In this document: positions 1 through 64,000 of the stretch, piece by piece
How positions within the stretch are numbered: the first letter of the stretch is position 1
Layout of the letters: each line of letters starts with the position of its first letter
Program-made: the position numbers and the translations under genes
Source of the DNA: Escherichia phage SUT_E420
DNA: 64,000 bases
Direction: 5' to 3' (one strand)
Sequence record: OQ990039
The notes under the pieces: generated by a model
Databases searched by the model: none
Told to the model about the DNA's origin: nothing
What the model saw: the letters and a program-made list of their open reading frames with translations, nothing else

Positions 1-71
1 ACGAAAGAAACGTTTGTCTATTCCGAAATCAATAACATCTACTGTGTTAACGTAGGGTCTTGATACTTCCA

Positions 72-554
72 TTACTTCTTACCTCCAGTAGCTAGGGAAG
101 TAATTAAGTCCATGTAGTTTTGATCCCCAGCTCCAGCAATAATATTATTCTGGATGTTGGTCTGGTTAGCTGGAGTACGGGCTGCTGCCTTCACTTTCTC
201 CAATTCTACCATCATTTTCATTTCTTCCATTTTCATTTTATGTGCTTTCCAGAGAATATCCATAATATCTTGGTCAGAACCCATGCCAGTTTCTTCCAGT
301 TCCTCTAGTTTACGCTTGATAACCTCATCTAGAACACCAAATAAACGATCTCTGTTACGGAATCCACTCTCCATAAAAATATCGTTTAAGTAATTCTTAA
401 CTTCACTACGATTCATAATATCTCGGAAAGCAATTTCGGACATCCCAAGACTACGTGCGGCAGAAGGCACATCGCTGCCGCACTGTAAATACGCTTCAAT
501 TACATCCATCCCTTCAGGGGACATAAGATCTGGTACTAATACATCATTTGCCAT
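72..554 (-). CDS. hypothetical protein, possible helix-turn-helix
   Basis: 160-aa ORF co-oriented with and just downstream of the pb5-like gene; segment [20 protein letters not shown] looks HTH-like; no family assigned. Confidence 0.5.
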
Positions 555-564
555 ATTTCCTCCT

Positions 565-2664
565 TTAGGTAAGGCGTTGAATTATAAGTTTAATATTTGG
601 TAAGCATGCTTTCATGCCAATTATATTGCTCATAGAGGATTCTAACCAAATAGAGATATTATTATTTCCATCATTTCTCATATAATATGTTAGAGTATAG
701 TAACCCGTTTGACCTACTGATCCCGGCAACCCAGATACCCAGTACGGAGTTGGAGTATACCCAGCAGCCTGTAATTTACAAGCNNNNNNNNNNNNNNNNN
801 NNNNNNNNNNNNNNNNNNNNNNNNNNNNNNNNNNNNNNNNNNNNNNNNNNNNNNNNNNNNNNNNNNNNNNNNNNNNNNNNNNNGTTTGACCTACTGATCC
901 CGGCAACCCAGATACCCAGTACGGAGTTGGAGTATACCCAGCAGCCTGTAATTTACAAGCATTTACTACAGTACCTTTAATAGTAAAAAATGGTACATAT
1001 TCTCCTGCAGGTAGGGACAATATTTGGTGAAGTTTTTTATCGATAGTATTGCCACCCATTCTGAACCTACTATCTCCATATTCGGCGCCTTTAGATAGCA
1101 TTTCCGTAGGATTAAAGCAGCCAATACCTCCTGCAGACAACCATGTGTCATCCAGGAACTCCATAGTACATACAATTGCGCCATTTCTACTACTATTAAG
1201 ATCTAGTCCCACGGTGCCAACATGCACGGAACCATTACCCTGAAATACTATGTTACCAGATAGTACAGTACTTCCGCTACCACCTAGAAGTCTTAAAGGT
1301 AAAAGATTCTCACTCCAAACATCTCCATAATTGCTGCCTATTTTTGGAGGATTACTAGAAACATACCAAGATGCTGAAGGTAAAAAGTTATAAATACTAA
1401 CTACATTAGTATTTAAACCACCAACGTTACCACCTTTAATACTTGGTGCGTTATTGCTTTCCGTAGTGGGCAGCCCAAATGTTGCTATGCCAGAAACTCC
1501 AGTAGAGGGGGCACCCATACTCAAGTTACACCCAACATCACGAAAATCAGCTCTGCTACCTACATTAAAGTTTTTCTCAACAAAGTTAATAAACTTCCAT
1601 GACGTATTATTAACATTAACCCCTTTAATAATAAACTCTCTTGGGCTAAGTTTAATATCATTGCCAGTAAATAGCCCACTATCAATACTGTATCCTGAGC
1701 CATTGTATACTAGATTGGTAACATACCAAGTAATTTTAGATGGATAAATACCGAGGTGCTCACTATATATACCTATAGGCCCATTAGCAGCATCATTCGG
1801 ATCACCCATACTTTCCCAATAAGCATAGTTAGTGGGATCAGCACGTGCGAAACCTACAGAGTACTTAGGAGCCGAGGGATTGCTAGGGTTATCTATAAAG
1901 TTAAGAGCCCCAGAACTAGAAGCACCGTGCACAGCTCCAGCAGTGGTATAGTTAGGCCCTTCCATACCGTAAAGAACTCTATTGCAAGATCTACCACGAA
2001 CATATATGGCGTTAAATCCAAAGTTTCTAGCTCCGGGATGCCTAACGTAGTCGCTAGGGATAGTTATGGATCCTGAGCTGGGCACAATATATCCTGAACC
2101 ATCCCAGGCAGACTTATAAAGAGCGGCACCACCTAAGTACATTGCACTAGATGCAAATCCTCTACGCCCACTAAAGGCGCCAAACATATGCTGACATCCA
2201 GTACCATCTCTAAGCTTCTGGGGAATAGTTCCACTAGTTCCACTGTTAAAATAACCTACATCAAGGGATAGATCAGCACTAGCTGTTATTTGTGTTTTTA
2301 AGCCACCCTGGGACATGACCTGTGGATTTATAATTCCGTACGCCTTAGCACCTACCCCCATAGACATACCGGATAACATATGTCTAGAGCCATCTGAGAA
2401 CTCAATCTCCGTCAGCACAACTCTATTAGGATCATTATTATGTAACTGGGTAATTCTGCTAGGCATATCAGACCAGTAGTAATCTCCAGCACCTTGATCT
2501 AGCCTTAACCCTGTGGAGTGAGTTTCTGTTATGATAACATGGGGCATATCTGAATGGAATATGGTCTGAGAGTCAGGATTAATATGTTGATTAGTATCTC
2601 CGCCACTACCCCTGCGCAGAGAGAGTATAGATTTATTATTTAGCTTGCCAGCGAAAAAACTCAT
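565..2664 (-). CDS. oad: receptor-binding tail protein, pb5-like
   Basis: 699-aa Gly-rich ORF divergent from llp-type lipoprotein gene; includes about 59 artefactual residues from N-gap 782-883 plus duplicated flank, so true length is near 640 aa. Confidence 0.75.
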
Positions 2665-2683
2665 AAGTTCTCCAAAAATTTAA

Positions 2684-2712
2684 TTGCCTATATTGCTATA
2701 ATTCTGTATAAT
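2684..2712 (+). promoter_or_regulatory. sigma70-type promoter for llp (-35 TTGCCT, 17 bp, -10 TATAAT)
   Basis: TTGCCT at 2684-2689 and TATAAT at 2707-2712, followed by AGGAGA Shine-Dalgarno and ATG at 2744. Confidence 0.6.
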
Positions 2713-2743
2713 AGTATTATAAATTAAACATAGGAGAATGTAA

Positions 2744-2977
2744 ATGAAAAAATTATTTTTAGCTATGGCAGTGGTACTTCTTTCGGCTTGCTCTACTTTT
2801 GGTCCTAAAGATATTAAATGTGAGGCCTACTATGTACAAGATCATGTGAAATATAAGGCTAATGTTTTTGATAGGAAAGGGGATATGTTTTTGGTGTCAC
2901 CAATTATGGCCTATGGGTCTTTTTGGGCTCCCGTAAGCTACTTTACTGAGGGGAATACATGTGAGGGAGTTTTCTAA
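2744..2977 (+). CDS. llp: Llp-like lipoprotein (receptor-blocking superinfection exclusion)
   Basis: 77 aa; signal peptide MKKLFLAMAVVLLSAC with lipobox LSAC; divergent from receptor-binding protein gene. Confidence 0.8.
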   Translation: MKKLFLAMAVVLLSACSTFGPKDIKCEAYYVQDHVKYKANVFDRKGDMFLVSPIMAYGSFWAPVSYFTEGNTCEGVF

Positions 2978-3238
2978 GTAAAAACGACCTTAGTAACTAT
3001 CACCACTTAAGATAATCCTAGCGCAGAATTAGTCCAGGATGCCACACAAGACACTAGGGAAGGTATAATAAGAATATTTATACTAATCACTGCAATTGCT
3101 AGGGTATTCCAAATACCATACTCATAGGAGCATGAAAGATATGTCAAATAAAAGAAAGAACAGACGTGGAGAAGTGTACGAAGCGTGGGTTAATATTTAC
3201 GGATTTGGTTTTGTATTATTCTTAATCTTCGTAGGTTT

Positions 3239-3424
3239 TTGGTTAGCAGCTATGGCGGGGTGGCTATAATGGAATGGGTAATTATTGGCATATTCGTCTT
3301 ATTGATACTTCTCTTTGCAGGCTTACGTGTAATAGATACCTCTGTAACCCAAACAGAGATTAAATTAATGCAGTTGAGCAATAGATTATCTAGAATTGAA
3401 ACTTTATTAGAGGAGCGTAAATAA
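3239..3424 (+). CDS. small membrane protein (TM helix plus coiled coil)
   Basis: ORF with MEWVIIGIFVLLILLFAG hydrophobic N-terminus; likely true start at internal MEWVII (about 3269). Confidence 0.5.
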   Translation: MVSSYGGVAIMEWVIIGIFVLLILLFAGLRVIDTSVTQTEIKLMQLSNRLSRIETLLEERK

Positions 3425-3531
3425 TGGAATGGGTAATTATTGCACTACTGGGGATTGTGATTATTGGGCAATGTATCTTAGATAATCACTTAGCTAGAAT
3501 CGAAACCTTACTATCGGAGAAACATAAATGA
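3424..3531 (+). CDS. small membrane protein, paralog of preceding ORF
   Basis: 35-aa ORF MEWVIIALLGIVIIG... starting at TAATG overlap with upstream stop; ends ...IETLL-like as upstream paralog. Confidence 0.35.
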   Translation: MEWVIIALLGIVIIGQCILDNHLARIETLLSEKHK

Positions 3532-3722
3532 TGGAAGTGGCAATTACACTAATGGTAATATTAGTCTGGGTAATCCTCATTGTCTCTCGTATCGTGTATC
3601 TCCGCCTAAAAACTCTAGAAGCCCAGGTAAAACAACAACAAGTTATTCTAGAAAAGCTAGTACTACTGCAACGTTGTGATAGCACCCGTATTCTGCAAAT
3701 TGAGAGGGAATTAGATGTTTAG
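3528..3722 (+). CDS. small membrane protein
   Basis: 64-aa ORF, hydrophobic N-terminus ITLMVILVWVILIV, start overlaps upstream stop (ATGA). Confidence 0.5.
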   Translation: MMEVAITLMVILVWVILIVSRIVYLRLKTLEAQVKQQQVILEKLVLLQRCDSTRILQIERELDV

Positions 3723-3960
3723 TATTATAATTGCTTTTATTATCGGGATACTCGCGGGAGTTTTCGGGACGACTGCGGCAATCAATAAGCATCGGGAATA
3801 TATTGCGGGAGTGACGCGGGAGATTGCGGAAAGGGAGCGGAAGTTTGACGAGAAACGTGCGGAGTTTGAGCGAGAGTGGTCGGATGGATCTCGGGCGTCG
3901 CGGAAGAGATTCCGGGAGTTCAGACCAGAACACAGGTTTGATGACCCTTCTATGCGCTAA
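3715..3960 (+). CDS. small membrane protein with basic/acidic C-terminal tail
   Basis: 81-aa ORF, N-terminal TM segment IIIAFIIGILAGVFG, overlapping start with upstream ORF. Confidence 0.5.
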   Translation: MFSIIIAFIIGILAGVFGTTAAINKHREYIAGVTREIAERERKFDEKRAEFEREWSDGSRASRKRFREFRPEHRFDDPSMR

Positions 3961-4062
3961 TTCGACTTTTGTCAAATTTCATAAGATTACACATGGAGGT
4001 GTGTCCAGTGGCTCCCCAGATGAGAATGAGTCTCATTACCGCCCGGTACTTAGCAAGCTAAT

Positions 4063-4095
4063 AGTCACGGCATGTTATCATTACACACCGTGACT
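4063..4095. terminator. hairpin between convergent genes (possible bidirectional terminator)
   Basis: 8-bp stem AGTCACGG/CCGTGACT with 17-nt loop between the end of the plus-strand small-gene array and the dmp-like gene. Confidence 0.35.
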
Positions 4096-4111
4096 ATTTC
4101 AACTTTAATTA

Positions 4112-4846
4112 TTACGCAACTTTTAATTTCTCAATATATTGTTGCGGGCTGCAACTATATTCTGCGCGTTCTTCCTCGGTCATACTTTCCCAACATAATT
4201 TCAAACGATCAGCTAGGAACTGATAATCATTATCATCATCGAGAGATTCATCGATAAAGGTTTCACCTATCAATGCAACGCCGATTGATAGAATATCGTT
4301 AATGGCTTGCGCGTCCAGCGTTTTAAATCCGTATGATGCCGCCGCTGATAGCACGCCTTTATGATCGTCAATCATTGTAAAGTCAGCGTTTGGATATAAT
4401 TGTTTAAATAATTCAAAATAATACGATTTATAAATGGCGTCTTTGCTGTGGTATATCTCGCTAACTTTATCAGCTTCAAAATATTTGTGTAGTGTATCGC
4501 GGGAAAATACACGGATATTACTATCACCACGACCGCGCAACCCTTGTTTACGCAAATAATAATAGTCCGACTTGCTCATTAGTCGAGCGGTGCAAATAAT
4601 GTTTAAAGTATTTGCATCATTCATACATTGGCGCATATATTCAACCAATGGCAATAAAGTATCTTGCATTATTAAATGATGTTTGCAGGCTTCATTTTTA
4701 TACTTATTTAAATCTAAATTGCCCTCACTATCAAAGCAAGGCGCTACACGATGGAAAGAATTAATGATAGTGCCGTCTAAATCCCAAATCATGACGCGGG
4801 AAATATGCGGGAAATTACGGGAAATATTCATAATAGCTTTATTCAT
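4112..4846 (-). CDS. dmp: HAD-family 5'-deoxyribonucleotidase, Dmp-like
   Basis: 244 aa; DLDGT HAD phosphatase motif near N-terminus; size matches T5 pre-early Dmp. Confidence 0.7.
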   Translation of the reverse strand: MNKAIMNISRNFPHISRVMIWDLDGTIINSFHRVAPCFDSEGNLDLNKYKNEACKHHLIMQDTLLPLVEYMRQCMNDANTLNIICTARLMSKSDYYYLRKQGLRGRGDSNIRVFSRDTLHKYFEADKVSEIYHSKDAIYKSYYFELFKQLYPNADFTMIDDHKGVLSAAASYGFKTLDAQAINDILSIGVALIGETFIDESLDDDNDYQFLADRLKLCWESMTEEERAEYSCSPQQYIEKLKVA

Positions 4847-4925
4847 TTGTTACGTTCTCCATTAAAGGGATTTAGTTTATCCAGCATTACCCGCTATTTA
4901 TAAGCGGGTAATAATAAATCAACTA

Positions 4926-5318
4926 TTAAAGACCATAAGCCAACGCATCAGCAATAAAACTAATATCCTCACCTGATACATGGGAACGAATACCCGCGCA
5001 GGTATATACCTTTGCGCTCGCTAGCTGATCATCAAGGCAAGCGAGGCAAGGCGCGACAACTGCAAAGGCTAGGCCGGATTTTACTGCGTCGATGATAATC
5101 GTTTCTTGTTTCACCGTGTCAATATAAACGCCTTTTGCTTTAATATGGCTTGTTAGTTTGCCTTGCATATATGCAAATGTTGTAACCTGCATCGCATCAT
5201 TGAAATCTAACAATTCATCAATAACGTGCCACGCCTCGACGTGATAACGTTCACCATTAGAATAAACCAGAACAATGGAAGACTGAGCGCGATCGAATGG
5301 AATATTTTGCTTTTTCAT
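4926..5318 (-). CDS. hypothetical protein
   Basis: 130-aa ORF co-oriented with dmp-like gene, short intergenic gap. Confidence 0.5.
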   Translation of the reverse strand: MKKQNIPFDRAQSSIVLVYSNGERYHVEAWHVIDELLDFNDAMQVTTFAYMQGKLTSHIKAKGVYIDTVKQETIIIDAVKSGLAFAVVAPCLACLDDQLASAKVYTCAGIRSHVSGEDISFIADALAYGL

Positions 5319-5356
5319 ATTTATAAAACCCCAATTAGTTTAATAATGGATTTAAA

Positions 5357-5704
5357 TTATTTGATAATAATCTGCATCTGGTACGGCGTTAATTCACCGT
5401 TTACGGGTAGATTATTATCACTTAGCCACTCATAAAAAGCGCTATCGTCATCAAAAGGAACAACATCATTATCACGGTAATCTACGGAAATAACGCCATC
5501 AGTATTAGTTTTAGCGGCTAGGATAGGCCCGAAGCTGTAAACTTTATCAGATTCCATTTCATCCGGTGAAATNNNNNNNNNNNNNNNNNNNNNNNNNNNN
5601 NNNNNNNNNNNNNNNNNNNNNNNNNNNNNNNNNNNNNNNNNNNNNNNNNNNNNNNNNNNNNNNNNNNNNNNNGAAGTGAGCACGGCTAAACATGATATGA
5701 TCAT
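5357..5704 (-). CDS. hypothetical protein (N-terminus obscured by N-gap)
   Basis: ORF runs into N-gap 5572-5672; annotated N-terminus is not trustworthy. Confidence 0.4.
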   Translation of the reverse strand: MIISCLAVLTXXXXXXXXXXXXXXXXXXXXXXXXXXXXXXXXXXISPDEMESDKVYSFGPILAAKTNTDGVISVDYRDNDVVPFDDDSAFYEWLSDNNLPVNGELTPYQMQIIIK

Positions 5705-6134
5705 TTTAGTCGATTGTCATACTGGCTATTGCGGGGAAGGGAATACCGAGGAATACTTTGTTCCTGCTGGTACGGATCTGGACGCTTTCGCTCATGAAAT
5801 GGCTATTGATAATGCTTCTCGTTTTGGTAGCGATGGCTATGAAGACGAAGAAACTGGCGAATGGTATGAAAATGAAAACGTATATGCTGGCCTTTATCAT
5901 TATCAATTAAGTAAATCCGGCACATATGTAAACGGCGGCGATCCTATTAATTCCGTCATGAAATTAATTATTAAATATGGTGGCGTCGAAATAATTGATA
6001 ATAAAGCGGTAATATACGCAAATCGATTAAAACAGCTTGTTTATATTCCTGATAATACCCGATGGGAGGAATACGCTGTTTTACATGATGAATTAAAACG
6101 ATGTTTCAATGTTGAATCCTTACAGGTAGTTTAA
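5676..6134 (+). CDS. hypothetical protein
   Basis: 152-aa ORF starting right after N-gap; true start may lie in the gap. Confidence 0.5.
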   Translation: MSTAKHDMIILVDCHTGYCGEGNTEEYFVPAGTDLDAFAHEMAIDNASRFGSDGYEDEETGEWYENENVYAGLYHYQLSKSGTYVNGGDPINSVMKLIIKYGGVEIIDNKAVIYANRLKQLVYIPDNTRWEEYAVLHDELKRCFNVESLQVV

Positions 6135-6238
6135 TGTAAAGTTTTGTAAAGGTCGCCTTTTATGGTGGCCTTTTTTGTTATAATGCTTTTACACCAAAAC
6201 GGTGGATTAAAAATTTCCCAAAAATTTGGAGGCTTAAA

Positions 6239-6469
6239 ATGGTTGCTTACTCTTCTGCTACTCATCTGTTCACCGCTCAAGGCTGGGTATCTAACCGCGC
6301 CATTATTCATGAAATGGTGCAGGAGTTCGGCATTGCTAAAACTTATAACACCATCCAAGAACTATACAACGCCGATAAAATCGATCAGCAAACGGCGGGC
6401 TTTTTGCTGGACACGCTGAAAGCGGAACACTGTACTAAAAAACAAGCTGCAAAAATTGTTTTAATGTAA
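6239..6469 (+). CDS. hypothetical protein
   Basis: 76-aa ORF with upstream GGAGG-like ribosome-binding site. Confidence 0.5.
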   Translation: MVAYSSATHLFTAQGWVSNRAIIHEMVQEFGIAKTYNTIQELYNADKIDQQTAGFLLDTLKAEHCTKKQAAKIVLM

Positions 6470-6519
6470 TTAGTAACGGGGGATATTATATCCCTCACTG
6501 ACTAGGAGAATAAAAAAAA

Positions 6520-6669
6520 ATGGTTATTTTTCGAGCTATTCTGGCGGGTATCTTGGGCGCTATTTTATCGTTGTTTGCAATAGCTTTTGGCGTTCACGCC
6601 GTTATTATTGGCGCTGGCATTGCTGCGTTTTCTTATCTGCTGGGCTGCATGACTAGTAAAGGAGAATAA
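6520..6669 (+). CDS. small membrane protein (49 aa)
   Basis: Below ORF-track cutoff; AGGAGA ribosome-binding site then ATG; entirely hydrophobic; stop followed directly by next gene. Confidence 0.4.
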   Translation: MVIFRAILAGILGAILSLFAIAFGVHAVIIGAGIAAFSYLLGCMTSKGE

Positions 6670-6671
6670 AA

Positions 6672-6884
6672 ATGATCCGCAACGTTTCCCTTGCACGTTC
6701 GAAAGGCTTTAAGCTGGTGGATGTTAACACGTTCGAGCGGGAAGATTGTAAAATCGAATATGTAGCACGTAACAAAAATGCCTTTCGTGTTACCGAGAAA
6801 AAATTTGATAAGCGCGGCAACGTGATAGCTGAAACAGTTAAACACTTTGCCACCTTTTACGCTGCGTTTCGTGGGGTACTATGA
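6672..6884 (+). CDS. hypothetical protein
   Basis: 70-aa ORF, AGGAGA ribosome-binding site upstream. Confidence 0.5.
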   Translation: MIRNVSLARSKGFKLVDVNTFEREDCKIEYVARNKNAFRVTEKKFDKRGNVIAETVKHFATFYAAFRGVL

Positions 6885-7126
6885 AAAGCGTTATTGTTAT
6901 TATCCTTGCAATGGCTGGCGGTTTTATCGCCACCTTATTTAAAAATGACCCCATTTCATTGGGGATCTTTATGCTTTTATCTGGCTATCTAATCGGGAGG
7001 CTAACAAATGATTCAGCAAATTAAAACGGCTTTTCGTTTTTGGGGCGTCCTGCCTTCAATTGGTTTTATTCTGATAATTATTAGTCAGCTAATGATCATC
7101 GGCGGAACTATTTGGGAGCTATGCAA

Positions 7127-7471
7127 ATGATAATTTATGAAGGCAATCGTTTTGTTGCTAATTGCCGCCCAGCATTATTAGCAAACTATTTAAATCAGCT
7201 TTCCCCAGCTTATAAGGGCGTTATTAATATTTATGAGGGCAAGGCACATTATAAAATTAATGCGGTCGTTGCCCGTGAACTAGCGTTTCAATTTTTGACC
7301 TTTGCATCTTGTGACGTTCAGGTTATGGGTGAAGCATTAATTGCAGAAAATGAAGATGATTTTATTAATATTTTCCGCAAGGTATGTACCGAGCGCCTGA
7401 TAATGAAAGGCGCATATATTCAATCCACTGCGGATAGTATTGAAACAGCGTTTCGAAAGGTGGCGCAATGA
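7127..7471 (+). CDS. hypothetical protein
   Basis: ORF 7112-7471; likely start at MIIYEGNRF (ATGA overlap with a small upstream membrane ORF). Confidence 0.5.
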   Translation: MIIYEGNRFVANCRPALLANYLNQLSPAYKGVINIYEGKAHYKINAVVARELAFQFLTFASCDVQVMGEALIAENEDDFINIFRKVCTERLIMKGAYIQSTADSIETAFRKVAQ

Positions 7472-7572
7472 GATTATATATTTTCGTTGGTAATAGTAAG
7501 GCCGCTAATGATTCCGCTGGTGGCGATAACATTCGCCACTATTGGCAAAAATATATTTACTAGGGAGTTATT

Positions 7573-7767
7573 ATGAGTAATAAAATAGTTGTAACCAAGA
7601 TCAGTACAATGGTTGATGTTTTTTACGTGCCAGATACGCCGGAGAATCGGCAAGCGGTCGAGCGTGGCGAATATGATAAAGTGATTTATGATCACGATGG
7701 TTATTATCAGTATTTGGTGGATTCCTACGGGGAGGAGGAAAAAATCACGCATCGACTACCAGACTAA
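7573..7767 (+). CDS. hypothetical protein
   Basis: 64-aa ORF with AGGGAG ribosome-binding site; last gene before non-coding repeat region. Confidence 0.5.
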   Translation: MSNKIVVTKISTMVDVFYVPDTPENRQAVERGEYDKVIYDHDGYYQYLVDSYGEEEKITHRLPD

Positions 7768-8051
7768 TAATCACGGGGCGCAACTATCAGGGAGTGCCCC
7801 CAATTTTCAAATGAGAATGATTCTCATTTAACCGCGCCCGCGATGGTTAGCCTGCTAATGATTAGGGTGTTACGTGTCGCCTTGTGTGATCGTTAGCTCG
7901 CTAACTAATTTCTAAGCCTCCTCCAATTTTACCCGTGTTTTAGTATCCCCAACAAAATTAAACGCGTTAGAATGCGTTTGAGAGCGTTTTAGCTGTATAT
8001 TAGAATTATTCACTGCATAGGAATACTGTATATTTATACAGTAGGATAAGC

Positions 8052-8133
8052 TGTTGATAAGTCTGTTGATAACGCCTCAAAATGGCTAGGATTTTGTCAA
8101 GTCAAATCGTGCTGTTGATAAGTCTGTGGATAA
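8052..8133. repeat. cluster of four DnaA-box-like 9-mers
   Basis: TGTTGATAA at 8052, 8064, 8113 and TGTGGATAA at 8125 (reverse complement of TTATCCACA), all in direct orientation. Confidence 0.6.
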
Positions 8134-8149
8134 CTTAAATAATAGTGTT

Positions 8150-8330
8150 TCTCACTTCCATTCTTAAATACGAATCAGTATCATTCGCATTTCACTATCT
8201 AACTAATAATCATTCCACTTTTTAAATGAGAATCGTTTCACTTCCTGAATAATTCTCACTTCCATTCTTAAATGCGAATTATTATCATTCACATTCCGCT
8301 TTTTAAATGAGAATGATTCTCATTATCATT
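8150..8330. repeat. direct repeats and palindromes (GAGAATGATTCTC family)
   Basis: TTCTCACTTCCATTCTTAAAT(A/G)CGAAT occurs twice; palindrome AAATGAGAATGATTCTCATT at 8305-8324; similar palindromes near 7811 and 4024. Confidence 0.6.
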
Positions 8331-8366
8331 CGTATTCAGGCAAGCAGGGCAATTGCCCTGCGCTTT

Positions 8367-8968
8367 TGTGCAAATCCGACATTTGCCCCCATGGATTACG
8401 CGTGGGCGTGTATGTGCGAATCCGACAATTTTTGGTAGTGTGCAAATCCGACCCGAAAAATTTTTATAATGTGCGGATCCGACAATGAATTTTCCTAAAA
8501 ACTCCAGCAATCCGATGCTGCGCATCAATCCTGTGGAATTAACTAGAATATGTGCAAATCCGACATGGGTTTATTTGTGCGAATCCGACAAGATTTTTGT
8601 GACTTCGATTGGAGAGTGTGTGATTGTAAGAGTTTGGGGAGAAGTTGAGAGATCGAGAAAAATTTGAGGGAACTGCGAGAGGGGCGCATGTTTGGTGCGT
8701 AGCACCTGATTTGCGGGGATTTTGGGGAAGAGTTGAGAAGATTTGGGTTAATTTGAGATTAGTGCAGATAAAGTAAAATCTTATTAGCTAAATGGGGCAA
8801 AATAGCTTGACAAGTGAAAGTTTCTGTGGCTCTAAAAACTCAGGCAATCATGGGCCTTCGGCCCGAAATAATGCTGCCATTTTCAAGAGATTATATGTTC
8901 CTAAAAACTTAGGCAATTGTGCAAATCCGACCATAAATTTCTAGAAACACAATGTGCAAATCCGACAG
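8367..8968. repeat. dispersed 15-mer repeat family TGTGC(A/G)(A/G)ATCCGAC(A/C), about 8 copies
   Basis: Copies near 8367, 8413, 8439, 8470, 8551, 8576, 8928, 8954 in non-coding DNA; irregular spacing. Confidence 0.65.
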
Positions 8969-9503
8969 TAATTTCTGGAAATGTGTTTTCAAAAAATGTC
9001 TCCTAGAAATAACCGCCCTCCCCATAACCGCCCTGTATTAAACCGCCTAGTATATGTTCCTAGAAACTTAGGAGAACCGCCCTAGAAAGAGTGAGTATTT
9101 CGTGAGAACTCTGGAGTTTCTAGGAAAGTGTTGTGCCATCCTAGCAGATGAGCGGCAACAGGTGTATCATCTTGAATGTAAATTATGTGGTCAAAAGTTT
9201 TACTTTTATTTTAAATATAAGATCCCCCAGGGTTCTCATATAGAGCTTTGCCCCCGCCAGAAGGTCTCGTGATGTTTCTAGCAATTTATATTAAATTACT
9301 TATTAACTTGTCCTGTCGCTCCGTATCCTCCGCTACAAGTTAGTAATTTTAAATTACTGAACCACCACACCTTCTGTGTGGCAACTCTAAATGGTTAATT
9401 CTATTAACTCATAGAGTTATGATAACATACATTTAGCTATCTGTCAACGAGAGTTTGTATTTGAGTCTCGGTACAGGTATTGTGCACCGAGACATGCAGG
9501 ATC

Positions 9504-10388
9504 TTACAGTAACTCTTGGTATGCTTTTTGGTACGCCTCAGTGTCAGTAGGTGTATCTTTTGCTAGTGCAATTAGTTCATCTGTTATCTGAATGTTCGTA
9601 TTATAACGTGTGTGGAACTCGTTAGGAATTTCTAGGTATCTATTGATGAATGCTGCAGCAAGCGGTGTGACTAAACCAATCTCTAGAGATAGCTTAACTT
9701 GTTTTTCGTAGATTAAATATTGAGAATCAGATGGGGTTGGTGGGGTTACATCAATTTTCTCGGGTTCTTTTTCTGGAAGCAATGGATTATTATATAATGC
9801 TTCATCTGGAAGCACAGATTTACGCTCTTTAAATATATAAGTTTCTAGATCCGATGCTTTAGATCCTGAGTATACCGCAAAGATGCTAGCTTTACCCTGT
9901 GATGCCCTAACTGGTAAATAACTAGTAGGATAGCTTCTTAATGCATCATGGAATGGACTTCCTGAGTACTTGTATGTATCTCCATAGAGATCATCAATAT
10001 TCATTCGTTCATCTTCAAAGATGTGAAATGACTTAAATGGTGGAATGGTGAAGTATTCCATCTGTAACCCATAAACTAAGAAACGATGTGCATATGCACT
10101 GATTTTTAAGACTGTGAATGCTTTTTCACCTTCTTTATGGGCGTTGCCTTTTGAAGTAACTTGGTAACGTTTACAAAACATCTCTACTAGACGTTTCTCA
10201 TTAATACTAAGGGTGGAGTACAGTCGTCCACTTAATCCTATAAGTGCATCGAACATAAATGCTAGTTTATCTTTTTCTTCCTGGGTTAGTTCAGGAAATG
10301 GAAGTACTTTAGCATCAGGAACACTATTATTTTTCTTAGGTTTTGTTTTACCAGCGTTTTGTCTTAGTTTATCTTTAAAGTTATACAT
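9504..10388 (-). CDS. hypothetical protein
   Basis: 294-aa ORF, first gene of the long minus-strand block. Confidence 0.55.
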   Translation of the reverse strand: MYNFKDKLRQNAGKTKPKKNNSVPDAKVLPFPELTQEEKDKLAFMFDALIGLSGRLYSTLSINEKRLVEMFCKRYQVTSKGNAHKEGEKAFTVLKISAYAHRFLVYGLQMEYFTIPPFKSFHIFEDERMNIDDLYGDTYKYSGSPFHDALRSYPTSYLPVRASQGKASIFAVYSGSKASDLETYIFKERKSVLPDEALYNNPLLPEKEPEKIDVTPPTPSDSQYLIYEKQVKLSLEIGLVTPLAAAFINRYLEIPNEFHTRYNTNIQITDELIALAKDTPTDTEAYQKAYQELL

Positions 10389-10465
10389 TATTATCTCCCA
10401 TTTTTAAGGTCTGGATGACCTTCTTTTTATTTTAGAGCCTCCGTAGAGGCTCATGTATTAGAGGA

Positions 10466-11080
10466 TTAGCTACCTCTCTTATCTTCATTAATAGCAGCTC
10501 CCAACGCCTCCATAATAGCATCCTCTAAACTTCCATGTTTACCAGGATTATTAAAATGAATAGTACAAACAGAACTCCTAGAAACTCCAGCATCCGCAGG
10601 TGCTACGCTTCGCATATCAGATTCAAAAGCTTCTTGAGTATGTTTTAGCTGTACAGATGGGCCGTAATCTTCCACAAACTTATATGACTGCGTACTACTT
10701 ACCACACCCCCACAAGGAATATTGTGCATATCCGACATTAATCTTTTATCGGAGTTATTCAGCATTGCGATTGGTCCGGACGGCCATGAATCTCGAATAG
10801 TTACTGGAGCACTAGGACGGTTCACCTCAGTCTTCACGAGTTTATAACCAGCGTCTATTAGTGCATTAATCAGGTTATCAGCCGGGATGCGAGCCGTGCC
10901 AAAAATCTTACGAGCATCTTCGAGCTTACTCTCAAGATCTTTACAGGCTTTAAGGTCGGTGTGTGCAAATGTTAGCTTCATAGATTTGAATTGTACAGTA
11001 GCAGTTAAATCTTTAAAGCTGTAATCCCATGTGTTCAGTTCATGGTCTGGTACTACTTGAATAGGCTGTTGTGTAAACAT
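10466..11080 (-). CDS. hypothetical protein
   Basis: 204-aa ORF. Confidence 0.55.
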   Translation of the reverse strand: MFTQQPIQVVPDHELNTWDYSFKDLTATVQFKSMKLTFAHTDLKACKDLESKLEDARKIFGTARIPADNLINALIDAGYKLVKTEVNRPSAPVTIRDSWPSGPIAMLNNSDKRLMSDMHNIPCGGVVSSTQSYKFVEDYGPSVQLKHTQEAFESDMRSVAPADAGVSRSSVCTIHFNNPGKHGSLEDAIMEALGAAINEDKRGS

Positions 11081-11265
11081 TATTTATTCTCCAGTTTGTC
11101 TAACAGTTTATGGGCTGCTAGATTATATTGTTTAAGTTCACGGTTAAGGATTTGGTTCTCACACTTTAACTCTAGATTCTTGTTGTTAAGAATGTTGCAG
11201 ATTAGTAGAAGTGCTAGTATTAGTAACAGAGAACCTACGAGCATTAAAAGAAAAAGAGTTTCCAT
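11080..11265 (-). CDS. small membrane protein
   Basis: 61 aa, hydrophobic N-terminus LLMLVGSLLLILALLLI. Confidence 0.45.
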   Translation of the reverse strand: METLFLLMLVGSLLLILALLLICNILNNKNLELKCENQILNRELKQYNLAAHKLLDKLENK

Positions 11266-11498
11266 TATTTGATTCCCATGTAACGTTTAAGATATACGAT
11301 GAAGTCTTCTGCTGTATGCTCTACACTACCTTGAGCTACGAATAGCTTGAGAGCTTCACGTTGTAGTTTGAGCCCCGCTACCTCACCACGTAATTTTACT
11401 ACATCTTCTGCTAATTCTCTGGCTCTACGCATAATAGCAAAAGATACAAGTACTACGATGAATAACATAACTACTAAAATAATTGCTATGATTTCCAT
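11265..11498 (-). CDS. small membrane protein
   Basis: 77 aa, TM segment IIAIILVVMLFIVVLVSFAI. Confidence 0.45.
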   Translation of the reverse strand: MEIIAIILVVMLFIVVLVSFAIMRRARELAEDVVKLRGEVAGLKLQREALKLFVAQGSVEHTAEDFIVYLKRYMGIK

Positions 11499-11776
11499 AC
11501 TAACATCCAGCTTTTATCACACATTTGGGCATGATCTATCAATTCATTCATTGATGTATTGTTATCATAAATGCACTCTAGTATATACCTTCTGTCAAAT
11601 TCGTCAACCAAATATTCTACGTTATTTATTACTACTTTATACAGATCTGGGACTAGAGAGCATGTATTTGGTATGGGGCGGCTGCTTAATTCTATTTCAT
11701 TATAGCCCCATGTTGTTTTAAATAGTTTGTTACTAAGTGCTGCTAATGGATTTGACCATATAATATAGCTACTCAC
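11486..11776 (-). CDS. hypothetical protein
   Basis: 96-aa ORF overlapping neighbours by a few codons. Confidence 0.45.
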   Translation of the reverse strand: MSSYIIWSNPLAALSNKLFKTTWGYNEIELSSRPIPNTCSLVPDLYKVVINNVEYLVDEFDRRYILECIYDNNTSMNELIDHAQMCDKSWMLVWKS

Positions 11777-12215
11777 TATTTATCTCCATTCTTAACTTTG
11801 AAAACTTATTATACCAAACTATATGATTATCGTCAATTACAAATTTATGATAACATGCTGGTACGGTATAAGTTCCATAATCCGTGACACGCTGCACAAC
11901 CTTGTGTGCGCACAGTCGACAACCATGCCCTTCTAAATGAGATCTAGCAGTTTGCCAGTAATAACCATCATGATCTGGACAATAGATCTCGACTTGCTGT
12001 TGCATTGTTTTATAATTTACATGCTCATATCCAAAGAAAGCTCCATGAACTGCAACAGCTTTCTTGATAAATATAATATTTAGTGCTTCTTGTTGAAAGT
12101 CGGGATGTAGCTGCTTAATCTTGGTTCTATTAATAGACCCATCCGATTTGATAAACCTATTTATTGGGAAGTTGTTAGCTTCCTCGATTAATAATTCATT
12201 TATTTTATCACGCAT
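11769..12215 (-). CDS. hypothetical protein with Cys/His cluster
   Basis: 148 aa; CPDHDGYYWQTARSHLEGHGCRLCAHK suggests a metal-binding site. Confidence 0.5.
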   Translation of the reverse strand: MRDKINELLIEEANNFPINRFIKSDGSINRTKIKQLHPDFQQEALNIIFIKKAVAVHGAFFGYEHVNYKTMQQQVEIYCPDHDGYYWQTARSHLEGHGCRLCAHKVVQRVTDYGTYTVPACYHKFVIDDNHIVWYNKFSKLRMEINSE

Positions 12216-12216
12216 G

Positions 12217-12435
12217 TTACTTATTAAATAACTTATTTAGTTTGCAGTATAAGTCTTTTGCTTGTTCTTCGGATAGCCAAATAATATTGGGGGATGTTCC
12301 TCCACCTTTTTGAGCTAATCGTACTGTTTTATTTTTGCTTATTTCACAGGTTACAGCAGATTGATCTTCCGTAGGGCTATATCTAGCCTTTAGGTAGTTA
12401 TCTAATGTTTTCATACTAAGTTCCTTGAAACACAA
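12217..12435 (-). CDS. hypothetical protein
   Basis: 72-aa ORF. Confidence 0.45.
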   Translation of the reverse strand: MCFKELSMKTLDNYLKARYSPTEDQSAVTCEISKNKTVRLAQKGGGTSPNIIWLSEEQAKDLYCKLNKLFNK

Positions 12436-12468
12436 AAGGTCAGAACAATTAAGTCCTGGCCTCTAGAA

Positions 12469-12906
12469 TTAGTGGAGTTGTTTACCACTTCTTAAAATAG
12501 TGGCCGTTTCCATAAGATTTAACGTTATATCACGCTTTTTGATTTGTTTGTCCAGTTCATCGGTACGTTTGCCAATGTAAGCGTTAATAGCCATATTCAT
12601 AGCTGAGGCGAGATCTTCTTTGGTTATCTCTTCATTATCTAAAGCTAATTTAGCTAAAGAATCGAAAGTACTAGAAAGTCCTATAAGATCTGAGGTTTCA
12701 CTGGCCAAAATAGGGTTAATATTATCTATTGTTACTTCCAACATAGAGTTAACAATATCTTCTCCGTCTACTAGACCAGATTCAATATTACTCTCCCATT
12801 CCTTCATCTGCTCCAGCAATGGATTTTTCTTTTCTGTCATGGTAGAGGTTTCCTGTGTCAGTTGGTAAGAAAGCCGATTGAGCTTTAGGTGGATGTTGTT
12901 TAGCAA
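12469..12906 (-). CDS. hypothetical protein
   Basis: 145-aa ORF; N-terminus overlaps upstream gene, true start probably an internal Met near 12840. Confidence 0.45.
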   Translation of the reverse strand: MLNNIHLKLNRLSYQLTQETSTMTEKKNPLLEQMKEWESNIESGLVDGEDIVNSMLEVTIDNINPILASETSDLIGLSSTFDSLAKLALDNEEITKEDLASAMNMAINAYIGKRTDELDKQIKKRDITLNLMETATILRSGKQLH

Positions 12907-13249
12907 TCCAGTTAAGAATCAGTACACGACTAGGAACAATATCGGTATTATACCAGAAATCATGAACCCATTGACGAGCATCCTCAAACTTACCAAATTT
13001 ATACGCTTTCTTGAACAATTCAAACCCAAAACAATCTGGTGTAAAATCTACTTCACGATATTGAATTACTTTAGAACCAGTTAAATCTTGGATAGCTGCA
13101 TTAATTTCTGTATGGGAGAATTTTGTTTCGTGAAACTTATTAAAGAATCGGTAGTTGAAACGTCCGTTCGTTTCGACAAATAACTGGATAAAGAGATCGT
13201 TAAATTGGTTATCAAACCAGTAATTCTGTAGTTGTTGTAGTGCTGTCAT
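12788..13249 (-). CDS. hypothetical protein
   Basis: 153-aa ORF. Confidence 0.5.
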   Translation of the reverse strand: MTALQQLQNYWFDNQFNDLFIQLFVETNGRFNYRFFNKFHETKFSHTEINAAIQDLTGSKVIQYREVDFTPDCFGFELFKKAYKFGKFEDARQWVHDFWYNTDIVPSRVLILNWIAKQHPPKAQSAFLPTDTGNLYHDRKEKSIAGADEGMGE

Positions 13250-13446
13250 TTACGAACTCCGTTAATTGCCACGATGATGCCTTCGTACATAAAAGGAAGT
13301 AGTTTAGAAGTGTAGAAGATATTTTCCGTTATTCCTAGATGTCGAAAAAGTATATTAAATAATGCTGTTAGAAATACAATCTGAGGCAGTAATACAAAAT
13401 ACTCAGTTACAATCTTTGGTGCCTGATAAACAAGACGTTTTATCAT
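13246..13446 (-). CDS. small membrane protein
   Basis: 66 aa, hydrophobic. Confidence 0.45.
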   Translation of the reverse strand: MIKRLVYQAPKIVTEYFVLLPQIVFLTALFNILFRHLGITENIFYTSKLLPFMYEGIIVAINGVRK

Positions 13447-13545
13447 TGTTTTTAAGTCTCCTTATTACTTTGGCCTGCTCCACAATAATAAAAACTGCGA
13501 GCACTAATAGTGCTAGTAGCCCCGCAGTAATTGGTACTAAATCAA

Positions 13546-13872
13546 TCATGGGAGACGCCATACGTAATTAGCTGTCTGTAGGATCTTAGGTGTGTCATCA
13601 TGATACATTACTACAGACTTTGGTGAATAACTATCAGCTAGTTCTTTACGAATCATTTCACACTCTTCACCAGTATCAATATTTTTAACTATCACTTTCA
13701 TATTAAGTGGTGTTAATACAGAAAGTGGTTTCCAAGAGTCCTCAATCTCAATTCCTACCTTTTTCTCAATTATCATGAGAACTTCCAATGTATCATCTGG
13801 AATACTAATATTATTATTCACAAACTGTAATATCTCATGTAAGGTATTTAATTCATTAAAATTAAGCTTCAT
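13546..13872 (-). CDS. hypothetical protein
   Basis: 108-aa ORF. Confidence 0.5.
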   Translation of the reverse strand: MKLNFNELNTLHEILQFVNNNISIPDDTLEVLMIIEKKVGIEIEDSWKPLSVLTPLNMKVIVKNIDTGEECEMIRKELADSYSPKSVVMYHDDTPKILQTANYVWRLP

Positions 13873-14107
13873 CTTTAATAATATCCTCTACCATATCACA
13901 AGACTGTTGCAATTCATCAGCAATACGTTTAACATCGGTTTTTGTTACTTTACCGATTAGCATTACCAGTAACATAGAAAAGATAATAAAAGGTACTGGA
14001 ATAACAAATAATGCTACCTTAGCTACATTCTTTGGTGTCCATGTATGGTACTTAGTAACTAGTACACCAACCACAACTAAATAAAATGCGAGAATAAACA
14101 TCATCAT
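13862..14107 (-). CDS. small membrane protein
   Basis: 81 aa, two hydrophobic segments. Confidence 0.45.
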   Translation of the reverse strand: MMMFILAFYLVVVGVLVTKYHTWTPKNVAKVALFVIPVPFIIFSMLLVMLIGKVTKTDVKRIADELQQSCDMVEDIIKDEA

Positions 14108-14385
14108 TTTTTAATCTCCGTAATTATCTGTGCACGCATTACTTTATTAGGTAGTTTTGTATTCCCAGCTATTGCTTCAATATTGTTTAGTTTTTCTTTT
14201 AGAATATCTGAGCGTCTTTGCGTTAGCTCAATATCTTGTTCTTGTTCTATTAAGCGACAGTGGAGTCCACTATTAGTAATACGCATACTCTCCATATTTT
14301 TTCGTATGCTTACAATACCAATAACCCCACCAATCGCTGCTAGTGTCATAAGCACTAGCAGTCCAATAAGAATTTCTATAATCAT
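14104..14385 (-). CDS. membrane protein with coiled coil
   Basis: 93 aa, N-terminal TM IIEILIGLLVLMTLAAIGGVIGIV. Confidence 0.45.
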   Translation of the reverse strand: MIIEILIGLLVLMTLAAIGGVIGIVSIRKNMESMRITNSGLHCRLIEQEQDIELTQRRSDILKEKLNNIEAIAGNTKLPNKVMRAQIITEIKK

Positions 14386-14807
14386 TTGTCCGTTACTCCA
14401 TTACTACATTTAATGTAGGGGCTTACAGTTTCGTAGAATTTAATCTTGACTAAAGATCCGTTAACTGCTCTACAAAATCTCTTACCCTCTTCAATTTGAA
14501 GTTTGGCCTCAATTGAATCTTCCATTTTGTAGGCATCTACTACTTCAACCCCAGAATCTTTAGATAAGGCTTCATCTAGTTTTATTTGCCTGAGCACAAG
14601 GTCTACTTCTGCAAGCATTATTTTATGTTTTGATAGTAACTTATTGCTTTCTGCCCTAGCTTTAATTTCTGGACTGATATGTTCCTCTATTACAACTTCC
14701 TTCACTTCGTCACGTTGATTAAGTATATAGTCGGTAACACCAATCGATATTGCTAAAGAAAGCAGCGAGTTAACTGCTATAGTATAGAAAAATTGGCCAT
14801 TAGTCAT
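14382..14807 (-). CDS. membrane-anchored hypothetical protein
   Basis: 141 aa, N-terminal hydrophobic segment. Confidence 0.5.
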   Translation of the reverse strand: MTNGQFFYTIAVNSLLSLAISIGVTDYILNQRDEVKEVVIEEHISPEIKARAESNKLLSKHKIMLAEVDLVLRQIKLDEALSKDSGVEVVDAYKMEDSIEAKLQIEEGKRFCRAVNGSLVKIKFYETVSPYIKCSNGVTDK

Positions 14808-15076
14808 TATTTCTTACCTTTCAGTTGCTTAACTTCACGCTCAAAAGATGCTGCACGACGTTCGGCAGTTGCCTGATGCTCTTTCGCAAAACGTGCTTCC
14901 TGTTTTGCGAGGTTGAACGCCATAGCATTCTTATTCAGAGAATCATACATCTTTTTCATTGCCGGAATAGACATCTTCATGAGCTGACCCTCAAAACCCT
15001 GCATGTCGAGGAGAATTGCCAGAACGTTAGCCATTTCATTTTTAGTCATGTTTTCCATTAGAATTTCCTCTCTCAT
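14807..15076 (-). CDS. hypothetical protein
   Basis: 89 aa, preceded by promoter at 15091-15119. Confidence 0.5.
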   Translation of the reverse strand: MREEILMENMTKNEMANVLAILLDMQGFEGQLMKMSIPAMKKMYDSLNKNAMAFNLAKQEARFAKEHQATAERRAASFEREVKQLKGKK

Positions 15077-15090
15077 TAATTTATGAACTT

Positions 15091-15119
15091 ATTATACAGA
15101 ATTTTAAGGCTTAAAGCAA
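15091..15119 (-). promoter_or_regulatory. T5-early-type sigma70 promoter (-35 TTGCTT, 17 bp, -10 TATAAT)
   Basis: Plus strand shows ATTATA then 17 bp then AAGCAA; conserved leader ATAAATTGA...GAGG before start codon. Confidence 0.6.
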
Positions 15120-15136
15120 CTGAATTTTTTAATTAC

Positions 15137-15745
15137 TTACCAATCGTTAACAACGCCGGAGAACTCAGAAGCAAAAACCTTTTCAAATTTCTCTGCAATT
15201 TCAGGATGATCTTTGCAGATCAGCTCAATACATGCTTCTGGAGTCATTCCTTCATCTTCAGGATCACCGTAGTATTTGTCCCAAAGATCATCAGGGATGA
15301 TATGCTCCGCCAAATCTTGGAAAGAGATTAACTGATAACGTTCTGCTTCCTCAGCGATAAGAATTTCGCACAGATCTTTATCTATATCGCTACGATAATC
15401 CGCAATTAATAGGGCATTGCAAGCATGGCATTCCCAGACCATCAAACGTTCAGAGATAGGATTAGACTTATCTTGAACGTAAGACTGGAACAAGGTTCGG
15501 AAAGTTGCCTTAACTTGTTCNNNNNNNNNNNNNNNNNNNNNNNNNNNNNNNNNNNNNNNNNNNNNNNNNNNNNNNNNNNNNNNNNNNNNNNNNNNNNNNN
15601 NNNNNNNNNNNNNNNNNNNNAAACGTTCAGAGATAGGATTAGACTTATCTTGAACGTAAGACTGGAACAAGGTTCGGAAAGTTGCCTTAACTTGTTCAAA
15701 CTTATCTGCTGCTGCGAAAACTAGAGCTTTATCAACTTTGTTCAT
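15137..15745 (-). CDS. hypothetical protein (inflated by N-gap 15521-15620 and duplicated flank)
   Basis: 202-aa ORF contains X run and repeated 25-aa segment; true length about 143 aa. Confidence 0.45.
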   Translation of the reverse strand: MNKVDKALVFAAADKFEQVKATFRTLFQSYVQDKSNPISERXXXXXXXXXXXXXXXXXXXXXXXXXXXXXXXXXXEQVKATFRTLFQSYVQDKSNPISERLMVWECHACNALLIADYRSDIDKDLCEILIAEEAERYQLISFQDLAEHIIPDDLWDKYYGDPEDEGMTPEACIELICKDHPEIAEKFEKVFASEFSGVVNDW

Positions 15746-15775
15746 TTTGATTCCTTCTCATCAATTTATAAAGTA

Positions 15776-15804
15776 ATTATACAGAAACTTAGGCATTTTA
15801 GCAA
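15776..15804 (-). promoter_or_regulatory. T5-early-type sigma70 promoter (-35 TTGCTA, -10 TATAAT)
   Basis: Hexamers 17 bp apart; overlaps a 10-bp inverted repeat AGGCATTTTA/TAAAATGCCT. Confidence 0.6.
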
Positions 15805-15912
15805 ATAAAACTTTTAATTAAAATGCCTAATCCTGTACCAATAGCAATACAAATGATTATAAGTATTGCTATCGCTTGTATAATTCGTTTAATAATAGCC
15901 TCAGCTATATAC

Positions 15913-16503
15913 TCAGACATTTATATCACCACGCAATACAGCAGCTACGTCTTCCCCTATTTGTAATACCTCGCCGGTAGTACAATTAACTACTCTATCG
16001 TAACTAGTAAACTTACCAGACACAATATCTTCTAGTGGAATTGGAGTTTTACTCATTTCAAATGAGACATTGATATAACGTGGATCACGTAGAGAAGTAG
16101 TATGTACGTGTCCGTGAATATTTAGTTTGCCACGAAGTTCATTAGGGTGCAAAGGGCAGTGAGATAGCCAAAACTTTTTGCCACCTCCAGTCTGTTTACC
16201 TAGAGCCTGAATATCGTCATAAACTTCCGCCAAGTCCCTAATGCTCAGTCCCTGACGTTCTGCATCATGATTACCCATAATCAGTTGATTAGGAACATTG
16301 TGGATAACCGACTTTAATTTAGCTAGACCTTCACGACCTACTGCAATATCTCCTAGCAAAATAAGTTTTGTTCGTTTACCAATATGCTTGGACAAAGTAT
16401 CTAGAATATACTCATCGTGCTCTTTCATGTTCTTAAACCACGGACGGAAACGTAACGCTCCAGGGTGGTCTAGGTGCAAGTCTGACCAGAATTTAACTTT
16501 CAT
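15913..16503 (-). CDS. calcineurin-like metallophosphoesterase
   Basis: 196 aa; DLHLD, GNHD and GHVH metal-binding motifs. Confidence 0.7.
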   Translation of the reverse strand: MKVKFWSDLHLDHPGALRFRPWFKNMKEHDEYILDTLSKHIGKRTKLILLGDIAVGREGLAKLKSVIHNVPNQLIMGNHDAERQGLSIRDLAEVYDDIQALGKQTGGGKKFWLSHCPLHPNELRGKLNIHGHVHTTSLRDPRYINVSFEMSKTPIPLEDIVSGKFTSYDRVVNCTTGEVLQIGEDVAAVLRGDINV

Positions 16504-16792
16504 TACTCTTTTCCTTATTCTGTATTAAACTATCAACCCAAGAGGTTAACACTTTGGTTTTAAACTCCTCGGAAGTCTCTCCTTCCTTAAGGTCTACCTC
16601 ATTAAGATAGGTAGTAAGCCTTGTTTCTACCTCTATTTCAGTAGGAGAATTAAAACAAAAATTGACTGCTATCCCAGAATATATTACCCCCGTATCTCCT
16701 TTGACGAAAGTATTAACTAATGCCCTCCAACGAAGGGCATCAATACGCATTGCTCGTAATTCTTCTCGTACTTCTTTCATTCTATCATTCAT
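16493..16792 (-). CDS. hypothetical protein
   Basis: 99-aa ORF. Confidence 0.5.
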   Translation of the reverse strand: MNDRMKEVREELRAMRIDALRWRALVNTFVKGDTGVIYSGIAVNFCFNSPTEIEVETRLTTYLNEVDLKEGETSEEFKTKVLTSWVDSLIQNKEKSNES

Positions 16793-17667
16793 TAAAGAAT
16801 CCTCTGTACACCACAGCTATCTTCCCGGAGTGTAGTAAATGTGGTGATTTTGCCCGTTTCATCATTAACTTGCGCAACCGTCAACTGCCCGTTGAAAACA
16901 CCGCCAGTATCAAGGTAAACACGGTTTTTATAAAGAAGTGGGTAAGGTACTCCAGTATGCCCATGAAACACGAAATCTACCCCTTTAACTTCTGGCACTT
17001 CTACCATATATTTTTCTTTAAATCCTGAATAACGCTGGAAATACGGGTGTTCCTCACCATTTTTGGACAAGTAGAAGCCTATTTCTTGGATTACATCTCG
17101 ATCCCATAAATATGGTTCAATATGGTATCCAGGATGGTCATGTGGGTCTTCCTTAGCTGCTTCTACTTGTGCAATAAGATTATCCCATACTGGGGTTTCT
17201 ACTTCATTACCACATTCTTTGTACGTAAAAGGTACACCACCATGAACAACACCATACTTCTTACCACGATGCCTAACAGTTAGGAATACTGGCATTTTTT
17301 CAGCCATATCTTCGGCGATATTTTTAATGGTGTCTGCATCCAGCTCTTCCATAGCCCATATACCACCGTTATACATCCAATTAGCCCAATCTCCTGCAAT
17401 CATAAATTGGTCGTGATTACCACGGACACTGATAAAATGTGGATTATACAGGAATTTGGCTAAAACTTGTAGGTTTTGTGTGCCTCGGTCAATTAAGTCA
17501 CCAACACATACTAAGCAATCTTTCTTGCTATTATACCCAGCTAATTTCAACGCATCTTCCAGCAAATCATTGCATCCATGAATATCACCAACGAAAAACA
17601 AGTTGGCATCATCTGGCACTACTAGAGTTTTATGTACATTAAATTCTTTTTTCATAATTATTCCCAA
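16792..17667 (-). CDS. serine/threonine protein phosphatase (PPP family)
   Basis: 291 aa; GDIHGC, GDLIDRG and GNHD motifs. Confidence 0.8.
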   Translation of the reverse strand: MGIIMKKEFNVHKTLVVPDDANLFFVGDIHGCNDLLEDALKLAGYNSKKDCLVCVGDLIDRGTQNLQVLAKFLYNPHFISVRGNHDQFMIAGDWANWMYNGGIWAMEELDADTIKNIAEDMAEKMPVFLTVRHRGKKYGVVHGGVPFTYKECGNEVETPVWDNLIAQVEAAKEDPHDHPGYHIEPYLWDRDVIQEIGFYLSKNGEEHPYFQRYSGFKEKYMVEVPEVKGVDFVFHGHTGVPYPLLYKNRVYLDTGGVFNGQLTVAQVNDETGKITTFTTLREDSCGVQRIL

Positions 17668-17903
17668 ATAACAGTTAAAATAGTTGTGCCATACTCATTA
17701 GATAGTTGGAGAGTATAACCCTCTTTATAGAGGGCTTTTATAGCTTCATAACTAATTTCATCACGATTAAACTGTACAAAAGAACCTCCAATCTCCACAG
17801 AAGAAACTATTCTCTTTTTAACATACTTATATGGTTTCTTTCTGCTCTTAAGAATTGCAGCTCTATTTATCCTAGCTAAACGTTTTGCTTGTTCCGCTAA
17901 CAT
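17658..17903 (-). CDS. hypothetical protein
   Basis: 81-aa ORF. Confidence 0.45.
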   Translation of the reverse strand: MLAEQAKRLARINRAAILKSRKKPYKYVKKRIVSSVEIGGSFVQFNRDEISYEAIKALYKEGYTLQLSNEYGTTILTVIWE

Positions 17904-18036
17904 TTAATTATCTCCAGTGGTTAGTATGCTTCTCAGCTTCCTCATCGTTAGGCTCAAAGACAACATGGCAGTCAACTGCTTCCCAAAAAGCCTCACGGAT
18001 TAAAGAGTTTTTAGCTGAAATGTCTAATTCTCCCCA

Positions 18037-18285
18037 CTATTCTAAAGTCTCTAGGTCTGTATCAACTTCGGTATCACAGCCAACCAGCCCCAAAGAGACA
18101 ACAATAGTAACGCGATCTTCACGCTGTTCGGGATAAACATCAGCATATTCCCAAGCAGCTTCTTCAACATAATATTGTTGTTCCTTTTCTGGAAGTGACT
18201 TATACTTTTCTTCTGTAATACCCATCTCAACGGCGCGAGTACCACAAACTACATTGTTATTAATAATTAGATATGCATAGTTCAT
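18037..18285 (-). CDS. hypothetical protein
   Basis: 82-aa acidic ORF. Confidence 0.45.
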   Translation of the reverse strand: MNYAYLIINNNVVCGTRAVEMGITEEKYKSLPEKEQQYYVEEAAWEYADVYPEQREDRVTIVVSLGLVGCDTEVDTDLETLE

Positions 18286-18427
18286 CGTAATACTCCTATT
18301 TCTTGAGTGGCAAAGATGTCCATTAATATGGCTAAAATCCCTGCAAAGATAGGTGGCGTAAGCATATTAATGGCTCTCTTATCAATTTATATAAGTATTA
18401 TACCAAAATTTTTAGCAAAAAGCAAGT

Positions 18428-18459
18428 AAAATAAAAGCCTGATCTGCTAAGATCAGGCT
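18428..18459 (-). terminator. rho-independent terminator (bidirectional hairpin)
   Basis: Stem AGCCTGATC/GATCAGGCT with T-runs on both sides, just downstream of redoxin gene. Confidence 0.65.
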
Positions 18460-18466
18460 TTGTTTA

Positions 18467-18757
18467 TTAGTCCTCTGGATTATCATCCAGGAAATTTTTA
18501 ATAGCTTCGTGCATAGTTTCTTTACGAAGCTGACGTCCAATCAAAATATGGTTAGCTTCTACTCGACCATTAGGTAAGCGATCTGCCAGAACTACTACAG
18601 GAACTTGGCGCACACCAAATTTCTGCATTAATTCTGTATTATCAGTCTCTTTATGGATTTCCAAATTATAGTCATTGACTACTTTATCAAATACTGGCTC
18701 AAACATTTTGCAAGGATTGCAAGTGGAACCTTTTAATAGGTATACTAATTTACTCAT
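18467..18757 (-). CDS. thioredoxin/glutaredoxin-like redoxin
   Basis: 96 aa; CNPC active-site-like motif near N-terminus; plausible ribonucleotide reductase electron donor. Confidence 0.55.
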   Translation of the reverse strand: MSKLVYLLKGSTCNPCKMFEPVFDKVVNDYNLEIHKETDNTELMQKFGVRQVPVVVLADRLPNGRVEANHILIGRQLRKETMHEAIKNFLDDNPED

Positions 18758-19181
18758 AGTTATTAATGGCCTCTAAGAAGTTTTTCATAGTTTTTACGGT
18801 TGCGGTGCTCAGATCAAGATTTACACCCAAACACTCGGTTAATGCTTCCTGATAAGGAGCTTTTAATCTGCCTTCCGGGACTTCTACCTTCTTATATTCT
18901 TTATTTTTGACCTTTTTAATCATAGTCTCTAGTACAAGAAGCGGTAATTTAGCACCTTCAATATCAGTACCCAAAAGTTCAGTTAAAATTTTATTAAGAT
19001 CAAGACGAGTTAACTTTTTGCCCTTAGACATAGATGCACCTACCTTTGTATCAATAGATTTTTCCGCTTTCTTTTCGAGCTTTTTGTACTCAGGAGAGTC
19101 ATGATCACGGAGTGCAATGTTTAGCTCGTAATGTGGTATACGAAAATGTTCCGCCATTTGAGTATAGAAACGATCAGACAT
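18750..19181 (-). CDS. hypothetical protein
   Basis: 143-aa ORF. Confidence 0.5.
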   Translation of the reverse strand: MSDRFYTQMAEHFRIPHYELNIALRDHDSPEYKKLEKKAEKSIDTKVGASMSKGKKLTRLDLNKILTELLGTDIEGAKLPLLVLETMIKKVKNKEYKKVEVPEGRLKAPYQEALTECLGVNLDLSTATVKTMKNFLEAINNYE

Positions 19182-19256
19182 AATATATACCTCTCTTAAC
19201 TAATTTATGTATATATTATATAATAACTAGGGCTAAAAGTCAACTACTTTTTTATC

Positions 19257-19673
19257 TTAATCTACTGCATGTATAAATTTTTTCCTAACTAGATACATAG
19301 TTATTGGGTAAATTGAGTACATAAGTATCGGGGAGAAAAGGGTGAAATACGCTGTAACTCCCCCAGCTAACATCAAAGGTATTAATGCTAGAGTAAGGGC
19401 CATAAGAATCATACCGAATGAAACAGCCAAAGCTATGGATATAGGATTCTCTAGTTCCATCCATAACCAACAATATTTCGTATCTCTATGGCAATTGCAT
19501 TTACAAACGCCGAATGAACCCATAATTATATACTCTAGTCCGTGAATAACCTTTATTAATAAGCTATTTCGGGTAGTTAATGCAATGATAGTAAAGACTA
19601 TCATTAAAACGAATACTACTAGACTTATTTTCCAGATACCTAGCAGCATCATAGTGAATAGTTCTGCAAACAT
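19257..19673 (-). CDS. multi-pass membrane protein
   Basis: 138 aa, several hydrophobic helices. Confidence 0.5.
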   Translation of the reverse strand: MFAELFTMMLLGIWKISLVVFVLMIVFTIIALTTRNSLLIKVIHGLEYIIMGSFGVCKCNCHRDTKYCWLWMELENPISIALAVSFGMILMALTLALIPLMLAGGVTAYFTLFSPILMYSIYPITMYLVRKKFIHAVD

Positions 19674-19885
19674 GGCTTTCTCCTATCTTCAAAAANNNNN
19701 NNNNNNNNNNNNNNNNNNNNNNNNNNNNNNNNNNNNNNNNNNNNNNNNNNNNNNNNNNNNNNNNNNNNNNNNNNNNNNNNNNNNNNNNNNNNNNNCTAGA
19801 CTTATTTTCCAGATACCTAGCAGCATCATAGTGAATAGTTCTGCAAACATGGCTTTCTCCTATCTTCAAAAATTATTAAAGCCCC

Positions 19886-19917
19886 CTTTGCCTAAAAAGG
19901 CGGGAATATTCCCGCCT
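19886..19917 (-). terminator. rho-independent terminator after endolysin gene
   Basis: Stem AGGCGGGA/TCCCGCCT, followed on the minus strand by TTTTTAGG. Confidence 0.65.
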
Positions 19918-19927
19918 CAGTTATTAA

Positions 19928-20341
19928 TTAAACTAGTTCGACATGACCGCCATCATAGGTACCACGTTTTATTTCGTCGTGATAATCTCCCGAAGCATTC
20001 CAATCAGCACCAAAACGAAGTTTAATGCCTAGTTCTTTACCCGCTTGTTCAAAAGCCTTTTTAACTGCCCAAAATGCTTCTAAATCATTCCAATCAATTT
20101 TGCCATTAATGTATGGAGCAAAATCAAGGGCATCCCCAGTAATATGCTTGCTTTTACTAGGATCTTTTAAAAATGAAGTACCATTAGCAATATTCTGGGC
20201 ACTTTGTGCTACTGTACGAATACCCTGTACGATCGTGAAATCATATGGAGATAATTCTAAAGCTCTACGAGCTACTTTTTGTAGCTCTGGCTTAACGGTA
20301 GCTAATTGTTTTTCGCTATTTTTACCAAATTTAAAACTCAT
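19928..20341 (-). CDS. lys: endolysin, L-alanyl-D-glutamate peptidase (M15-like)
   Basis: 137 aa; size and content match T5-type endolysin; immediately downstream of holin gene with overlapping stop/start. Confidence 0.8.
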   Translation of the reverse strand: MSFKFGKNSEKQLATVKPELQKVARRALELSPYDFTIVQGIRTVAQSAQNIANGTSFLKDPSKSKHITGDALDFAPYINGKIDWNDLEAFWAVKKAFEQAGKELGIKLRFGADWNASGDYHDEIKRGTYDGGHVELV

Positions 20342-20994
20342 ATTGATCTACCTAAAGATCTCTGTTGTGGGGAACAGAGCTTTGTTAAATATTCCTTAAA
20401 TTTCTCAGAATCGGCTGCATCTACAGGATTATCTTTCCAAGCAATACCAATATATCCAGCATAGATATTGTTTAGATTGAAATATGGACAAGTGTATATG
20501 TAATTAAAAGTAACGTTCTTAAACGCAGGTATATTTAACCCCGTATATTTATTTACTCTTACACTTAAATCCGATGCGTAGTTAAAGCCCTCTAAGTGAC
20601 GTCTGTATAGCTCAGACGTTTTATTTACTGCTTTATCGGCCAAGTCAGCCCTATCTAATTGCGCATTGCTTTCCCATGCAATAATGTTAGAATAATCATT
20701 AATGGCATCGGGTTTATACTTGACTACAAAAACAGCATCCGCACCCGTTTGAGAAAAGAGTACCATGCTCTTTTCTCTAGCTACATTAGGAAAGTTATCT
20801 ATCCTTTGAGTTTGAACATCCTGTAGAACCGCAGACGTGGAGAAAGTCTTTAAGAATGACATCACCTCGCTAGTATTACTAACAAATAAGAAAATAATGA
20901 TAGCAACTAAGATAGTTAGCAGACGTTTAAGAAGTGATGCTGGATCTTTCGCTTCTTGGAGCAGTACCGTTAATAATTGTAAGAACTTTTCCAA
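20338..20994 (-). CDS. holin
   Basis: 218 aa, N-terminal TM segment, directly upstream of endolysin; apparent TTG start preceded by GAGGAGG. Confidence 0.7.
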   Translation of the reverse strand: MEKFLQLLTVLLQEAKDPASLLKRLLTILVAIIIFLFVSNTSEVMSFLKTFSTSAVLQDVQTQRIDNFPNVAREKSMVLFSQTGADAVFVVKYKPDAINDYSNIIAWESNAQLDRADLADKAVNKTSELYRRHLEGFNYASDLSVRVNKYTGLNIPAFKNVTFNYIYTCPYFNLNNIYAGYIGIAWKDNPVDAADSEKFKEYLTKLCSPQQRSLGRSI

Positions 20995-21018
20995 TTGTAA
21001 CCTCCTCTAACCAGTACC

Positions 21019-21047
21019 ATTATACTAATTTTGGAGGAAAATTACAA
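21019..21047 (-). promoter_or_regulatory. candidate promoter for holin-endolysin (-35 TTGTAA, -10 TATAAT)
   Basis: ATTATA then 17 bp then TTACAA on plus strand; weaker -35 than other promoters. Confidence 0.4.
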
Positions 21048-21106
21048 TGTGTTTTTAAAGATTTTCTTTGGAGCACAAAATTTTGTCGTTGTCAAGAAGA
21101 ATTTTA

Positions 21107-21140
21107 GATAAAAGAAAAGCCAGGGTTGTTAAACCCTGGC
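21107..21140 (-). terminator. rho-independent terminator
   Basis: Stem GCCAGGG/CCCTGGC, then TTTTCTTTT on the minus strand, downstream of ClpP-like gene. Confidence 0.65.
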
Positions 21141-21150
21141 TTAAAACTAC

Positions 21151-21750
21151 TTACTCTTCTTTATGCTCCTCTGATTGAGGTAACTGGGCTTTATTATACT
21201 GCTCAGATCGATATTTTGCCAAGATTTCAATACGCTTATGGATTTCTTTGCTATCTAGATAGATATTTTTGTTGTCTTTTACCATCTCATCGATTTCGTC
21301 TATTGAGAAAAACGGATAGTAGACATCTAGCATCATATCTTCTACGAACTTGTTGTAAGATTCATAGGCTTTCTTGATTTCTTGACCCTTCTCACAGAAT
21401 CCTCCAGAGAACGTGTGTCCCATTAGCGTAGCATGTGGATGTACTACCCACCCATGACAGGATAGGAAAATTGTGCAGTAAGCAGAAGCACTAGGACCAA
21501 CCAGATGTCCTATAACTGTTCCACGGCAATTAGCAATTAAGTTAGATAACTGTGCAGCAGTATCAACATAACCACCAGGGCCATTAATCATCAGATTAAT
21601 TTCGTCGTCCTCATTTGCTTGCATAAGTACCATTGATAAATCACGGTATTCATCCGGCGGGCCTAATTCTTCATCAAAGAAAAAGGTATACTCATTAGAT
21701 TGGCGAATGGAGTGAAACAGGTTAGTCTTTTCTTCTTTTTTATTAGTCAT
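21151..21750 (-). CDS. ClpP-like serine protease (S14 family)
   Basis: 199 aa; LMINGPGG motif similar to the ClpP INSPGG signature. Confidence 0.6.
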   Translation of the reverse strand: MTNKKEEKTNLFHSIRQSNEYTFFFDEELGPPDEYRDLSMVLMQANEDDEINLMINGPGGYVDTAAQLSNLIANCRGTVIGHLVGPSASAYCTIFLSCHGWVVHPHATLMGHTFSGGFCEKGQEIKKAYESYNKFVEDMMLDVYYPFFSIDEIDEMVKDNKNIYLDSKEIHKRIEILAKYRSEQYNKAQLPQSEEHKEE

Positions 21751-21762
21751 AGTGATCCTTGA

Positions 21763-22515
21763 TTATCCAACTAGTGGTTCTAGCTCTAAGTCACAGAAGT
21801 TATAAACTTCTAGTTTAAGGTTATTGATACCATCGAATTTATTAACTAATTCGTGAGTAATATATTTTGCAGGAATACCACTTTCAGATGGATGATCTGA
21901 TTTAATAGTGAACTTCTGCTCAGCGGGTACTACATTTACTATCAAAGAATCCATATCTAAATGGTTTGTTTCTCTGAGTAACTCTCCTTCATTGGGGAAT
22001 CTAACATCTGTTATTACGGCGACATCTGGGTCGTCTTTAGCGATGGATTGCTCCAGAATTATGAGCCAAATGCGTTCATGCACCAGCTGCCTTCCTAGCT
22101 CTGTCCCTACGAGCTGTAACATTTTTCTCGGAGAAATAAATAAGCTATAAAGACCGTCTTCTTTATTCTCTGATATAAGTTGTTGAGGATTAAGATATTT
22201 TTCCTCAAAAATAGGCCAAACGTACGAGAAGTCTTCAAACTTATCGATACCGTACTTAAACCACACATCCCTGGCTCGTTCCAACTGAGATTGTGTGACC
22301 GTAAACCATTGGTCAATCTCTTTTCCCCTGCGCTCTCCTAGAAACTCTGGAGTTACACCGAGGATTACGGATGCAAGTTCATAAACGGGCTTAGCAAAAC
22401 TATAACGACGAGATAAACACGTTGGATACGTGTCATTACACCAATCGATAATTAATTTTGCAACGGTATCTTTTCCCGAACCAGCTTCACCATGTAAACC
22501 GACTAATACTGACAT
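21763..22515 (-). CDS. dnk: deoxynucleoside monophosphate kinase
   Basis: 250 aa; P-loop GLHGEAGSGKDT at N-terminus; size consistent with T5 dNMP kinase. Confidence 0.7.
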   Translation of the reverse strand: MSVLVGLHGEAGSGKDTVAKLIIDWCNDTYPTCLSRRYSFAKPVYELASVILGVTPEFLGERRGKEIDQWFTVTQSQLERARDVWFKYGIDKFEDFSYVWPIFEEKYLNPQQLISENKEDGLYSLFISPRKMLQLVGTELGRQLVHERIWLIILEQSIAKDDPDVAVITDVRFPNEGELLRETNHLDMDSLIVNVVPAEQKFTIKSDHPSESGIPAKYITHELVNKFDGINNLKLEVYNFCDLELEPLVG

Positions 22516-22868
22516 TAATCTTTCCTATTGTTAATTGGTGGATAGTAAACTAAGCAACGTTTTTCTTGTAAATCTTGACGATAGAAGCAGACCATACCAG
22601 TCAGTCGTGAAATGTAAGAGTAAACTGCTTCCTCACATTTTGCTTTTGCATTCCAATCTTTGTATGGTATAACAACTACTACGCCATCTTCTCCATTTGT
22701 AGCTAATTTCTTTTCAAACTTAAAGTCAAAGCTACAAGGTTGAAGTCCTTTAGGCCAGTCTACATGAGCTTGCTTTAACTCATGAGATGGCTCTGGTTTT
22801 ATTTCTTCTGCACAGCCTGTGATTGTGATTGTGGCTGCGAGCAGTACTCCAAGTTTCCAGTTAAACAC
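22515..22868 (-). CDS. lipoprotein, o-spanin-like
   Basis: 117 aa; signal peptide plus lipobox ITGC; start overlaps end of upstream membrane/coiled-coil protein. Confidence 0.5.
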   Translation of the reverse strand: MFNWKLGVLLAATITITGCAEEIKPEPSHELKQAHVDWPKGLQPCSFDFKFEKKLATNGEDGVVVVIPYKDWNAKAKCEEAVYSYISRLTGMVCFYRQDLQEKRCLVYYPPINNRKD

Positions 22869-23248
22869 GCTAATCTTTCCTCGAACTCTTTATTCTGCTT
22901 TTTAGCAATCAATGTTACCAATCCAGGTTTTGCAGCGATAACATCTTGACGACTAAGAGCTTTATCTAGCTGCTTAATCTTTTTGTCTAGATCTGCTTGA
23001 GAAATATTATTCATCGTGAAATACTGATTCATTCTAGTCTCACGAAGTTCACTTTCAGCTTTCACCTTATTAAGGGAAGTCTCTAGAGAAGAGATCTTTT
23101 TAGTAGCTACTGCAAGATCTCCCGCTAAAGTCTCCACTTTATCTACTAAGTGATAAGCACCGAATCCGATGCCTATCGCTAGACCTGCTCCCAGGATATA
23201 CCACTTACCGTGCCATATTCCTGAAAGAAGTTTTTGTATCAAATCCAT
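22799..23248 (-). CDS. membrane-anchored coiled-coil protein, i-spanin-like
   Basis: 149 aa; N-terminal TM then long coiled coil; overlaps downstream lipoprotein gene. Confidence 0.5.
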   Translation of the reverse strand: MDLIQKLLSGIWHGKWYILGAGLAIGIGFGAYHLVDKVETLAGDLAVATKKISSLETSLNKVKAESELRETRMNQYFTMNNISQADLDKKIKQLDKALSRQDVIAAKPGLVTLIAKKQNKEFEERLACLTGNLEYCSQPQSQSQAVQKK

Positions 23249-23903
23249 GCGCTGCTAACCTGTCTTTATCTGATACTTTAATCATATCAGGCTCACCAGT
23301 TCCTAGTACTCCAAAGATATACTGTTCGAGAACTTGGTGTAAACGGTATAAGTTACTTTCAATTTCCTGCCACGGAATACCTGATTGATGGAAACGAATG
23401 TTAGTCTGAATCACGAAGTTACGAACATCATCGTTATCGTTCTTTTTAATACCTTTCACATATGCAATCGGTACACGCAGTTCGGATAAGATACGTTCTG
23501 CTTTAGGTTTTGCTTCCGCGAGCAAATCACGCATTGTTTCACGAACATCTCCGCGACTCTTATCCATTAAATAAGAGCGAGCATGCAATCCCATCTCTTC
23601 CATTTTATCGAACATAGTGTCGAGGTTGAACGTTTTGAAGCTAAATGCTGGATGCCAGCAGTACAGCTCGTGTAACCAGTAAACTTCACCTGCAACAAAT
23701 AGTGGGTTTACAAAATATTCGAAATCACCACGGAAAGATAGCGAACCATCACGAAATACCTGGCGAGTATGCACAATGTTCTTTTCTGCATCATCGGTTA
23801 CTTTGACCAGCAACTCTTCAGTTTTACGTTCCCAAACACGATCTGGGTCGAACAAACTGTTCTGCAAGTCATACACATCGGCGAACTTAGAAATAATCCT
23901 CAT
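23205..23903 (-). CDS. hypothetical protein
   Basis: 232-aa ORF preceded by promoter 23935-23963. Confidence 0.55.
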   Translation of the reverse strand: MRIISKFADVYDLQNSLFDPDRVWERKTEELLVKVTDDAEKNIVHTRQVFRDGSLSFRGDFEYFVNPLFVAGEVYWLHELYCWHPAFSFKTFNLDTMFDKMEEMGLHARSYLMDKSRGDVRETMRDLLAEAKPKAERILSELRVPIAYVKGIKKNDNDDVRNFVIQTNIRFHQSGIPWQEIESNLYRLHQVLEQYIFGVLGTGEPDMIKVSDKDRLAAHGFDTKTSFRNMAR

Positions 23904-23934
23904 ATTTAATCCTCTTGCCTCAATCTATAAACAT

Positions 23935-23963
23935 ATTATACAAAAGTTTGGGCATCTAAGTAA
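23935..23963 (-). promoter_or_regulatory. T5-early-type promoter (-35 TTACTT, -10 TATAAT)
   Basis: Hexamers 17 bp apart, conserved leader motif. Confidence 0.5.
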
Positions 23964-23965
23964 CT

Positions 23966-24013
23966 AAAATTTTATTATAAAAATAGCCCAGTCGCAAAAG
24001 TGCAGGCTGGGCT
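23966..24013 (-). terminator. rho-independent terminator (bidirectional)
   Basis: Stem AGCCCAG/CTGGGCT with T-rich flanks. Confidence 0.55.
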
Positions 24014-24057
24014 TTGTCATTATTTGCTTTTGCTAGTAAGTTGATTTAGTATCAATC

Positions 24058-24438
24058 TTATGTAATATTAGTTTCTCTAGCTTTGCGTAGTACCCCTGCG
24101 TTTCTCCACAATTTGATGTCGGCAACTGTTTCTTTATATGGAGCAATGGTAGAACCAATTGGGCCAGCAACTAATAGTCCAAAGAACCCTACAATACGCA
24201 TGTAGAACAAGCATTCTTTGGCTGTCATATTATTTACTGCTTTTTTCTGCTTTTCATCTTTAAACTTCTGTTCTTGATCATCAATACGTAGATACTTAAC
24301 AAACCATTCAGCAGAATGTTCATCCAAATGTCTAATAATAGCTATCGCATATCCAGCACCGATTAAAAACCAAGTTGTAACAAGAATTAGTAATATAGTC
24401 ATATTATCTCCAGTTATGGCTAGCAGCCACCTCACCAC
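24058..24438 (-). CDS. membrane protein
   Basis: 126 aa, two or three TM helices. Confidence 0.5.
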   Translation of the reverse strand: MVRWLLAITGDNMTILLILVTTWFLIGAGYAIAIIRHLDEHSAEWFVKYLRIDDQEQKFKDEKQKKAVNNMTAKECLFYMRIVGFFGLLVAGPIGSTIAPYKETVADIKLWRNAGVLRKARETNIT

Positions 24439-24512
24439 TTACCGCACTAAGGGGCACGACTCCCTTATCCGTAACAGTTGCAGGTGACGCAACTCGGTCC
24501 TACGCGAGTTCT

Positions 24513-24797
24513 TTAGGTATTCTGCATTTCAGCTTTAAATTTTTTCATATTACGAGTCTTTCTATAAAAGAAAAACACAGATGTTGGGCCTAGAAGAATA
24601 TCCACAATAAATATCATAGATCTAGCACATCTGAGTAATGTTTTATCATCAAGAGGAGGCAGATCTAACGGTCGAGTTTTATGTATAACGTATAATATTA
24701 CATCTTTATTCTTAGAAATATACAGATCATCAACCAAGCTGTAAATAGCTACTATAGATCCAATGACGAACCAAAGGGCAAATGGAGAGATAATCAT
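24513..24797 (-). CDS. membrane protein
   Basis: 94 aa, hydrophobic. Confidence 0.45.
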   Translation of the reverse strand: MIISPFALWFVIGSIVAIYSLVDDLYISKNKDVILYVIHKTRPLDLPPLDDKTLLRCARSMIFIVDILLGPTSVFFFYRKTRNMKKFKAEMQNT

Positions 24798-25090
24798 TTC
24801 AGATCCTTTTCATTAATTAGAATATTAGTAAACAGTGGAGTAACTCCTAGACTCATAGTAGGTCCAAACGTATTCATGGCTACCCACAATTGCATAGTAA
24901 TCATCCCATCTTTAATCTCTGGATCTTTATATTCTTCGATACGTTTTTTAGCAAAGGCAACTACATCTGGAGTACTACCGTTCTTTACAACATGATCATG
25001 CCAAAACTGAGCGTTTTCACTCCGTAGGAATGTTAAAACATCCTTAGTTGCTGGAATCTGCACTATGCTATTGATGTTTAGTCTTTTCAC
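24794..25090 (-). CDS. hypothetical protein
   Basis: 98-aa ORF. Confidence 0.45.
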   Translation of the reverse strand: MKRLNINSIVQIPATKDVLTFLRSENAQFWHDHVVKNGSTPDVVAFAKKRIEEYKDPEIKDGMITMQLWVAMNTFGPTMSLGVTPLFTNILINEKDLK

Positions 25091-25664
25091 GTTCTTCTCT
25101 CCGACGTTTAGATTCTTTCATCATATGAGCTGCTACAACTTCGTGGTAGTAGTCATTAATGTTATCTTCTGGCAAGAAATGCTTAATAGTCTCTAGCTGA
25201 CAAATAACTCGATGAAGATGGTTATTTGGTAGACACAATTTTATGCCTGCAACAAATCCAGAGAAGCCTGGAACACTGAACATGGGTTGGGCTTCTACTC
25301 TACCTTCAGGGTTGATATTAAGCTCAATTGAGATACCCATTTTCATACTATAAAGCTGGCAATATTCTCCATTACCAGACCTTGACCNNNNNNNNNNNNN
25401 NNNNNNNNNNNNNNNNNNNNNNNNNNNNNNNNNNNNNNNNNNNNNNNNNNNNNNNNNNNNNNNNNNNNNNNNNNNNNNNNNNNNNNNGTTGATATTAAGC
25501 TCAATTGAGATACCCATTTTCATACTATAAAGCTGGCAATATTCTCCATTACCAGACCTTGACCAAACAGTGAAATCCTCATCAATTTGATCTTGGATTT
25601 CTGTAATTGCAAATTTAATTCTAGGGTCTAAATTATTCATCTTCACCTTCAAAGTCGCAATCAT
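25068..25664 (-). CDS. hypothetical protein (inflated by N-gap 25388-25487)
   Basis: 198-aa ORF with X run and duplicated segment; true length about 139 aa. Confidence 0.45.
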   Translation of the reverse strand: MIATLKVKMNNLDPRIKFAITEIQDQIDEDFTVWSRSGNGEYCQLYSMKMGISIELNINXXXXXXXXXXXXXXXXXXXXXXXXXXXXXXXXXXSRSGNGEYCQLYSMKMGISIELNINPEGRVEAQPMFSVPGFSGFVAGIKLCLPNNHLHRVICQLETIKHFLPEDNINDYYHEVVAAHMMKESKRRREEREKTKHQ

Positions 25665-25998
25665 AACGACAAGTAAAAGAACTGGAGCTATTAGTACGTT
25701 GGGTGGTTATTTCACCGCGTTTGCTAATAGTAATGGCTGGAGTAGAGAAGTTTTTATTAGTATAGATTTCTACTTTACCATTACGTTCCTTAACATCACG
25801 AACTTTACCATACTCGGTAATAATGCCGTTCTGTTGGACTTTAACATTACCATTTTTCATAGAAACTTTGGTAGACGCCAGAGAACCGAAACTAACTGCG
25901 GAGATCATCAGTGCAATAATAAACTTATTCATCTTCATCCTCCCCACTACAATCACGACATACATCATAATCATTGAAAGAACGTTCGTGAGCTTCAC
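25633..25998 (-). CDS. secreted/periplasmic protein
   Basis: 121 aa; signal-peptide-like FIIALMISAVSFGSLAS. Confidence 0.45.
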   Translation of the reverse strand: MKLTNVLSMIMMYVVIVVGRMKMNKFIIALMISAVSFGSLASTKVSMKNGNVKVQQNGIITEYGKVRDVKERNGKVEIYTNKNFSTPAITISKRGEITTQRTNSSSSFTCRYDCDFEGEDE

Positions 25999-26206
25999 AC
26001 CACCAAGAACAAGAATCGCAGAGGAACATTTCGGTTTTCTCCAGTGCTTGACCTAAAAGATCATCAGCTTCCTCAGCAGTAATCTTCAATCCGCACACAT
26101 CTGCCACACGTTCTTTAATTAAACGACCTGCTTCGTGGTAAGACATACAGGTTCCAGCAACATCATGCTCAAGAACATGAACAGCACAGTCTAGACGAGT
26201 TTTCAT
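25925..26206 (-). CDS. Cys-rich small protein
   Basis: 93 aa; CDSCSWWCEAH and CRDCSGEDEDE clusters. Confidence 0.45.
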   Translation of the reverse strand: MKTRLDCAVHVLEHDVAGTCMSYHEAGRLIKERVADVCGLKITAEEADDLLGQALEKTEMFLCDSCSWWCEAHERSFNDYDVCRDCSGEDEDE

Positions 26207-26236
26207 TTCAAACCTCTCTCATCAATTTATAAACAT

Positions 26237-26265
26237 ATTATAGCAAGAAAAGAGAGGTTTAGCAA
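26237..26265 (-). promoter_or_regulatory. T5-early-type promoter (-35 TTGCTA, -10 TATAAT)
   Basis: 17-bp spacer; leader TCATCAATTTATAAA on plus strand. Confidence 0.6.
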
Positions 26266-26282
26266 ATGAATTATTTCAGAAT

Positions 26283-26630
26283 TTAGTCATAGCACCACCA
26301 TAACCCACGCTTACGCATGTCATGATCGCGATTATAGTCGTAATTTTCTGGATCTTTCATCACGCGGTGAAGTTCTTGACGATTCCCTTGACGAACCATT
26401 TTATTAGAGTGCCACTTAACATTCTTACTAATGGAATTCCAGTTATAACCATCCTTTTTCTCATTACGAATGGTTGCTTCCTTCATTTCTTTTTTGATGT
26501 CGTCCCAGGATTTGGCATAAATAACACGAATCCAGTAGCCATTTTCTTTGAAGAAAGAATATTCTTGAGAGAAGTGTTCTTTAGACTTCCACCACTGATC
26601 ACCAGATTGTTTACGATAAGTACGGCTCAT
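26283..26630 (-). CDS. hypothetical protein
   Basis: 115-aa basic ORF. Confidence 0.5.
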   Translation of the reverse strand: MSRTYRKQSGDQWWKSKEHFSQEYSFFKENGYWIRVIYAKSWDDIKKEMKEATIRNEKKDGYNWNSISKNVKWHSNKMVRQGNRQELHRVMKDPENYDYNRDHDMRKRGLWWCYD

Positions 26631-26700
26631 ATTACCTCCATTAAGTCTTTTAAATTAACCTAATGTGGATGAATTTTATTATACATATATTATGTACCTT

Positions 26701-26741
26701 TATACAGAAAAACCCCAGACTACTTATTCAATAGCTGGGGT
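26701..26741 (-). terminator. rho-independent terminator
   Basis: Stem ACCCCAG/CTGGGGT, then TTTTCTG on the minus strand. Confidence 0.5.
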
Positions 26742-26751
26742 TTGTTATTAA

Positions 26752-27066
26752 TTACAGATCGGGGCGTTCATCTTCGGAATAGCCTGAGCTGATTCCTTCT
26801 CCGAATCCTACAAAGCCATCAAATTCATCATTTGAGATGCCCATAATCATTGCTTCCATTTTCCTAATCTCCGAAATTTTCATGCCTGCTTTACTATTCT
26901 TATAATATTTGCGAGGGTTCCCGCACATCCAACAAGAACAGATGCAAGGAGTAGTAGTGATAATACCTAACCGCTTAGGGCTTTCTTCATGTGGAAAGAC
27001 TGTCCAATACTTCTTGCGGTTGTTCTTCACACGTTGCCGGTGATGGCGTCTTAATGCTCGATCCAC
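26752..27066 (-). CDS. Cys-rich small protein
   Basis: 104 aa; CICSCWMC motif. Confidence 0.45.
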   Translation of the reverse strand: MDRALRRHHRQRVKNNRKKYWTVFPHEESPKRLGIITTTPCICSCWMCGNPRKYYKNSKAGMKISEIRKMEAMIMGISNDEFDGFVGFGEGISSGYSEDERPDL

Positions 27067-27394
27067 ACATTTCTCCTAAAACTTGGGAGATAAANNNNNN
27101 NNNNNNNNNNNNNNNNNNNNNNNNNNNNNNNNNNNNNNNNNNNNNNNNNNNNNNNNNNNNNNNNNNNNNNNNNNNNNNNNNNNNNNNNNNNNNNTGCTGA
27201 CCACCTTCGATTTGAGGGGCGACTTCCACTTTGACTTCACGGAAGGCTTCGGGATCGAATTGTGGTGTGATACCTTCTAGATCTTCAACTAGAACTTTCT
27301 GTTTAAGTTCACCGTTGTCGGAGTATAGCTGAATAATCTGATTTTCATGAACAAGGTTAATTACGCCAGATTTAAGATTTTGATATGCTTTCAT
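26987..27394 (-). CDS. hypothetical protein (interrupted by N-gap 27095-27194)
   Basis: ORF crosses N run; C-terminal part unreliable. Confidence 0.35.
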   Translation of the reverse strand: MKAYQNLKSGVINLVHENQIIQLYSDNGELKQKVLVEDLEGITPQFDPEAFREVKVEVAPQIEGGQXXXXXXXXXXXXXXXXXXXXXXXXXXXXXXXXXXFISQVLGEMCGSSIKTPSPATCEEQPQEVLDSLST

Positions 27395-27436
27395 TAGATC
27401 TCCCCGATGTTAGAATTTGGCTCAGCTATTTATTCT

Positions 27437-27631
27437 TTATACTTTTCCATAGTATACGGAAACTGTCTTACCAGTTTGGTTCATGACATATGCTACTTCA
27501 TCTTCTTTTAAAAAGATGGCTTGGTCTACTCCAACTATAGCCAATCTTTTATTTCTAGGATTAAAGCTTACACTTTTGCCTGTATGAATCTGTTCCCCAT
27601 TCTTGGCTGACATTATTTTAATTGTTAACAT
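27437..27631 (-). CDS. hypothetical protein
   Basis: 64-aa ORF. Confidence 0.45.
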   Translation of the reverse strand: MLTIKIMSAKNGEQIHTGKSVSFNPRNKRLAIVGVDQAIFLKEDEVAYVMNQTGKTVSVYYGKV

Positions 27632-27668
27632 AGCTGCTCCTAAAGTTAGCTATCTCTAGCTCTTTTAA

Positions 27669-27744
27669 TGGTAGTTAGTAGTGGATTTGAACCACTGTAG
27701 TCGCTCCGTATGAAGGAGGTGCATAACCACTCTGCCAACTAACT
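27669..27744 (-). tRNA. tRNA, anticodon CAT (Met or Ile2)
   Basis: Acceptor AGTTAGT/ACTAACT, anticodon loop TTCATAC, T-arm AGTGG-TTCAAAT-CCACT, CCA encoded. Confidence 0.7.
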
Positions 27745-27911
27745 AGTTAATTCTTTATAGGTTAGATCTAGAAGATCTTTCTTACTGATAAGTCCTTCTC
27801 TATATTGGTCAATAAACATATCTATTCTAGAGTTCTCTGAGACTTCTATATCAGAAAGTTCAGCAAATATTTTTGCAAGTTTATCAATATCTTCCATACA
27901 TAACCTTAATT

Positions 27912-27988
27912 TGGTACTCCGGGAGGGATTTAAACCCCCGATCTCTCGGTTATCAGCCGAGTGCTTTAGATCGCTAAGCTACCGAAGC
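27912..27988 (-). tRNA. tRNA-Ile (anticodon GAT)
   Basis: Acceptor GCTTCGG/CCGGAGT, anticodon stem CTCGG/CCGAG with loop CTGATAA, CCA encoded. Confidence 0.7.
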
Positions 27989-27989
27989 A

Positions 27990-28217
27990 TTAACATTTTG
28001 CAGCAGAACGTTTGCCATTTCTAGGTGCACCTGGAAGTCGTGCACGTTCTGCCATTCTTCGCTTAATCTTTGAGATATTTTCTAGTGTTTGTTCTTCAGG
28101 CTTAATACCTGAAACACTACACCACTGATTACCATCCCATGCGGTAATGATCATAACACCATTACTCATGATCTTTTCTGTAAAAGTAATCCTCATTATA
28201 GCAACTCGTCTAAGCAA
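27990..28217 (-). CDS. hypothetical protein
   Basis: 75-aa ORF; probable start at internal Met. Confidence 0.35.
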   Translation of the reverse strand: MLRRVAIMRITFTEKIMSNGVMIITAWDGNQWCSVSGIKPEEQTLENISKIKRRMAERARLPGAPRNGKRSAAKC

Positions 28218-28489
28218 GAGGTATATTTAAGTTTACCATCTTTATCTACTTTGATTTCGACTTCCGCTCGTGGTACTTGACGAACTACACCATGAATCAT
28301 CTTATAGCGAATGCCTTTAGCTGGTTCATGCTCTTTTGGAAATACTTGCTTAACCGTTACTACCTTAAAACCCTCACGCGGTGTTAACACTACTACTTGA
28401 TCACCTTCTTTGATCTTCCAAGAGCCAGGAAATTCATAGGTATAGCGTTGACCACCAGTTTGGAACACAACAGAAAGATAACGTTTCAT
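28196..28489 (-). CDS. hypothetical protein
   Basis: 97-aa ORF downstream of promoter 28520-28548. Confidence 0.5.
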   Translation of the reverse strand: MKRYLSVVFQTGGQRYTYEFPGSWKIKEGDQVVVLTPREGFKVVTVKQVFPKEHEPAKGIRYKMIHGVVRQVPRAEVEIKVDKDGKLKYTSCLDELL

Positions 28490-28519
28490 TTGGCTTCCCT
28501 CTCATTAATTTATATAAAT

Positions 28520-28548
28520 ATTATAACAATAAATAAGAGAGAAAGCAA
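28520..28548 (-). promoter_or_regulatory. T5-early-type promoter (-35 TTGCTT, -10 TATAAT)
   Basis: 17-bp spacer, conserved leader. Confidence 0.6.
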
Positions 28549-28556
28549 ATGAATTT

Positions 28557-28724
28557 TTAATAAAGTTTAGTCACTTCATAAACTATACTACGAGATTCTT
28601 TATTACGTTCTATTAAATTAGAATATGCTTTTTCAGCTTCATTTTTAGTATTAAAGTCTATAACGTGGGAGGTATTCGCTCTATTTGATTGACTATACCA
28701 GATAACTACTAATAATTTAAACAT
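28557..28724 (-). CDS. hypothetical protein
   Basis: ORF 28557-28751 trimmed to internal Met because upstream part overlaps tRNA. Confidence 0.4.
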   Translation of the reverse strand: MFKLLVVIWYSQSNRANTSHVIDFNTKNEAEKAYSNLIERNKESRSIVYEVTKLY

Positions 28725-28738
28725 AATAGTCCTTAAGT

Positions 28739-28825
28739 TGGTGCTGGGCACAGGATTCGAACCTGTAACGGGATTACTCCTCCTGATTACAAATCAGGTG
28801 CATTCAACCATTCTGCCAACCCAGC
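28739..28825 (-). tRNA. tRNA, 84 nt with long variable arm, apparent anticodon TGT
   Basis: Perfect acceptor GCTGGGT/GCCCAGC, T-arm ACAGG-TTCGAAT-CCTGT, anticodon stem CCTGA/TCAGG with loop TTTGTAA; 15-nt variable region atypical for Thr. Confidence 0.55.
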
Positions 28826-28990
28826 AGAACCCGTTATTTCAACGGGATTTCTTTTTCAATAACAGGAGACTTATCAGTCATAACCGCCATTGCCATTTGT
28901 TGTAGAAATTCAAAGGTGAAGGCTACACGTTCTTCACCAATCTCTACTTCTACACGTTTCTTTTGTTTATCGATCTTGACTTTTAGGTTA

Positions 28991-29242
28991 TCAGCCATTA
29001 GAGAGTACAGTACTGGTAGTTGGCAATACTACAGATGAAGCAACAGTGTTTAAATGCTTTCTCCAGTCTAGGTTAAATTGTTTTCGAAACTCTTCATAAG
29101 GTTCTTCTGGATAAAAGCTAAAACCTCCTTTCTCATCATTCAGGATAACAGAGCCGTCAGTTTGTTCGTATGCTCGGTATGTTTCTCCAATAACAATAAC
29201 TCGTTTTTCGGTACTTTTATTACGAAACTCAAAAACGTGCAT
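28991..29242 (-). CDS. hypothetical protein
   Basis: 83-aa ORF. Confidence 0.45.
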   Translation of the reverse strand: MHVFEFRNKSTEKRVIVIGETYRAYEQTDGSVILNDEKGGFSFYPEEPYEEFRKQFNLDWRKHLNTVASSVVLPTTSTVLSNG

Positions 29243-29258
29243 AATGTTTCCTTAAAGT

Positions 29259-29334
29259 TGGAGCGGCTAGAGGGAATCGAACCCTACTCAGCGAGGCTTG
29301 GAAGGCCTGCGGCACAACCCGTGTGCTTAACCGC
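29259..29334 (-). tRNA. tRNA-Gly (anticodon TCC)
   Basis: Acceptor GCGGTTA/TAGCCGC, anticodon loop CTTCCAA, T-loop TTCGATT, CCA encoded. Confidence 0.7.
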
Positions 29335-29342
29335 TTATTGTT

Positions 29343-29418
29343 TGGCTGGAGAAGGAGGAATCGAACCTACCATTAACGGAGTCAAAGGCCGTTGTGCTAA
29401 CCGTTACACTACTCTCCA
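29343..29418 (-). tRNA. tRNA-Gln (anticodon TTG)
   Basis: Acceptor TGGAGAG/TTCTCCA, anticodon loop CTTTGAC, CCA encoded. Confidence 0.65.
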
Positions 29419-29424
29419 ATTATT

Positions 29425-29500
29425 TGGCTGGGATGCCACGGATCGAACGTGGAACCTTCGGAGTCAGAGGCCGACGATCTGCCAATTGATCTACATCCCA
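29425..29500 (-). tRNA. tRNA-Gln (anticodon CTG)
   Basis: Perfect acceptor TGGGATG/CATCCCA, anticodon loop CTCTGAC, T-arm CCACG-TTCGATC-CGTGG. Confidence 0.65.
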
Positions 29501-29512
29501 ATAATTTTTATT

Positions 29513-29707
29513 CTACGGAAAAATTGTTGTTGGCTCAGATTCTTCCAAACGTTTGCCTTCATGATCAACACGAATAACGCCGCATCCTTCGCAAATCACA
29601 ACTGCACCATAACCTTCTTTGACCTCAGCTTCTGTAATCAAACCAGAAAGATCACCAGTATCTTTACCCCACATATCAATGGAGCATTGTTTGCAGAAAT
29701 CAGCCAT
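29513..29707 (-). CDS. small zinc-ribbon-like protein
   Basis: 64 aa with CxxC (CKQC) and CEGC pairs; sits between tRNA genes. Confidence 0.5.
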   Translation of the reverse strand: MADFCKQCSIDMWGKDTGDLSGLITEAEVKEGYGAVVICEGCGVIRVDHEGKRLEESEPTTIFP

Positions 29708-29732
29708 ATTTTATTTCCTATTTAAGTTAATT

Positions 29733-29809
29733 TGGGGTGGCTAGTGGAATTCGAATCCACATAGGCCTGATTCACAATCAGGATCATTAACCAATTATGA
29801 TATAGCCAC
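29733..29809 (-). tRNA. tRNA-His (anticodon GTG)
   Basis: Perfect acceptor GTGGCTA/TAGCCAC, anticodon stem CCTGA/TCAGG with loop TTGTGAA, CCA encoded. Confidence 0.75.
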
Positions 29810-30175
29810 AATTGAAAACTCGCAGGGTTAGCGAAACCTTCCTCAATTAGCATGTTCTAGAATACTAATCAAGTTATCTCCTATTGCACGCAGCTCAAGA
29901 CGAGTACGAATTTTCAATTGTGGCGGCTCTCAGAAACTCTTCTACTCTAGTCTTAGCAGCTTACTCCCGAACGCATGTCGGGGAAGTCTTACTAAGCGCA
30001 TCAAATAGCACCGTTACACTTTGAGCCATTGGTGTATCAAGAAGCAGAAGGACTTGAACCTTCACGAGATAGACCATTTATCTCAGCCGCTTTATGAGGT
30101 ATGTTGCAGGGAGTGGATGTTCCCTATAAACCTTTTAGGCAGCCCCGTCTACCGATTCCGGCATACTTCAGGATT

Positions 30176-30270
30176 TGGAGGTAGGTAAGGGGATCGAACC
30201 CTTACACCGTATCACTACGATCAACCGATTTCAAGTCGGAGTCCAGCGCCAGCCATTGGATTGACCTACC
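30176..30270 (-). tRNA. tRNA-Ser (anticodon TGA), class II
   Basis: 92 nt; perfect acceptor GGTAGGT/ACCTACC, anticodon loop CTTGAAA, long variable arm, CCA encoded. Confidence 0.75.
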
Positions 30271-30282
30271 ATATAAATTGTT

Positions 30283-30373
30283 TGGCGGAAGAGGAGAGAT
30301 TTGAACTCTCAAGCCGTTTTACCAGTCAGCCACTTTCCAAGCGGTTTTCGTCGCCAATTCGATTTGCTCTTCC
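30283..30373 (-). tRNA. tRNA-Ser (anticodon GGA), class II
   Basis: 88 nt; perfect acceptor GGAAGAG/CTCTTCC, anticodon loop TTGGAAA, T-arm GAGAG-TTCAAAT-CTCTC. Confidence 0.7.
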
Positions 30374-30485
30374 AATAATAAGATGATGCCTCTATCACAC
30401 CAGGCAGTTACGCCTCGCTGGGATTCGAACCCATTAAAACAGCTCAACCGAGATAGTAGGTTTAATTTACTCTGACCATCAAATT

Positions 30486-30562
30486 TGGTGCGTGACAAGG
30501 GATTCGAACCCTCAAAACCCGACTTCTAAGGACGGTATGTATGCCAATTCCATCAATCACGC
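30486..30562 (-). tRNA. tRNA, anticodon TAG (Leu-type anticodon on a 74-nt class I body)
   Basis: Acceptor GCGTGAT/GTCACGC, T-arm GAGGG-TTCGAAT-CCCTT; anticodon stem has one mismatch, so identity is tentative. Confidence 0.5.
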
Positions 30563-30567
30563 ATGTT

Positions 30568-30646
30568 TGGTGGAGAATAACGGAATCGAACCGTTCTGAT
30601 GTCCTCGGTGCAAGCGAGGTGTCCACTCCATGCAGACCCATTCCCC
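30568..30646 (-). tRNA. tRNA-Ala (anticodon TGC)
   Basis: Acceptor GGGGAAT/ATTCTCC, anticodon stem CCTCG/CGAGG with loop CTTGCAC, CCA encoded. Confidence 0.75.
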
Positions 30647-30884
30647 AAATTCTTTAGTTTACTAAGGCTATTAGCTCGGCGTAACTACAGCACCTTCGCT
30701 TCAAGCGGAAGGAACCGCGTCATCTCGCAAACCCGATACACTATTCAGTTGCCGCTGAACCTAGTGGACTAATCTAGAACTTCTCCCGAATCGTAGGGAT
30801 CGTGCTTTTTGGCAGCCAGTCCTAGGTCGAGCTAATACCTTAGTGAACTATGATGAGGATTTCTCCTCATCAATTTATATAAAT

Positions 30885-30913
30885 ATTATAACAAGAAATT
30901 AAGCATTAAGCAA
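30885..30913 (-). promoter_or_regulatory. T5-early-type promoter (-35 TTGCTT, -10 TATAAT) reading into tRNA cluster
   Basis: 17-bp spacer; no protein gene immediately downstream, only leader and tRNAs. Confidence 0.55.
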
Positions 30914-30931
30914 CTGCGTTTTTCTTGAAAT

Positions 30932-31010
30932 TGGTAGATCGCCTGGGACTCGAACCCAGAACCTTCCGATTAAAAGTCGGATGCTACTAAACCTATTGAG
31001 CTAGCGATCT
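30932..31010 (-). tRNA. tRNA-Lys (anticodon TTT)
   Basis: Perfect acceptor AGATCGC/GCGATCT, anticodon stem TCCGA/TCGGA with loop CTTTTAA, T-arm CTGGG-TTCGAGT-CCCAG. Confidence 0.8.
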
Positions 31011-31199
31011 ATTAGTAACCATTATACACTTCCTTAATAGAGTGGACTTTTAAGTAAGGGTGATTAGTACTAAACTCTACCATTACTTCATCCCAATTTT
31101 TACCATAATGAGCGAGTAAGGATTTTGATGTATTCTTACCTAACCGTTTGTCACTTACTACTAATCGAAATACTTTCATTTCGAAATCCTCTATTAAAA

Positions 31200-31277
31200 T
31201 GGAAGCGGGTGCAGGAATCGAACCTACCTCTTTCTAGCTTATGAGACTAGCGATCTCTACCAGAGATCTAACCCGCA
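31200..31277 (-). tRNA. tRNA, anticodon CAT (Met or Ile2)
   Basis: Anticodon stem CTAGT/GCTAG with loop CTCATAA; position 1-72 unpaired, which may indicate an initiator-like tRNA. Confidence 0.6.
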
Positions 31278-31283
31278 ATTGTT

Positions 31284-31359
31284 TGGTCAGTGCGGCAGGA
31301 CTCGAACCTGCGACCCGAAGCATCCAAGGCTCCCACGCTACCAACTGCGCTACGCACTG
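31284..31359 (-). tRNA. tRNA-Pro (anticodon TGG)
   Basis: Perfect acceptor CAGTGCG/CGCACTG, anticodon loop CTTGGAT, T-arm GCAGG-TTCGAGT-CCTGC. Confidence 0.75.
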
Positions 31360-31368
31360 TTAATTCTT

Positions 31369-31566
31369 TTATTGTGGAGGAATATTAATAATTCGTCCGT
31401 CTACACAATAAACGGTACTAGGAATTGTACTATATATGTAGAAATTCTTTATATTACTCTCTCCGCCACAGAAATTTTTAGCAAATTCATACTCTTTATT
31501 AATGGTTGAGTCAAGTTTAAAACAACCAGTAAGTAGGAATACAGACAGCAGTAAAACTTTTTTCAT
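31369..31566 (-). CDS. small lipoprotein
   Basis: 65 aa; signal peptide MKKVLLLSVFLLTGC with lipobox LTGC. Confidence 0.55.
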   Translation of the reverse strand: MKKVLLLSVFLLTGCFKLDSTINKEYEFAKNFCGGESNIKNFYIYSTIPSTVYCVDGRIINIPPQ

Positions 31567-31598
31567 TTTGCTTTCCTTCTCAACACTTTATAAGGTAT

Positions 31599-31627
31599 AT
31601 TATACAGAGAATTAAGCATAATAGCAA
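31599..31627 (-). promoter_or_regulatory. T5-early-type promoter (-35 TTGCTA, -10 TATAAT)
   Basis: 17-bp spacer; drives lipoprotein gene and downstream tRNAs. Confidence 0.6.
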
Positions 31628-32019
31628 ATGAATTTTTAATAAATTTACTTATTGTGTAGGCCACCTGGAGGCTACCAACCCCACGGCTGACAAAGAAGTT
31701 TGCGAGACCTCTCTTAAGTGCCAGAATAGACCCGCCGATCTATCGGAACCTACATAATAAGTAAACTTTATAGTGTCATTCTAGACAGGACTCGAACCTG
31801 TTATCACTTGTGCGGACTTACGAGAACCATTCTTTCACTCGAATCGAACGAGCTTCTGCCCTCGCCAAGCTGGTTTCCCCATCAACCACGCTAGAATGTT
31901 TGATTGTTTTCAGTGCAAGAGTCCGAGTCTTGGACACGACCGCTTCGCAAGTACATAGGCAGCTTATCATGAGTCAGCACTTCCGAATTGCTAGCTCCGT
32001 GTTCTGCACTGAAATTTTA

Positions 32020-32367
32020 TTAGTTTAACCGTAAAGTATTATCTACTTCACCCTTAATTGTTCGGCATTCTTCTGGGATTGCTGGTGTAGCCTTATATTC
32101 CCACCATTCAGAACCGTCGTATTCACCACGTTCTAACCAAGTTCCATCAGTAAACCACACGTTACCATAAAGCAATTGCCCACCGAAACCAGAATCATAT
32201 TTAAAGTCTAGATTATTTAGAAAATCTTCAATATCTTTTTCTGTATAACCTACGGGTAACACCCAAACTTCTTTGTCCCCATAATAACCGAATTCTATCT
32301 TAATACACTTAACTTCAGAATTAATATTCTTTAAGGCAAGTAACAATTCTTCTTTAGCATTAATCAT
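32020..32367 (-). CDS. hypothetical protein
   Basis: 115-aa ORF. Confidence 0.5.
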   Translation of the reverse strand: MINAKEELLLALKNINSEVKCIKIEFGYYGDKEVWVLPVGYTEKDIEDFLNNLDFKYDSGFGGQLLYGNVWFTDGTWLERGEYDGSEWWEYKATPAIPEECRTIKGEVDNTLRLN

Positions 32368-32393
32368 AGCATATTTCTCGTACTAGTTTAATT

Positions 32394-32470
32394 TGGCGCG
32401 ACCGATGGGATTTGAACCCACATTCCCTCCCGTGACAGGGGAGTACCATTACCAAGCCAGCCCCGGTCGC
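32394..32470 (-). tRNA. tRNA-Asp (anticodon GTC)
   Basis: Perfect acceptor GCGACCG/CGGTCGC, anticodon stem CTCCC/GGGAG with loop CTGTCAC, CCA encoded. Confidence 0.8.
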
Positions 32471-32479
32471 ATAATTCAT

Positions 32480-32665
32480 TTACTCAGCTTTGAGTTTTTC
32501 AATAGCTGCATTAAGTTCTTTAAGAAACTTTTTTCGTACATTAAGACGGTTGAGACTTACTAGTATATCATGTTTAAGTTCTTCGATGTATTTCTTCTCA
32601 ACTTCAATATTGTTGATAGTGCTATCACGATGAACTTCTAGCTGTGCAATTACATTCTTGGACAT
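32480..32665 (-). CDS. hypothetical coiled-coil protein
   Basis: 61-aa ORF. Confidence 0.4.
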   Translation of the reverse strand: MSKNVIAQLEVHRDSTINNIEVEKKYIEELKHDILVSLNRLNVRKKFLKELNAAIEKLKAE

Positions 32666-32767
32666 GCTTGTTTCCTCAGTTATTAATGAAAATGGTATCT
32701 GTGACTGAATTCGATGTCAGCAATGATAGCTGGTTGGCTACCGGTTTACTTAACTCTACACAGAATT

Positions 32768-32850
32768 TGGCGGGCCGTGTAGGATTCGAACCTACGTTGT
32801 CTTTCGACATGGATTAACAGTCCACCGCCAAACCGCTTGGCTAACGACCC
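32768..32850 (-). tRNA. tRNA-Asn (anticodon GTT), 80 nt with 13-nt variable region
   Basis: Acceptor GGGTCGT/ACGGCCC, D-stem GCCA/TGGC, anticodon loop CTGTTAA, T-arm GTAGG-TTCGAAT-CCTAC. Confidence 0.65.
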
Positions 32851-33002
32851 TAAATTTATATTGCTGACTAGGATTTTCACCTAGACGGAGTTAGCACCGT
32901 AGCGTGTAGCGGCATACCTCTCCAAACCGTGCCTCATCTTTCAATTACGGAGACAGTGTTCCTACGCGTGCCTGAATTGATTTAACAACTCTTTCAGCAA
33001 AT

Positions 33003-33078
33003 TGGACGACCGCATGAGATTTGAACTCACATAAAAAGGATTTGCAATCCTTCGCCTAAGCCATTCAGCCAACGGTCG
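33003..33078 (-). tRNA. tRNA-Cys (anticodon GCA)
   Basis: Acceptor CGACCGT/GCGGTCG, anticodon stem AAGGA/TCCTT with loop TTGCAAA, CCA encoded. Confidence 0.75.
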
Positions 33079-33126
33079 ATTTATCTTGTTCTGTCATGTT
33101 GCTTCTCCAGTTCAATTTATGTAATT

Positions 33127-33155
33127 ATTATACAGAACTTTTGGAAACTAAGCAA
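33127..33155 (-). promoter_or_regulatory. T5-early-type promoter (-35 TTGCTT, -10 TATAAT)
   Basis: 17-bp spacer; immediately upstream of tRNA-Cys. Confidence 0.6.
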
Positions 33156-33420
33156 CTACATTTTTTAAAAATTTGATGCCTTTCTTTTTCTTCTTATATT
33201 TCCACGTTAAGGGATTCTGTCGATTATGAACGCTTGAGATCTTTGTCTCGTCAAAGTTCTTCAATATCATGTAATCACAGGATAATTGTTCTAATGGAAT
33301 GTGATCACCGTCAAAAGCGTATACATAAGGCTGTTGACTAGCACGATAATGATAGACTTTGTTAATTCTACGTTTCAGCAACTTATCCGCGCAGTAAATA
33401 AAGAAGTTTTCAGGATGCAT
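33148..33420 (-). CDS. hypothetical protein
   Basis: ORF 33148-33435 trimmed to ATG at 33420 with GAGGGAG ribosome-binding site; C-terminus overlaps promoter. Confidence 0.45.
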   Translation of the reverse strand: MHPENFFIYCADKLLKRRINKVYHYRASQQPYVYAFDGDHIPLEQLSCDYMILKNFDETKISSVHNRQNPLTWKYKKKKKGIKFLKNVVA

Positions 33421-33437
33421 CAGCAGCTCCCTCAATT

Positions 33438-33512
33438 TGGTGCACCCTGTTCGTATCGAACGAACCTCTCAAGCTCTTCAGGCAAGCGCTAATCCATCTC
33501 AGCTAAAGGTGC
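33438..33512 (-). tRNA. tRNA, probable Phe (anticodon GAA)
   Basis: Acceptor GCACCTT/AGGGTGC, T-arm GTTCG-TTCGATA-CGAAC; anticodon loop CTGAAGA if stem tolerates two mismatches. Confidence 0.5.
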
Positions 33513-33518
33513 AAATTT

Positions 33519-33595
33519 TGGCAAACCTACTAGGACTCGAACCTAGACCGTACGGTTTTGGAGACCGACATGCTGTCCAGTAACACTCTAGGAAT
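33519..33595 (-). tRNA. tRNA-Trp (anticodon CCA)
   Basis: Anticodon stem CGGT/ACCG with loop CTCCAAA; perfect T-arm CTAGG-TTCGAGT-CCTAG; acceptor has two U-U mismatches. Confidence 0.55.
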
Positions 33596-33603
33596 GCAGG
33601 AAT

Positions 33604-33680
33604 TGGCGTCCTGTGCGGGGATCGAACCCGCAAATCCTACCTTGAAAGGGTAGTGACTTTACCAGTTTGTCTAACAGGAC
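33604..33680 (-). tRNA. tRNA-Glu (anticodon TTC)
   Basis: Perfect acceptor GTCCTGT/ACAGGAC, anticodon stem CTACC/GGTAG with loop CTTTCAA, T-arm GCGGG-TTCGATC-CCCGC. Confidence 0.8.
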
Positions 33681-33687
33681 TTAAATT

Positions 33688-33778
33688 TGGTGTTGGATGA
33701 TGGAGTCGAACCACCCGAGACCCTTCCGAGTCGGCAGATTTACAGTCTGCTTCGCTACCTCTACGATACTAATCCAAC
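33688..33778 (-). tRNA. tRNA-Tyr (anticodon GTA), class II
   Basis: 88 nt; perfect acceptor GTTGGAT/ATCCAAC, anticodon stem GCAGA/TCTGC with loop CTGTAAA, long variable arm. Confidence 0.8.
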
Positions 33779-33842
33779 ATATTTAAAAGTATTCAAATAC
33801 TAGTTTAAACACTTTTAGATATGTTTCCAAATTAGATAACTA

Positions 33843-33870
33843 TTATATCAAGTTTTATGGCACTGAGCAA
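33843..33870 (-). promoter_or_regulatory. candidate promoter (-35 TTGCTC, 16 bp, -10 TATAAT) upstream of tRNA-Tyr
   Basis: Overlaps hairpin CACTGAGCAAG/CTTGCTCAGTG that follows the upstream gene. Confidence 0.45.
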
Positions 33871-33906
33871 GTCAAATTTTAAAGAACTTGCTCAGTGCTG
33901 TATTAG

Positions 33907-34182
33907 TTAGTCGAACTTAGGAGCGACAGTTAAGGAGAATGGAAGTTCGAAAACTTCTTCGCCCTCATCACTAACAGTAATTACACGACCTTTAAGTTCA
34001 GACATTGAAATATCAATATCAGCTTTTGCATCTGGAGCCATGCCAGCTTCAATACATTTAGCTTTAACTTCCGGCAGAAGTTCTACATCGTAGAAATAAA
34101 GCCATTCAATCTCACCTTCCCAGCCTTCCCAGGATTTACAGATTGCACTTTCAATACCAGTTGCTATAACACGATTTTGCAT
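33907..34182 (-). CDS. hypothetical protein
   Basis: 91-aa ORF. Confidence 0.5.
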   Translation of the reverse strand: MQNRVIATGIESAICKSWEGWEGEIEWLYFYDVELLPEVKAKCIEAGMAPDAKADIDISMSELKGRVITVSDEGEEVFELPFSLTVAPKFD

Positions 34183-34212
34183 TCGTTAACTCCTTCATCA
34201 ATTTATATAACT

Positions 34213-34242
34213 ATTATACCAGAAATTTAAAGCAAAAGGCAA
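34213..34242 (-). promoter_or_regulatory. T5-early-type promoter (-35 TTGCCT, 18 bp, -10 TATAAT)
   Basis: Conserved leader TCATCAATTTATATAA on plus strand. Confidence 0.5.
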
Positions 34243-34272
34243 GTACATTTTTAAAAATTCTGTTTGGAGGAG

Positions 34273-34479
34273 CTAAACTCCAGATTCTTCAGCTAAGTCT
34301 AGGCTAATAAGAGATATAGCCATAATTGCTGCTCCGTGTTCTCTTTCTCCTGTCTCTTTAGCTAGGGTTATAATATCAAGAAATTGCTTATGAAAGTCTG
34401 CAACCTCTTGAGTCATACCTGCCTCAGCAATCATGCCTTTAAGCATGAAACGTTGTGCGGTAATTTCGGGATTAGCCAT
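34273..34479 (-). CDS. hypothetical protein
   Basis: 68-aa ORF. Confidence 0.45.
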   Translation of the reverse strand: MANPEITAQRFMLKGMIAEAGMTQEVADFHKQFLDIITLAKETGEREHGAAIMAISLISLDLAEESGV

Positions 34480-34654
34480 GTTGTTTCTCCAGTTTCATGT
34501 TTAATAGTCTACAAATAAAATCAATGTCTTCATCTGTGCCTAGATCTCTATCTTCAAGAGTTGCCTTGAAGTTTTTCGTCAATTCCATGAGGATAACTTC
34601 TCTAGAACGACGTGTTGGCGGAGGTGGATGTCTATACATCTTATTTCCTTAAGT

Positions 34655-34731
34655 TGGTAGGGGTGGTGGGATTCGAACCCACAAAACCTGAATTTTAAGT
34701 CCAGTACCTATACCAATTCGATTACACCCCC
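34655..34731 (-). tRNA. tRNA, anticodon TAA (Leu-type anticodon on a 74-nt class I body)
   Basis: Acceptor GGGGGTG/CACCCCT, anticodon stem CTGGA/TTCAG with loop CTTAAAA, T-arm GTGGG-TTCGAAT-CCCAC. Confidence 0.55.
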
Positions 34732-34832
34732 ATGTAATCAGTTTATTAGTTGATACATATTATAGCCTAGTGAAAATCCTACTACTAGTCCCACAAACCA
34801 ACCAATATAATAATCTTTTAGTTTCACAGGTA

Positions 34833-35018
34833 TTATCCTCGTTCAATATCTAGGGAAACACCGCAGTTAGGATTAATACCTGTACCGTTGCAATTTGAAC
34901 AAATCCAGATATTGCAAAAAGTATCTCCTGCTTCTGCATCAGAACTTTCACCAATTCCCCTACACTCAGGGCAGGCACATTCTTCTAGCTCTTGCTTGAG
35001 TTCTTGAAACTTGGACAT
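34833..35018 (-). CDS. Cys-rich small protein (zinc-binding-like)
   Basis: 61 aa; CACPECRG and CSNCNG motifs. Confidence 0.5.
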   Translation of the reverse strand: MSKFQELKQELEECACPECRGIGESSDAEAGDTFCNIWICSNCNGTGINPNCGVSLDIERG

Positions 35019-35027
35019 ATAGTCTCC

Positions 35028-35216
35028 TTAGTCAATTACTTTTGAGGCTTCAAGGGAGTCGATATAGTATACGTTTTCTACCATAATCATATAATCTGCC
35101 ACTTTATCCATAGCTTGGGCCTCAGAGGTAGCTCTGGCTAACCTATATCCTTTTTTATATTCATCCGGGTATTCTCTATCTTGAATAAATACAACATAAA
35201 CTATGTATAATTCCAC
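35028..35216 (-). CDS. hypothetical protein
   Basis: ORF 35028-35363 trimmed: N-terminal part overlaps two tRNA genes; GTG start after AGGGG ribosome-binding site. Confidence 0.4.
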   Translation of the reverse strand: MELYIVYVVFIQDREYPDEYKKGYRLARATSEAQAMDKVADYMIMVENVYYIDSLEASKVID

Positions 35217-35236
35217 TTGTAATCCCCTAATTAAGT

Positions 35237-35314
35237 TGGTGGCTCCCCGAGGATTCGAACCTACGTACCTTCCGGTTATGAGCCGGGTGCTCATACCATA
35301 TGAGCTTGAGAACC
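35237..35314 (-). tRNA. tRNA, anticodon CAT (Met or Ile2)
   Basis: Acceptor GGTTCTC/GGGAGCC with G-U pairs, D-stem GCTC/GAGC, anticodon loop CTCATAA. Confidence 0.55.
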
Positions 35315-35320
35315 AGAATT

Positions 35321-35409
35321 TGGCGGAAGAAGTGGGAATCGAACCCACAAGGCTATATTTCAAACCGACAGATTAGCAATCTGCTGCAATACCGTTATGC
35401 TATTCTTCC
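35321..35409 (-). tRNA. tRNA-Ser (anticodon GCT), class II
   Basis: 86 nt; perfect acceptor GGAAGAA/TTCTTCC, anticodon stem GCAGA/TCTGT with loop TTGCTAA, T-arm GTGGG-TTCGATT-CCCAC. Confidence 0.75.
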
Positions 35410-35430
35410 GAATTTATAAGATATATTATA

Positions 35431-35949
35431 TTAGAAATTTAGCTTCATAGCAAGAAAATTTTTCAAGTTTTCGGTAGACATCTCATCCACATCTACGGGA
35501 GAAACAAAGCCGTTTAATTTTCTAGCAAATTTTTCACCCGCAGGATCGTTGTCTCCGACAGCTACCAATTTAAAAGGTAATAATTTCAGTTGCTTTAATA
35601 ACGCTTTTCCTGGAGAAGAACCTAACATTGCCAGGGCTGGATAACCAGCGTTATGTAGCGCAACTGCCTTAAATACAGATTCAGCGATCAATACTACTTT
35701 TTCATCTCCATTGAGAGTTTCTAGTCCCCATACACACTGGGTAGTAGAATAAGTAAAATATTTAGCTTCAAAGGGACACTTACCATGACCTTTTGGAGCA
35801 GAAGGATTATACGTCTGATAGCCTCGCAACATCCCGGAGAAGTCATACAACGGGACTGTTAGCCATCCTTCCGGACTTAACCAGCAATGATATTTATCTG
35901 TATCAAATCCTCTGGATAAGAGGTGCTGTGTTAGCTCATCAACATTCAT
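35431..35949 (-). CDS. Toprim-domain protein
   Basis: ORF 35431-36000 trimmed to MNVDEL start with GAGAGG ribosome-binding site; VVLIAESVFKAVAL and GDNDPAG resemble the Toprim E and DxD motifs. Confidence 0.55.
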   Translation of the reverse strand: MNVDELTQHLLSRGFDTDKYHCWLSPEGWLTVPLYDFSGMLRGYQTYNPSAPKGHGKCPFEAKYFTYSTTQCVWGLETLNGDEKVVLIAESVFKAVALHNAGYPALAMLGSSPGKALLKQLKLLPFKLVAVGDNDPAGEKFARKLNGFVSPVDVDEMSTENLKNFLAMKLNF

Positions 35950-35979
35950 ATTTGGTTCCTCTCTCAAATTTATAGATAT

Positions 35980-36008
35980 ATTATACAGAGAATTTAGCAT
36001 TCAAGCAA
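35980..36008 (-). promoter_or_regulatory. T5-early-type promoter (-35 TTGCTT, -10 TATAAT)
   Basis: 17-bp spacer, conserved leader. Confidence 0.6.
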
Positions 36009-36124
36009 TCAAATTTTTTAACTTTTTAGAGGAAAATCATAGGGCACTTAAGGGTAGCAGATAAGTGGGGAGGACCAAAATTTGTGACCCCACTAAAAAT
36101 CCGGGGGCAATTTTTAAAGACCCC

Positions 36125-36153
36125 TTGACATTTTCGCTGGGGTAGTGTAAAGT
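36125..36153 (+). promoter_or_regulatory. sigma70-type promoter (-35 TTGACA, 17 bp, -10 TAAAGT)
   Basis: Consensus -35, starts the only plus-strand operon inside the minus-strand block. Confidence 0.55.
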
Positions 36154-36215
36154 ATATGTTATGGATGAGTGATCAAAGAGACACACATTTTCTATATACT
36201 AGGAGGTGTCAAAAT

Positions 36216-37205
36216 ATGACAGAAGAAGTAGCTAAGAGTCCTGAGACCGTCGCTAGCGTTGCAGCAGAACTGCACCGTCACGAGGAATCAGATAAGAAAA
36301 AGTGGGAGAAGGTCAGAGCCTACGAAGAAAAACATCGTGAACACGATGATGAAGAAGAAGATGACGATGATGAACATTGTCATAAATATGGAAAACATAA
36401 AATGCAAGAACCAGTAAACGTATTCACTAGTGGCTTCCCTGGCCTACTGGGTGGTTACCCAGCAAACGCAGGTGCTTTCGGTGGTGAAGGTATGGGACTA
36501 TTCGGAGCTATCCTAATCGGTGCTCTATTAACCGGCGGATTCGGTGGTTTCGGTGGATTCGGTGGACGTGGTGTAGTTGGTGAAGGTACCGCAGTTGATG
36601 CAGTACTTCAGAACCAAGATACCGCTAGTATTCTAGCAGCTATCAACACTACTCGTACAGAGGCTAACCAGGGTACTGGAGCTGTTTTAAGCGCAGTTAA
36701 CAATGGTTTTAGCCAGACAACCCAAAACCAGAGCCGTGATACTCAGTCTGTACTAACTACGATCTACGGTACAGGTGCTAATCTGTCTAATCAGATCTGC
36801 CAGGAAACTCGCAACGTTATTCAGGGTCAGTTCGATCTTTCTCGCCAGATTGATCAATCTTTCGCAGCTAACCAGATAGCTCGTGCACAAGATAAGTTTG
36901 ATTCTGCACAGATCGCTTTCCAGCAGACTTTACAAACTAATAACCAGTTTGCCGCTGTTCAGGCTCAGATGTGTGCTAACCAGAACTCTCTGGAACGTCA
37001 GATCGCTGAATGTTGCTGTGAACTTCAGACTGCGATCGCTGGTGTAACTACTGCGCGTATCCAGGATGAGTTAGACGCATGTCGCCTACGTGAAGCAATC
37101 GCTGCGGGTAGCGGTGCTAACGGTCAGGTAATTAATCAAATCGCTTTAAGTCTTGGTGCTATCACTCAGACTCTGGCTGGTCTGCAGGCTAAACTGCCGG
37201 CTTAA
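36216..37205 (+). CDS. glycine-zipper membrane protein with acidic N-terminus and Q/N/T-rich C-terminal half
   Basis: ORF 36156-37205 trimmed to MTEEVAK start after AGGAGG; DDEEEDDDDEH run, GxxxG-rich hydrophobic GMGLFGAILIGALLTGGFGGFGGFGG, low-complexity tail, C-terminal CCC. Confidence 0.55.
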   Translation: MTEEVAKSPETVASVAAELHRHEESDKKKWEKVRAYEEKHREHDDEEEDDDDEHCHKYGKHKMQEPVNVFTSGFPGLLGGYPANAGAFGGEGMGLFGAILIGALLTGGFGGFGGFGGRGVVGEGTAVDAVLQNQDTASILAAINTTRTEANQGTGAVLSAVNNGFSQTTQNQSRDTQSVLTTIYGTGANLSNQICQETRNVIQGQFDLSRQIDQSFAANQIARAQDKFDSAQIAFQQTLQTNNQFAAVQAQMCANQNSLERQIAECCCELQTAIAGVTTARIQDELDACRLREAIAAGSGANGQVINQIALSLGAITQTLAGLQAKLPA

Positions 37206-37226
37206 TATTAAGGGGAGGAGCCCATT

Positions 37227-37643
37227 ATGAGTAAATATGGTTTTGTAAATAACGGACTTAATCAAAGTATGGGCTCCCAGCAGCCCATTCCGGGTCTGGA
37301 TAACCCCTACTTACAACAGTTGCAACAGCGTTTAGCAGAAGCGCAACAGATGCAGCAACAACTCCAGCAAAACCCTGGAAGTGTGAGTCCTATGCAAATG
37401 ATGCAGCAAATGAGCGGGCAGTCGCAAATGCCTCAACAAATGCAGCAACAGGTGCCTCAGCAGCAAGTTCAGCAACAAACCCAACAACCGCAGGTTTCTG
37501 CGGAAGGACAGGCAGTACTAGCCCTTTTCGAAGACTTCGCAAAGACAGAGGATGGGAAACAGCTTGTATCACTTATGGGTAAGTTTAATAGCTTCTGCCA
37601 AAGCCAAGTTGCAAAAGCTCAAAATGGGGGTAGTAACTCCTAA
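37227..37643 (+). CDS. glutamine-rich low-complexity protein
   Basis: 138 aa, about one third Gln (QQLQQ, QQMQQQ repeats); GGAGG ribosome-binding site. Confidence 0.5.
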   Translation: MSKYGFVNNGLNQSMGSQQPIPGLDNPYLQQLQQRLAEAQQMQQQLQQNPGSVSPMQMMQQMSGQSQMPQQMQQQVPQQQVQQQTQQPQVSAEGQAVLALFEDFAKTEDGKQLVSLMGKFNSFCQSQVAKAQNGGSNS

Positions 37644-37652
37644 GGAGGAAAT

Positions 37653-37847
37653 ATGTGTTGCAGAAAATCTGTTTCGTGCTGCCCAGTGCCTGTAGCACGT
37701 TGTTGCTCTCCAGCAATGTTTACGCAAATACCGGCGTTCAATCCCTTTGCCTTTAAGCCTACTCTTATCCTGCCCCCTAGAGTAGATTTTCAGTCAAGAT
37801 TGGCCTCCCGTATGGGTGGTTGCTGTACACCGAGAGTATGGTTCTAA
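37653..37847 (+). CDS. Cys-rich small protein
   Basis: 64 aa with MCC, SCC, RCC and GGCC Cys pairs; AGGAGG ribosome-binding site. Confidence 0.45.
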   Translation: MCCRKSVSCCPVPVARCCSPAMFTQIPAFNPFAFKPTLILPPRVDFQSRLASRMGGCCTPRVWF

Positions 37848-37859
37848 ACCAAAAACAAA

Positions 37860-37894
37860 AGCCCCTGCCGAAAGGTAAGGGGCTTTTTCTTTTG
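37860..37894 (+). terminator. rho-independent terminator of plus-strand cassette
   Basis: Stem AGCCCCT/AGGGGCT followed by TTTTTCTTTTG; second copy after the N-gap is an artefact. Confidence 0.8.
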
Positions 37895-38071
37895 CCTTAA
37901 ATACAGAAAANNNNNNNNNNNNNNNNNNNNNNNNNNNNNNNNNNNNNNNNNNNNNNNNNNNNNNNNNNNNNNNNNNNNNNNNNNNNNNNNNNNNNNNNNN
38001 NNNNNNNNNNGAGTATGGTTCTAAACCAAAAACAAAAGCCCCTGCCGAAAGGTAAGGGGCTTTTTCTTTTG

Positions 38072-38115
38072 CCTTAAATACAGAAAAGCCCGCGCTCTCG
38101 TAGGAAACGCGGGCT
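38072..38115 (-). terminator. rho-independent terminator after SPFH gene
   Basis: Stem AGCCCGCG/CGCGGGCT, then TTTTCTGTATTT on the minus strand; convergent with the plus-strand terminator. Confidence 0.7.
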
Positions 38116-38139
38116 TGGTTCGAAGATTACGTGTAACTA

Positions 38140-39087
38140 TTACTTGTTACGCATATCCATGATCATTTGACCATCGTAGCCAGTACCTACCACAGTCTGA
38201 GGTACACCACCTTGATACTTCTGAGCACGGATCATTTCAACTTCCAGTTGTTTCCAACGAATCATTTCAGGAGTAATGGTACGTTGCAATGCGGCGTTAG
38301 CTTCAGCTTCTTTCTTAGCTGCGTACAGTTTAGCATCTGCGTCACGTTCATTAGCAATAGCTTGGTTGTTACGAGCTTCACGATCTGCTTCTGCTTGTTT
38401 AACTTTTTGCTGTGCTTCCTGTTCAACGCGAGCAAGTTCAGCTTTCGCAGCATTAACTTGCTCTTCACGAACTTTGGTATTCTGTACCTGTTCCATGATT
38501 ACTGGCGGCAAGGTAATATCCTGAAGGAATACCTGCTTAACTGTGTAACCATATGGGCGCGCATACTCTTCAACTTCCTGTTGAATTGCAGTTTGCAATT
38601 GAGCCTGAATTTTAGCATCAAATAAATCTTGTGCTTTAGGTACAGACTTACCAAACTCACGAATAGTAGACAGTAATTTTTCAGTTACATACTTGTCTAG
38701 TGCCTGATCCTGAGTACCTGCGTTAATACGGTTAATCGGTGCTTTAGAACCATCAAACTGCAACATAACAGTCAGGTCAACAGTGGATTTAAACTTATCC
38801 TGGCTAGGAACCTGAAGTTTATCTAATTTTACAGCAATATCTTTTGTACTAAAAGTATCGAAAGATGCAAACGGGTTTACAAGATGGAAGCCCGGCAATA
38901 CTGGATTAGGGTCTACTTTACCCAGGAATGTTTGGGTTTTAACCGTACCATCAGAAACAATAGTATATGAATTAAAAGCTAGGATTAAACCTGCTAAACC
39001 AACTACAGCACCAATACCCCAACGTTTAATAGTACGAATTACTTTCTGCTCAGAAGTCAGTTCTTTCATATTTTTAGTAGCAAACAT
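38140..39087 (-). CDS. SPFH/band-7 (stomatin/prohibitin/HflK-C-like) membrane protein
   Basis: 315 aa; N-terminal TM WGIGAVVGLAGLILAF, band-7-like core, long Ala/Gln/Glu-rich coiled coil. Confidence 0.65.
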   Translation of the reverse strand: MFATKNMKELTSEQKVIRTIKRWGIGAVVGLAGLILAFNSYTIVSDGTVKTQTFLGKVDPNPVLPGFHLVNPFASFDTFSTKDIAVKLDKLQVPSQDKFKSTVDLTVMLQFDGSKAPINRINAGTQDQALDKYVTEKLLSTIREFGKSVPKAQDLFDAKIQAQLQTAIQQEVEEYARPYGYTVKQVFLQDITLPPVIMEQVQNTKVREEQVNAAKAELARVEQEAQQKVKQAEADREARNNQAIANERDADAKLYAAKKEAEANAALQRTITPEMIRWKQLEVEMIRAQKYQGGVPQTVVGTGYDGQMIMDMRNK

Positions 39088-39121
39088 ATATTTCCTTTGT
39101 TTTAGTTACAGTTAATAAAAT

Positions 39122-39196
39122 TGGCCGAGGTGACAGGATTCGAACCTGCATAAAGGAATTTAGAAGACTCCTGCCTCTCCCTTAGACTACACCCCG
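39122..39196 (-). tRNA. tRNA-Arg (anticodon TCT)
   Basis: Acceptor CGGGGTG/CACCTCG, anticodon stem GGAGT/ATTCC with loop CTTCTAA, T-arm GCAGG-TTCGAAT-CCTGT, CCA encoded. Confidence 0.7.
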
Positions 39197-39993
39197 TTTA
39201 AGTATTTTTAAGAACTCTCGTAAAAACTCTTAAAAATACAGACGATACCGGGAGAGTCATAAGTCTCACTCATTAAGTATTTCAAGACAAAATACAGTAA
39301 CGTCTATTATTTTCCAGTTTAAGTCAGGGTGACTTAGTGGTTATGTCCTGCGGTATATTGAGGACTCGGTTAGGCTTGGGGTCATGACTTCCCACCTTTT
39401 GCTGCTACTCAACAGGAGTTATCGCGAATTACCTGTGCTATTGTGCACCATTAGTGACATCTCTCATGTCAGCATTTCCCACTTTGTGGATAGCTTGAAA
39501 AACTACTCCGATATGGAGAAAGAACTTCACTATCCTAGAATACCTTCTAAAGTTCTTCTTTAGCCTGGACATAGTTAAATCGTAATAAAACTATTCAGCA
39601 GACTGGTTGGTTAGTCTGGAACCAACTACCGCGTGGTTTAGGCAGTGCGCAACTAACCTCGGAAGCTTTTATGTTAAAAGCATCAGTTATCCAGTTCTTA
39701 CCGACCGTAGGATTCGAACCTACATCTTCCACCAGTTACGGCTTGATAATACCAATTATACTAGGACGGCAGTGTTACTACATAAGTGATTTCCACACCC
39801 CACTATTTATAAATCAGAGAAGAGTTTAGGGGAGAGGTTTCAGACGCCTCATTTTACACGTTCTAGCCACTAACCGGGATTGCCGCCCCCTGTGTACTAG
39901 TTTTACAACTAACCCACCGACTCTATTCAATGCGCTCCGGTTGGGATTCTGCACTCAGCGTAATCGGCTCGCTGTTCCCTAATTTATGAATAT

Positions 39994-40022
39994 ATTATAC
40001 AGAATTTATAAGCATTTAGCAA
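39994..40022 (-). promoter_or_regulatory. T5-early-type promoter (-35 TTGCTA, -10 TATAAT)
   Basis: 17-bp spacer; no protein gene for about 900 bp downstream, so transcript is a long leader or ncRNA plus tRNA-Arg. Confidence 0.6.
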
Positions 40023-40030
40023 ATGAATTT

Positions 40031-40465
40031 TTAGAAAAATTCACTAGCAATCAAAGCAGTTGTTTTACCGTCATAACGTCCGGGAAATTCTGCCTTAATA
40101 GTTTTCATTAATAGAGCTTTGGTAATACCTGGGTTTAATTTAACCAGTTCTGCAAAATACTCACGAATCTGAACCTCAGTCAGTTGACTTGGCTGATACT
40201 CTTGCAGCATGGAATAAAGCAGTTGCTCATAGTCTACATCAGTAGGAACTTCCATACCAACTTTAATAGCGCGTTGTTTTGCATTTTCTAGAGCCTTAAT
40301 CTGAGCTTTCAGATAGGCTACGAACTCGGTTCGAGTAACAATGTCTTTATCAATACGTTGCAGATCACCAATCATGGTCTGAAGATTAAGTGCCCGTTCC
40401 TTATCACCGTGAGTACGTGCTAGACTAAGTAGTCCACGAAGGGTCATTAGAATATTTTCACCCAT
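40031..40465 (-). CDS. hypothetical protein
   Basis: 144-aa ORF; start overlaps stop of a small upstream ORF (TAATG). Confidence 0.5.
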   Translation of the reverse strand: MGENILMTLRGLLSLARTHGDKERALNLQTMIGDLQRIDKDIVTRTEFVAYLKAQIKALENAKQRAIKVGMEVPTDVDYEQLLYSMLQEYQPSQLTEVQIREYFAELVKLNPGITKALLMKTIKAEFPGRYDGKTTALIASEFF

Positions 40466-40635
40466 TATTTCATCCCCAATGCTTGGTTAAAAGATTGTTC
40501 TGTCATAACTGCTGAGACTTTGGCGAAATCAAACTTTTTAGGGTTCGTAGTTATTTCAGCAACGTTAGAAGTTTTAACAGTTTTCGTAGTACGAATACCG
40601 CGAGTGTTAACACCAATAATTACAACTGATTTCAT
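40465..40635 (-). CDS. small hypothetical protein (56 aa)
   Basis: Below ORF-track cutoff; MKSVVIIGVNTRG...; GAGG ribosome-binding site after promoter 40667-40695. Confidence 0.35.
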   Translation of the reverse strand: MKSVVIIGVNTRGIRTTKTVKTSNVAEITTNPKKFDFAKVSAVMTEQSFNQALGMK

Positions 40636-40666
40636 ATTTCGCTTCCTCTCATTAATTTATGAAAGT

Positions 40667-40695
40667 ATTATACAGAAATTTAAGTAGCTAAGCAA
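40667..40695 (-). promoter_or_regulatory. T5-early-type promoter (-35 TTGCTT, -10 TATAAT)
   Basis: 17-bp spacer, leader CTCATTAATTTATGAAAG. Confidence 0.6.
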
Positions 40696-40703
40696 GTAAA
40701 TTT

Positions 40704-41171
40704 TTAAGTTTTAGTGACAACAGGTTTATAGAATGTATGTCCCTTAATCTTAGTTGTTTTCTTAAACTTCTTTGTCCAGTAAGGTTTATCTTTACCACTA
40801 TGGAAGTATAGTGCTCCATATGTAGGATCTTGTGGTAAATCAACGTAGTATATCACTCTAGCTAAATTCTTAGCGGTTTGCCAAGCCTCATCAGTTTTAT
40901 CAACTTTTGGTCTCTTAGATACCCAAGAGAACTGGTTAGACTGATATACTACTTTACAGTAGGAATCTGGGAATTTACCGGAGTTTACACGGTTTTTAGT
41001 AACATGTGCAATCGCCGTCATTCCCTTTATGCCCTCACCACGACTTTCGAAATAGATATTTTTAGCAATGCAATCTATTTCTTTTGCATCGTGCGATGCC
41101 TGACTACTAAAGCTGAAGGTAAGGGCAGCTACTAAAAGCAAAGCTGCCTTCATTCTTTTTACTCCTGCCAA
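40704..41171 (-). CDS. secreted SleB-like cell-wall hydrolase
   Basis: 155 aa; signal peptide ending SQA; YFESRGEG, KNRV, SYCKVV and QFSW match the SleB/CwlJ signature. Confidence 0.6.
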   Translation of the reverse strand: MAGVKRMKAALLLVAALTFSFSSQASHDAKEIDCIAKNIYFESRGEGIKGMTAIAHVTKNRVNSGKFPDSYCKVVYQSNQFSWVSKRPKVDKTDEAWQTAKNLARVIYYVDLPQDPTYGALYFHSGKDKPYWTKKFKKTTKIKGHTFYKPVVTKT

Positions 41172-41476
41172 TCATATTCAACACGATTGGGATTTTCTTT
41201 ATACCCTAAGTCAAGCAAATCATTACGCATATTTTGCTTAGCTACTGGGTTCGAGGTTACTAGTACCACTTTCTTTGGTCTCTGCCCAAATTCTAAGAGT
41301 AAACGAAGAATTTGATAACCTTCCATACCATCTACAGCCAAGTCATTATCCATATAAACGAAATGGCCGGTGGTATCAGTTTTATTCAGAAACTCTACAG
41401 CGGCTTCTGGGGTTCGAATGATAATGTCCATTCCGTGAAGATTACGCACATCATCAATCAAAATATGAAAAGTCAT
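41159..41476 (-). CDS. stand-alone CheY-like receiver-domain protein (tentative)
   Basis: 105 aa; ILIDDV, YMDNDLAVDGMEGYQIL and VVLVTSN resemble receiver-domain acidic pocket, phospho-Asp and Thr positions. Confidence 0.4.
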   Translation of the reverse strand: MTFHILIDDVRNLHGMDIIIRTPEAAVEFLNKTDTTGHFVYMDNDLAVDGMEGYQILRLLLEFGQRPKKVVLVTSNPVAKQNMRNDLLDLGYKENPNRVEYDWQE

Positions 41477-41506
41477 AATAGCCTCGTTTCATCAATTTAA
41501 AAATAT

Positions 41507-41535
41507 ATTATACAGATAACTTAGTAACTTAGTAA
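41507..41535 (-). promoter_or_regulatory. T5-early-type promoter (-35 TTACTA, -10 TATAAT)
   Basis: 17-bp spacer, leader TCATCAATTTAAAAA. Confidence 0.5.
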
Positions 41536-41926
41536 ATTAGCAAATACATTTTTAAATTGTGAAACTAGTAAACCGATAAACAGCCTAGAGGCGCCACAGG
41601 CCATATCTTATGAGCCATGTACCTTTGATCTAGGGTTTGAATCATCAACGAATACTTTGCATCTTTTAGCTTTAGAAGTTTAGAAGTTTGAGTTCTTTAA
41701 ACTTTTCAGCTTTCATACTTAAATGTTGATCTTTGAAGTTGTGTCGGTAATATCAACGACGCTTTGTTCTTACGTGTCAGCTTAAAAGGCTGGTGTAATA
41801 AACATAATCTCCAATAGATTATACTTTATAGTATGGTCAGCGGTCTTATTTAACCCCGTATTTCAACCGCTGCTGCGAGGTAAGATGCTTGGGCTTTCGT
41901 CTACCGATTTACTAGCTTTTAAATTA

Positions 41927-42565
41927 TTACTCTACTTCAATGAAGGTAGAGGCGTTAGACTCGGACAGAACAAAGTCAACATTTGTTGCAAAGTCCTGGT
42001 ATTCCTCGTCATGCTGCTTAATCAACTTCTCCAGTTCCAGCGGATCAATCAAGAATGGAGTATTCTTGAGTTCCAGCAGGTTGAGTTGCATTTTAACTTC
42101 ATCTTCGGAAGTTTTCTTATCACGGGTAGCCATGCTATCCTGCAAACGCTCATATTTAGCATCAAACTGTGCTTTCTGCGTATTAAACTTAACCGTAGCG
42201 GCATGGAACTGCTTACGCATGTTAGCCAGCAGTTGAGCTTTAAGCTCCATAGAACGCTTAGCTTCAATTGCTTCCGCAACAGTCATTTTACGAGAACCGA
42301 TCTCAACGATTGTTTCTGCATTGCTCTTAATCAGAGCAGATTTAATACGATCACGCTGAGACATCATATCCAGCAGAGACTGGAAATCAGTCTTAATACG
42401 AGTAGACAGATCAGCTACTTCGATTGCAGCGCCAACTACAACCTGGTTTTTATCCTTACCTTCACCAACAGCGATCAGAAGCTGCTGTTCAGTAGCTTTA
42501 CGGATTTTAGCTTCCAGAGATTTGATAGTTGCTAGAGCGCGAGTTTTAGAAATACGAGTAGTCAT
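41927..42565 (-). CDS. hypothetical coiled-coil protein
   Basis: 212-aa ORF. Confidence 0.55.
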   Translation of the reverse strand: MTTRISKTRALATIKSLEAKIRKATEQQLLIAVGEGKDKNQVVVGAAIEVADLSTRIKTDFQSLLDMMSQRDRIKSALIKSNAETIVEIGSRKMTVAEAIEAKRSMELKAQLLANMRKQFHAATVKFNTQKAQFDAKYERLQDSMATRDKKTSEDEVKMQLNLLELKNTPFLIDPLELEKLIKQHDEEYQDFATNVDFVLSESNASTFIEVE

Positions 42566-42618
42566 TATTTGTTTCCTTATATGAGGTTTGAGATTTGAAT
42601 TTGTTTAAAGTTGGTCTA

Positions 42619-42801
42619 TTACAGACCAATTGCCAGCAGAGTGCGCAGAACAGTATCGTTACTGTTATCAATTTTAGGATTAGCACGATTTAGCAGATCA
42701 AAGATTTTCTGGACACCTGATTGACGTTCAGCCATACGACGGATACCCAGATTACGAGTAGCTTTCTTACCATTTTTACGAACATTTTTAGATACTGGCA
42801 T
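42619..42801 (-). CDS. small basic protein
   Basis: 60 aa, Lys/Arg-rich. Confidence 0.45.
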   Translation of the reverse strand: MPVSKNVRKNGKKATRNLGIRRMAERQSGVQKIFDLLNRANPKIDNSNDTVLRTLLAIGL

Positions 42802-42841
42802 ATTTGTTTTCCTTTTATTGTTTTCTCAAATTTATGAATAT

Positions 42842-42870
42842 ATTATACAGAATTTTGGAGCCGGAAGCAA
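42842..42870 (-). promoter_or_regulatory. T5-early-type promoter (-35 TTGCTT, -10 TATAAT)
   Basis: 17-bp spacer, leader CTCAAATTTATGAATA. Confidence 0.6.
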
Positions 42871-42871
42871 A

Positions 42872-43573
42872 TCAAATTTTCATTTTTTCGATCATAGCTG
42901 CAACACAATAGCTTTCAACTAAGGCATCAAATGCAGGATCATGCTTAACCGGATAGATCCCATAACGAATGGTGTCCATCTTCTCCATTTTAGCTTTTGC
43001 CCAGCTAATACCTTCAGCCTCTAGATCTTTGTAACTATAATCAGCTTGCATCCAGAGATTACGAAGAGATCGAACATTGCCCAAATTCCAGAATTTCCAC
43101 GGAACTACCTCTTCATTGGTTCCAGCATGGAATGTGTTTGCAGAGTAGATAGTCATATCAAACTCTGGGCCATTACCATAATACAAAGCATTTTCGCCTA
43201 GAGCCAACTCCATAATATTTTGAGCCATAGAGAAGGCAGCATAGTTTGAGCCAAATTTATTAGTGCAATGATGTTTACCATTTTGGAAGGCAATCAGTTT
43301 TGGATTACGTTCCTTCATAGCTTCCATAATGTGAATAGCAGACGGGCTATTTTTAGCTTGATCCATCCAGAATGCTAGAGTAGATGCTGTAACTTTAGCA
43401 CCAGAATTAAGCTGATCTTGTACATCCAAAGTAACAAATACTAGATCAGGGTCTTTATCAATTCCATGCATAGCCACAAAAGCGAAAGAAGGCATTGCGA
43501 TATGAGTAGTACCACAATCTCCTGGAGTTCCCAGAGATTCAATATCTAGCATACCAAATGGTTTTACTTTCAT
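42872..43573 (-). CDS. DnaQ-like 3'-5' exonuclease (DEDD family)
   Basis: 233 aa; LDIESLG (Exo I), YGNGPEFDMTIY (Exo II) and KHDPAFDAL (Exo III) motifs. Confidence 0.6.
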   Translation of the reverse strand: MKVKPFGMLDIESLGTPGDCGTTHIAMPSFAFVAMHGIDKDPDLVFVTLDVQDQLNSGAKVTASTLAFWMDQAKNSPSAIHIMEAMKERNPKLIAFQNGKHHCTNKFGSNYAAFSMAQNIMELALGENALYYGNGPEFDMTIYSANTFHAGTNEEVVPWKFWNLGNVRSLRNLWMQADYSYKDLEAEGISWAKAKMEKMDTIRYGIYPVKHDPAFDALVESYCVAAMIEKMKI

Positions 43574-43601
43574 AAGTTATCCTTTATTGTGTAGAAAACT
43601 A

Positions 43602-43838
43602 TTAAAGAGCTGTCTCTTTAATAGACTCCCACTTCTTGGGGTCTTTAAAACCAGGGAGCATATCCTCACTGACATCCCAGTTCTCTTCCATAGAGAAGTC
43701 GGGCCATTCATCCCAACTACCTTCCAACTCTTCATAACAGGTATCCATTACCTCATGACTAGAAAGTCGTGTATAATCCCTAGCTGACTTATGGGTGGTA
43801 GCACGGTTAAAATCATTCTTTGCCACAAAATTACGCAT
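43602..43838 (-). CDS. hypothetical acidic protein
   Basis: 78-aa ORF. Confidence 0.45.
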   Translation of the reverse strand: MRNFVAKNDFNRATTHKSARDYTRLSSHEVMDTCYEELEGSWDEWPDFSMEENWDVSEDMLPGFKDPKKWESIKETAL

Positions 43839-43839
43839 A

Positions 43840-43871
43840 GTTTCTCCAAATAAGAGGGGCTTTCGCCCCCT
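43840..43871 (-). terminator. candidate rho-independent terminator
   Basis: GC stem GAGGGGC/GCCCCCT between two co-oriented genes. Confidence 0.45.
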
Positions 43872-43879
43872 GATTTAAA

Positions 43880-44095
43880 TCACTTGCCCAGCAGTTTAAG
43901 GATATTTTCCATAATAGTTTGGGCAGATTTTTCACTCTTGTTGGTTTCAGCCAACTTTAAAGCGAGTTCTTCCTGCTGTTTCTGAATATCAGCTGCGATT
44001 TTTTGATCAGCCTCAATACGAGCTTGAAGCTCATCAGTGATAGTGGTAAAGGAAGCAACGATTTCAGTAACAGAACGTGGTTTCTTAGAGAACAT
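43880..44095 (-). CDS. hypothetical coiled-coil protein
   Basis: 71-aa ORF. Confidence 0.45.
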   Translation of the reverse strand: MFSKKPRSVTEIVASFTTITDELQARIEADQKIAADIQKQQEELALKLAETNKSEKSAQTIMENILKLLGK

Positions 44096-44159
44096 AAAAA
44101 ATATCCTTGATTAGTTAGAGAATTAGTGGATTGTAGGGGCTTCTGCCCCTATTTATCTA

Positions 44160-44675
44160 TTACTTCGCTTTACGCTTGCGAGCTGGTTTAGCAGATTTAC
44201 GAGCAGAATCACCAGTGAACTTAATGCCTACACCGTAACACAGAGCGCGAACATTATCTTTACTATACTCTACGCCAAAGATATTTGGCTTAACAGAACC
44301 AAACTGTCCACGAGTATCGCGCAATACATCTGCTGTTGGTTTACGCTTCTGGTTAACTGCCTTCTCGTAGTCTTTCATAGACATACCATTACGAGAGAAC
44401 AATTCAGCCCCAGCGTTGAAACTCAAAGATACTGGGACAGATTTGTGGCCGTAATTTTCTACATACATAACCATTTTGTAGGATTTACGGGTGGCATTTT
44501 TAGCTTTAGGCTTCTTACGAATCGGAGCCGGATTATTCAATGCTTGCGCAGCCTGAGCATCGGTAGGATGCTTACGCAGGTGACGTTCCAGACGAGCTTT
44601 GCGATTAGCCTCGGTCTGCGGGAAAGTTTTAACTGCCGGGGCTGCTTGAGTTTTTGCGTTTTTCTGCTTAGCCAT
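44160..44675 (-). CDS. basic protein, possible nucleic-acid binding
   Basis: 171 aa, Lys/Arg-rich at both ends. Confidence 0.5.
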   Translation of the reverse strand: MAKQKNAKTQAAPAVKTFPQTEANRKARLERHLRKHPTDAQAAQALNNPAPIRKKPKAKNATRKSYKMVMYVENYGHKSVPVSLSFNAGAELFSRNGMSMKDYEKAVNQKRKPTADVLRDTRGQFGSVKPNIFGVEYSKDNVRALCYGVGIKFTGDSARKSAKPARKRKAK

Positions 44676-44713
44676 TATTTGTTTTCCTTTTTGTTTATCA
44701 ATTTATGAAGTAT

Positions 44714-44742
44714 ATTATACGAGAATTTGAAGCGTTTAGCAA
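44714..44742 (-). promoter_or_regulatory. T5-early-type promoter (-35 TTGCTA, -10 TATAAT)
   Basis: 17-bp spacer. Confidence 0.6.
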
Positions 44743-44750
44743 ATGAATTT

Positions 44751-45200
44751 TTAATTTATTAACTGTAAGCTTCTTTTAATTTCAGACCTTACTTGCATCA
44801 AAAGGACTCCTAAAGTATTATCCCCGATGCCTCGGCAAACACCCCAATATGTATCTCCCCAGGTATTTCCTTCGATCAAAGTTGCATTTTCTGTTGCTAA
44901 CAGTTTATCTCTTAAATCAGGAATTGCAAACTTTAATCGTAAAAGCTCTAGCATTACATCATCTTTTACTTTATCCCAGTCAGAGCGTAGGGTTAATTTA
45001 CGTCCTCTACGTTTAGCAACTCCTGCATTTAGGGAGCGGAGTACATGAGCTACATCATCTTTTTGGTCGGATTTCATAGCCTGAAAAGCATGTTCTACAG
45101 TATCAGCATGCCATATCTCATTTAGATATTCGAAAGTAATTGGTGATAAATAAAAGTTAGATAAGAAACTATAAGTACCTTTAAATTCAGTAATCTTCAT
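44751..45200 (-). CDS. NADAR-domain protein (YbiA-like, DUF1768)
   Basis: 149 aa; FLSNFY, EHAFQAMK, W..VKDDVM, LRLKF and GDTYWG...LGVLLMQVR follow the YbiA/NADAR pattern. Confidence 0.75.
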   Translation of the reverse strand: MKITEFKGTYSFLSNFYLSPITFEYLNEIWHADTVEHAFQAMKSDQKDDVAHVLRSLNAGVAKRRGRKLTLRSDWDKVKDDVMLELLRLKFAIPDLRDKLLATENATLIEGNTWGDTYWGVCRGIGDNTLGVLLMQVRSEIKRSLQLIN

Positions 45201-45481
45201 TTTTTACGCCCCGCATCTTTAGCCTCCTCGGCTGTATAGATATACTGATAAGCCCCTTTGGAGTAGGCTGGAGCAGTACACATTTTCTTACGCTCAATCT
45301 CTTCTTGAGCTTTTCTTTCGCGTTCCGCTAATTCTTCGTCCAAATAAACTAAACGTTGTTCTGGAGGAGGTGGAAGACGTGTTTCTGGCTCGCCAATATT
45401 AGCCTTTCTTATTTGACGAGGTGATTGTGCACGTTTTCTCAATGGTTTAAATCCTAATGAATTTGAGTTATAGATCCGCAT
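45197..45481 (-). CDS. small basic protein
   Basis: 94-aa ORF. Confidence 0.45.
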   Translation of the reverse strand: MRIYNSNSLGFKPLRKRAQSPRQIRKANIGEPETRLPPPPEQRLVYLDEELAERERKAQEEIERKKMCTAPAYSKGAYQYIYTAEEAKDAGRKK

Positions 45482-45508
45482 AAAGCCCTCCTCACTTTCA
45501 ATACGAAT

Positions 45509-45537
45509 ATTATACTAAATTATAGGGCTTTAAGCAA
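45509..45537 (-). promoter_or_regulatory. T5-early-type promoter (-35 TTGCTT, -10 TATAAT)
   Basis: 17-bp spacer. Confidence 0.6.
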
Positions 45538-45558
45538 GAGAATTTTTTAATTTATTTA

Positions 45559-46047
45559 TCACATCTCAGCCATTTCAGCTTCAGTAATAACTGTATTACA
45601 TAAGGCGTCTACAGCCTCATTACCACTAATACCAGAATGTCCTTTAACCTTAATAAAGGTAGGGTTAGTATTATGAAAGTTGATATACTGCTGTGTTAAT
45701 TTAAATGCTTCCTGCCAAAGTTCTAGATTAAGAGGAACTTCACCATCTGCTTTCTTCCAGCCTTTCCTTTGCCAAGAAAACATCCAACTTTCCATGCCAT
45801 TTTTGCAATAAGCAGAGTCAGTATAGATAGCAATTGGTCTATTATCTTTTTTAACAGACCAACGTAGGGCTTCTACGATAGCTGTGAGTTCCATCTCATT
45901 ATTTGTAGTTTTAGGATTATAACCAGATTTAGAACCTAAACGATCGTCGTTATCATCATAGACAATAAAACCCCAAGCACCTGGACCTGGATTAGACTTA
46001 CAAGCACCATCTGTGTAAATGTGGAAAACCGACATTATACCTCCCAA
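45559..46047 (-). CDS. rnh: ribonuclease H (RNase HI-like)
   Basis: 162 aa; IYTDGACKSNPGPGAWGF N-terminal motif and YTDS, GHSG regions typical of RNase HI. Confidence 0.8.
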   Translation of the reverse strand: MGGIMSVFHIYTDGACKSNPGPGAWGFIVYDDNDDRLGSKSGYNPKTTNNEMELTAIVEALRWSVKKDNRPIAIYTDSAYCKNGMESWMFSWQRKGWKKADGEVPLNLELWQEAFKLTQQYINFHNTNPTFIKVKGHSGISGNEAVDALCNTVITEAEMAEM

Positions 46048-46316
46048 CTAATTTTAAGACCCATGTCTACAAAGGCGGCTTCTCGGTAGTATTGAGAGAG
46101 ATGATACCCCTTATCCGATAAGGTTTTTAGTACCGATTTAGCGGCTCCTGGCATTTCTCTAGGATTATATAGCCACCTAGCGTAAGGATTATCTCGAATA
46201 ATTACTTCTGTATTTCCAGACTTAGCAGCTTCTACAATCTTTTCTTCTATAAACTTTAGAAAAGCGGGTACTTCTGTTAATCCTGCAAGTTCTTGGGCTT
46301 CTTTGGCTGAAATCAT
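46035..46316 (-). CDS. hypothetical protein
   Basis: 93-aa ORF. Confidence 0.45.
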   Translation of the reverse strand: MISAKEAQELAGLTEVPAFLKFIEEKIVEAAKSGNTEVIIRDNPYARWLYNPREMPGAAKSVLKTLSDKGYHLSQYYREAAFVDMGLKISWEV

Positions 46317-46516
46317 GGCTTTTCACCTTCTGCTACACTTCTGGTTTTTGGTGGGATGGGAGGGTTAGGTTTTATAGCCGCTAATTCCCTATCTAAGAAT
46401 TCCTCTATTGCTCTATCTACAAAGTAGTCATAGGGTAAATGATAATGTTCTGATAGAGTAAGAAGTTTGTGCTCTTGGCTTTCTGTTAAATAAACTTTCT
46501 TTCTAAAGAGTCCCAT
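46313..46516 (-). CDS. hypothetical protein
   Basis: 67-aa ORF. Confidence 0.45.
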   Translation of the reverse strand: MGLFRKKVYLTESQEHKLLTLSEHYHLPYDYFVDRAIEEFLDRELAAIKPNPPIPPKTRSVAEGEKP

Positions 46517-46542
46517 ATGTGTATCTCCAATCTATAAAATAT

Positions 46543-46571
46543 ATTATATTTAAATTTCACTAAATAAGCAA
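46543..46571 (-). promoter_or_regulatory. T5-early-type promoter (-35 TTGCTT, -10 TATAAT)
   Basis: 17-bp spacer. Confidence 0.55.
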
Positions 46572-46588
46572 ATGAAATTTAAATATAA

Positions 46589-46604
46589 TAGCCCCGAAGG
46601 GCTA
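46589..46604 (-). terminator. rho-independent terminator after thyA
   Basis: Hairpin AGCCCC-GAA-GGGGCT just downstream of thyA stop, T/A-rich flank. Confidence 0.55.
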
Positions 46605-46610
46605 TTTAAA

Positions 46611-47465
46611 TTACACAGTGAATGGATATGCAATAGCAGGATGGTGTTCGTAACCACGAACAGTAAAATCATCCTTATTTACCCAGGTCAATACATCCTC
46701 CAGAGTTCGGATATTTGGATTGATTTCTAGAGTAGGAGGTGCAAAGGGTTCACGATCAAATTGCTTATGCTCCATCAAAACATTATACTGATCCTCATAG
46801 ATATGAAGATTGATAATCTTCTGGCGTGCAATCCCTGGTTTAAGGCCTGTAATCTGTGCCATTAATGCTAGAAGCGTATAGCACTGAACCATGTTAAATA
46901 CTTGGCCTAACAGGAAGTCATTAGATCTCTGGAAAGAGTTCAGATATAATGTATCTCCCAAAATAGAGAACTGATGAGTATGCATACATGGACGTAAGCA
47001 ACCCTTTGAGAACTCCCCCGGATTCCAGAAGGTTAGAATTTCCCCACGATCATCAATGCCCTTTTTCAGATTATGATAAATCTTGGCTAGTTGGTCAAAC
47101 ATAAGACCATCGGAATTAGTCCACTGACGTCCTTGAACACCATAGACTCGTCCCATATCATCCTCACCTTTACGGTATGGATTGTCTAGCCAAGCTAAGT
47201 TTTCATTTGCATTAGCATTCCATGTGTTAACACCAATAGCGCGGAATTGTGCTGCTGAATCATACCCACGTAGATACCCAATCATTTCCATTATTGCTTG
47301 TTTTGCAAACGCCTTACGAGTAGTAATAAGTGGGAATTCACCTGCACCTACGTTAAAAGTAAAATCTGCATCAATAATGGTGAGGCAACGAACCCCTGTT
47401 CTGGGATTCGTTACCCACTGACCTTCTGATAGAATACGTTTTCCAACTTCTATATACTGATCCAT
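46611..47465 (-). CDS. thyA: thymidylate synthase
   Basis: 284 aa; full-length ThyA-like sequence including catalytic-Cys region (CMHTHQF). Confidence 0.85.
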
Positions 47466-47998
47466 TAATAAGTAACCAATTCCTGTACAAATCGCAGGCT
47501 GTTATCACTGTTTGCGCCAGTTGCGTAAACTAAACGAGTAGATTCATAGTTGTAATCTAGAATCGTATTATCCAGATATACATCTGCCTCTAGTTTTTGA
47601 TTACTAAAGATTGTGGATACAAAAGCACTTTCAATATGACCATATTGATACATTTCTAGAAGAAGGTTAGCACCACCTAGAACTACTGTCTGCTGATCTT
47701 TCAGAAATGTAGGTAAAGCATCCCCAATCTTAGAAATTGGGGTGTAAATATCATGTGTAATATCATCTGGCAGTGGACGATCAGCACGAATAAATAGGTC
47801 AGAAGCTCCAATCATACGTTCTCTAACGGCGTATGGAAGAGCTAAATAAGTACCCGCACCAATGATGATGTTATCTGGATTCAACACGTCCAGTTGAGAA
47901 TAGAAAGCATCTAGTTCTTCTTTGAAGGAACCCCATGGAAGTTTACCGCGGAGGCCGAACTCCCCATTCGGCCCAACTGCATACATTGCTGTAATCAT
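47465..47998 (-). CDS. frd: dihydrofolate reductase
   Basis: 177 aa; [15 protein letters not shown]... start, adjacent to thyA with overlapping stop/start. Confidence 0.75.
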
Positions 47999-49140
47999 AA
48001 GAAATCTCCAAATTCATTACCCAGATCTTTCAGAGTATCAGTAGAGGTCTCAGTTACCTGACCTACACGGTAGGCTGCACCAATCTGGATTTCTTGTGGA
48101 GCAGGCTGTAGAGAAGTAGTATCCAACCAGTTCATAATCCACGGAATAGGGTTTTTGGTGATTACTGGTAAATGACTAGGCCATTCTACACCGATGTGCA
48201 TAAATGCATTACGTCCCACAAAATACAGATATTCTTCTAGAAGTTCTGCATTCAAGCCAATCAGACTACGACCTTTGAAAATGAAATGACCCCATTCAAT
48301 TTCAGTTTTCAGAGTTTTCAGGAGCTGTGCTGGTGCTTTAGCCACTGCTTCATCTACCAGATCTTTGTCAAATTGCTGAAACATAATCTGGATGATTGCT
48401 TTGGACATCTGAGTGTGCAGAGCTTCATCTTTAGCGATTAATTGCAGATTTTTAGCAATACCTTGCAGAATATCGTTCTCTGCTAATGCAAAGGTACATG
48501 CAAAGGATGCGTAAAACTGCATTGCTTCCAGACCATAGATCGCAAAGTAAGCGTCTAATAGTTTAGCCTGAGTTTCACGTTTAACTTCAGGGAACTCAGT
48601 TTCTGGATATGTATTGTCGCCACGATGATCGCGTACTGCGATGAAATACTGACCTAACTGGTACAGTTCATCGAATAGTTCAACAGAATCAGCGATGCGC
48701 GCGAATGCTTCTTGGTTTTTGGTTACAGAATCAATAAATTCTGCTGGATCAGTCAGCACATTACGAATAATATTGCTATAAGCACGACTATGCAGGTCTT
48801 CAAAATAGCTCCACTGTTTGAGCATACCTTCCAATTCTGGACGACTTACAAGCGGCATAATAGCTGCTTCAGGGGCACGACTAATAAAGGAATCAGTTTG
48901 AGTTTGCCATGCTAAGTTCAGGAGTGTAATTTCCTGAATTTCTCGTGGGAGATTAGGCCATTGTTTCTTATCTGCTTCCAGACTGATTTCAGTTTCAGTC
49001 CAAAATTGAGAGCGCTGCAGAAGTGCCAGACGTTCTAGTTCTGGATGTGCTACACGTACATAATCTGCGATACCGAGAGAATCTCCCAGGAAAAGGTCGG
49101 CGTTAGTATGATCCCAATTCAGGTTTAGTAAAGTAGTCAT
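47995..49140 (-). CDS. nrdB: ribonucleotide reductase small subunit
   Basis: 381 aa; di-iron/tyrosyl-radical region (EAMQFYASFACTFALAE) and conserved C-terminus. Confidence 0.85.
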   Translation of the reverse strand: MTTLLNLNWDHTNADLFLGDSLGIADYVRVAHPELERLALLQRSQFWTETEISLEADKKQWPNLPREIQEITLLNLAWQTQTDSFISRAPEAAIMPLVSRPELEGMLKQWSYFEDLHSRAYSNIIRNVLTDPAEFIDSVTKNQEAFARIADSVELFDELYQLGQYFIAVRDHRGDNTYPETEFPEVKRETQAKLLDAYFAIYGLEAMQFYASFACTFALAENDILQGIAKNLQLIAKDEALHTQMSKAIIQIMFQQFDKDLVDEAVAKAPAQLLKTLKTEIEWGHFIFKGRSLIGLNAELLEEYLYFVGRNAFMHIGVEWPSHLPVITKNPIPWIMNWLDTTSLQPAPQEIQIGAAYRVGQVTETSTDTLKDLGNEFGDFL

Positions 49141-49171
49141 TGATTTTCCTCTTTCTCACTATTTCAGGAAT

Positions 49172-49200
49172 ATTATAGCAAATCTGGTAGCGATTAGCAA
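49172..49200 (-). promoter_or_regulatory. T5-early-type promoter for nrdB (-35 TTGCTA, -10 TATAAT)
   Basis: 17-bp spacer. Confidence 0.55.
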
Positions 49201-49206
49201 GTAAAA

Positions 49207-49689
49207 TTATAAACTATCAAGCTCCAATAGTTTAGCATCGCGCCATTCTATAGCATCCTCTAATTCTTTGAATGTTTTAGTATGTTTTACACCTTTTCTA
49301 GCAATCTGGACTTGGTAAGATCCGCTTGCTTTTTGGTGTATATTCTTAATACCTAACTTATTGTCTTTGTGCGCTCCGACATTCTTTCCATTGTTAAATC
49401 TATCAGATGCTAATAAATTAATTGCTCTATTATCATGACGTATTCTGTTGTCATGGTCTACTTCTTTTGGAATGTATCCATGAGTGATATAGAATGCTAG
49501 GATATGTGCATAGTATTTTTTACCCCTTACTTGCATTACTATATACCCTGAGCATTTTTCTAGAGAACCTGCTTCTTTGCCAGCAAACTTAGTATTAAAG
49601 GATTTATCTTCTCTAGGTTTGTGGGTAAAGATTCCAGTTTCTGGATTATAGTCAAATAACCCAGCTATTTCTTTATATTTTTCTTCCAT
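49207..49689 (-). CDS. HNH homing endonuclease
   Basis: 160 aa; HNH motif VDHDNRIRHDNRAINL; inserted between nrdA and nrdB. Confidence 0.7.
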   Translation of the reverse strand: MEEKYKEIAGLFDYNPETGIFTHKPREDKSFNTKFAGKEAGSLEKCSGYIVMQVRGKKYYAHILAFYITHGYIPKEVDHDNRIRHDNRAINLLASDRFNNGKNVGAHKDNKLGIKNIHQKASGSYQVQIARKGVKHTKTFKELEDAIEWRDAKLLELDSL

Positions 49690-49721
49690 AATCTAAAATT
49701 ACAGCTATGATAGGCCTAATA

Positions 49722-49739
49722 AAGGGGCTTTCGCCCCTT
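49722..49739 (-). terminator. hairpin, probable terminator after nrdA
   Basis: Stem AAGGGGC/GCCCCTT with 4-nt loop, 5 bp downstream of nrdA stop. Confidence 0.5.
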
Positions 49740-49744
49740 ATTTA

Positions 49745-52078
49745 TTATAATTGACAACCACCGGATGCACATCCAGCAGCAGCTTCTTCACCTGCACCTC
49801 CACCATTTGCAGTATTGAAGTTTGCATAGTAGAAAGTTTTCCACCCATACTTAACAGCAGTCATGAAATCACGAACTACTACTGGGCCAGGAATGATTTC
49901 ATTCTCAAACTTGGTGTAGTCATAGTACATATTCGTACTGATAGACTGACTGAAGAATTTCTGCATAGTTGCTACCCACTTGATCCACTCGATACGATCT
50001 ACATCATAAGCCAGTTTATAGCTCATTAACGTTTCCCAATCGGTTGCACCTGGAGCAATTGCAATTACTTTATTTACTGCACTACCCTTGATAGATACAA
50101 TCTTACGAGGTGGTTCGATAGAGTTAGTAACACCTAACAGAACAGAAGAACTTTCTCCCGGCATCTGAGCAGTCAGAACAGAGTTACGCATACCATATTT
50201 CAGAATATCTGCACGCAGAGACTCCCAATCCATTTCTAGACCTACGGATACCAGTTCATCAACAGTTTTCTTGTACGTGTCGATTACCAGAATTCCTTTA
50301 GATGGTTTAGTACGATCAAACCACTCACATGCACCCTGTTCTTTAGCTAGGCGTACAGAGGCTTTATGCAGGAAGTAAGACAGTTTTTCAGCCTCACGGT
50401 GAATCCAGTTACGAGCTTCAATACCTTCATAAGCCAGACCTTCTGCTGCCATTGCACCTGCTGCGTTCATCAGGCCAATACCAACATTACGACGTTTCTT
50501 AGCCGTATATTCCATAGTTGGGAACGGATAATCCTGAATTTCAATAATTGTATCAACGAATTTCAGAAGGATGTAGCAAGTTTTTTCCCACTCAGCCAGA
50601 GATTCCATGCGTCCAAGTACAACACCGCCTAAGTTACACAGAGATACTTCACCAATATCCTCCGGCTTCATTTGATCAAGTTGTTCTTTTGTTTTATACA
50701 GTTCCGTGATATGATGGAACGGGCGTGTAGGCTGAGTAATTTCAACACAAAGGTTTGTCATACGGATCGGATCAAGGAAGTTACCGTGACGATTAGATTC
50801 CCCGATGTGATGAGCATACATACGTCCTGTTTCCATTCGGATACGTAGCCAAGTATCTAGGATTTCTTTTGCAGAGACTTTAGGAGCTGCTGGAACTGTT
50901 TTTCCTTCGTGGTCGATCTTTGTAAGAGATGCCACACGTTTCTCCGCTGCCACGTAGATTTCTTCAAATTTAGCCTCGTCATCACTATAAAACGCTTCAT
51001 GAACTTCTGGAGCATAGAAGTATGACATTAGCGTAATATCTTCGTTTTTAAGATAACGTTTTAACAAAAGATTGTTAAAGCTCAGAGAATAGTCCATCTT
51101 ATCGATTTTATTCTCATCTGTAGCACGTTGTTGCTTAACCTGCATCAATTGAATGATTTCAGGGTCGAAGTACGTATAAGACACTGTGGCAGAACCACCA
51201 CGAGTTTGCTGAGTATTGGCCTTTACTGAGCGGTCAATGTGTCGATAATATGGCAGTTTTCCGGAATGCGGGAATGCCCCATTTCGCACCGGATCAGCAA
51301 TTGATCGGCTTTCAAGATGATACCCGATTCCCGCTCTGGCTGCGACCATTTTGAAGACGATGTGCTCGGCGGTGTCGATTGAATCCAACGTGTCAGTGGA
51401 ATCCACGAGGCAGCAACTAGCAAATCCACGGTCACTAGAGCGCAGACCAACCAGTGGCGGCGTAGGAATGTTGATTTTGTGGAGTGACATTGCGTTGTAG
51501 AGGTCGATTGCATCTAGAATTGTCCAGTTAGGTTGAGATAACATCGCCATTGCCATACCCATGTAGGCAAACTGCGGAGTTTCATAGATTTCACCAGTGG
51601 CTATGTTACGACGGGAATACTTATCAAAGAACTGTTTCAGCCCACCACTAGTAAAAAGACGGTCACGATCATGGTCGATAACCTGATTCAGAGCTTCAAA
51701 TTGCTCATCGGTAATCCATGCACTCATGTCTTCCCATGCACCTACGCTAACCATATGGTCATGGAAGAAGCGCAGAGAAGGTGGTTCGAAGGAATCATAG
51801 AGGCGTTTACGCATTTGCGCAAGACGTAATTCCTTTGCTGGCACATCATATGCTGGATTATCTTTGATAAGACTTTCAGCAGCTTTAATTAATGCATCCA
51901 TCAGAGTGTCGGAATCTACAACCCCTTTAGGCAGAGTTTTTTGAGCAGCCATAGTAATGGCTGACCAACTTACATCAACTGTTTTGCAACCATACTCCGC
52001 CCAACCATTGAGTTTTTCAGGAGCAAAGTCTTCTACAGTACCGTCACGTTTAATTACTTTTTCAATGCGATGGCTCAT
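49745..52078 (-). CDS. nrdA: ribonucleotide reductase large subunit
   Basis: ORF 49745-52183 trimmed to MSHRIEKVIKRDGT (ATP-cone start) after AAGGAA ribosome-binding site; CNLG and catalytic regions present. Confidence 0.85.
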   Translation of the reverse strand: MSHRIEKVIKRDGTVEDFAPEKLNGWAEYGCKTVDVSWSAITMAAQKTLPKGVVDSDTLMDALIKAAESLIKDNPAYDVPAKELRLAQMRKRLYDSFEPPSLRFFHDHMVSVGAWEDMSAWITDEQFEALNQVIDHDRDRLFTSGGLKQFFDKYSRRNIATGEIYETPQFAYMGMAMAMLSQPNWTILDAIDLYNAMSLHKINIPTPPLVGLRSSDRGFASCCLVDSTDTLDSIDTAEHIVFKMVAARAGIGYHLESRSIADPVRNGAFPHSGKLPYYRHIDRSVKANTQQTRGGSATVSYTYFDPEIIQLMQVKQQRATDENKIDKMDYSLSFNNLLLKRYLKNEDITLMSYFYAPEVHEAFYSDDEAKFEEIYVAAEKRVASLTKIDHEGKTVPAAPKVSAKEILDTWLRIRMETGRMYAHHIGESNRHGNFLDPIRMTNLCVEITQPTRPFHHITELYKTKEQLDQMKPEDIGEVSLCNLGGVVLGRMESLAEWEKTCYILLKFVDTIIEIQDYPFPTMEYTAKKRRNVGIGLMNAAGAMAAEGLAYEGIEARNWIHREAEKLSYFLHKASVRLAKEQGACEWFDRTKPSKGILVIDTYKKTVDELVSVGLEMDWESLRADILKYGMRNSVLTAQMPGESSSVLLGVTNSIEPPRKIVSIKGSAVNKVIAIAPGATDWETLMSYKLAYDVDRIEWIKWVATMQKFFSQSISTNMYYDYTKFENEIIPGPVVVRDFMTAVKYGWKTFYYANFNTANGGGAGEEAAAGCASGGCQL

Positions 52079-52220
52079 TTGGCTTTCCTTTTTATAGTTA
52101 TCAGGATTTAAGGAATATTCTACTTTATTATCGGTCATTAGGCAAATAAAATTTTCTGATAGAAAAGGCCCGAGTATTTTCATACCCAGGCCCTGTATAT
52201 TACCAGTCTAGCTTTTTAGC

Positions 52221-52511
52221 TTATTCAATTACTTTAGCTCTAGCTACTTCTTTTAATAGAATATCTATGGAGGTGCTCAGCTCGTTATAATTGAATGGTT
52301 TATTTGGATTTGAGGTTACAATTTTCCACGCTAGGGTTGTCTTAGGACTTTCTTCCCCTTCCTTACGTGTAATCATATTAGCAGCACTCAGTGAAGTACG
52401 ATGTATTTTAGTTTTACGGCTCAGATGAACGACGTTTCCCATATTACACCTTCCCCATGTCTTTAAAAATATCATAGAATGCTTTAGACTCAACAGAACG
52501 AACGTTATCAA
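52221..52511 (-). CDS. hypothetical protein
   Basis: 96-aa ORF overlapping phoH end. Confidence 0.4.
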   Translation of the reverse strand: MITFVLLSLKHSMIFLKTWGRCNMGNVVHLSRKTKIHRTSLSAANMITRKEGEESPKTTLAWKIVTSNPNKPFNYNELSTSIDILLKEVARAKVIE

Positions 52512-53205
52512 TCAATTCGATCATTGAGAATGGGGCATTTTCGTATTTTTCATAGACTTCCATAAGGAGTGCTAGACCTGAGTCACCTTTAATGTCTTTC
52601 TGAGCTATATCTCCGCAGATAATTAAACGGCAGTCTTGTCCTACACGAGTTAGGAGACAAATCATTGCCTCAACGGAAATATTCTGAGCTTCATCGACAA
52701 TTACATAGGAGTTGTTGAAAGTTCTGCCACGAGCATGTTCGACAGCCAAAAATTTAATTTTCTGACGTTCGACATATCCTTTATACGCATGATCGCCGAT
52801 GGCCCATTTCATACCATCAGCTATTGGCTCCAACCAAGGCTCTAGCTTTTCCGCTAGATCACCAGGAAGCATACCAAGAGACTTACCTAGAGGTTCATTA
52901 GGACGTACGAGAATCACTTGCTCAATATCTGAGTGAATGTCTGCGAGTTCCTGAGCTGCAAGAACGGACGGAATAAAGGTTTTACCAGTACCTGGCTCAC
53001 CGATACCCACAGTCACTGTGTTGTTCTTGATCATATTGATATATGATTTTTGCTCGCGGTTTTTACCTACTAGGGATTTAGCAACTGGGTTAGCGTAATC
53101 ATTAGAAAAATCAGCCTGAATTACGTTATTCTCATATTTGTTGCCACGCTTTCTTGAACCATTACGGTTCTCTCTTTTTTGACGTGCTTTTCCCATAAAT
53201 AACAC
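52444..53205 (-). CDS. phoH: PhoH-like ATPase
   Basis: 253 aa; Walker A GEPGTGKTF and Walker B-like IVDEAQN. Confidence 0.8.
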   Translation of the reverse strand: MLFMGKARQKRENRNGSRKRGNKYENNVIQADFSNDYANPVAKSLVGKNREQKSYINMIKNNTVTVGIGEPGTGKTFIPSVLAAQELADIHSDIEQVILVRPNEPLGKSLGMLPGDLAEKLEPWLEPIADGMKWAIGDHAYKGYVERQKIKFLAVEHARGRTFNNSYVIVDEAQNISVEAMICLLTRVGQDCRLIICGDIAQKDIKGDSGLALLMEVYEKYENAPFSMIELIDNVRSVESKAFYDIFKDMGKV

Positions 53206-53269
53206 TCCTATAGTGTACTTCGCTAACAGAGGATCAACAAAAAGATCTTGTTTATCAACTTACAAATAT

Positions 53270-53298
53270 ATTATACCAATATATACAGTAAAAAGCAA
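53270..53298 (-). promoter_or_regulatory. T5-early-type promoter for phoH-nrdA operon (-35 TTGCTT, -10 TATAAT)
   Basis: 17-bp spacer, in divergent intergenic region. Confidence 0.55.
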
Positions 53299-53490
53299 CT
53301 ACAATTTTAAATAAGCCTATGATATTGCATTTAAATAAAAAATTTGCTTGCTTTTAACGTGAGATGTGTGATACTAGATAATCATTTTATATCGCGTGCA
53401 CGAGTGTGTGATTATACAATTTTTAATAGAGATTGGCAAATAAAATTTTTTGACTCAGATCATGTTACAGAACTTTATAGTAAAATATTG

Positions 53491-53519
53491 TTGACATCCG
53501 CCCTCGAATGAGTTATAAT
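53491..53519 (+). promoter_or_regulatory. consensus sigma70 promoter for nrdD (-35 TTGACA, 17 bp, -10 TATAAT)
   Basis: Perfect hexamers; GAAGGAG ribosome-binding site follows. Confidence 0.7.
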
Positions 53520-53548
53520 AGTAGTCTTAGTTAGAGAAGGAGAGTATA

Positions 53549-55423
53549 ATGAATCGCAATGAAGAACTAAAGTATAAAGAAATGCAGGCGTTAATTAGAA
53601 ACTGCAAAGAGATTATCGAAGGGTCAGCAGATGAAGAGCTGCTGTTTAATAATGCTAATAAACCCTCAGAACGTTTCCCTACACAAAGGGATATGCTTGC
53701 AGGTGAATTGAGTAAGTATCTGATTCTAGAAGAAATGCCAATTCAGATTCGAAATGCTCATATGATTGGGGATATTCATTTCCATGATGCTGATTATGCT
53801 GCATTAGGCATGACTAACTGTTGTCTGGTAGCTTTGGAAGATATGTTGAAGAATGGTATGAAGGTTGGTAATGCTGAAATTAGCACTCCAAACTCTATCA
53901 CTACTGCGGCGGCTATTACTGCTCAGATTATCACTCAGGTTAGCTCCCATCAGTATGGTGGTACTTCTGTAGACCGCCTTGATGAAGTATTAGCCCCTTA
54001 TGTTCGTAAATCATATGACAAAAATCATGCGTTTGCAAAACGTTGGACTAAGGATGAAGCCAAAGCATCCGTAATGGCTACGGAGATGACTGAAAAGGAA
54101 GTCTATGACGCTTGTCAGGGTTTAGAATATGAAATCAATACCATGTTCAACTCTAACGGTCAGAGTCCATTTATTACCTTTGGTTTTGGTCTAGGAACTT
54201 CTTGGGAAGCACGTCTAGTACAGAAAGCAATACTGAAAGTACGCATGGATGGTTTAGGTATCAATAAACGTACAGCTATCTTCCCGAAACTGGTATTTGT
54301 ACTTCGTGATGGTGTTAACATGAAACCAGGAGATGTTAATTATGACATCAAGAAGTTAGCTATGAAATGTACTGCTGAACGTATGTATCCAGATTATATC
54401 AGCTATGACAAAGTTGTAGAAGTTACTGGAGACTATAAAGTTTCTATGGGCTGTCGTTCATTCCTAGCTGCTACAGAAGATGGTGAAACTGCCGGTCGTA
54501 ATAACTTAGGTGTTGTTTCTGTAAACTTGCCTAGAATTGCTATCGAAGCTGAAGGAAATATTGACCTATTTTTTGATTTGCTTGAACTGCGTGTGGATAC
54601 AGCGTTAAAAGCATTGGAGTGGAGAGTTGATCGCTTAAAATACATCCAAGCTAAAGCTGCACCCATCCTCTATATGTCAGGAGCCTTTGGGTTACGCTTG
54701 GAGCCTGATGAATATGTATTCGATCATTTCTATAATCGTGCTTCTGTATCTCTAGGGTATATTGGCTGCCATGAAATGCTACAGTTCATGTTTGGCAAAG
54801 ATATAGACACAATGTCCGAGACCTGCATCAAGTTTGTTCAGCGTGTATTGCAGTACATGCGGGATAGAGTCGATCAGAAGAAGGAAGAAACTAAGTTAGG
54901 TTATAGCCTGTATGCTACACCATCAGAATCCCTATGTGATCGCTTTTGTCGTCTAGACCGTGAATATTTCCCGGAACATGAAGATATTCTGTCCAAAGGA
55001 TACTACACTAACTCTCACCACCTTGATGTGGAACGTAAAGTTGCTCCTAACGTGAAATTTGATTATGAATCTAACTTTACTCCGATTGCTTCTGGTGGGT
55101 GTATTTCCTACGTAGAATTACCGGATATGAAACGATTCCCAGATGCACTGGAATGGGTTATTAATTATGCTGCTAGTAAGGTTCATTACTTCGGTATTAA
55201 TACTCCAGTGGATTCTTGCGGTAAATGTGGATTCTTAGGTGAAACAATAGCATCCGAAGATGGATTTAAGTGCCCTATCTGTGGTAATCATGACCCCGAA
55301 ACTCTTGAAGTAACTCGTCGAGTTTGTGGGTATCTTGGAAATCCGGGTGCTCGTCCATTTAACCCCGGCAAACAGCACGAGGTGATGGGCAGAGTGAAAC
55401 ATCAGGATATTCGAGCTAAATAA
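53549..55423 (+). CDS. nrdD: anaerobic ribonucleoside-triphosphate reductase
   Basis: 624 aa; C-terminal glycyl-radical motif RVCGYLG and Cys cluster CGKCG...CPICG. Confidence 0.8.
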   Translation: MNRNEELKYKEMQALIRNCKEIIEGSADEELLFNNANKPSERFPTQRDMLAGELSKYLILEEMPIQIRNAHMIGDIHFHDADYAALGMTNCCLVALEDMLKNGMKVGNAEISTPNSITTAAAITAQIITQVSSHQYGGTSVDRLDEVLAPYVRKSYDKNHAFAKRWTKDEAKASVMATEMTEKEVYDACQGLEYEINTMFNSNGQSPFITFGFGLGTSWEARLVQKAILKVRMDGLGINKRTAIFPKLVFVLRDGVNMKPGDVNYDIKKLAMKCTAERMYPDYISYDKVVEVTGDYKVSMGCRSFLAATEDGETAGRNNLGVVSVNLPRIAIEAEGNIDLFFDLLELRVDTALKALEWRVDRLKYIQAKAAPILYMSGAFGLRLEPDEYVFDHFYNRASVSLGYIGCHEMLQFMFGKDIDTMSETCIKFVQRVLQYMRDRVDQKKEETKLGYSLYATPSESLCDRFCRLDREYFPEHEDILSKGYYTNSHHLDVERKVAPNVKFDYESNFTPIASGGCISYVELPDMKRFPDALEWVINYAASKVHYFGINTPVDSCGKCGFLGETIASEDGFKCPICGNHDPETLEVTRRVCGYLGNPGARPFNPGKQHEVMGRVKHQDIRAK

Positions 55424-55430
55424 GCTAATC

Positions 55431-55465
55431 AGCCGGGTTGCTAGTCGACCTGGCTTTTATTTTAT
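55431..55465 (+). terminator. candidate rho-independent terminator after nrdD
   Basis: Imperfect stem AGCCGGG.../...CCTGGCT followed by TTTTATTTTATTT. Confidence 0.45.
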
Positions 55466-55494
55466 TTGCTTTCAGCCAAAAATTTATATATAAT
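55466..55494 (+). promoter_or_regulatory. T5-type promoter (-35 TTGCTT, 17 bp, -10 TATAAT)
   Basis: Followed by AGATTTATAAATTTGAGAGGAG leader, closely resembling T5 early promoters. Confidence 0.7.
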
Positions 55495-55522
55495 AGATTT
55501 ATAAATTTGAGAGGAGAAAGGT

Positions 55523-55903
55523 ATGGAATTAAAGCCCTATATAGTTGAGTCTACATGTGGTGGTTTCCATCTTGGCGTAGACGATCTTAGAGAAGCTATT
55601 TTTGCATCTACTGGAGATTATTCCCATCTAGAGGGTATTGGATATTCATCAATTATTGGTGATTGGGTAGAAACAAATCTAGATGTATCACCATATAACT
55701 CAGATTGCTTGTTTGACGAGGATGAGGATGAAATAAAGTATGATATTGAATTTGTTTATAATAGAGTATTAAAAGTATACCAACGTAATCCCGAGGGATA
55801 CGAAGATATTACTAAAGGTATTAAACAGTATCTTAAAGATGTATACTATAATTTTTCTGATGAAGACCTAGAAACAGTTGCAGTGGAGTTTAATAATGGC
55901 TAA
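55523..55903 (+). CDS. hypothetical acidic protein
   Basis: 126-aa ORF. Confidence 0.5.
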   Translation: MELKPYIVESTCGGFHLGVDDLREAIFASTGDYSHLEGIGYSSIIGDWVETNLDVSPYNSDCLFDEDEDEIKYDIEFVYNRVLKVYQRNPEGYEDITKGIKQYLKDVYYNFSDEDLETVAVEFNNG

Positions 55904-56102
55904 GAATGTAAAACATCTTAAATATCGCTTAATTTACAATGGACGTATGGAAACAGAAGACCTGGCCCAATTAGCTATTAATTCTAACGAGGTTACAGTG
56001 CGTGCGCTGGCAATTGAAAAGTTGCGTGCCTCTTATGAAAATCGTGTTATGGAACTAGAGGAGAAACTTTATGGCATTCTCGAAGCCGATGCTACCAGAT
56101 AA
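55878..56102 (+). CDS. hypothetical protein
   Basis: 74-aa ORF, probable start at MAKNVKH. Confidence 0.45.
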   Translation: MQWSLIMAKNVKHLKYRLIYNGRMETEDLAQLAINSNEVTVRALAIEKLRASYENRVMELEEKLYGILEADATR

Positions 56103-56292
56103 GGGTTTAAACGCCGCTTTGGAAAACGCATTAATGCAGCACTGGGAAACTGGCTATAAGGATGGTGTTGAATCCTGCGCTACTATGCTAGAAGTTATTG
56201 CTAATACCTTAATGGAGAAAGGCAATAAAGAATTAGCTGAGCTATTAGACAGTATTGGGCAAAACTTCAGAGAACAGGTGAAAAATGCGTAG
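56071..56292 (+). CDS. hypothetical protein
   Basis: 73-aa ORF. Confidence 0.45.
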   Translation: MAFSKPMLPDKGLNAALENALMQHWETGYKDGVESCATMLEVIANTLMEKGNKELAELLDSIGQNFREQVKNA

Positions 56293-57100
56293 ATTAATTG
56301 TTATTAGCGGTGCAGGTTTGAGTGTTGAAAGTGGTGTACGAGCTTTTCGTACTGATACTGCTAGTGGTAAAGCATTGTGGGATGATTATGATCTAGAAGA
56401 AGTATGTAATATTCATGCCTTTCGTGGTAATTTTTATCATAAAACCCATATGTTTTACAACAAGCGTCGTGAAGAGCTAAAAACTGTTGAACCCAATCTT
56501 GCGCATTTGCGTATCGGTGAATGGTATAAACAATATCCAGGTCAAGTAGTAAACTTGACTACCAACGTTGATGACCTTATTGAGCGTTCTGGCGTTCCAC
56601 ATAATGACATTCTACACATTCATGGATATTTAAAAGAGGTTGTTGTAGCTGATAGCTACAATAGTAGCAATAAACGGATTATTGATGTAGGATACAATTC
56701 TATTGATCCAGATGATTATAAATGGGTTAAACCTAATGTAATCTTCTTTGGAGAGCATGCTCCAGCATATGCGGAGATGTACAATGTTTTTGATGGTATT
56801 ACCAGTCAAGATATGATCATTGTGGTTGGTTGCTCTAACCAAGTAATTAACTTCTACTGGGAATTATTTCCTGTTCTTAATTTGACTGCTGCCAAGCTAA
56901 TGGTTGTTAACTACTATGATAGTGCCCTAGCGGCGGAACCGAGCTATCAAGGTATGACTCGTAGTGAGATGTACCAGCTGGAAGAACGCGGTATCCCTTA
57001 CTGGGGTAAAGGTGCGGTAGATGCTTTCAGTGATCCTGATTTTATTGCTCGTGTAGAAGCTCATTTAGGGGGTAGACCTTATGTGTCAGGAAATAAGTAA
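56285..57100 (+). CDS. Sir2-family NAD-dependent protein (deacylase/ADP-ribosyltransferase fold)
   Basis: 271 aa; GAGLSVESGVRAFR (NAD-binding GAG..SG.P.FR), TTNVDDL and HIHG motifs; no zinc-ribbon Cys pairs seen. Confidence 0.7.
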   Translation: MRRLIVISGAGLSVESGVRAFRTDTASGKALWDDYDLEEVCNIHAFRGNFYHKTHMFYNKRREELKTVEPNLAHLRIGEWYKQYPGQVVNLTTNVDDLIERSGVPHNDILHIHGYLKEVVVADSYNSSNKRIIDVGYNSIDPDDYKWVKPNVIFFGEHAPAYAEMYNVFDGITSQDMIIVVGCSNQVINFYWELFPVLNLTAAKLMVVNYYDSALAAEPSYQGMTRSEMYQLEERGIPYWGKGAVDAFSDPDFIARVEAHLGGRPYVSGNK

Positions 57101-57593
57101 TACTCCAATTATTTTTCTAGACATTGATGGGGTGCTCAATTCGAGCATCTCCCACTATCATGCACCTGATGATGAAAAGATTTTCTTTGGAAGTGATTGG
57201 GTTTTCAAACCGCTTCTCAAGGCTTTTCAGGACTTTATTCGTCCTTCTCCAATAATGATTGTTGGAGTATCATCTTGGTTCTCTGTCAGAAATGAGATGG
57301 AGAACGTTCAGATTATGACCGGATTAGGCCTTATCGATCGTTTTCTTGGTACAACGGATTTTACTGGTGGTGGATTATCTAGGGGTAATTCTGTTCTTCG
57401 CTTCGTTGAAAAGCATAAGCTCAAACATTGGTGTGTGCTTGATGATGCGGGTGCTATGATGTATCAGTATCCAACGGTTATAGTCAACGGTAGGACTGGT
57501 ATAAATCTTCAAGATTTAAAAGCTGTTAGCTATATGCTAGAATTTAGCCCAGATCTTGAAATGTGTAAATCCTTACAACAATTTAAGGTGTAA
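57081..57593 (+). CDS. HAD-superfamily hydrolase
   Basis: 170 aa; FLDIDGVL motif I at N-terminus, later LDDAG; start overlaps Sir2 gene end. Confidence 0.6.
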   Translation: MCQEISNTPIIFLDIDGVLNSSISHYHAPDDEKIFFGSDWVFKPLLKAFQDFIRPSPIMIVGVSSWFSVRNEMENVQIMTGLGLIDRFLGTTDFTGGGLSRGNSVLRFVEKHKLKHWCVLDDAGAMMYQYPTVIVNGRTGINLQDLKAVSYMLEFSPDLEMCKSLQQFKV

Positions 57594-57595
57594 AT

Positions 57596-58024
57596 ATGTT
57601 CAATAATGTATTCTCTAAAGAAGCTAACCCAATTTTGGTTAACTTTTGGCGTACTCTTCCAGCTAGCCTGTATAATGAGGCTATTAACTCTTTGAAAATA
57701 TGGTGTGAGAATAACGAAATCTACTTTGCTTTTAAAGATGATATTGATGAAGCCCCCTGTATTGGTTTAATTGTTCAGGTAGAGGAGGGTCTTGAAGAGA
57801 TTGTCGGCTGGAAAGAGTTAGATGAAATGGGCTTAGTTTTTGCGTTAAACTATAAGCTGTTTATGCCTGCTAAGCATCGCCTCGTTGTTAACTATAAAAC
57901 TAGTGAATCTCCTGGTTTTCAAGTTAATGAACGTTACGGTTGGTCTTACTCACCAGAAGAAGTGAATGATGGTATCCAAAAACTTCGCCGTTTCGGGTAT
58001 ATGATCCCAGGTTTAACTGCTTAA
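57596..58024 (+). CDS. hypothetical protein, paralog A
   Basis: 142 aa; similar to next ORF (PCIG core, ELD..E..MGL, FALNYKLF, C-terminal PGL). Confidence 0.5.
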   Translation: MFNNVFSKEANPILVNFWRTLPASLYNEAINSLKIWCENNEIYFAFKDDIDEAPCIGLIVQVEEGLEEIVGWKELDEMGLVFALNYKLFMPAKHRLVVNYKTSESPGFQVNERYGWSYSPEEVNDGIQKLRRFGYMIPGLTA

Positions 58025-58033
58025 GGAGGCAGA

Positions 58034-58423
58034 ATGGAACAAGTATATTGGCGTCAGATTGACCCTAGTTTGGTGAAACGTGCGGAGAAGCTGCTACAAC
58101 GTTGGTTGGGGGTAAGACAAGCCTCCTTCACTTTTCCTGAGCAGCAAATAGATGATCCATGCATTGGCGTTTTCCTGTCTGGATACGCCAGGGAATGGGA
58201 ACTGGATTGGAATGAGTTGTCTGCTATGGGTTTAATTGTTGCCCTAAATTTCTCTTTGTTCCATCCACGTGGTTTTGCCATATGTCGTGTGCCGGATGAT
58301 GGTTGTTCGCCCCATCTTTTACAGGTGGAAAATGATATTTGGGAGTACACTCCAGATATTCTCAAAGAAGCTAAAGAACAATTAAACCGTGTTGGGATAT
58401 ATGTTCCGGGATTAAATGACTAA
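58034..58423 (+). CDS. hypothetical protein, paralog B
   Basis: 129 aa; tandem duplicate of preceding ORF. Confidence 0.5.
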   Translation: MEQVYWRQIDPSLVKRAEKLLQRWLGVRQASFTFPEQQIDDPCIGVFLSGYAREWELDWNELSAMGLIVALNFSLFHPRGFAICRVPDDGCSPHLLQVENDIWEYTPDILKEAKEQLNRVGIYVPGLND

Positions 58424-58449
58424 TGATTTTTATTAGCTGAACTCTGATT

Positions 58450-58475
58450 ACCGAGTCATTTTGGCTCGGTTTTAT
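58450..58475 (+). terminator. rho-independent terminator
   Basis: Stem ACCGAG/CTCGGT followed by TTTTA. Confidence 0.5.
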
Positions 58476-58517
58476 CCGTACTCAAGACCAATGATAGCAC
58501 CATCCGGAAAATTTTAC

Positions 58518-58546
58518 TTGCAGGATGCTCAAAATCTTGATATAAT
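58518..58546 (+). promoter_or_regulatory. sigma70-type promoter (-35 TTGCAG, 17 bp, -10 TATAAT)
   Basis: Followed by about 500 nt without a convincing ORF before the helicase-like gene. Confidence 0.55.
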
Positions 58547-59045
58547 ATTTATATTGAATTGAGAGATATTAGTAAAAATTGATTTTGCTAATTTTTCTTG
58601 TTTACAATCCGCGATACGGAACAGTTAGGCTGCCCAATTAAGGGTTGTTTTAACTGTTACGTGTTAGTTTTTAAACAAATAGTTAATAGAATACTTAGCG
58701 ATCTGCGTCCCGTAGGAACCCTGGTAAGGCCTCGAAGCAACCTAGATAGAGGTGGTTGTGAAGTGAGACGGGAGGAGTGAAAAACTCCGAGACGTGATTC
58801 TGTAAGTTATATTGCATCTAGTATGAGCTAGTACATGAAGCATTAGGTGAGCAAATCTGGCTTAGCGGCCATCCTCAAGGATTTGTGCGGTATAGCAAAG
58901 CAGCAGCGCAGCGTGAAAGTGGAAGTTGCCACCCCACTTCAGTATTTGCGATTAATTTGTTGAGAAATTGACAGTAACAGTTGTTCTATTCTTTCTGAAT
59001 AGTCCTAAAGAAAACTTATTTCATTTCCAACACAGGAGTATTGTT

Positions 59046-61460
59046 GTGTTCTCAATCCTACAAGGTCATGCAGGATTTCATCGCGATTTAGCCACAGGCA
59101 ATTGGCGAGAAGTTAAAGCAGAAGACTATCTTTTTGCTAAAAGATTTTCCTCAAAGCATCCTGAAGGTAAACCAGCTTCAATGCCCTTCAAGTTTGATGT
59201 AATTGATGAAGTTGATCCTCAAACCCTAGTAGAAATGCTTCCTCTTATGAGACGTTTAACGTCTGACCCTCATATCGTTGCGGTACGAGGTCGATGTCTT
59301 ACACCTAAAAATAATGTGCGACGTAAGAAGGGCAACTTTAATGTATCTAACCCAAGTCATATAATTGCAATGGACGTGGATGGTATTGTAGATACAGGTG
59401 GTTGCAACAAGTTTGATCTTGTTGGCATGGCTCGACATATTATTAGAATGTTAAATAGTATTAGTGAGGATATGTTTCCTCTTGATGCAGGGTTTATCGC
59501 TCATGCATCGTCTTCGGCTGGGCTNNNNNNNNNNNNNNNNNNNNNNNNNNNNNNNNNNNNNNNNNNNNNNNNNNNNNNNNNNNNNNNNNNNNNNNNNNNN
59601 NNNNNNNNNNNNNNNNNNNNNNNNATGTTAAATAGTATTAGTGAGGATATGTTTCCTCTTGATGCAGGGTTTATCGCTCATGCATCGTCTTCGGCTGGGC
59701 TAAAACCAGGTATCCGAATGCACTTAATACTAGAATCTAATGTTAAAGTAACTCAGGGTCAAATCAAATTCTTATTTACATCTATCAACGAAAGTAGTAG
59801 ACAAAAGTATGGCTTTGATATTGCCGACTTAGCTTATTACTCTTCCGTACAGCTCCACTATTTTGCAGATCCGTTATTTACCGATGGTATAGTAGATCCG
59901 TTTAAAGCGGAGGGTGCTTCACGTCTGGTATTTGTTAAGGGTTCTAAAGTAAATTTACCCAATAATCTGGTTGACTATGAAACAACTAGAGGTGAGTTTA
60001 AGGAGGAGTTTTACTCTTTACTCGATCAAATTAAAGGTAAAAAAGCTGCCTCTGATAAAGTAGAGGAAACTATCAGCGAACTAGAAGAAGCTGAGGATGG
60101 AGTGTATCTACGTATCATACCTAAACTCTATCACAGAGCCTTAGAGGATGGTGTTGATTTTGCATGGCTAGAAAAAGAAATCCGTCCAGCCTTATCAGAA
60201 TATATTGCAACTAAAGATAACAGTCGCAATATTCAAGATTACTTTAATAACGGTCGTAAACAGGCTCTGAAAGCATTTGTTAATAATTCTAAACGTGATA
60301 TACCTGATGTTTTAAAGGGTATTCCACTTAAAAAGCTAGAAACTAATTCTCTAGAAACTGATAACTTCTTGAAATTAAATACTGTACCACCAGAAGGTTA
60401 TATGACTTTTGTAAAAGCAAGTCTAGGTACAGGTAAAACTACAGCGGTTGTGCGTTGGTTAGATTCAGGAGTTATTAAAGGTAATTTCTTAGCAATTACC
60501 AATACTAGAGCACTGGTATCTTCAAATGCCAAGAAATTTAGTGCAGGACAATATGATAAGTCTGTAGATATGCTTAATTTTAAGCGGGGTGCTATTGACC
60601 GTATGTCCACAACTATTCACTCTTTGCATAAATTCAAGAGTTTTATTGGTCAAATTGATGCAATCTTTATCGATGAATGTGATGCAGTAATGAATGACCT
60701 ATTATTCGCCCCGGTTGTTAAACAACGTCGCGAGTGTATTCAGGTTCTTCGGGATATTCTTGCAACTGCAAAAATCATTATATTATCTGATGGGGATATT
60801 AGTGCAGAAACAATTGAAGCATATGGTTCTTTGATTGAGTTTGATAAACCAGTAGCATTTTATAACCATCACCGTAAAATGCTATCAAAAGCTCATGCTT
60901 ATGAGTTCCCGGATGAATCCAGTATTTGGGTTGCACTTCAGACTTCTCTAGAGATGGGTGAGAAATCTATCCTAGTATCTGACTGTGGGCCGGATGAACT
61001 GAATGAGAAGGGTATGGCATTGCGTCGTAATACGGGTGCGTTAGTTAAGGAAATCCACTCAAANNNNNNNNNNNNNNNNNNNNNNNNNNNNNNNNNNNNN
61101 NNNNNNNNNNNNNNNNNNNNNNNNNNNNNNNNNNNNNNNNNNNNNNNNNNNNNNNNNNNNNNNGATATTAAGAAGTGTTCAAATGTCACTATCAAACCAT
61201 TCATAGAAGCTCTGAAAGGTAAGAAGAAAGATTTCTTCCTTAAAACAGGTCAGAGTGCTAACCCAAAATATGCCAGAATGTATCTTGGTATGATGGGTAT
61301 TGGTAAGGATATGAACACTGAAAATATTGTAGACTGGTACAGAACCTATTGTAAAATCGAGTGTATGCCAATCCCCTATAAGTTTATGACTGATGAGGAG
61401 AAACATATGCATGATGAAGCAATGGCAGAGCTAGGTGCTAGAAATGACAGTGAAGAATAA
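59046..61460 (+). CDS. P-loop NTPase, helicase or replication-initiator-like
   Basis: ORF 58968-61460 trimmed to GTG after ACAGGAG; Walker A SLGTGKTT and Walker B IFIDECDAV; contains two N-gaps so length is inflated. Confidence 0.55.
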   Translation: MFSILQGHAGFHRDLATGNWREVKAEDYLFAKRFSSKHPEGKPASMPFKFDVIDEVDPQTLVEMLPLMRRLTSDPHIVAVRGRCLTPKNNVRRKKGNFNVSNPSHIIAMDVDGIVDTGGCNKFDLVGMARHIIRMLNSISEDMFPLDAGFIAHASSSAGXXXXXXXXXXXXXXXXXXXXXXXXXXXXXXXXXXMLNSISEDMFPLDAGFIAHASSSAGLKPGIRMHLILESNVKVTQGQIKFLFTSINESSRQKYGFDIADLAYYSSVQLHYFADPLFTDGIVDPFKAEGASRLVFVKGSKVNLPNNLVDYETTRGEFKEEFYSLLDQIKGKKAASDKVEETISELEEAEDGVYLRIIPKLYHRALEDGVDFAWLEKEIRPALSEYIATKDNSRNIQDYFNNGRKQALKAFVNNSKRDIPDVLKGIPLKKLETNSLETDNFLKLNTVPPEGYMTFVKASLGTGKTTAVVRWLDSGVIKGNFLAITNTRALVSSNAKKFSAGQYDKSVDMLNFKRGAIDRMSTTIHSLHKFKSFIGQIDAIFIDECDAVMNDLLFAPVVKQRRECIQVLRDILATAKIIILSDGDISAETIEAYGSLIEFDKPVAFYNHHRKMLSKAHAYEFPDESSIWVALQTSLEMGEKSILVSDCGPDELNEKGMALRRNTGALVKEIHSXXXXXXXXXXXXXXXXXXXXXXXXXXXXXXXXXXDIKKCSNVTIKPFIEALKGKKKDFFLKTGQSANPKYARMYLGMMGIGKDMNTENIVDWYRTYCKIECMPIPYKFMTDEEKHMHDEAMAELGARNDSEE

Positions 61461-61677
61461 AAAATGGGAAACAAGGAAGTTTCCAGTAAAAGAACGTAAA
61501 GTTCCTGTTTACGACACTTCGGAAAAGCTATGTAGGGTGGTACCGCATAGATTAGCTGGCATCCCTAACATATCCGAGTGGTTACTTAAACAACGGAAAA
61601 CAAACGTGTCTCTTCGTATCGGCTTTGAATTAGATAAAGTCTATGCTGAACTTGCTTCTTTACTCAAGGAATCGTAA
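61435..61677 (+). CDS. hypothetical protein
   Basis: 80-aa ORF overlapping the end of the helicase-like gene; apparent GTG start. Confidence 0.4.
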   Translation: MLEMTVKNKKWETRKFPVKERKVPVYDTSEKLCRVVPHRLAGIPNISEWLLKQRKTNVSLRIGFELDKVYAELASLLKES

Positions 61678-61685
61678 AAATTTAT

Positions 61686-61714
61686 TTGCATAGTGCAAAA
61701 AATTTCTGTATAAT
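61686..61714 (+). promoter_or_regulatory. T5 P_N25-like early promoter (-35 TTGCAT, 17 bp, -10 TATAAT)
   Basis: TTTATTTGCAT...TTTCTGTATAATAGATTCATAAATTTGAGAGAGGAGTTTAAATATG is near-identical to the T5 P_N25 promoter and leader as I recall them. Confidence 0.8.
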
Positions 61715-61745
61715 AGATTCATAAATTTGAGAGAGGAGTTTAAAT

Positions 61746-62450
61746 ATGGCTGGTTCTCGTAGAAAGAAACATATCCATGAAATCCCGGATGAAGTCTTTA
61801 AAAAGGTTATAGAGCATCTGGAGAACGGTGGTACCAAGAAAGCAGCATGTGAAATGCTCGGCGTATCATCCAATCCAACTATGGAAAGGATGATTGAAGA
61901 ATGGCAAGACCGCCAGATTCAAGTGGCTGAAATGAAGAAAAAGAAACGTGGCACACTCATTGAAGGCATTGAGTTAGCTAACGTTATTGAACAGTATTTG
62001 TCTGGTGATTCTTTTGAAGAAATTGCCGATCGTAATTACCGCTCTGTAGCAATGGTTAAATCTGTTCTGGAACGATATGGTGCTCTGCTTCGTTTGAATG
62101 ATATTGTAGATCCATTGAATCCTCCAATTATTCCTGATGATGCTGTAGCAGAAGAATTTGCAGTTGGTGAGCTTGTTTGGGTTCCTGGATACCAGTGTAT
62201 CGGTGAAATCAAAAAAGCAATGGATAACCCTGTTGGTTGTTACCGTGTATGGCTTCTATCAGAAGGCAAACAACAGAACGTTCATTATATGAATTACGAG
62301 CTGGCTTCTGTTAAACATCTGGAAAAGTTAGGGGTAGACGTAAAATCTCTAGGATATAAGTGGACTCGTGAAGAAATTATTACGTTGATTAACGAAGCTG
62401 TTAAGGCTGCCCTGAAACTTGATAAAGAAAAAGGAAAACGCCGTGAGTAA
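61746..62450 (+). CDS. helix-turn-helix protein downstream of P_N25-like promoter
   Basis: 234 aa; KKAACEMLGVSSNPTMERMIEEW looks HTH-like; strong GAGAGGAG ribosome-binding site. Confidence 0.6.
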   Translation: MAGSRRKKHIHEIPDEVFKKVIEHLENGGTKKAACEMLGVSSNPTMERMIEEWQDRQIQVAEMKKKKRGTLIEGIELANVIEQYLSGDSFEEIADRNYRSVAMVKSVLERYGALLRLNDIVDPLNPPIIPDDAVAEEFAVGELVWVPGYQCIGEIKKAMDNPVGCYRVWLLSEGKQQNVHYMNYELASVKHLEKLGVDVKSLGYKWTREEIITLINEAVKAALKLDKEKGKRRE

Positions 62451-62694
62451 GCTAACAGATTTGCTTAAAGATGGGGAAGTAAAAACTCTATATCGTAGAA
62501 GCTGGGATAATGACAATAATGGCTTAGTGTTACTAACTTTAGACGCTGACTCAGATGTAGTTACCCAACATACCTGGGTAGCTGGTAATTATCCCTATAG
62601 TGAGGTTGTTACGTTAACAGTATGCGAAGCTATTGCTGACGATTGGGAGATTGCCAGCATTGATGATATGCTTGCTGTTGGCCTGGTGGAGTAA
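62446..62694 (+). CDS. hypothetical protein
   Basis: ORF 62419-62694 trimmed to GTG overlapping upstream stop. Confidence 0.4.
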   Translation, partial: SKLTDLLKDGEVKTLYRRSWDNDNNGLVLLTLDADSDVVTQHTWVAGNYPYSEVVTLTVCEAIADDWEIASIDDMLAVGLVE

Positions 62695-62711
62695 CTACAG
62701 AAAAATTTCAG

Positions 62712-62740
62712 TTGCTTAATCCTATAATTCTTGATATAAT
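62712..62740 (+). promoter_or_regulatory. T5-type promoter (-35 TTGCTT, 17 bp, -10 TATAAT)
   Basis: Upstream of ORF 62798-63208. Confidence 0.65.
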
Positions 62741-62797
62741 ATTCTCATAGTTTGAAAGAACTATTCTGTTTAATTCTTAATTAAGGAAATATAAAAT

Positions 62798-63208
62798 ATG
62801 ACTACTCCAACTCAGTGGACTGATGAACTGTTCGAAAAAATGTCTTCCGAATACGTTGCTCGTATGGAGCAATTCCCAGAGGATGAACGTCCGGGTGTTA
62901 GCATGGAAATTGTTAGCGAAATTGCTCAGGAAAATGGTGTAACTCCGAACGGTTTTCGTATGAAGTTGACCAAAGCAGGTGTATATATCAAGAAAGCTGC
63001 TGGCTCTGCTTCTAAATCTAGTGCATCTACTGGAGAAAAAGCTTCTGGTGGTTCTCGCACTTCCAAAGCCCAAGCTCATGCCGATCTTCGTTCAGCATTC
63101 TCTGATGCTGGCCTAGCACCAGATTTTCTGGATGATGCAATTATCGACAAACTGACCGGTAAAGCGGCTGCTCATCTGGCAGAAGCAATCCGAGCTATCA
63201 CTAAGTAA
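62798..63208 (+). CDS. hypothetical protein
   Basis: 136-aa ORF. Confidence 0.55.
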   Translation: MTTPTQWTDELFEKMSSEYVARMEQFPEDERPGVSMEIVSEIAQENGVTPNGFRMKLTKAGVYIKKAAGSASKSSASTGEKASGGSRTSKAQAHADLRSAFSDAGLAPDFLDDAIIDKLTGKAAAHLAEAIRAITK

Positions 63209-63244
63209 TTTTTAGATAAATCCACCAACAAAAGGAACACAGTT

Positions 63245-63541
63245 ATGACCAAAGCTGAAATTATCGCACAATGTGAAAAATTTGGTGAGTTTTATCTTCA
63301 TTACGAGAAACTTCGTCAGAAAGGAACCACGTACCTTCAGGGTACGATGGAATTTGATCCAGCCCAAGATAAATATCTGGCTGAGCGTATTAAACGTGAA
63401 CGTATTCGTAAAGCGAAAGATGATGAGATCCTTGTCTTCTCTCGTACTAATGATAGCTTCCGTTTTATTCCTGTCGAGAAAGTCCGTCGTGTGACTAGCC
63501 TCCAATCAGAGTTAGATCGTGCTTCTCCAGTAGGCCGATAA
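63245..63541 (+). CDS. hypothetical protein
   Basis: 98-aa ORF with AAAGGAA ribosome-binding site. Confidence 0.5.
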   Translation: MTKAEIIAQCEKFGEFYLHYEKLRQKGTTYLQGTMEFDPAQDKYLAERIKRERIRKAKDDEILVFSRTNDSFRFIPVEKVRRVTSLQSELDRASPVGR

Positions 63542-63551
63542 GAAACCAATT

Positions 63552-63580
63552 AGCCCCTATATGGGGCTTTTTGTGTATTT
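63552..63580 (+). terminator. rho-independent terminator
   Basis: Stem AGCCCC-TATAT-GGGGCT followed by TTTTTGTGTATTT. Confidence 0.7.
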
Positions 63581-63591
63581 GGGATATGTAA

Positions 63592-63900
63592 ATGAGCGAA
63601 CAGGTAAATCAAAACTATGAAGGACACGTTGATGACCAGTCCATCATACTTTGGGAGAAGGAGGGGGAACAAGTAAGATTAACAGTATCTGAATTTCGTG
63701 GGAATCTATACATGGGTATTCGTTACTGGCTTCTTGATATTAATGATGAATGGTTTCCAACGAAATCTGGCTTCTCTTTTCCTTACACCCTAGAAACAAC
63801 ATCACAGCTTTTCTATGCGTTTACACAGATTCTTAGCGAATCTGAGGTTTTACATGAAGTACAGAAACGAGCTGAAGAACTCAAAGCCAAGAATGCCTAG
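63592..63900 (+). CDS. hypothetical protein
   Basis: 102-aa ORF. Confidence 0.5.
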   Translation: MSEQVNQNYEGHVDDQSIILWEKEGEQVRLTVSEFRGNLYMGIRYWLLDINDEWFPTKSGFSFPYTLETTSQLFYAFTQILSESEVLHEVQKRAEELKAKNA

Positions 63901-63919
63901 TTCTTGGCTTTTTCTTTAT
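63885..63919 (+). terminator. rho-independent terminator
   Basis: Stem AGCCAAGAA/TTCTTGGCT followed by TTTTTCTTTAT. Confidence 0.75.
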
Positions 63920-63927
63920 AAATGTAT

Positions 63928-63956
63928 TTGCTTTCAACTCAGTTTTGTTATATAAT
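63928..63956 (+). promoter_or_regulatory. T5-type promoter (-35 TTGCTT, 17 bp, -10 TATAAT)
   Basis: Followed by ATTTATATAAATTAATGAGAGGG leader at the window edge. Confidence 0.65.
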
Positions 63957-64000
63957 ATTTATATAAATTAATGAGAGGGTTGCAAAGTGAAAAAGATAAG

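Follow-up and report, generated by a model that had tools for sequence, protein, structure and literature searches.

The part of Escherichia phage SUT_E420 in which late tail genes stand next to pre-early genes is almost certainly the ordinary end-repeat arrangement of T5 (Tequintavirus), collapsed to one copy in a short-read draft, with A1 left unassembled in a gap of Ns. The window, by which we mean the whole stretch of 64,000 nucleotides of record OQ990039 that was analysed, presents in succession terS, pb5 (oad), llp, small membrane ORFs, a long terminal repeat (from dmp to the repeats of the injection stop signal, iss) and early genes, an order that matches T5. The arrangement is thus the already-known textbook T5 map, and nothing unusual about it is demonstrated. 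The evidence comes from alignments to T5 (NC_005859), from PHROGs and Pfam assignments, and from comparison with the sister genome SUT_E1520.

Gene order and extent of the terminal repeat

The pb5 gene, which codes for the receptor-binding tail protein, occupies positions 565-2664 on the minus strand; its product matched phrog_4815 (E = 1.5e-255) and shows 93.9% amino acid identity to T5 pb5. The final late gene ahead of it is that of the terminase small subunit (T5.156 homologue; 72-554, minus strand), as annotated in SUT_E1520 and in the same order in T5. On the other side of pb5 lies llp (2744-2977, plus strand; phrog_1119, E = 5.5e-19), encoding the lytic conversion lipoprotein, a FhuA-inactivating protein of the Cor type of superinfection exclusion, with 98.7% amino acid identity to T5 Llp. 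A pb5-type receptor-binding protein and llp are therefore found directly upstream of the right repeat according to PHROGs, amino acid identity and the T5 order. Five small ORFs at 3141-3960 (plus strand), assigned by transfer of the SUT_E1520 annotation and by the T5 map, correspond to the homologues of T5.159-162 and one extra ORF, and include matches to phrog_5851 and phrog_6447, both described in PHROGs as 'membrane protein'. These small ORFs make up the final unique segment ahead of the right terminal repeat. In Pfam, no match was obtained for pb5, Llp, Dmp, A1 or A2, the only one being DUF7566 in the T5.011 homologue; PHROGs were informative instead.

The original prediction had described the pb5/llp pair as followed by small membrane-protein genes, a dmp-like gene, a repeat region and early genes. 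All of this order was recovered, with dmp at 4112-4846 (minus strand), non-coding DNA rich in repeats between about 7768 and about 9000, and the early genes beginning at 9504 (minus strand). It had further been supposed that the window spans the junction between the right unique end and a terminal repeat, and here too the alignment agrees. The gene order is the same as in T5, at the terminus of T5 and not away from its ends. The alignment of the T5 right end stops at window position 8832, which equals T5 121750, the physical end, and that of the T5 left end carries on past 8832 into T5.018, as fits the collapsed or circularised assembly that had been guessed.

By homology, the single collapsed copy of a T5-type long terminal repeat (first-step-transfer DNA) extends from 4002 to 8832, the boundaries at about 4002 and about 8832 resting on T5 and vB_EcoD-Elw and not on physical ends. 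On the left, the start of the T5 repeat (111532 / 1) aligns to window position 4002, and 'Right Repeat 1' of vB_EcoD-Elw begins 109 nt before dmp, which corresponds to position 4003. On the right, the physical right end of vB_EcoD-Elw aligns to 8832, as does that of T5. The copy, which corresponds to roughly 27851-38128 of SUT_E1520, comprises 4,831 positions, including 100 N, and would measure about 10,278 bp with the gap filled as in SUT_E1520, versus 10,219 bp in T5. Its first gene, approximately 110 nt from the repeat start, is dmp, coding for a deoxynucleoside-5'-monophosphatase (phrog_415) with 94.3% amino acid identity to T5 Dmp. Next to it lies the homologue of the pre-early gene T5.002 (4926-5318, minus strand; 91.6% amino acid identity; phrog_4576), and the stretch 6239-7767 (plus strand) is filled by rightward pre-early ORFs, namely the T5.012-T5.017 homologues together with small extras, identified by the SUT_E1520 annotation and by blastn to T5 7515-9144.

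The repeat ends on the right in an untranslated iss region (7768-8832; T5 annotates iss at 9140-10149) which contains inverted repeats and DnaA-type box pairs. An IRD'-spacer-IRC' element of 132 nt was located at 8026-8157, and its inverted partner sits in the segment with which SUT_E1520 fills the gap. Two pairs of DnaA or DnaA-like boxes, with 3 bp between the boxes, read TGTTGATAA-gtc-TGTTGATAA at 8052-8072 and TGTTGATAA-gtc-TGTGGATAA at 8113-8133; paired DnaA boxes have been described previously (bioRxiv 10.1101/866236). Of the eight TGTGCRRATCCGAC repeats, six fall within this region, alongside palindromic repeats that are AT-rich. According to the T5 alignment and a repeat scan, a non-coding spacer (8833-9503) leads from the repeat end to the first left-unique gene and holds two further copies of TGTGCAAATCCGAC, at 8918 and 8953. 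The T5.018 homologue (9504-10388, minus strand), with 294 aa as in T5 and 93.5% amino acid identity, is, on the T5 map, the gene with which the unique region opens after the left terminal repeat. The leftward early block thus runs from T5.018 on, directly after the repeat, and the alignment extends to T5 position 12999.

Contig joints and the pb5 reading frame

Nine runs of exactly 100 N are present in the window. Six of them are flanked by an exact duplication of 77 nt, which is the contig overlap of SPAdes at k = 77, while the remaining three have no overlap and correspond to 5,547, 222 and 652 bp in SUT_E1520. We rejected the idea that the N runs are in-place masks, since six are accompanied by duplicated 77-mers and the other three stand for lengths other than 100. 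The methods published by the source laboratory report contigs from SPAdes 3.15.3 and the joining of multi-contig phages in SnapGene (PMC10668671).

One of these joints (784-883) lies inside pb5, with an exact 77-nt overlap (707-783 = 884-960). There is no sequence missing at this joint, and SUT_E1520 is continuous there. The pb5 ORF of 699 aa is inflated, the true gene having 1,923 nt and coding for 640 aa, because the 100 N and the 77-nt duplicate amount to 59 in-frame codons. Since the 177 nt added in this way are a whole number of codons, the frame is kept, giving rise to ORFs that look intact and are false. The N run within the receptor-binding gene had been missed on first reading.

The gap at 5573-5672 and the absence of A1

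No ORF of the size of T5 A1 had been seen between 3.0 and 9.5 kb, which is literally true, the largest ORF being dmp with 244 aa. From this, a terminal repeat unlike that of T5, or a rearranged one, had been proposed, and neither was borne out. The absence of A1 coincides exactly with a 100-N scaffold gap at 5573-5672, which has no flanking overlap and had been overlooked; A1 seems to be absent because this gap in the assembly replaces its expected position. Both ORFs abutting the gap end mid-gene exactly at the Ns, with their 5' ends lost: 71 of 85 aa are present in the T5.003-like ORF (5357-5572, minus strand; detected by tblastn), and 153 of 164 aa in the phrog_6741 ORF (5673-6134, plus strand).

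The 100%-identical sister genome SUT_E1520 fills the gap with 5,547 bp, at positions 31011-36557 of its own record. This interval contains A1 (554 aa, phrog_1745, 94.6% amino acid identity to T5 A1), two small ORFs, A2 (135 aa, phrog_1725, 100% identity to T5 A2), two more small ORFs, an IRC-spacer-IRD repeat and a T5.011 homologue of 336 aa with the Pfam domain DUF7566. From this identity we infer that the gap in SUT_E420 would hold the same A1/A2 segment. Searches with tblastn and blastn found A1, A2 and the other genes of the segment nowhere else in the 64-kb window, the sole match being the expected 132-nt inverted repeat. A misjoin mediated by repeats was also considered for this position and rejected, as no direct repeat links the breakpoints and the joint consists of Ns, not of fused sequence.

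A gap content that includes A1 and A2 and differs from that of SUT_E1520, for instance by a hegG-like homing-endonuclease insertion or through a mixed population, perhaps breaking the assembly, is improbable. It would be in line with the variation of this part of the repeat among T5-like phages, hegG being present in T5 and not in SUT_E1520, and with the fact that the assembly of a further isolate, SUT_E520, broke elsewhere in the same repeat. However, the rest of the window, both gap flanks included, matches SUT_E1520 at 100% identity, and a 555-bp island of the segment that was assembled in SUT_E520 is also 100% identical.

We consider it highly improbable that about 5.5 kb with A1 and A2 were truly deleted within the terminal repeat and that an N spacer came to lie by chance at the deletion joint. 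Such a deletion would agree with the lack of A1 and A2 homologues throughout the window and with a gap whose true length, without a 77-nt overlap, is not fixed. Nevertheless, reads would span a real joint and yield an assembly without Ns, whereas here the flanking ORFs are cut exactly at them. In addition, the two gap flanks lie within 900 bp of each other in none of 443 related phage records, and SUT_E1520, identical at every other base, possesses the segment. Plaques were obtained with the phages of this collection, and burst sizes were 116-441 (PMC10668671), which also speaks against the loss. Hardly to be expected, for the same isolate or a sub-population of it, is a real deletion or divergent replacement of the A1-A2 segment that caused the assembly break. 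If true, a T5-like phage could be viable while lacking A1 and A2, which would imply another way to finish the entry of its DNA and to break down that of the host.

Relocation of the segment to the approximately 40 kb of genome outside the window, that is, a genuine pre-early rearrangement, has next to no probability, given that the window is colinear with SUT_E1520 throughout its ten sequenced blocks and shows no rearrangement, that A1 and A2 lie between the T5.003 and T5.011 homologues in SUT_E1520, T5 and vB_EcoD-Elw, and that published surveys ascribe misplaced dmp, A1 and A2 in T5-like records to assembly errors that the terminal repeats give rise to (bioRxiv 10.1101/866236).

Discussion

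A repeat collapsed in a draft assembly would explain both the gene order and the missing A1. T5-type virion DNA would carry at both ends a direct repeat of about 10 kb with dmp, A1, A2 and the injection stop signal, and a de Bruijn assembly would merge both repeat copies. With a single copy left, the right unique end would adjoin the repeat, and the repeat the left early genes. The draft appears to have been put together manually from SPAdes contigs, with spacers of 100 N between them, and the spacer at 5573-5672 probably stands for about 5.5 kb of repeat with A1, A2 and their neighbours. By analogy with T5, the left repeat copy would enter the cell first, halting at iss, and A1 together with A2 would then permit entry of the remaining genome. 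As in T5, pb5 would bind FhuA, and Llp would block FhuA against superinfection.

Biologically the finding carries little weight, as the region follows the known map of T5 and the anomaly comes down to a gap in the assembly; its value lies in the method. In most T5-like records that have been deposited, late tail genes stand beside pre-early genes as a result of collapsed terminal repeats. When a gene seems to be absent in a scan, N runs should be checked first, and a 100-N spacer with a 77-nt duplicate should be recognised as an addition of 177 nt, or 59 codons.

Comparison with related genomes

SUT_E1520 (OQ885479.1) shares all ten non-N blocks of the 64-kb window at 100.000% identity and in colinear order. 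It is a complete assembly with the same collapsed-repeat topology but, unlike the window, it is contiguous and has the sequence that is absent at the three true gaps. It carries neither 100-N spacers nor 77-nt duplications, except for a 77-nt redundancy between its own record ends. SUT_E520 (OQ990040.1, 'partial genome') comes from the same laboratory and has the same sequence and the same joints of 100 N with a 77-nt overlap. It also loses A1 and A2 to gaps in the terminal repeat, at positions other than those in the window, and its repeat retains only dmp, the 555-bp island and what follows from the iss end onward.

In T5, the right terminal repeat occupies 111532-121750 and is preceded by the right-end genes oad, llp and T5.159-162, and the left repeat occupies 1-10219 and is followed by T5.018. 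In contrast to T5, the window has one repeat copy in sequence instead of two, and 100 N stand in place of the genes from A1 to T5.011. It also lacks hegG. Following the T5.011 homologue it has an additional ORF of 164 aa (phrog_6741) without a counterpart in T5, another additional small ORF separates the homologues of T5.159 and T5.160, and the small ORFs at 6887-7124 differ. To either side of the repeat, gene order, strands and gene sizes agree with those of T5, and an iss with paired DnaA-type boxes is common to both phages.

Relationship to SUT_E1520 and assembly joints

When window positions 1-12000 were searched by megablast against the phage collection, 483 phage records were matched, nearly all of them T5-like (Tequintavirus and relatives). 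The top match was Escherichia phage SUT_E1520 (OQ885479.1), with 100% identity, the 12,000-base query being spread over 17,270 bases of its record. In a blastn comparison with SUT_E1520, the whole window was resolved into ten colinear blocks, each with 100.000% identity, 0 mismatches and 0 gaps, and between them lie nine N runs, each exactly 100 long. At six of the nine (784-883, 15521-15620, 19696-19795, 25388-25487, 37911-38010 and 59525-59624), the 77 nt preceding the Ns recur exactly right after them, and, since SUT_E1520 is unbroken at these joints, no sequence was lost there. The other three have no overlap and conceal real sequence, measured on SUT_E1520 as 5,547 bp (5573-5672), 222 bp at small hypothetical ORFs (27095-27194; record 9898-10119) and 652 bp within the gene for a 'putative replication origin binding protein' (61064-61163; record 83960-84611). 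Such joints are consistent with the concatenation of de Bruijn contigs (k=77), a customary 100-N spacer being put between neighbours. Each duplicated joint contributes 177 extra nt (100 N plus 77), equal to 59 codons, so that the frame is preserved and ORFs across a joint appear intact and 59 residues over-long. The sister phage SUT_E520 (L002, OQ990040, a 'partial genome') has joints of the same type at different positions (757-856, 4370-4469 and 5025-5124). Two of them lie within the terminal-repeat region and delete most of the repeat, including A1 and A2, leaving a 555-bp island, and its receptor-binding gene is annotated at just 141 aa because a joint interrupts it.

The SUT_E1520 GenBank record carries an identical 77 nt at its start and end, as an untrimmed circular SPAdes contig does. 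Window positions 37015-37091 run uninterrupted across this start/end point, and thus the record represents a circle with a collapsed repeat, opened at an arbitrary position. On the basis of electron microscopy, SUT_E1520 has been described as a contractile-tailed myovirus (PMC10668671), whereas its deposited genome is that of a T5-type siphovirus, base-for-base the same as the window and SUT_E520 in all overlaps, a discrepancy suggesting that the lysate was mixed or that samples were confused.

A1 and A2 probably fall in an assembly gap

To map genes in the first 12 kb, the SUT_E1520 annotation was transferred to window coordinates and combined with PHROGs matches. terS (72-554, minus strand) is followed by oad, encoding the receptor-binding protein pb5 (565-2664, minus; phrog_4815, E=1.5e-255), llp (2744-2977, plus), which matches phrog_1119, and five small plus-strand ORFs (3141-3960), including phrog_6447 "membrane protein". 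The 699-aa pb5 ORF is an artefact, as the joint at 784-883 adds 59 codons to a protein of 640 aa, the length found in T5. Next come dmp (4112-4846, minus), the T5.002 homologue (4926-5318, minus), small rightward ORFs that extend from beyond the gap to 7767, non-coding DNA rich in repeats and the T5.018 homologue (9504-10388, minus). The predicted order of pb5/llp, small membrane-type ORFs, dmp, repeat region and early genes was thereby confirmed. It is also correct that the sequenced bases of 3.0-9.5 kb hold no A1-sized ORF, the longest one there being dmp (244 aa).

The original prediction took this absence to mean a repeat unlike that of T5 or a rearrangement, having overlooked the N run at 5573-5672. 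The gene order is that of T5 and the expected A1 site is the N run itself: the T5.003-like ORF stops at the Ns (5572; 71 of 85 aa left), and the phrog_6741 ORF begins at them (5673; 153 of 164 aa left). The SUT_E1520 interval between the same flanks (6896-12442 of L001, a stretch of that record; 5,547 bp) holds the beginning of the T5.003 homologue and then A1, whose 554-aa product matches phrog_1745 ("DNA transfer protein"; E=1.5e-243) and is 94.6% identical to its T5 equivalent. A pair of small ORFs separates A1 from A2 (135 aa; phrog_1725), which has 100% identity to its T5 equivalent, and a second such pair follows. The rest of the interval consists of non-coding DNA in which the iss repeat has an inverted partner, the T5.011 homologue (336 aa, DUF7566) and the beginning of the 164-aa ORF. 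No copy of these genes occurs elsewhere in the 64-kb window.

As a search for a natural deletion, 400 nt from each gap flank were joined and run in sensitive mode against the phage collection, a precedent being one place covering at least 80% of the query, with both halves within 900 bp. None of the 443 records matching one or both halves places the flanks that close. Moreover, phages of the source laboratory formed plaques with bursts of 116-441 (PMC10668671), which makes a genuine absence of A1 and A2 from the isolate very unlikely. Judged from these sequence comparisons, the missing A1 is attributable to an assembly gap, whose content in the SUT_E420 isolate we infer rather than observe.

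Repeats in the iss region

The counterpart of the T5 injection stop signal (iss) region lies at 7768-8832. AT-rich palindromic repeats span 7804-8336, and a 132-nt element at 8026-8157 has its inverted partner, 78.8% identical, in the gap segment of SUT_E1520. Two pairs of DnaA-type boxes with 3-bp spacing were found, TGTTGATAA-gtc-TGTTGATAA at 8052-8072 and TGTTGATAA-gtc-TGTGGATAA at 8113-8133; the same paired boxes occur in IRD'-spacer-IRC' and IRC-spacer-IRD in Davison's comparison of 25 T5-like phages (bioRxiv 10.1101/866236). Within the 64-kb window, TGTGCRRATCCGAC is confined to 8367-8966, where it has eight copies that share one orientation, six within the predicted terminal repeat and two just past its predicted end at 8832.

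Comparison with the T5 terminal repeat

The T5 start of repeat was aligned to window position 4002, and "Right Repeat 1" of vB_EcoD-Elw, annotated as beginning 109 nt ahead of dmp, would put it at 4003. The alignment with the T5 right end terminates at 8832 (T5 121750), as does that with the Elw record, in which both repeats are present, while the alignment with the T5 left end continues past this point to T5 12999. Together, these alignments place the predicted repeat equivalent at 4002-8832. If the SUT_E1520 sequence is put into the gap, its length becomes 10,278 bp (4,831 - 100 + 5,547) versus 10,219 bp in T5. The alignments to both T5 ends bear out the proposal that the window, as part of a circularised or collapsed assembly, covers the point where the right unique end meets a terminal repeat. 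Colinearity inside other records, named beforehand as evidence against it, was indeed seen in many, among them SUT_E1520, EC142 and BUCT632, but these are collapsed, permuted assemblies of 103-109 kb; where a record retains both repeats, its end interrupts the alignment.

By analogy with T5, pb5 would bind the receptor and the left repeat copy would enter first, transfer halting at iss. Pre-early genes would then be expressed, A1 and A2 permitting second-step transfer. A1 may additionally drive host DNA degradation, Dmp dephosphorylating the dNMPs released, and Llp would block the receptor in infected cells.

In T5 (NC_005859), the left terminal repeat (1-10219) carries dmp, T5.002, T5.003, A1, T5.005, A2, T5.007-010, T5.011-017 and iss (annotated at 9140-10149), followed by T5.018 on the minus strand, and the right end carries terL, terS, oad, llp and T5.159-162 ahead of the right terminal repeat (111532-121750). 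In its sequenced bases, the window has exactly this order, with a single repeat copy between both unique flanks. Amino acid identity to the T5 counterpart ranges from 91.6% (T5.002) through 93.5% (T5.018), 93.9% (pb5) and 94.3% (Dmp) to 98.7% (Llp). Three segments of the window are without a T5 counterpart: an additional small ORF that separates the homologues of T5.159 and T5.160 (3288-3421), the 164-aa phrog_6741 ORF after the T5.011 homologue (5673-6131) and a pair of small ORFs ahead of the T5.015 homologue (6887-7124). The T5 homing endonuclease gene hegG is missing from SUT_E1520. Overall, the genes follow the order known from T5, the terminal repeat being collapsed.

What the first reader, a model, noticed from the sequence alone, without database searches (positions are those of the whole stretch)
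4024..8324. Recurring palindrome GAGAATGA(T/G)TCTC at three sites: candidate operator
Near-perfect palindromes of about 17-21 bp built on ATGAGAATGATTCTCAT occur at about 4024-4040 (between the small-gene array and dmp), 7811-7827 and 8305-8324. Dyad symmetry and recurrence in intergenic DNA suggest binding sites for a dimeric regulator.
Basis: seen in the sequence. Interest (0 to 1): 0.45.

Follow-up and report, generated by a model that had tools for sequence, protein, structure and literature searches.

The report
Fur-box palindromes in T5-like phage repeat
The recurring palindrome is real and belongs to the long-known but unexplained repeats at the "injection stop" region and left DNA end of a T5-like phage; its sequence is indistinguishable from high-affinity binding sites (Fur boxes) of the host iron regulator Fur, which gives a testable lead on how T5 pauses DNA injection.

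Summary
ATGAGAATGATTCTCAT lies at 7811-7827 and 8307-8323.

The window is a T5-like phage with a collapsed terminal repeat, about 4002-8832, and a 100-N assembly gap that hides A1 and A2. Site 1 sits 17-19 nt from the physical left DNA end. Sites 2 and 3 flank or lie in the untranslated injection-stop (iss) region that Davison described for T5. The palindrome is one arrangement of a half-site, AAATG(A/C)GAAT, arrayed at least 8 times there.

I built a weight matrix from 14 footprinted E. coli Fur operators. It scores site 3 at 22.1 bits, above every training operator. Site 1 scores 17.9 and site 2 scores 15.0. The repeat holds 9 hits of at least 12 bits against 0.19 in shuffles, and 2 occur in the other 59 kb.

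The exact 19-mer recurs in at least 120 bacterial genomes, preferentially upstream of iron-uptake genes. The motif is kept in Klebsiella, Pectobacterium, Proteus, Aeromonas and Vibrio relatives, next to conserved LexA-like and DnaA boxes.

There is no promoter or gene context and no compensatory changes. It is a protein-binding site, most likely for host Fur, and not a classical phage operator. Binding and function are inferred.

The parts
4002..4019 (.). Left boundary of the terminal repeat, i.e. the physical left end of virion DNA (TGTCCAGTGGCTCCCCAG). These are the 18 nt that precede site 1.
   Evidence: Aligns with base 1 of T5 (TGTCCAC...). Five complete relatives that carry both repeats start with (T)GTCCAGTGGCC...CAG followed by ATGAGAATGAGTCTCAT.
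4020..4045 (.). Site 1: palindrome ATGAGAATGAGTCTCAT (4020-4036) plus the conserved flank TACCGCCCG.
   Evidence: Fur matrix score is 17.9 bits for the 19-mer at 4022-4040. The 17-mer is identical in 20 of about 33 T5-like loci that hold this stretch. It is kept at nt 18-34 of Pectobacterium phage My1 and just after dmp in Aeromonas phage AhSzw-1. T5 itself has a degenerate version.
7809..7829 (.). Site 2: 21-nt palindrome AAATGAGAATGATTCTCATTT, just after the last rightward pre-early ORF (7573-7767) and a GC hairpin followed by a T run.
   Evidence: Fur matrix scores are 15.0 bits (7813) and 12.0 bits (7807), an overlapping pair 6 bp apart. It forms a 22-nt inverted repeat with 8303-8324 (I1). 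It shares the flank ...CTCATT(T)A(A)CCGC...TTAGCnnnGCTAAT with site 1.
8303..8335 (.). Site 3 with its hexamer array: TTAAAT GAGAAT g ATTCTC ATTATC ATTCGT ATT. The 17-mer palindrome is 8307-8323.
   Evidence: Scores 22.1 bits at 8309 and 11.4 bits at 8303. It shares a 17-nt exact word with the aerobactin (iucA) Fur operator. It corresponds to T5 9690-9712 in the iss region.
8166..8192 (.). Family member: inverted half-sites with a 7-nt spacer, AAATACGAAT cagtatc ATTCGCATTT.
   Evidence: (D2). Fur matrix score is 10.7 bits at 8170.
8224..8233 (+). Solitary half-site AAATGAGAAT (a DRC-type direct repeat).
   Evidence: (D2).
8268..8297 (.). Family member: AAATGCGAAT tattatc ATTCACATT.
   Evidence: Fur matrix scores are 15.3 bits (8274) and 12.1 bits (8268), 6 bp apart.
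8149..8319 (+). Two 67-nt direct repeats (8149-8215 and 8253-8319, 82% identical) that carry the half-site arrays. They correspond to the DRE1/DRE2 repeats of T5.
   Evidence: D4. Davison preprint 10.1101/866236, sections 3.3.1 and 4.2. Strongly conserved in 29 relatives.
8024..8043 (.). Neighbouring LexA/SOS-box-like palindrome TACTGTATATTTATACAGTA.
   Evidence: One mismatch to the 20-nt consensus (recalled from own knowledge); only 1 of 100 shuffles gives any hit. CTGT-N8-ACAG is kept next to DnaA boxes in six other Demerecviridae.
8052..8133 (-). Two pairs of DnaA or DnaA-like boxes: 8052/8064 and 8113/8125. The last, TGTGGATAA, is consensus.
   Evidence: Described for T5 by Davison.
4216..4240 (.). 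Fur-box-like sequence inside the dmp coding region, including a perfect TGATAATCATTATCA. Membership in the element is uncertain, because it may simply reflect the conserved peptide DDDNDYQ.
   Evidence: 16.8 and 16.4 bits. Conserved in T5 and Sugarland, and a related site sits in the dmp gene of Proteus phage 2.
8823..8832 (.). Right boundary of the terminal repeat (...TCTGTGGCTC|TAAAAACT). It bounds the region to which the motif is confined.
   Evidence: Homology with the T5 repeat end at 10219. Complete relatives end in TTTCTGTGGCTC.

Best explanation
The palindromes are Fur-box-type protein-binding sites in the terminal repeat of a T5-like phage. This is the first-step-transfer DNA, the first 8% of the genome to enter the cell.

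They are built from hexamers (GAGAAT, GATAAT or GCGAAT and their complements) phased every 6 bp. This is the architecture on which dimers of the host iron regulator Fur (with Fe2+) bind on opposite faces and spread.

One site lies 17-19 nt from the left DNA end. One lies at the left edge of the untranslated injection-stop (iss) region. An array of at least 5 sites fills the two 67-nt DRE repeats, at the position that corresponds to T5's 7.9% stop/shear point. The array sits beside a near-consensus LexA box and four DnaA boxes.

Most likely, host Fur occupies these sites as soon as the DNA enters. The conserved neighbouring boxes suggest DnaA and LexA bind alongside it. The result would be a nucleoprotein complex at both extremities of the first-step DNA. 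That complex could contribute to arrest, anchoring or end protection, and could make these steps sensitive to host iron status.

Shown here:
- The sites exist.
- They are confined to the repeat.
- They are conserved deeply.
- They are not maintained by base-pairing.
- They are statistically indistinguishable from, or better than, footprinted Fur operators.
- The same 19-mer precedes iron-uptake genes in bacteria.

Inferred: that Fur actually binds them during infection, and what the binding achieves.
For: 1. Fur matrix.
- I built a 19-nt matrix from 14 DNase-footprinted E. coli K-12 operators. Coordinates came from Chen et al. 2007, PMC2189734, Table 3; sequences were fetched; the matrix was built.
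- It scores the training sites at 9.9-20.9 bits.
- It scores the independent iucA operator at 20.4 bits.
- It scores site 3 at 22.1, site 1 at 17.9, site 2 at 15.0, and 8274 at 15.3 bits.

2. Enrichment. There are 9 hits of at least 12 bits in 4002-8832. Shuffles give a mean of 0.19 and a maximum of 2 in 300. The other 59 kb has 2 hits.

3. Calibration. In a 20-kb E. coli control, the same threshold hits only the four known Fur-regulated promoter regions.

4. Paired hits. Hits come in pairs offset by 6 bp (7807/7813, 8268/8274, 8303/8309). Chen et al. describe this as the hallmark of Fur clusters.

5. Shared words with real operators.
- Site 3 shares 17 consecutive nt with the iucA operator, against at most 13 in 200 control pieces of the window.
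- A relative's variant, ATGAGAATGGTTATCAT, is identical to part of the fecI operator.

6. Bacterial genomes.
My own estimate of the chance expectation is about 4-30.
- The motif is intergenic in 63 of the 80 loci checked.
- 28 of 104 ORFs that start within 400 nt downstream are TonB-dependent receptors, FeoB, FTR1, ZnuA-type or Fe-type binding proteins. Among distant ORFs in the same loci the figure is 6 of 585 (odds ratio 36). Twelve of the 28 were the query proteins themselves.

7. Conservation in relatives.
- The same enrichment holds in the repeats of T5 (6 hits), Sugarland (6), My1 (9), Proteus phage 2 (5) and Aeromonas AhSzw-1 (7). In each case 0 of 200 shuffles reach the observed count.
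- It holds although the A1 proteins are only 34-73% identical.

8. Protein site rather than structure. Deviations from the consensus are uncompensated in 119 cases and compensated in 5. Single-strand hairpins are only -2 to -6 kcal/mol.
Against: - There is no experimental binding data.
- Fur's known role is at promoters, and here there is no promoter or gene context.
- T5 itself lacks sites 1 and 2, so those two are dispensable in at least one lineage.
- Vibrio phage D342 has only one site above threshold, which is not significant.
- Site 1 carries an extra conserved flank (TTACCGCC) and a conserved G that breaks the symmetry. This hints at an additional or different constraint near the terminus.
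- Three of the nine hits in the repeat lie in coding DNA (two in dmp, one at 5808).
- The matrix was seeded with the textbook consensus and has only 14 sites.
- A phage protein with Fur-like specificity cannot be excluded. A2 is an essential DNA-binding protein conserved in all these phages.
- It is not obvious how cytoplasmic proteins could stop DNA that is being pushed in.
Confidence: 0.5

Rival explanations
1. The sites are bound by a phage-encoded pre-early protein, most plausibly A2 (alone or with A1). This protein would be needed to restart DNA transfer, and the likeness to Fur boxes would be coincidental or convergent.
For: - A2 is a DNA-binding protein essential for second-step transfer with no known target (bioRxiv 10.64898/2026.04.02.716235).
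- A2 is present in every lineage that keeps the motif: 58% identical in My1, 40% in Proteus phage 2, 34% in AhSzw-1.
- The sites sit where the DNA pauses.
Against: - Nothing links A2 to this sequence.
- This reading requires several things to be chance: scores at or above real Fur operators, the 6-bp phasing, a 17-nt identity with the iucA operator, and the association of the same 19-mer with iron-uptake genes in bacteria.
- The neighbouring DnaA and LexA boxes are also host-protein motifs.
Confidence: 0.2
2. The sites are recognition signals for a DNA-processing enzyme. Site 1 in particular would guide terminase in making or holding the left end. Alternatively, as Davison proposed, the iss palindromes are cleavage sites for an A1/A2 'restriction' activity.
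For: - Site 1 lies at a fixed 17-19 nt from the deposited left end in five Tequintavirus genomes and in My1.
- Its right half plus flank (AGTCTCATTACCGCC) is recognisable even where the left half is lost: T5, Sugarland and Proteus phage 2.
- ACCGCC repeats also lie just outside the right repeat boundary.
- Davison's hypothesis is in preprint 10.1101/866236, section 4.6.
Against: - Most copies lie about 500-1000 nt from the repeat's right end and several kb from its left end, so they are not at the cut sites.
- T5 packages normally without a palindromic site 1.
- An array of degenerate hexamers is not typical of a cleavage site.
- No cleavage data exist.
Confidence: 0.1
3. This is the first reader's reading: classical operators through which a phage-encoded dimeric repressor controls transcription of phage genes.
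For: - The sites have dyad symmetry and recur.
- Weak promoter-like matches overlap some sites, for example TTTAAA-16-TATCAT at 8302-8329.
- Pre-early transcription is known to be shut off under A1 control (annotation).
Against: - The sites lie downstream of terminators, at the DNA end, or in a gene-free region.
- The known pre-early promoters lie elsewhere, and no palindrome copy occurs in that part of the repeat.
- Promoter-like matches are not enriched.
- No HTH family was found in the pre-early proteins.
- There is no Rfam match for a regulated RNA.
Confidence: 0.08
4. The palindromes act through nucleic-acid structure, as a cruciform or single-strand hairpin in DNA, or as a terminator hairpin in RNA.
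For: The three sites fold better than shuffles as single strands (z -3.1 to -4.4). Site 2 follows a terminator-like hairpin.
Against: - Stabilities are low (-3.9, -6.3 and -6.1 kcal/mol), and family members with 7-nt spacers are weaker still.
- Across 59 distinct variants, 119 departures break pairing and only 5 are compensated.
- There is no Rfam match.
Confidence: 0.03
5. The resemblance has no function. The motif would be an AT-rich repeat spread by local duplication, as with DRE1/DRE2, and carried along with an otherwise important region.
For: Several copies lie in two 67-nt direct repeats that are 82% identical. The whole iss core is highly conserved among close relatives, so conservation there is not specific to the motif.
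Against: In distant relatives (My1, Proteus, Aeromonas, Vibrio) the surrounding sequence has diverged, while the motif, the LexA box and the DnaA boxes persist. Site 1 is invariant while the 10 nt before it vary.
Confidence: 0.07

Closest known systems
Fur boxes (iron boxes) of E. coli and other bacteria, e.g. the operators of iucA (aerobactin), ryhB, fecI, fepB and fhuA
   Same: The sequence class is the same: a 19-nt GATAATGATAATCATTATC-type site, built from a 7-1-7 core (TGAnAAT n ATTnTCA). Overlapping sites are offset by 6 bp. Scores fall within or above the range of footprinted operators. The window shares 17 nt with the iucA operator and 13 nt (AATGAGAATGATT) with the ryhB operator region. 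The identical 19-mer precedes iron-uptake genes in many bacteria.
   Different: The sites do not overlap a promoter of any gene. They sit at a DNA end and in an untranslated region of a virulent phage. Binding by Fur is untested.
Repeat Region 3 / injection stop signal (iss) of phage T5: the DRC and DRE repeats and palindromes palE-palH (Heusterspreute 1987; Wang 2005; Davison 2015 and preprint 10.1101/866236)
   Same: Sites 2 and 3 and the other family members lie in the homologous region, in the same order: LexA-like palindrome, DnaA box pairs, DRE repeats with the motif, GC palindrome and nick site, then DRD repeats.
   Different: T5 has no site 2 and only a degenerate site 1. [quoted passage not shown] I could not map my sites to the individual pal/DRC names because the figures are not held.
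Fur-regulated cargo genes on temperate phages (stx1 of Shiga-toxin phages; the sitABCD operon on lambdoid phages)
   Same: A host Fur box is carried on a phage genome. The sit example is from PMC6969025; stx1 is from my own knowledge.
   Different: Those boxes overlap the promoter of a cargo gene and act as ordinary operators. Here there is no regulated gene and the phage is virulent.
Davison's DnaA-box model of T5 injection arrest
   Same: The logic is the same: conserved boxes for a host DNA-binding protein in the iss region are proposed to hold the entering DNA.
   Different: That model involves only DnaA. The Fur-like arrays and the LexA-like box are not mentioned in it; a search of the text found no occurrences of LexA or SOS, and the 'fur' word-start matches shown were other words such as 'further'.

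Membership tests
Fur box (binding site of the ferric uptake regulator) | Match to the 19-nt Fur consensus or weight matrix at the level of experimentally footprinted sites | tested here: met
   Site 3 scores 22.1, site 1 scores 17.9 and site 2 scores 15.0 bits. The 14 training operators score 9.9-20.9 and the independent iucA operator scores 20.4.
Fur box (binding site of the ferric uptake regulator) | Clustered, overlapping sites offset by 6 (or 3) bp, reflecting several dimers on one stretch | tested here: met
   Pairs occur at 7807/7813, 8268/8274, 8303/8309 and 4216/4222. The criterion comes from Chen et al. 2007.
Fur box (binding site of the ferric uptake regulator) | The same sequence is used upstream of iron-uptake genes in bacteria | tested here: met
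   The exact 19-mer occurs in at least 120 species genomes. Of downstream ORFs, 28 of 104 are iron or metal uptake genes, against 6 of 585 elsewhere in the same loci. Twelve of the 28 were the query proteins.
Fur box (binding site of the ferric uptake regulator) | Overlaps the -35/-10 region of a regulated promoter | tested here: not met
   No annotated or enriched promoter and no downstream gene. There are only 9-10 of 12 consensus matches, at a density similar to shuffles.
Fur box (binding site of the ferric uptake regulator) | Metal-dependent binding by Fur protein (EMSA, footprint or ChIP) and iron-dependent effect | not testable with these tools
   Needs experiments.
T5-type injection-stop (iss) repeat region | Lies in the large untranslated stretch at the right end of the terminal repeat, collinear with the DnaA box pairs and the DRE and DRD repeats | tested here: met
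   Sites 2 and 3 lie at 7809-8335. The window is collinear and about 90% identical with T5 9321-10436. Site 1 is not part of this region.
T5-type injection-stop (iss) repeat region | Acts in cis to stop DNA transfer at about 8% of the genome | not testable with these tools
   Two-step transfer has been shown only for T5 and BF23. No mutational data exist for the motif.
Transcriptional operator of a phage-encoded repressor | Positioned at a promoter of phage genes, with a cognate regulator encoded nearby | tested here: not met
   The sites lie after terminators, at the DNA end, or in a gene-free region. No HTH family was found among the pre-early proteins. A2 has HTH-like folds, but no link to the sites was found.
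Structured DNA/RNA element (cruciform, hairpin, intrinsic terminator) | Pairing maintained by compensatory changes; stable stem | tested here: not met
   5 compensated against 119 broken deviations. Stabilities are -2 to -6.3 kcal/mol. No Rfam hit.

The most novel reading that the evidence does not exclude
The injection-stop region and the left end of T5-like phage DNA would be a conserved landing pad for three host DNA-binding proteins: Fur, LexA and DnaA. The phage would use these host regulators as structural parts, not as transcription factors. Because the Fur boxes sit at both extremities of the first-step DNA, Fur oligomers could tie the free left end to the stop complex. That would protect the end from RecBCD and/or close a loop. 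It would also make the pause and restart of DNA transfer depend on the host's iron state, and through LexA on its SOS state.
Probability: 0.2. Interest if true: 0.8.

Novelty: new member of a known kind. Interest (0 to 1): 0.55.

Why it matters
How T5 stops DNA entry at 8% of its genome has been an open question since the 1960s. The iss region has been described as a bewildering array of repeats with no assigned function.

Part of that array is made of near-ideal Fur boxes. These sit beside a near-consensus LexA box and the already noted DnaA boxes, and the arrangement is kept in Proteus and Aeromonas phages, and more weakly (a single Fur-type site) in a Vibrio phage. Recognising this turns an undeciphered region into a short list of purified host proteins and host mutants to test.

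If Fur binds, it would be an example of a virulent phage using a host metalloregulator's sites outside transcription control. It would also link infection through Fur-regulated receptors (FhuA, FepA) to iron sensing inside the cell.

If Fur does not bind, the same sites become the prime candidate target of the essential but uncharacterised A2 protein.

Tried and rejected
- Hairpin or cruciform reading: rejected. Stems are weak and there is almost no compensatory change.
- Known RNA families: no match in 3900-9600 at E up to 1.
- A promoter next to the sites: promoter-like matches are not enriched.
- An HTH regulator among the pre-early proteins: none in Pfam. PHROGs only repeats 'DNA binding protein' for A2. 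A sequence search of the PDB with A2 found nothing. The A2 model gave only weak HTH-like fold matches.
- More palindrome copies in the 5.5 kb hidden by the N gap: none in the identical phage SUT_E1520.
- Prior literature: two look-ups of Davison 2015 (by its DOI and by a recalled PMC id) found no held paper, and Chen et al. has no supplement held. Searches for any earlier link between T5 or first-step transfer and Fur or LexA found nothing relevant.
- Other E. coli regulators considered from memory (ArgR, Zur, DeoR, SlmA, Fis, IHF, ArcA): half-site sequence or spacing does not fit. These were not tested with matrices.
- The dmp-internal perfect Fur core may be a by-product of the conserved peptide DDDNDYQ, so I do not count it as part of the element.

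Full report
**1. What the window is**

BLAST places the window in the T5-like phages (Tequintavirus, Demerecviridae). It is 100% identical to Escherichia phage SUT_E1520 over the parts that align. The gene at 4112-4846 (minus strand) is dmp, which in T5 is the first gene at the left end of the genome.

Window 4002 aligns with base 1 of T5 (TGTCCAC...), and 8832 aligns with the end of the T5 terminal repeat (...TCTGTGGCTC). Five complete relatives that carry both repeats start with (T)GTCCAGTGG... and end with ...TTTCTGTGGCTC.

So the window comes from a collapsed, permuted assembly. Positions 1-4001 are the right end of the unique region (receptor-binding protein, llp, small genes). Positions 4002-8832 are the single copy of the terminal repeat, which is the first-step-transfer (FST) DNA. 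The rest is the left part of the unique region.

Window 5573-5672 is a run of 100 N. Compared with SUT_E1520, about 5.5 kb is missing there, carrying A1, A2 and repeat regions 1 and 2. The missing stretch holds no further copy of the palindrome.

**2. The observation**

The three sites are real.
- Site 1 is ATGAGAATGAGTCTCAT at 4020-4036, 4 nt left of the coordinates given.
- Site 2 is ATGAGAATGATTCTCAT at 7811-7827. It is a 21-nt palindrome over 7809-7829.
- Site 3 is the same 17-mer at 8307-8323.

With up to 3 mismatches the 17-mer is found 10 times (counting strands), against 0.48 expected. All matches lie between 4020 and 8323.

The sites are the most symmetric members of a family built on the half-site AAATG(A/C)GAAT. 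All six exact copies in 64 kb lie at 7809-8314. Further members have a 7-nt instead of a 1-nt spacer (8166-8192 and 8268-8297) or stand alone (8224-8233). To the right of site 3 the sequence continues in hexamer phase: GAGAAT g ATTCTC ATTATC ATTCGT.

**3. Place in the known anatomy of T5**

Sites 2 and 3 lie in the large untranslated region at the right end of the repeat. [quoted passage not shown]

Repeat Region 3 holds the inverted repeat IRD'-spacer-IRC' with DnaA boxes, two 66-bp DRE repeats, DRC repeats, palindromes palC-palJ and nine DRD repeats (Davison, bioRxiv 10.1101/866236). The window is collinear with it. My 67-nt repeats at 8149-8215 and 8253-8319 correspond to DRE1 and DRE2. The estimated shear point of the FST DNA in T5 falls in this stretch.

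T5 has site 3 with one mismatch (GAGATTGATTCTC at 9694) and other family members, but no site 2 and only a degenerate site 1.

Davison states that the function of these repeats cannot be guessed. He proposes that the palindromes might be cleavage sites for an A1/A2 nuclease. As of 2026 the region is still described only as rich in repeats and palindromes, and A2 as a DNA-binding protein with an unknown role in second-step transfer.

**4. Conservation**

In 38 IMG/VR loci of close relatives, the iss region always carries 4-6 copies of ATGAKAATNATTMKCAT, often 35 nt apart. The variants include the perfect Fur core TGATAATCATTATCA.

Site 1 is identical in 20 of about 33 loci that hold that stretch. 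The others carry the T5-type allele. In the alignment the 10 nt between the DNA end and site 1 vary, while the palindrome does not.

Distant relatives keep the motif although the surrounding DNA has diverged:
- Klebsiella phage Sugarland has three copies 35 nt apart.
- Pectobacterium phage My1 has six copies in its iss region, plus one at nt 18-34 from its left end.
- Proteus phage 2 has TGAGAATGCTTCTCA plus three AGTAATGATAATCACT.
- Aeromonas phage AhSzw-1 has several, including GAGAATAAGTCTCATTACC just after dmp. This is identical to the My1 terminal site.
- Vibrio phage D342 has AAATGCGAATGCTTCTCATT.

In all of these phages a CTGT-N8-ACAG palindrome and DnaA boxes lie next to the motif.

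**5. Protein site or structure**

As single strands the sites fold only weakly: -3.9, -6.3 and -6.1 kcal/mol.

I collected 59 distinct variants from all the phage loci. Departures from the consensus break the dyad pairing 119 times and are compensated 5 times. The variable positions are the 4th and 5th of each half. That is the pattern of independently degenerate half-sites of a protein-binding site, not of a conserved stem. Rfam finds nothing.

**6. Which protein: the Fur test**

The core TGAGAAT-g-ATTCTCA resembles the 7-1-7 Fur core TGATAAT-n-ATTATCA. That resemblance was a lead from memory, so I tested it.

- *Building the matrix.* I took the coordinates of DNase-footprinted E. coli K-12 Fur sites from Chen et al. 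2007 (PMC2189734, Table 3) and fetched those regions from NC_000913.3. I then built a symmetric 19-nt weight matrix from the best site in each of 14 regions.
- *Real operators share the phage hexamers.* Examples are ryhB (AATAATCATTCTCATTCGC), fecI (ATGAGAATGGTTATCAT), fepB (AATGCTTCTCATT) and fhuA (AATCATTCTCG).
- *Scores.* With the window's base composition as background, the training sites score 9.9-20.9 bits. The aerobactin operator was not used in training. Its sequence was verified to lie 20 nt upstream of iucA on ColV-type plasmids, and it scores 20.4 bits.
- *Scores in the window.* Site 3 scores 22.1, site 1 17.9 and site 2 15.0, with an overlapping 12.0. Position 8274 scores 15.3, with an overlapping 12.1. 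Positions 8303 and 8170 score 11.4 and 10.7.
- *Enrichment.* The repeat (4.7 kb of known sequence) has 9 hits of at least 12 bits. Dinucleotide shuffles give a mean of 0.19 and a maximum of 2 in 300. The remaining 59 kb has 2 hits.
- *Calibration.* In a 20-kb E. coli control the threshold picks only the four known Fur-regulated promoter regions.
- *Cluster signature.* Hits occur in pairs 6 nt apart, the signature of Fur clusters.
- *Shared word.* Site 3 shares a 17-nt exact word with the iucA operator, while 200 control pieces of the window share at most 13 nt with any operator in the set.
- *Relatives.* The same enrichment is seen in T5, Sugarland, My1, Proteus phage 2 and AhSzw-1, but not in Vibrio phage D342.

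**7. Independent check in bacteria**

The exact 19-mer AATGAGAATGATTCTCATT was searched in one genome per bacterial species. My rough expectation is 4 for uniform composition and about 30 if all DNA were 35% G+C. Most hits are in Proteobacteria.

In 63 of 80 loci the motif is not inside a long open frame. Downstream genes sampled with Pfam were six TonB-dependent receptors, two FeoB, one FTR1 iron permease, two ZnuA-family proteins and one Fe3+-type binding protein, among 20 tested. The first ten were chosen partly by size.

In a less biased count, 28 of 104 ORFs that start within 400 nt downstream are homologues of those proteins. Among ORFs elsewhere in the same loci the figure is 6 of 585. 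The odds ratio is 36 and p = 2e-19. Twelve of the 28 are the queries themselves. So this very sequence is used in nature as a metal-uptake (Fur-type) operator.

**8. Is it an operator of phage genes?**

Site 1 lies between the hairpin that follows dmp (4060-4098) and the DNA end. Site 2 follows the last rightward ORF and a GC hairpin with a T run. Site 3 has no gene downstream within the repeat.

The known pre-early promoters are elsewhere, and promoter-like matches are not enriched. No pre-early protein matches an HTH family.

**9. Most likely mechanism**

The motif marks both extremities of the FST DNA. Between them it occurs only inside dmp and in one other coding region.

The best-supported reading is that these are Fur boxes occupied by host Fe2+-Fur as the DNA enters. 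They would act together with the adjacent LexA-like and DnaA boxes, forming a host-protein complex at the pause point and at the free end.

What that complex does is inference. It could serve arrest, anchoring, end protection or iron and SOS sensing. A real difficulty is that proteins bound to DNA already inside the cell do not obviously stop more DNA from entering. Also, T5 manages without sites 1 and 2.

Site 1 also carries a conserved flank (TTACCGCC) that recurs after site 2, and as AACCGCC repeats just beyond the right end of the repeat. A role in end formation or packaging may therefore overlap with the Fur-box reading.

**10. Novelty and verdict**

The repeats themselves have been known since 1987. 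The identification as Fur boxes, and the conserved LexA-like box, appear in neither Davison's preprint nor any paper I could search. The older subscription papers could not be read.

I rate the finding as a new member of a known kind: Fur-type sites in a new, non-promoter context. Its interest is moderate to high, because it makes the iss problem experimentally approachable.

Confidence that the sites are protein-binding sites is high. Confidence that Fur is the biologically relevant partner is about 0.5.

Noticed in passing
window 5573-5672: A run of 100 N, i.e. a scaffold gap. Compared with the otherwise identical phage SUT_E1520, about 5.5 kb is missing here. The missing stretch includes the essential genes A1 and A2 and repeat regions 1 and 2, so the terminal repeat looks half its real size.
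   Followed up: yes
window 8024-8043 (also T5 L001 9411 and 6213; L045-L049): A near-consensus LexA/SOS box, TACTGTATATTTATACAGTA, lies between two pairs of DnaA boxes. CTGT-N8-ACAG next to DnaA boxes is kept in all six other Demerecviridae examined, and at least twice in five of them. LexA and SOS are not mentioned in Davison's description of the region.
   Followed up: partly
window 9011-9017, 9026-9032, 9041-9047, 9075-9081; also 4038-4043 and 7831-7838: AACCGCC(C/T) is repeated four times 180-250 nt outside the right end of the terminal repeat. The same ACCGCC motif directly follows site 1 and, in the form AACCGCGCC, site 2. This may be a packaging or terminase signal.
   Followed up: no
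window 4221-4235 (inside dmp, 4112-4846 minus strand): A perfect Fur 7-1-7 core, TGATAATCATTATCA, lies in coding DNA that encodes DDDNDYQ. It is conserved in T5 and Sugarland, and the dmp gene of Proteus phage 2 has GAGAATCATTATC at the same end. It could be a codon by-product or a further site near the DNA end.
   Followed up: partly
window 4050-4061, 7847-7858, 7893-7904: Three copies of a second palindrome, TTAGC-N3-GCTAA. One follows site 1 and two follow site 2. T5 has TTAGTCTGCTAA near its left end.
   Followed up: no
window 4002-4015 and 8822-8832: Both boundaries of the terminal repeat contain GTGGCTC: TGTCCAGTGGCTCC at the left, and TTCTGTGGCTC at the right as the last bases of the repeat. 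This may be related to end formation.
   Followed up: no
window 8344-8371: A GC-rich palindrome, GCAGGGCAATTGCCCTGC, followed by GCTTTTGTGC. It scores as a terminator-like site and corresponds to the position of T5's annotated major single-strand interruption (the 7.9% nick), about 30 nt right of site 3.
   Followed up: partly
[not shown]
   Followed up: partly
window 5802-5826, 43177-43195, 58419-58437: Isolated Fur-matrix hits away from the non-coding arrays, two of them outside the repeat. They score 14.7 bits (inside a pre-early ORF), 13.1 bits and 14.1 bits. Their context was not examined.
   Followed up: no

What the first reader, a model, noticed from the sequence alone, without database searches (positions are those of the whole stretch)
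7770..9500. 1.7-kb non-coding repeat region with DnaA boxes: injection-stop-signal-like element
Between the pre-early-like genes and the first early gene there is no coding capacity but dense repeats: four DnaA-box-like 9-mers in 80 bp, about eight copies of a 15-mer (TGTGCAAATCCGACA family), tandem TTCTCACTTCCATTCTTAAAT repeats and near-perfect palindromes. In T5 a region of this kind at the inner end of the terminal repeat halts first-step DNA transfer; the DnaA boxes could also indicate an origin-like or host-protein binding site.
Basis: partly seen in the sequence, partly recalled or inferred. Interest (0 to 1): 0.6.

Follow-up and report, generated by a model that had tools for sequence, protein, structure and literature searches.

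The report
T5-type phage injection stop region
This 1.7-kb gene-free, repeat-packed stretch is the already-described "injection stop signal" region at the inner end of the terminal repeat of a T5-like phage; it is correctly recognised but not new, although its core also carries a near-perfect host LexA (SOS) box that the T5 literature I could search does not mention.

Summary
The window is a T5-like phage (Tequintavirus), 99.9-100% identical here to deposited phages. Positions 7768-9503 are the ortholog of T5's large untranslated "Repeat Region 3". T5's annotated iss (9140-10149) maps to window 7759-8762, its 7.9% nick to 8363|8364, and its terminal-repeat end to 8832|8833. Four DnaA-type boxes lie within 82 bp. 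There are eight TGTGCRRATCCGAC repeats, two 67-nt repeats and several palindromes. All are far above chance and collinear in about 20 relatives. ORFs inside the region are not maintained.

Only the left ~1.06 kb lies in the terminal repeat. The right part holds a different element: a highly conserved hairpin at ~9258-9376.

New details:
- T5's "palindrome D" is a 19/20 match to the LexA consensus, fixed 10 bp from the first DnaA pair.
- It is present in both inverted copies of the module and is retained in Klebsiella and Vibrio relatives.
- Variation in the DnaA boxes follows the TTWTNCACA degeneracy.

The mechanism is inferred, not shown: host proteins, with DnaA the leading candidate, arrest the DNA at this module. 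The origin-like reading is not supported.

The parts
7768..9503 (.). Whole untranslated region between the last rightward pre-early ORF and the T5.018-like early gene. It is the ortholog of T5 Repeat Region 3 plus the adjacent unannotated non-coding DNA.
   Evidence: ORFs inside are not maintained in relatives.
7768..7935 (+). Poorly conserved zone just after the pre-early operon. It holds a GC-rich hairpin followed by a T-run (about 7776-7808), the palindrome ATGAGAATGATTCTCAT (7811-7827) and two TTAGCNNGCTAA palindromes (7847-7858, 7893-7904). These are probably transcription-termination hairpins.
   Evidence: Mean identity 0.65. Palindromes. The T5 terminator annotation maps here, but the alignment is unreliable in this zone.
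8024..8043 (.). Near-consensus LexA (SOS) box TACTGTATATTTATACAGTA, equal to T5 'palindrome D' and forming the start of inverted repeat D'.
   Evidence: It has 1 mismatch to TACTGTATATATATACAGTA and is the only hit in 64 kb, against 0.01 expected. The consensus is cited from PMC8072944. Eighteen of 20 positions are invariant in 15 relatives. It is present in both module copies and in Klebsiella and Vibrio relatives.
8052..8072 (-). DnaA-box pair 1 (TTATCAACA, 3-bp gap, TTATCAACA), part of T5 'direct repeat B copy 1'.
8073..8112 (.). Stretch between the two DnaA pairs. It has a fixed length and is as conserved as the boxes themselves.
   Evidence: Mean identity 0.947. Offsets are identical to T5.
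8113..8133 (-). DnaA-box pair 2 (TTATCAACA, 3-bp gap, perfect TTATCCACA), part of T5 'direct repeat B copy 2' / inverted repeat C'.
   Evidence: Box 4 is TTATCCACA in 37 of 53 distinct modules.
8149..8319 (+). Two 67-nt direct repeats (8149-8215 and 8253-8319, T5 DRE). The zone is 70% A+T and contains the DRC/palindrome E-I family TTAAATGMGAATNATTMTCAT. The T5 7.9% shear point projects to about 8313.
   Evidence: The shear coordinate comes, with the offset.
8309..8327 (-). Fur-box-like 19-mer GATAATGAGAATCATTCTC, with 2 mismatches to GATAATGATAATCATTATC.
   Evidence: Only two loci in the 64-kb window reach 4 mismatches or fewer. This is a lead only.
8344..8366 (-). Palindrome GCAGGGCAATTGCCCTGC (T5 palindrome J, terminator-like) followed by the nick motif CCCTGCGC. 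T5's major 7.9% single-strand interruption maps to 8363|8364 on the minus strand.
   Evidence: Mean identity 0.91-0.99.
8367..8589 (+). DRD copies 1-6 (TGTGCRRATCCGAC) at 8367, 8413, 8439, 8470, 8551 and 8576.
   Evidence: The 14-mers are 0.96 conserved against 0.84 for the spacers between them.
8598..8770 (+). G-rich, C-poor zone (GC skew +0.58 to +0.67) with TTTGGGGARRAGTTGAGA repeats (T5 DRA copies 2-3).
8813..8864 (.). Inner (right) end of the terminal repeat at 8832|8833 (GTGGCTC|TAAAAACTCAGG), followed by the 99%-conserved hairpin GGGCCTTCGGCCC (8851-8864).
   Evidence: The T5 LTR end (10219) and the HASG4 LTR end (10266) were each verified as the exact limit of 100% LTR=RTR identity, and both map to 8832. 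The MM-1 annotated LTR end falls at the same motif. Conservation.
8918..8966 (+). DRD copies 7-8, which lie outside the terminal repeat.
9011..9083 (+). Three exact AACCGCCCT copies with interleaved TTCCTAGAAAC / GTTTCTAGGAA inverted repeats. Part of this zone is poorly conserved.
   Evidence: Positions 9041-9120 have mean identity 0.60.
9258..9376 (-). A separate, highly conserved long hairpin. It is not part of the T5 iss annotation and is not annotated in any T5 record.
   Evidence: Positions 9181-9503 are 0.96 conserved, against 0.89 for the adjacent CDS. Fold z-scores are -5.96 (minus strand) and -4.98 (plus strand). There are 3 double-sided compensatory pairs, but all come from one lineage split.
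9419..9447 (-). Promoter-like site TTGACA-17-TATCAT with an extended -10 TG, pointing leftwards into the hairpin.
   Evidence: 11 of 12 matches. Both hexamers are invariant in 11 relatives.

Best explanation
Window 7768-9503 is the large untranslated region at the inner end of the left terminal repeat of a T5-like phage. It is the ortholog of T5 'Repeat Region 3', which contains the injection stop signal (iss).

Shown here:
- Collinear homology with T5's annotated iss.
- The terminal repeat spans about 4002-8832.
- The order of elements is: termination hairpins, a LexA-type box, two pairs of same-strand DnaA boxes, AT-rich 67-nt repeats, the nick motif, six DRD repeats, a G-rich zone, the repeat end, then two more DRD repeats.
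- This order, and the internal spacing of the LexA/DnaA module, is kept across Tequintavirus and Epseptimavirus. The core module is kept in Klebsiella and Vibrio relatives.

Inferred mechanism:
1. DNA enters left end first and stalls when about 8% is inside. That is when DNA near window ~8313 spans the envelope.
2. The last duplex to reach the cytoplasm is then the 8024-8340 block.
3. Because no phage protein has yet been made, I think this block is a landing pad for pre-existing host DNA-binding proteins. Membrane-associated DnaA on the four boxes is the leading candidate (Davison's model). LexA on the adjacent box, and possibly Fur or bending proteins on the AT-rich repeats, may add to it.
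4. This complex, together with the inverted second copy of the same module about 3.7 kb upstream, holds the DNA until the pre-early proteins A1 and A2 release it.
5. The nick motif, the DRD array and the repeat boundary to the right more likely serve resumption of transfer and the cutting or duplication of the terminal repeat during packaging.

My probabilities: 0.97 that this is the T5 iss-region ortholog, about 0.75 that the stop signal lies within it, and about 0.3 that DnaA binding is the arresting event.
For: Identity:
- 99.9-100% identical to deposited T5-like phages. 458 phage records match, rising to 541 for the core.
- Global alignment to T5 gives 85.5% identity. T5 iss 9140-10149 maps to 7759-8762, the nick at 9748/9749 to 8363/8364, and the LTR end at 10219 to 8832.
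- HASG4 and MM-1 give the same boundary.
- The left boundary context is reproduced at 4001|4002.

Repeats above chance.

Selective constraint:
- The module is 0.90-0.96 conserved, and the DRD 14-mers are 0.96 against 0.84 for the spacers. Flanking CDS are 0.87-0.89, with third codon positions at 0.74-0.78.

Host-protein reading:
- Over 53 distinct modules, box positions 1, 2, 4, 7, 8 and 9 are nearly invariant. Position 3 toggles A/T and position 5 is free, as in TTWTNCACA. Of the 53 modules, 52 keep at least one consensus box.
- The Vibrio relative has lost all other detectable similarity but keeps three perfect boxes and the CTGT-N8-ACAG box at the same 10-bp spacing.
- The LexA+DnaA composite occurs only in 95-123 kb T5-like contigs of IMG/VR. 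It is absent next to 127 paired DnaA boxes in other viral contigs.

Literature: the stop occurs at 7.9%. It does not occur in vitro with FhuA liposomes, which implies a host factor. Conserved DnaA boxes are reported in 25 phages. The mechanism was still called poorly understood in 2026.
Against: - No experiment ties DnaA, LexA or any host protein to the arrest. Davison's model is a hypothesis.
- In T5 the iss is placed by shear mapping and annotation, not by mutational dissection.
- Many boxes carry A instead of C at position 6, outside the DnaA consensus.
- The 40-bp stretch between the pairs is as conserved as the boxes, so something reads more than the boxes.
- A T5-like phage is recorded with host DH5alpha. 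That strain is recA1 (my knowledge), so LexA cleavage cannot be required for infection.
- The terminal-repeat ends and the nick in this phage are projected from relatives, not measured.
- The partner module and A1/A2 fall in the window's N gap.
- Two relatives annotate shorter repeats: K20 ends at window ~8412 and saus132 at ~8624.
Confidence: 0.6

Rival explanations
1. Packaging and terminal-repeat signals. The repeats, especially the DRD array that straddles the repeat end, the G-rich zone and the hairpin just past the boundary, mainly tell the terminase where to cut and duplicate the terminal repeat. Injection arrest would then be determined elsewhere or be a by-product. This is not exclusive with the main explanation.
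For: - The repeat end lies inside the region, at 8832|8833, in a 0.92-0.99 conserved context.
- Six DRD copies lie 243-465 bp to its left and two lie 86-121 bp to its right.
- Both ends of the repeat carry GTGGCTC.
- Arrays of short direct repeats flank the terminal repeat of T7 (from memory, not checked here).
Against: - No DRD copy lies near the left boundary.
- The DnaA/LexA module sits 700-800 bp from the cut and is duplicated in inverted orientation far from any end.
- A ~0.6-kb homing-endonuclease insertion inside the DRD array is tolerated in NR01 and SHSML-45.
Confidence: 0.2
2. Arrest is intrinsic to the DNA or the virion. The 7.9% nick, cruciform or hairpin extrusion of the dense palindromes, or a DNA segment held in the capsid or tail stops ejection. 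No sequence-specific host protein is involved.
For: - The nick motif coincides with the first-step transfer end.
- Palindromes are very dense.
- With a tail several hundred bp long, DNA near 8900-9050 would sit at the portal at the moment of arrest (my estimate).
Against: - Complete ejection occurs in vitro into FhuA proteoliposomes.
- Conservation follows host-factor consensus degeneracy rather than mere self-complementarity.
- Nickless T5 mutants are viable (from memory, not checked).
Confidence: 0.12
3. Origin-like element. The DnaA boxes plus the adjacent AT-rich repeats act as a DnaA-dependent replication origin, or as a DnaA titration site that manipulates host replication.
For: - Four DnaA-type boxes lie next to a 70% A+T repeat zone.
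- The boxes follow the DnaA consensus.
Against: - T5 origins were mapped near the genome centre, and replication genes are not expressed during the first-step stage.
- The module is duplicated in inverted orientation.
- GATC is not enriched: 2.9 per kb against 3.3 per kb.
- T5 encodes its own replication machinery (established knowledge).
Confidence: 0.05
4. Transcriptional control region. The LexA box and DnaA boxes regulate a promoter, for example for a non-coding RNA, or serve only as terminators and insulators between the convergent pre-early and early units.
For: - A promoter-like site lies at 7978-8006(+), just upstream of the LexA box, and terminator-like hairpins lie at 8344-8361.
- The region sits between convergent units.
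Against: - The -35 of that site is not conserved, at 0.20-0.47.
- There is no Rfam hit.
- The second copy of the module lies about 200 bp from either annotated pre-early promoter in T5.
Confidence: 0.06

Closest known systems
Bacteriophage T5 injection stop signal (iss) / LTR 'Repeat Region 3'. Sources: annotations in NC_005859, AY692264 and AY587007, and Davison 2020 bioRxiv 10.1101/866236, which cites Heusterspreute 1987 and Wang 2005.
   Same: - Same genomic position, after the last pre-early gene at the inner end of the terminal repeat.
- 85.5% identity and the same order of elements.
- Identical internal offsets of palindrome D, the DnaA pairs and the DRE repeats.
- Same nick motif and same repeat-end sequence.
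   Different: - Eight DRD copies instead of nine.
- Box 1 is TTATCAACA where T5 has TTATCCCCA.
- The zone just after the last pre-early gene (7768-7935) is diverged.
- The partner module cannot be seen in this window because of the N gap.
Chromosomal DnaA-box clusters that do not fire replication (E. coli datA and DARS-type DnaA-binding loci), and oriC itself.
   Same: Closely spaced, same-orientation 9-mers that fit TTWTNCACA, next to AT-rich DNA.
   Different: - No evidence of initiation or titration here.
- The module is fused to a LexA-type box and duplicated in inverted orientation. This arrangement was not seen next to 127 other viral DnaA-box pairs.
- GATC is not enriched.
- The datA/DARS comparison rests on my knowledge and was not tested.
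Enterobacterial LexA (SOS) operators, consensus TACTGTATATATATACAGTA (PMC8072944).
   Same: A 19/20 match. The CTGT-N8-ACAG arms are invariant while the two central bases flip.
   Different: - It does not overlap a conserved promoter.
- It sits in a virulent phage's non-coding repeat region.
- LexA binding is untested.
Terminal-repeat junction signals of T7-like phages, where short repeat arrays flank the terminal repeat.
   Same: Arrays of short same-orientation direct repeats bracket a terminal-repeat boundary.
   Different: - There is no sequence similarity.
- The T5 repeat is about 10 kb.
- No array lies at the left boundary.
- The comparison is from memory only.

Membership tests
T5 iss region (Repeat Region 3 of the Tequintavirus LTR) | A large untranslated region directly after the last rightward pre-early gene, at the inner end of the left terminal repeat. 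| tested here: met
   The 1,736-bp gap follows the T5.017-like ORF. The repeat end is projected to 8832 from three relatives. The boundary was not measured in this phage.
T5 iss region (Repeat Region 3 of the Tequintavirus LTR) | Sequence homology to T5 iss 9140-10149. | tested here: met
   85.5% identity in a global alignment. The iss maps to 7759-8762.
T5 iss region (Repeat Region 3 of the Tequintavirus LTR) | An IRD'-spacer-IRC' module with two pairs of DnaA / DnaA* boxes, 3 bp apart within each pair and at fixed spacing. | tested here: met
   Boxes lie at 8052, 8064, 8113 and 8125. Their offsets from palindrome D are identical to T5.
T5 iss region (Repeat Region 3 of the Tequintavirus LTR) | An inverted partner module (IRC-spacer-IRD) in Repeat Region 2. 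| not testable with these tools
   It falls in the window's 100-N gap. It is present in the 99.9%-identical EC148 at 5480-5611, and in T5, K20 and DT57C.
T5 iss region (Repeat Region 3 of the Tequintavirus LTR) | Two ~66-bp DRE repeats and an array of DRD repeats. | tested here: met
   DRE at 8149-8215 and 8253-8319. Eight DRD copies, against nine in T5.
T5 iss region (Repeat Region 3 of the Tequintavirus LTR) | A major single-strand nick at about 7.9% of the genome. | tested here: inconclusive
   The motif CCCTGCGC and its 40-bp context are identical to T5 at 8356-8363. A physical nick cannot be seen in sequence.
T5 iss region (Repeat Region 3 of the Tequintavirus LTR) | It halts DNA transfer after about 8%, and release needs A1 and A2. 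| not testable with these tools
   This is a functional property. The A1 and A2 genes lie in the N gap here but are present in EC148.
DnaA-dependent replication origin | A cluster of DnaA boxes. | tested here: met
DnaA-dependent replication origin | An adjacent AT-rich unwinding element with 13-mer-type repeats and a GATC cluster. | tested here: inconclusive
   A 70% A+T repeat zone is present. GATC is not enriched, at 2.9 per kb against 3.3 per kb. No 13-mer match was looked for.
DnaA-dependent replication origin | Replication initiates there. | not testable with these tools
   The literature places T5 origins near the genome centre.
LexA (SOS) operator | A match to the 20-bp consensus TACTGTATATATATACAGTA. 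| tested here: met
   A 19/20 match, unique in 64 kb, against 0.01 expected.
LexA (SOS) operator | It overlaps or adjoins a promoter that it represses. | tested here: not met
   The only nearby promoter-like site has a non-conserved -35.
LexA (SOS) operator | It is bound by LexA. | not testable with these tools
   Needs EMSA or ChIP.
Fur box | A match to the 19-bp consensus GATAATGATAATCATTATC. | tested here: inconclusive
   A 17/19 match at 8309-8327(-). Relatives keep sites with 2-4 mismatches in the same zone. The zone is AT-rich and palindromic, so the resemblance may be incidental.

The most novel reading that the evidence does not exclude
The conserved core of the T5-type stop region is not just a set of DnaA boxes. 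It is a composite landing pad for several host regulators. A near-consensus LexA operator is fused at a fixed 10-bp distance to paired DnaA boxes, and Fur-like AT-rich repeats sit beside them. The composite is present twice, in inverted orientation, bracketing the rightward pre-early operon, and it is retained from E. coli phages to Vibrio phages. On this reading LexA, alone or together with DnaA, takes part in holding the first-step DNA. Alternatively it lets the phage sense the DNA damage it inflicts through A1. That would give the 50-year-old question of why T5 injection stops a concrete, mutable target.
Probability: 0.2. Interest if true: 0.65.

Novelty: already known. Interest (0 to 1): 0.3.

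Why it matters
Two-step DNA transfer in T5 has been known since the 1960s. Why the DNA stops, and how A1 and A2 restart it, is still unresolved: a 2026 paper calls the second-step mechanism poorly understood.

This window adds no new kind of element, because it is a near-identical copy of a deposited T5-like genome. The comparative work done here does sharpen what is testable:
- It pins the arrest-proximal DNA to a ~320-bp block (8024-8340).
- It shows that variation in the boxes obeys the DnaA consensus degeneracy.
- It shows that T5's 'palindrome D' is a 19/20 LexA operator locked to the DnaA boxes in both module copies and across genera. I found no mention of this in the searchable literature.

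These are small, specific targets for phage genome editing and host-mutant tests. The region also holds the terminal-repeat boundary, which is useful for annotating collapsed T5-like assemblies.

Tried and rejected
- An apparent 5.5-kb deletion of A1, A2 and repeat regions 1-2 relative to EC148. Rejected: it is a 100-N scaffold gap.
- Coding capacity. Seven internal ORFs were tested and none is maintained in relatives.
- Known RNA families and tRNAs. None were found.
- 'Tandem' repeats. Tandem Repeats Finder reports only the 12-nt DnaA-box unit and a 10-nt G-rich unit. The 21-mer copies are 104 bp apart.
- A LexA-regulated promoter. The candidate at 7978-8006 has a non-conserved -35.
- An origin-like reading. 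Rejected on module duplication, GATC density and the literature.
- DRD as a CRP-type site. Compared by eye with TGTGA-N6-TCACA, the second half-site does not fit. Not pursued.
- DRA and AACCGCCCT repeats near the left repeat end. No copies are there.
- The T5 terminator annotation (9275-9296) maps into the poorly conserved 7768-7935 zone, so I do not rely on that mapping.
- Davison 2015 (PMC4743489) could not be read because it is not held. Heusterspreute 1987 and Wang 2005 are not in the library either. I therefore cannot exclude that one of them noted the LexA-box resemblance.
- My first conservation profile was biased by loci that ended early. It was recomputed.
Full report
**What the window is.** A megablast of 7700-9560 finds 458 phage records, with Escherichia phages SUT_E1520, T5_ev212 and EC148 at 99.9-100% identity. 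These are T5-like phages (Demerecviridae, Tequintavirus). The window is a scaffold with two runs of exactly 100 N, at 5573-5672 and 15521-15620. Relative to the 99.9%-identical EC148, the first gap hides 5.5 kb. That stretch carries A1, A2 and T5's repeat regions 1 and 2. The apparent loss of these genes is therefore an assembly artefact. The assembly carries one collapsed copy of the terminal repeat. Window 1-4001 is the right end of the unique genome, and the junction context '...cacatggaggtg|TGTCCA...' seen in T5 and HASG4 recurs at 4001|4002.

**Checking the observation.** The gap between the last rightward pre-early ORF (7573-7767) and the minus-strand T5.018-like gene (9504-10388) is 1,736 bp.
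- Four DnaA-type 9-mers lie at 8052-8133, three TTATCAACA and one perfect TTATCCACA. All are on the minus strand, arranged as two pairs with 3-bp gaps. They are 4 of the 5 matches in 64 kb, against 1.71 expected.
- Exactly eight copies of TGTGCRRATCCGAC lie at 8367-8966, all on the plus strand, against 0.00 expected.
- The 'tandem' 21-mer is really the head of two 67-nt direct repeats that start 104 bp apart (8149-8215 and 8253-8319, 82% alike). Tandem Repeats Finder does not report them.
- Palindromes are abundant.
- The longest internal ORFs are intact in only 1-8 of 16 aligned relatives, while the flanking gene is intact in 11 of 12. There is no Rfam or tRNA match.

**What it corresponds to.** T5's RefSeq record annotates the left terminal repeat as 1-10219, an 'injection stop signal (iss)' at 9140-10149 and a major single-strand interruption at 9748/9749. 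AY692264 carries the same iss feature. AY587007 annotates palindromes C-J, direct repeats A-D, inverted repeats C' and D', nick 1 (7.9%) and the repeat end.

A global alignment of the window to T5 gives 85.5% identity. It maps the iss to 7759-8762, the nick to 8363|8364 (40-bp context identical) and the repeat end to 8832|8833. In T5 and in HASG4 I confirmed that 100% identity between the left and right repeat copies stops exactly at those positions. Both project to the same window base, and MM-1's annotated repeat ends at the same motif. Filling the N gap from EC148 gives a repeat of about 10,237 bp, against 10,219 in T5 and 10,266 in HASG4. Two relatives annotate shorter repeats: K20 ends at window ~8412 and saus132 at ~8624. 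I did not verify these.

Davison's preprint describes the same anatomy in 25 phages. It places the 7.9% shear point at T5 9618 in AY587007 numbering, which projects to window ~8313.

**Conservation.** In a panel of 19 relatives, the order of elements is:
1. palindrome D
2. DnaA pair 1
3. DnaA pair 2
4. the DRE repeats
5. the nick motif
6. six DRD copies
7. the repeat end
8. two or three more DRD copies

Tequintavirus and Epseptimavirus keep this order, though a few members lack or have diverged in a DRE head, the repeat-end motif or a DRD copy. The offsets within the first block are identical.

A column-wise profile over 15 relatives gives these mean identities:
- Palindrome D: 0.96.
- DnaA pairs: 0.90 and 0.94.
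- The 40-bp stretch between the pairs: 0.95.
- DRD 14-mers: 0.96, against 0.84 for the spacers between them.
- Around the repeat end: 0.92.
- Flanking coding sequences: 0.87-0.89, with third codon positions at 0.74-0.78.

The motifs are therefore under stronger constraint than synonymous sites. The zones 7768-7935 and 9041-9120 are poorly conserved (0.65 and 0.60). A blastn of the core finds 541 records, including 81 Klebsiella, 4 Pectobacterium and 3 Vibrio phages.

**New details about the core.**

Palindrome D is a LexA-type box. TACTGTATATTTATACAGTA (8024-8043) differs at one position from the enterobacterial LexA consensus TACTGTATATATATACAGTA, which is cited in PMC8072944. It is the only match in 64 kb, against 0.01 expected.
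- Eighteen of its 20 positions are invariant in 15 relatives. Only the two central bases flip.
- It sits 10 bp from the first DnaA pair.
- It is also present in the inverted copy of the module in Repeat Region 2 of T5, K20, EC148 and DT57C.
- It keeps the same spacing in Klebsiella phage Spivey and Vibrio phage PG07.

The two copies face inward and bracket the rightward pre-early operon. The composite pattern occurs in IMG/VR only in 95-123 kb contigs, which are T5-like sized, and often twice in opposite orientation. In contrast, none of 127 perfect DnaA-box pairs in other viral contigs has CTGT-N8-ACAG within 40 bp.

Davison's text has no mention of LexA or SOS. No paper in the held library links T5-like phages with a LexA box. 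The 1987 and 2005 papers could not be checked. The plus-strand promoter-like site just upstream has a non-conserved -35, so an ordinary operator role is not supported.

DnaA-box variation follows the consensus. Over 53 distinct modules, box positions 1, 2, 4, 7, 8 and 9 are almost invariant. Position 3 toggles A/T and position 5 is free, exactly the degeneracy of TTWTNCACA. Of the 53 modules, 52 keep at least one consensus box. Position 6 is often A, which lies outside the consensus.

The AT-rich DRC/palindrome family resembles the Fur box, with 17/19 matches at 8309-8327. I treat this only as a lead, because the zone is 70% A+T.

**How it most likely works.** Shown: the homology, position, anatomy and constraint. 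Taken from the literature: transfer stops at about 8% in vivo without protein synthesis but goes to completion in vitro, and A1 and A2 are needed to resume. Inferred: because only host proteins exist at the moment of arrest, and the last DNA to enter is the 8024-8340 block, the arrest is most plausibly caused by host DNA-binding proteins loading on that block. DnaA is the leading candidate. The two strongest arguments are that box variation follows the DnaA consensus, and that host-factor motifs survive in a Vibrio relative that has lost all other detectable similarity in the region.

The nick motif, the DRD array, the G-rich zone and the boundary hairpin lie to the right of the shear point. 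They more likely serve resumption and terminal-repeat cutting. A ~0.6-kb homing-endonuclease insertion within the DRD array of NR01 and SHSML-45 shows that DRD spacing is flexible.

Points against:
- There is no experiment.
- The stretch between the box pairs is as conserved as the boxes.
- LexA cleavage cannot be required, since a T5-like phage is recorded on DH5alpha, which is recA1 (my knowledge).

**Rivals.** A packaging-signal role for the right-hand repeats is compatible and fairly likely (0.2). An intrinsic DNA or virion block is disfavoured by the complete in-vitro ejection (0.12). An origin is disfavoured by the inverted duplication, normal GATC density and the centrally mapped T5 origins (0.05). 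A purely transcriptional role is disfavoured by the non-conserved promoter (0.06).

**A separate element inside the flagged coordinates.** Positions 9181-9503 lie outside the terminal repeat and outside every T5 annotation. They are the most conserved part of the region (0.96, with many 20-nt bins at 1.00) and occur in 199 phage records, next to the T5.018-like gene in every copy I examined.
- The stretch folds into a long hairpin at about 9258-9376, with z = -5.96 on the minus strand and -4.98 on the plus strand.
- Three double-sided compensatory pairs support the hairpin: 9286/9352, 9288/9350 and 9305/9341. All three stem from a single lineage split.
- A fully conserved promoter-like site, TTGACA-17-TATCAT with an extended -10 TG, lies on the minus strand at 9447-9419.

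It could be a small RNA, a 3'-end structure of the early unit or a DNA-level signal. It should not be lumped with the iss.

**Verdict.** The feature is already known and annotated, and this copy is nearly identical to deposited genomes, so novelty is low. Residual interest lies in the LexA-box/DnaA-box composite and in the unannotated conserved hairpin.

Noticed in passing
window 5573-5672 and 15521-15620: Two runs of exactly 100 N show that the window is a scaffold. The first gap hides about 5.5 kb (A1, A2 and repeat regions 1-2, including the inverted partner of the DnaA/LexA module) relative to the 99.9%-identical EC148. The second gap is flanked by a 77-bp duplicated overlap (EC148 16755-16831).
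   Followed up: yes
window 8024-8043, and the second copy at EC148 (L003) 5596-5611 and T5 (L001) 6213-6228: T5's 'palindrome D' is a 19/20 match to the LexA consensus. It is fixed 10 bp from a DnaA-box pair in both inverted copies of the module and is retained in Klebsiella and Vibrio T5-like phages. I found no mention of it in the searchable T5 literature.
   Followed up: yes
window 9181-9503 (hairpin ~9258-9376; promoter-like site 9447-9419 on the minus strand): An unannotated stretch more conserved (0.96) than the neighbouring genes. It has a long hairpin supported by three compensatory pairs from one lineage split, and an invariant strong promoter-like site upstream on the minus strand. 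It could be a small RNA, a 3'-end structure or a DNA signal.
   Followed up: partly
window 8309-8327 and 4216-4240: The only two loci in 64 kb within 4 mismatches of the Fur-box consensus. One is in the AT-rich repeats just before the nick site. The other is inside the 3' part of the dmp gene and is conserved in T5, K20, HASG4 and EC148.
   Followed up: partly
window 4001|4002, 4020-4036 and 4050-4061: The left end of the terminal repeat is recoverable from the junction context shared with T5 and HASG4. Just inside it lie a copy of the ATGAGAATGAKTCTCAT palindrome and a TTAGCNNGCTAA palindrome, both also found at 7811-7904. Both repeat ends contain GTGGCTC.
   Followed up: partly
window 2610-2617 and 22326-22333 (+): The nick motif CCCTGCGC occurs only three times on the plus strand of the window. 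Apart from the 7.9% site, one copy lies roughly where T5's 18.5% nick would fall, and one lies about 1.4 kb before the right terminal repeat.
   Followed up: no
L011 (NR01) ~2420-3030 and L009 (SHSML-45) ~2390-2990: A ~0.6-kb insertion, annotated as a putative homing endonuclease in NR01, sits inside the DRD array between copies 3 and 4/5. SE3 and falkor also carry a homing endonuclease under the match.
   Followed up: no
L002 (K20) 9232 and L021 (saus132) 2208: These records annotate terminal-repeat ends inside or just after the DRD array (window ~8412 and ~8624), not at the GTGGCTC|TAAAAAC site verified in T5 and HASG4. Either the boundaries differ or these annotations are imprecise.
   Followed up: no
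L020 (Vibrio phage PG07) 134-288: Five plus-strand DnaA-type boxes lie about 2.7 kb left of the LexA/DnaA module, in the opposite orientation and without a LexA-type box. This is probably the Repeat Region 2 equivalent in a distant relative.
   Followed up: no
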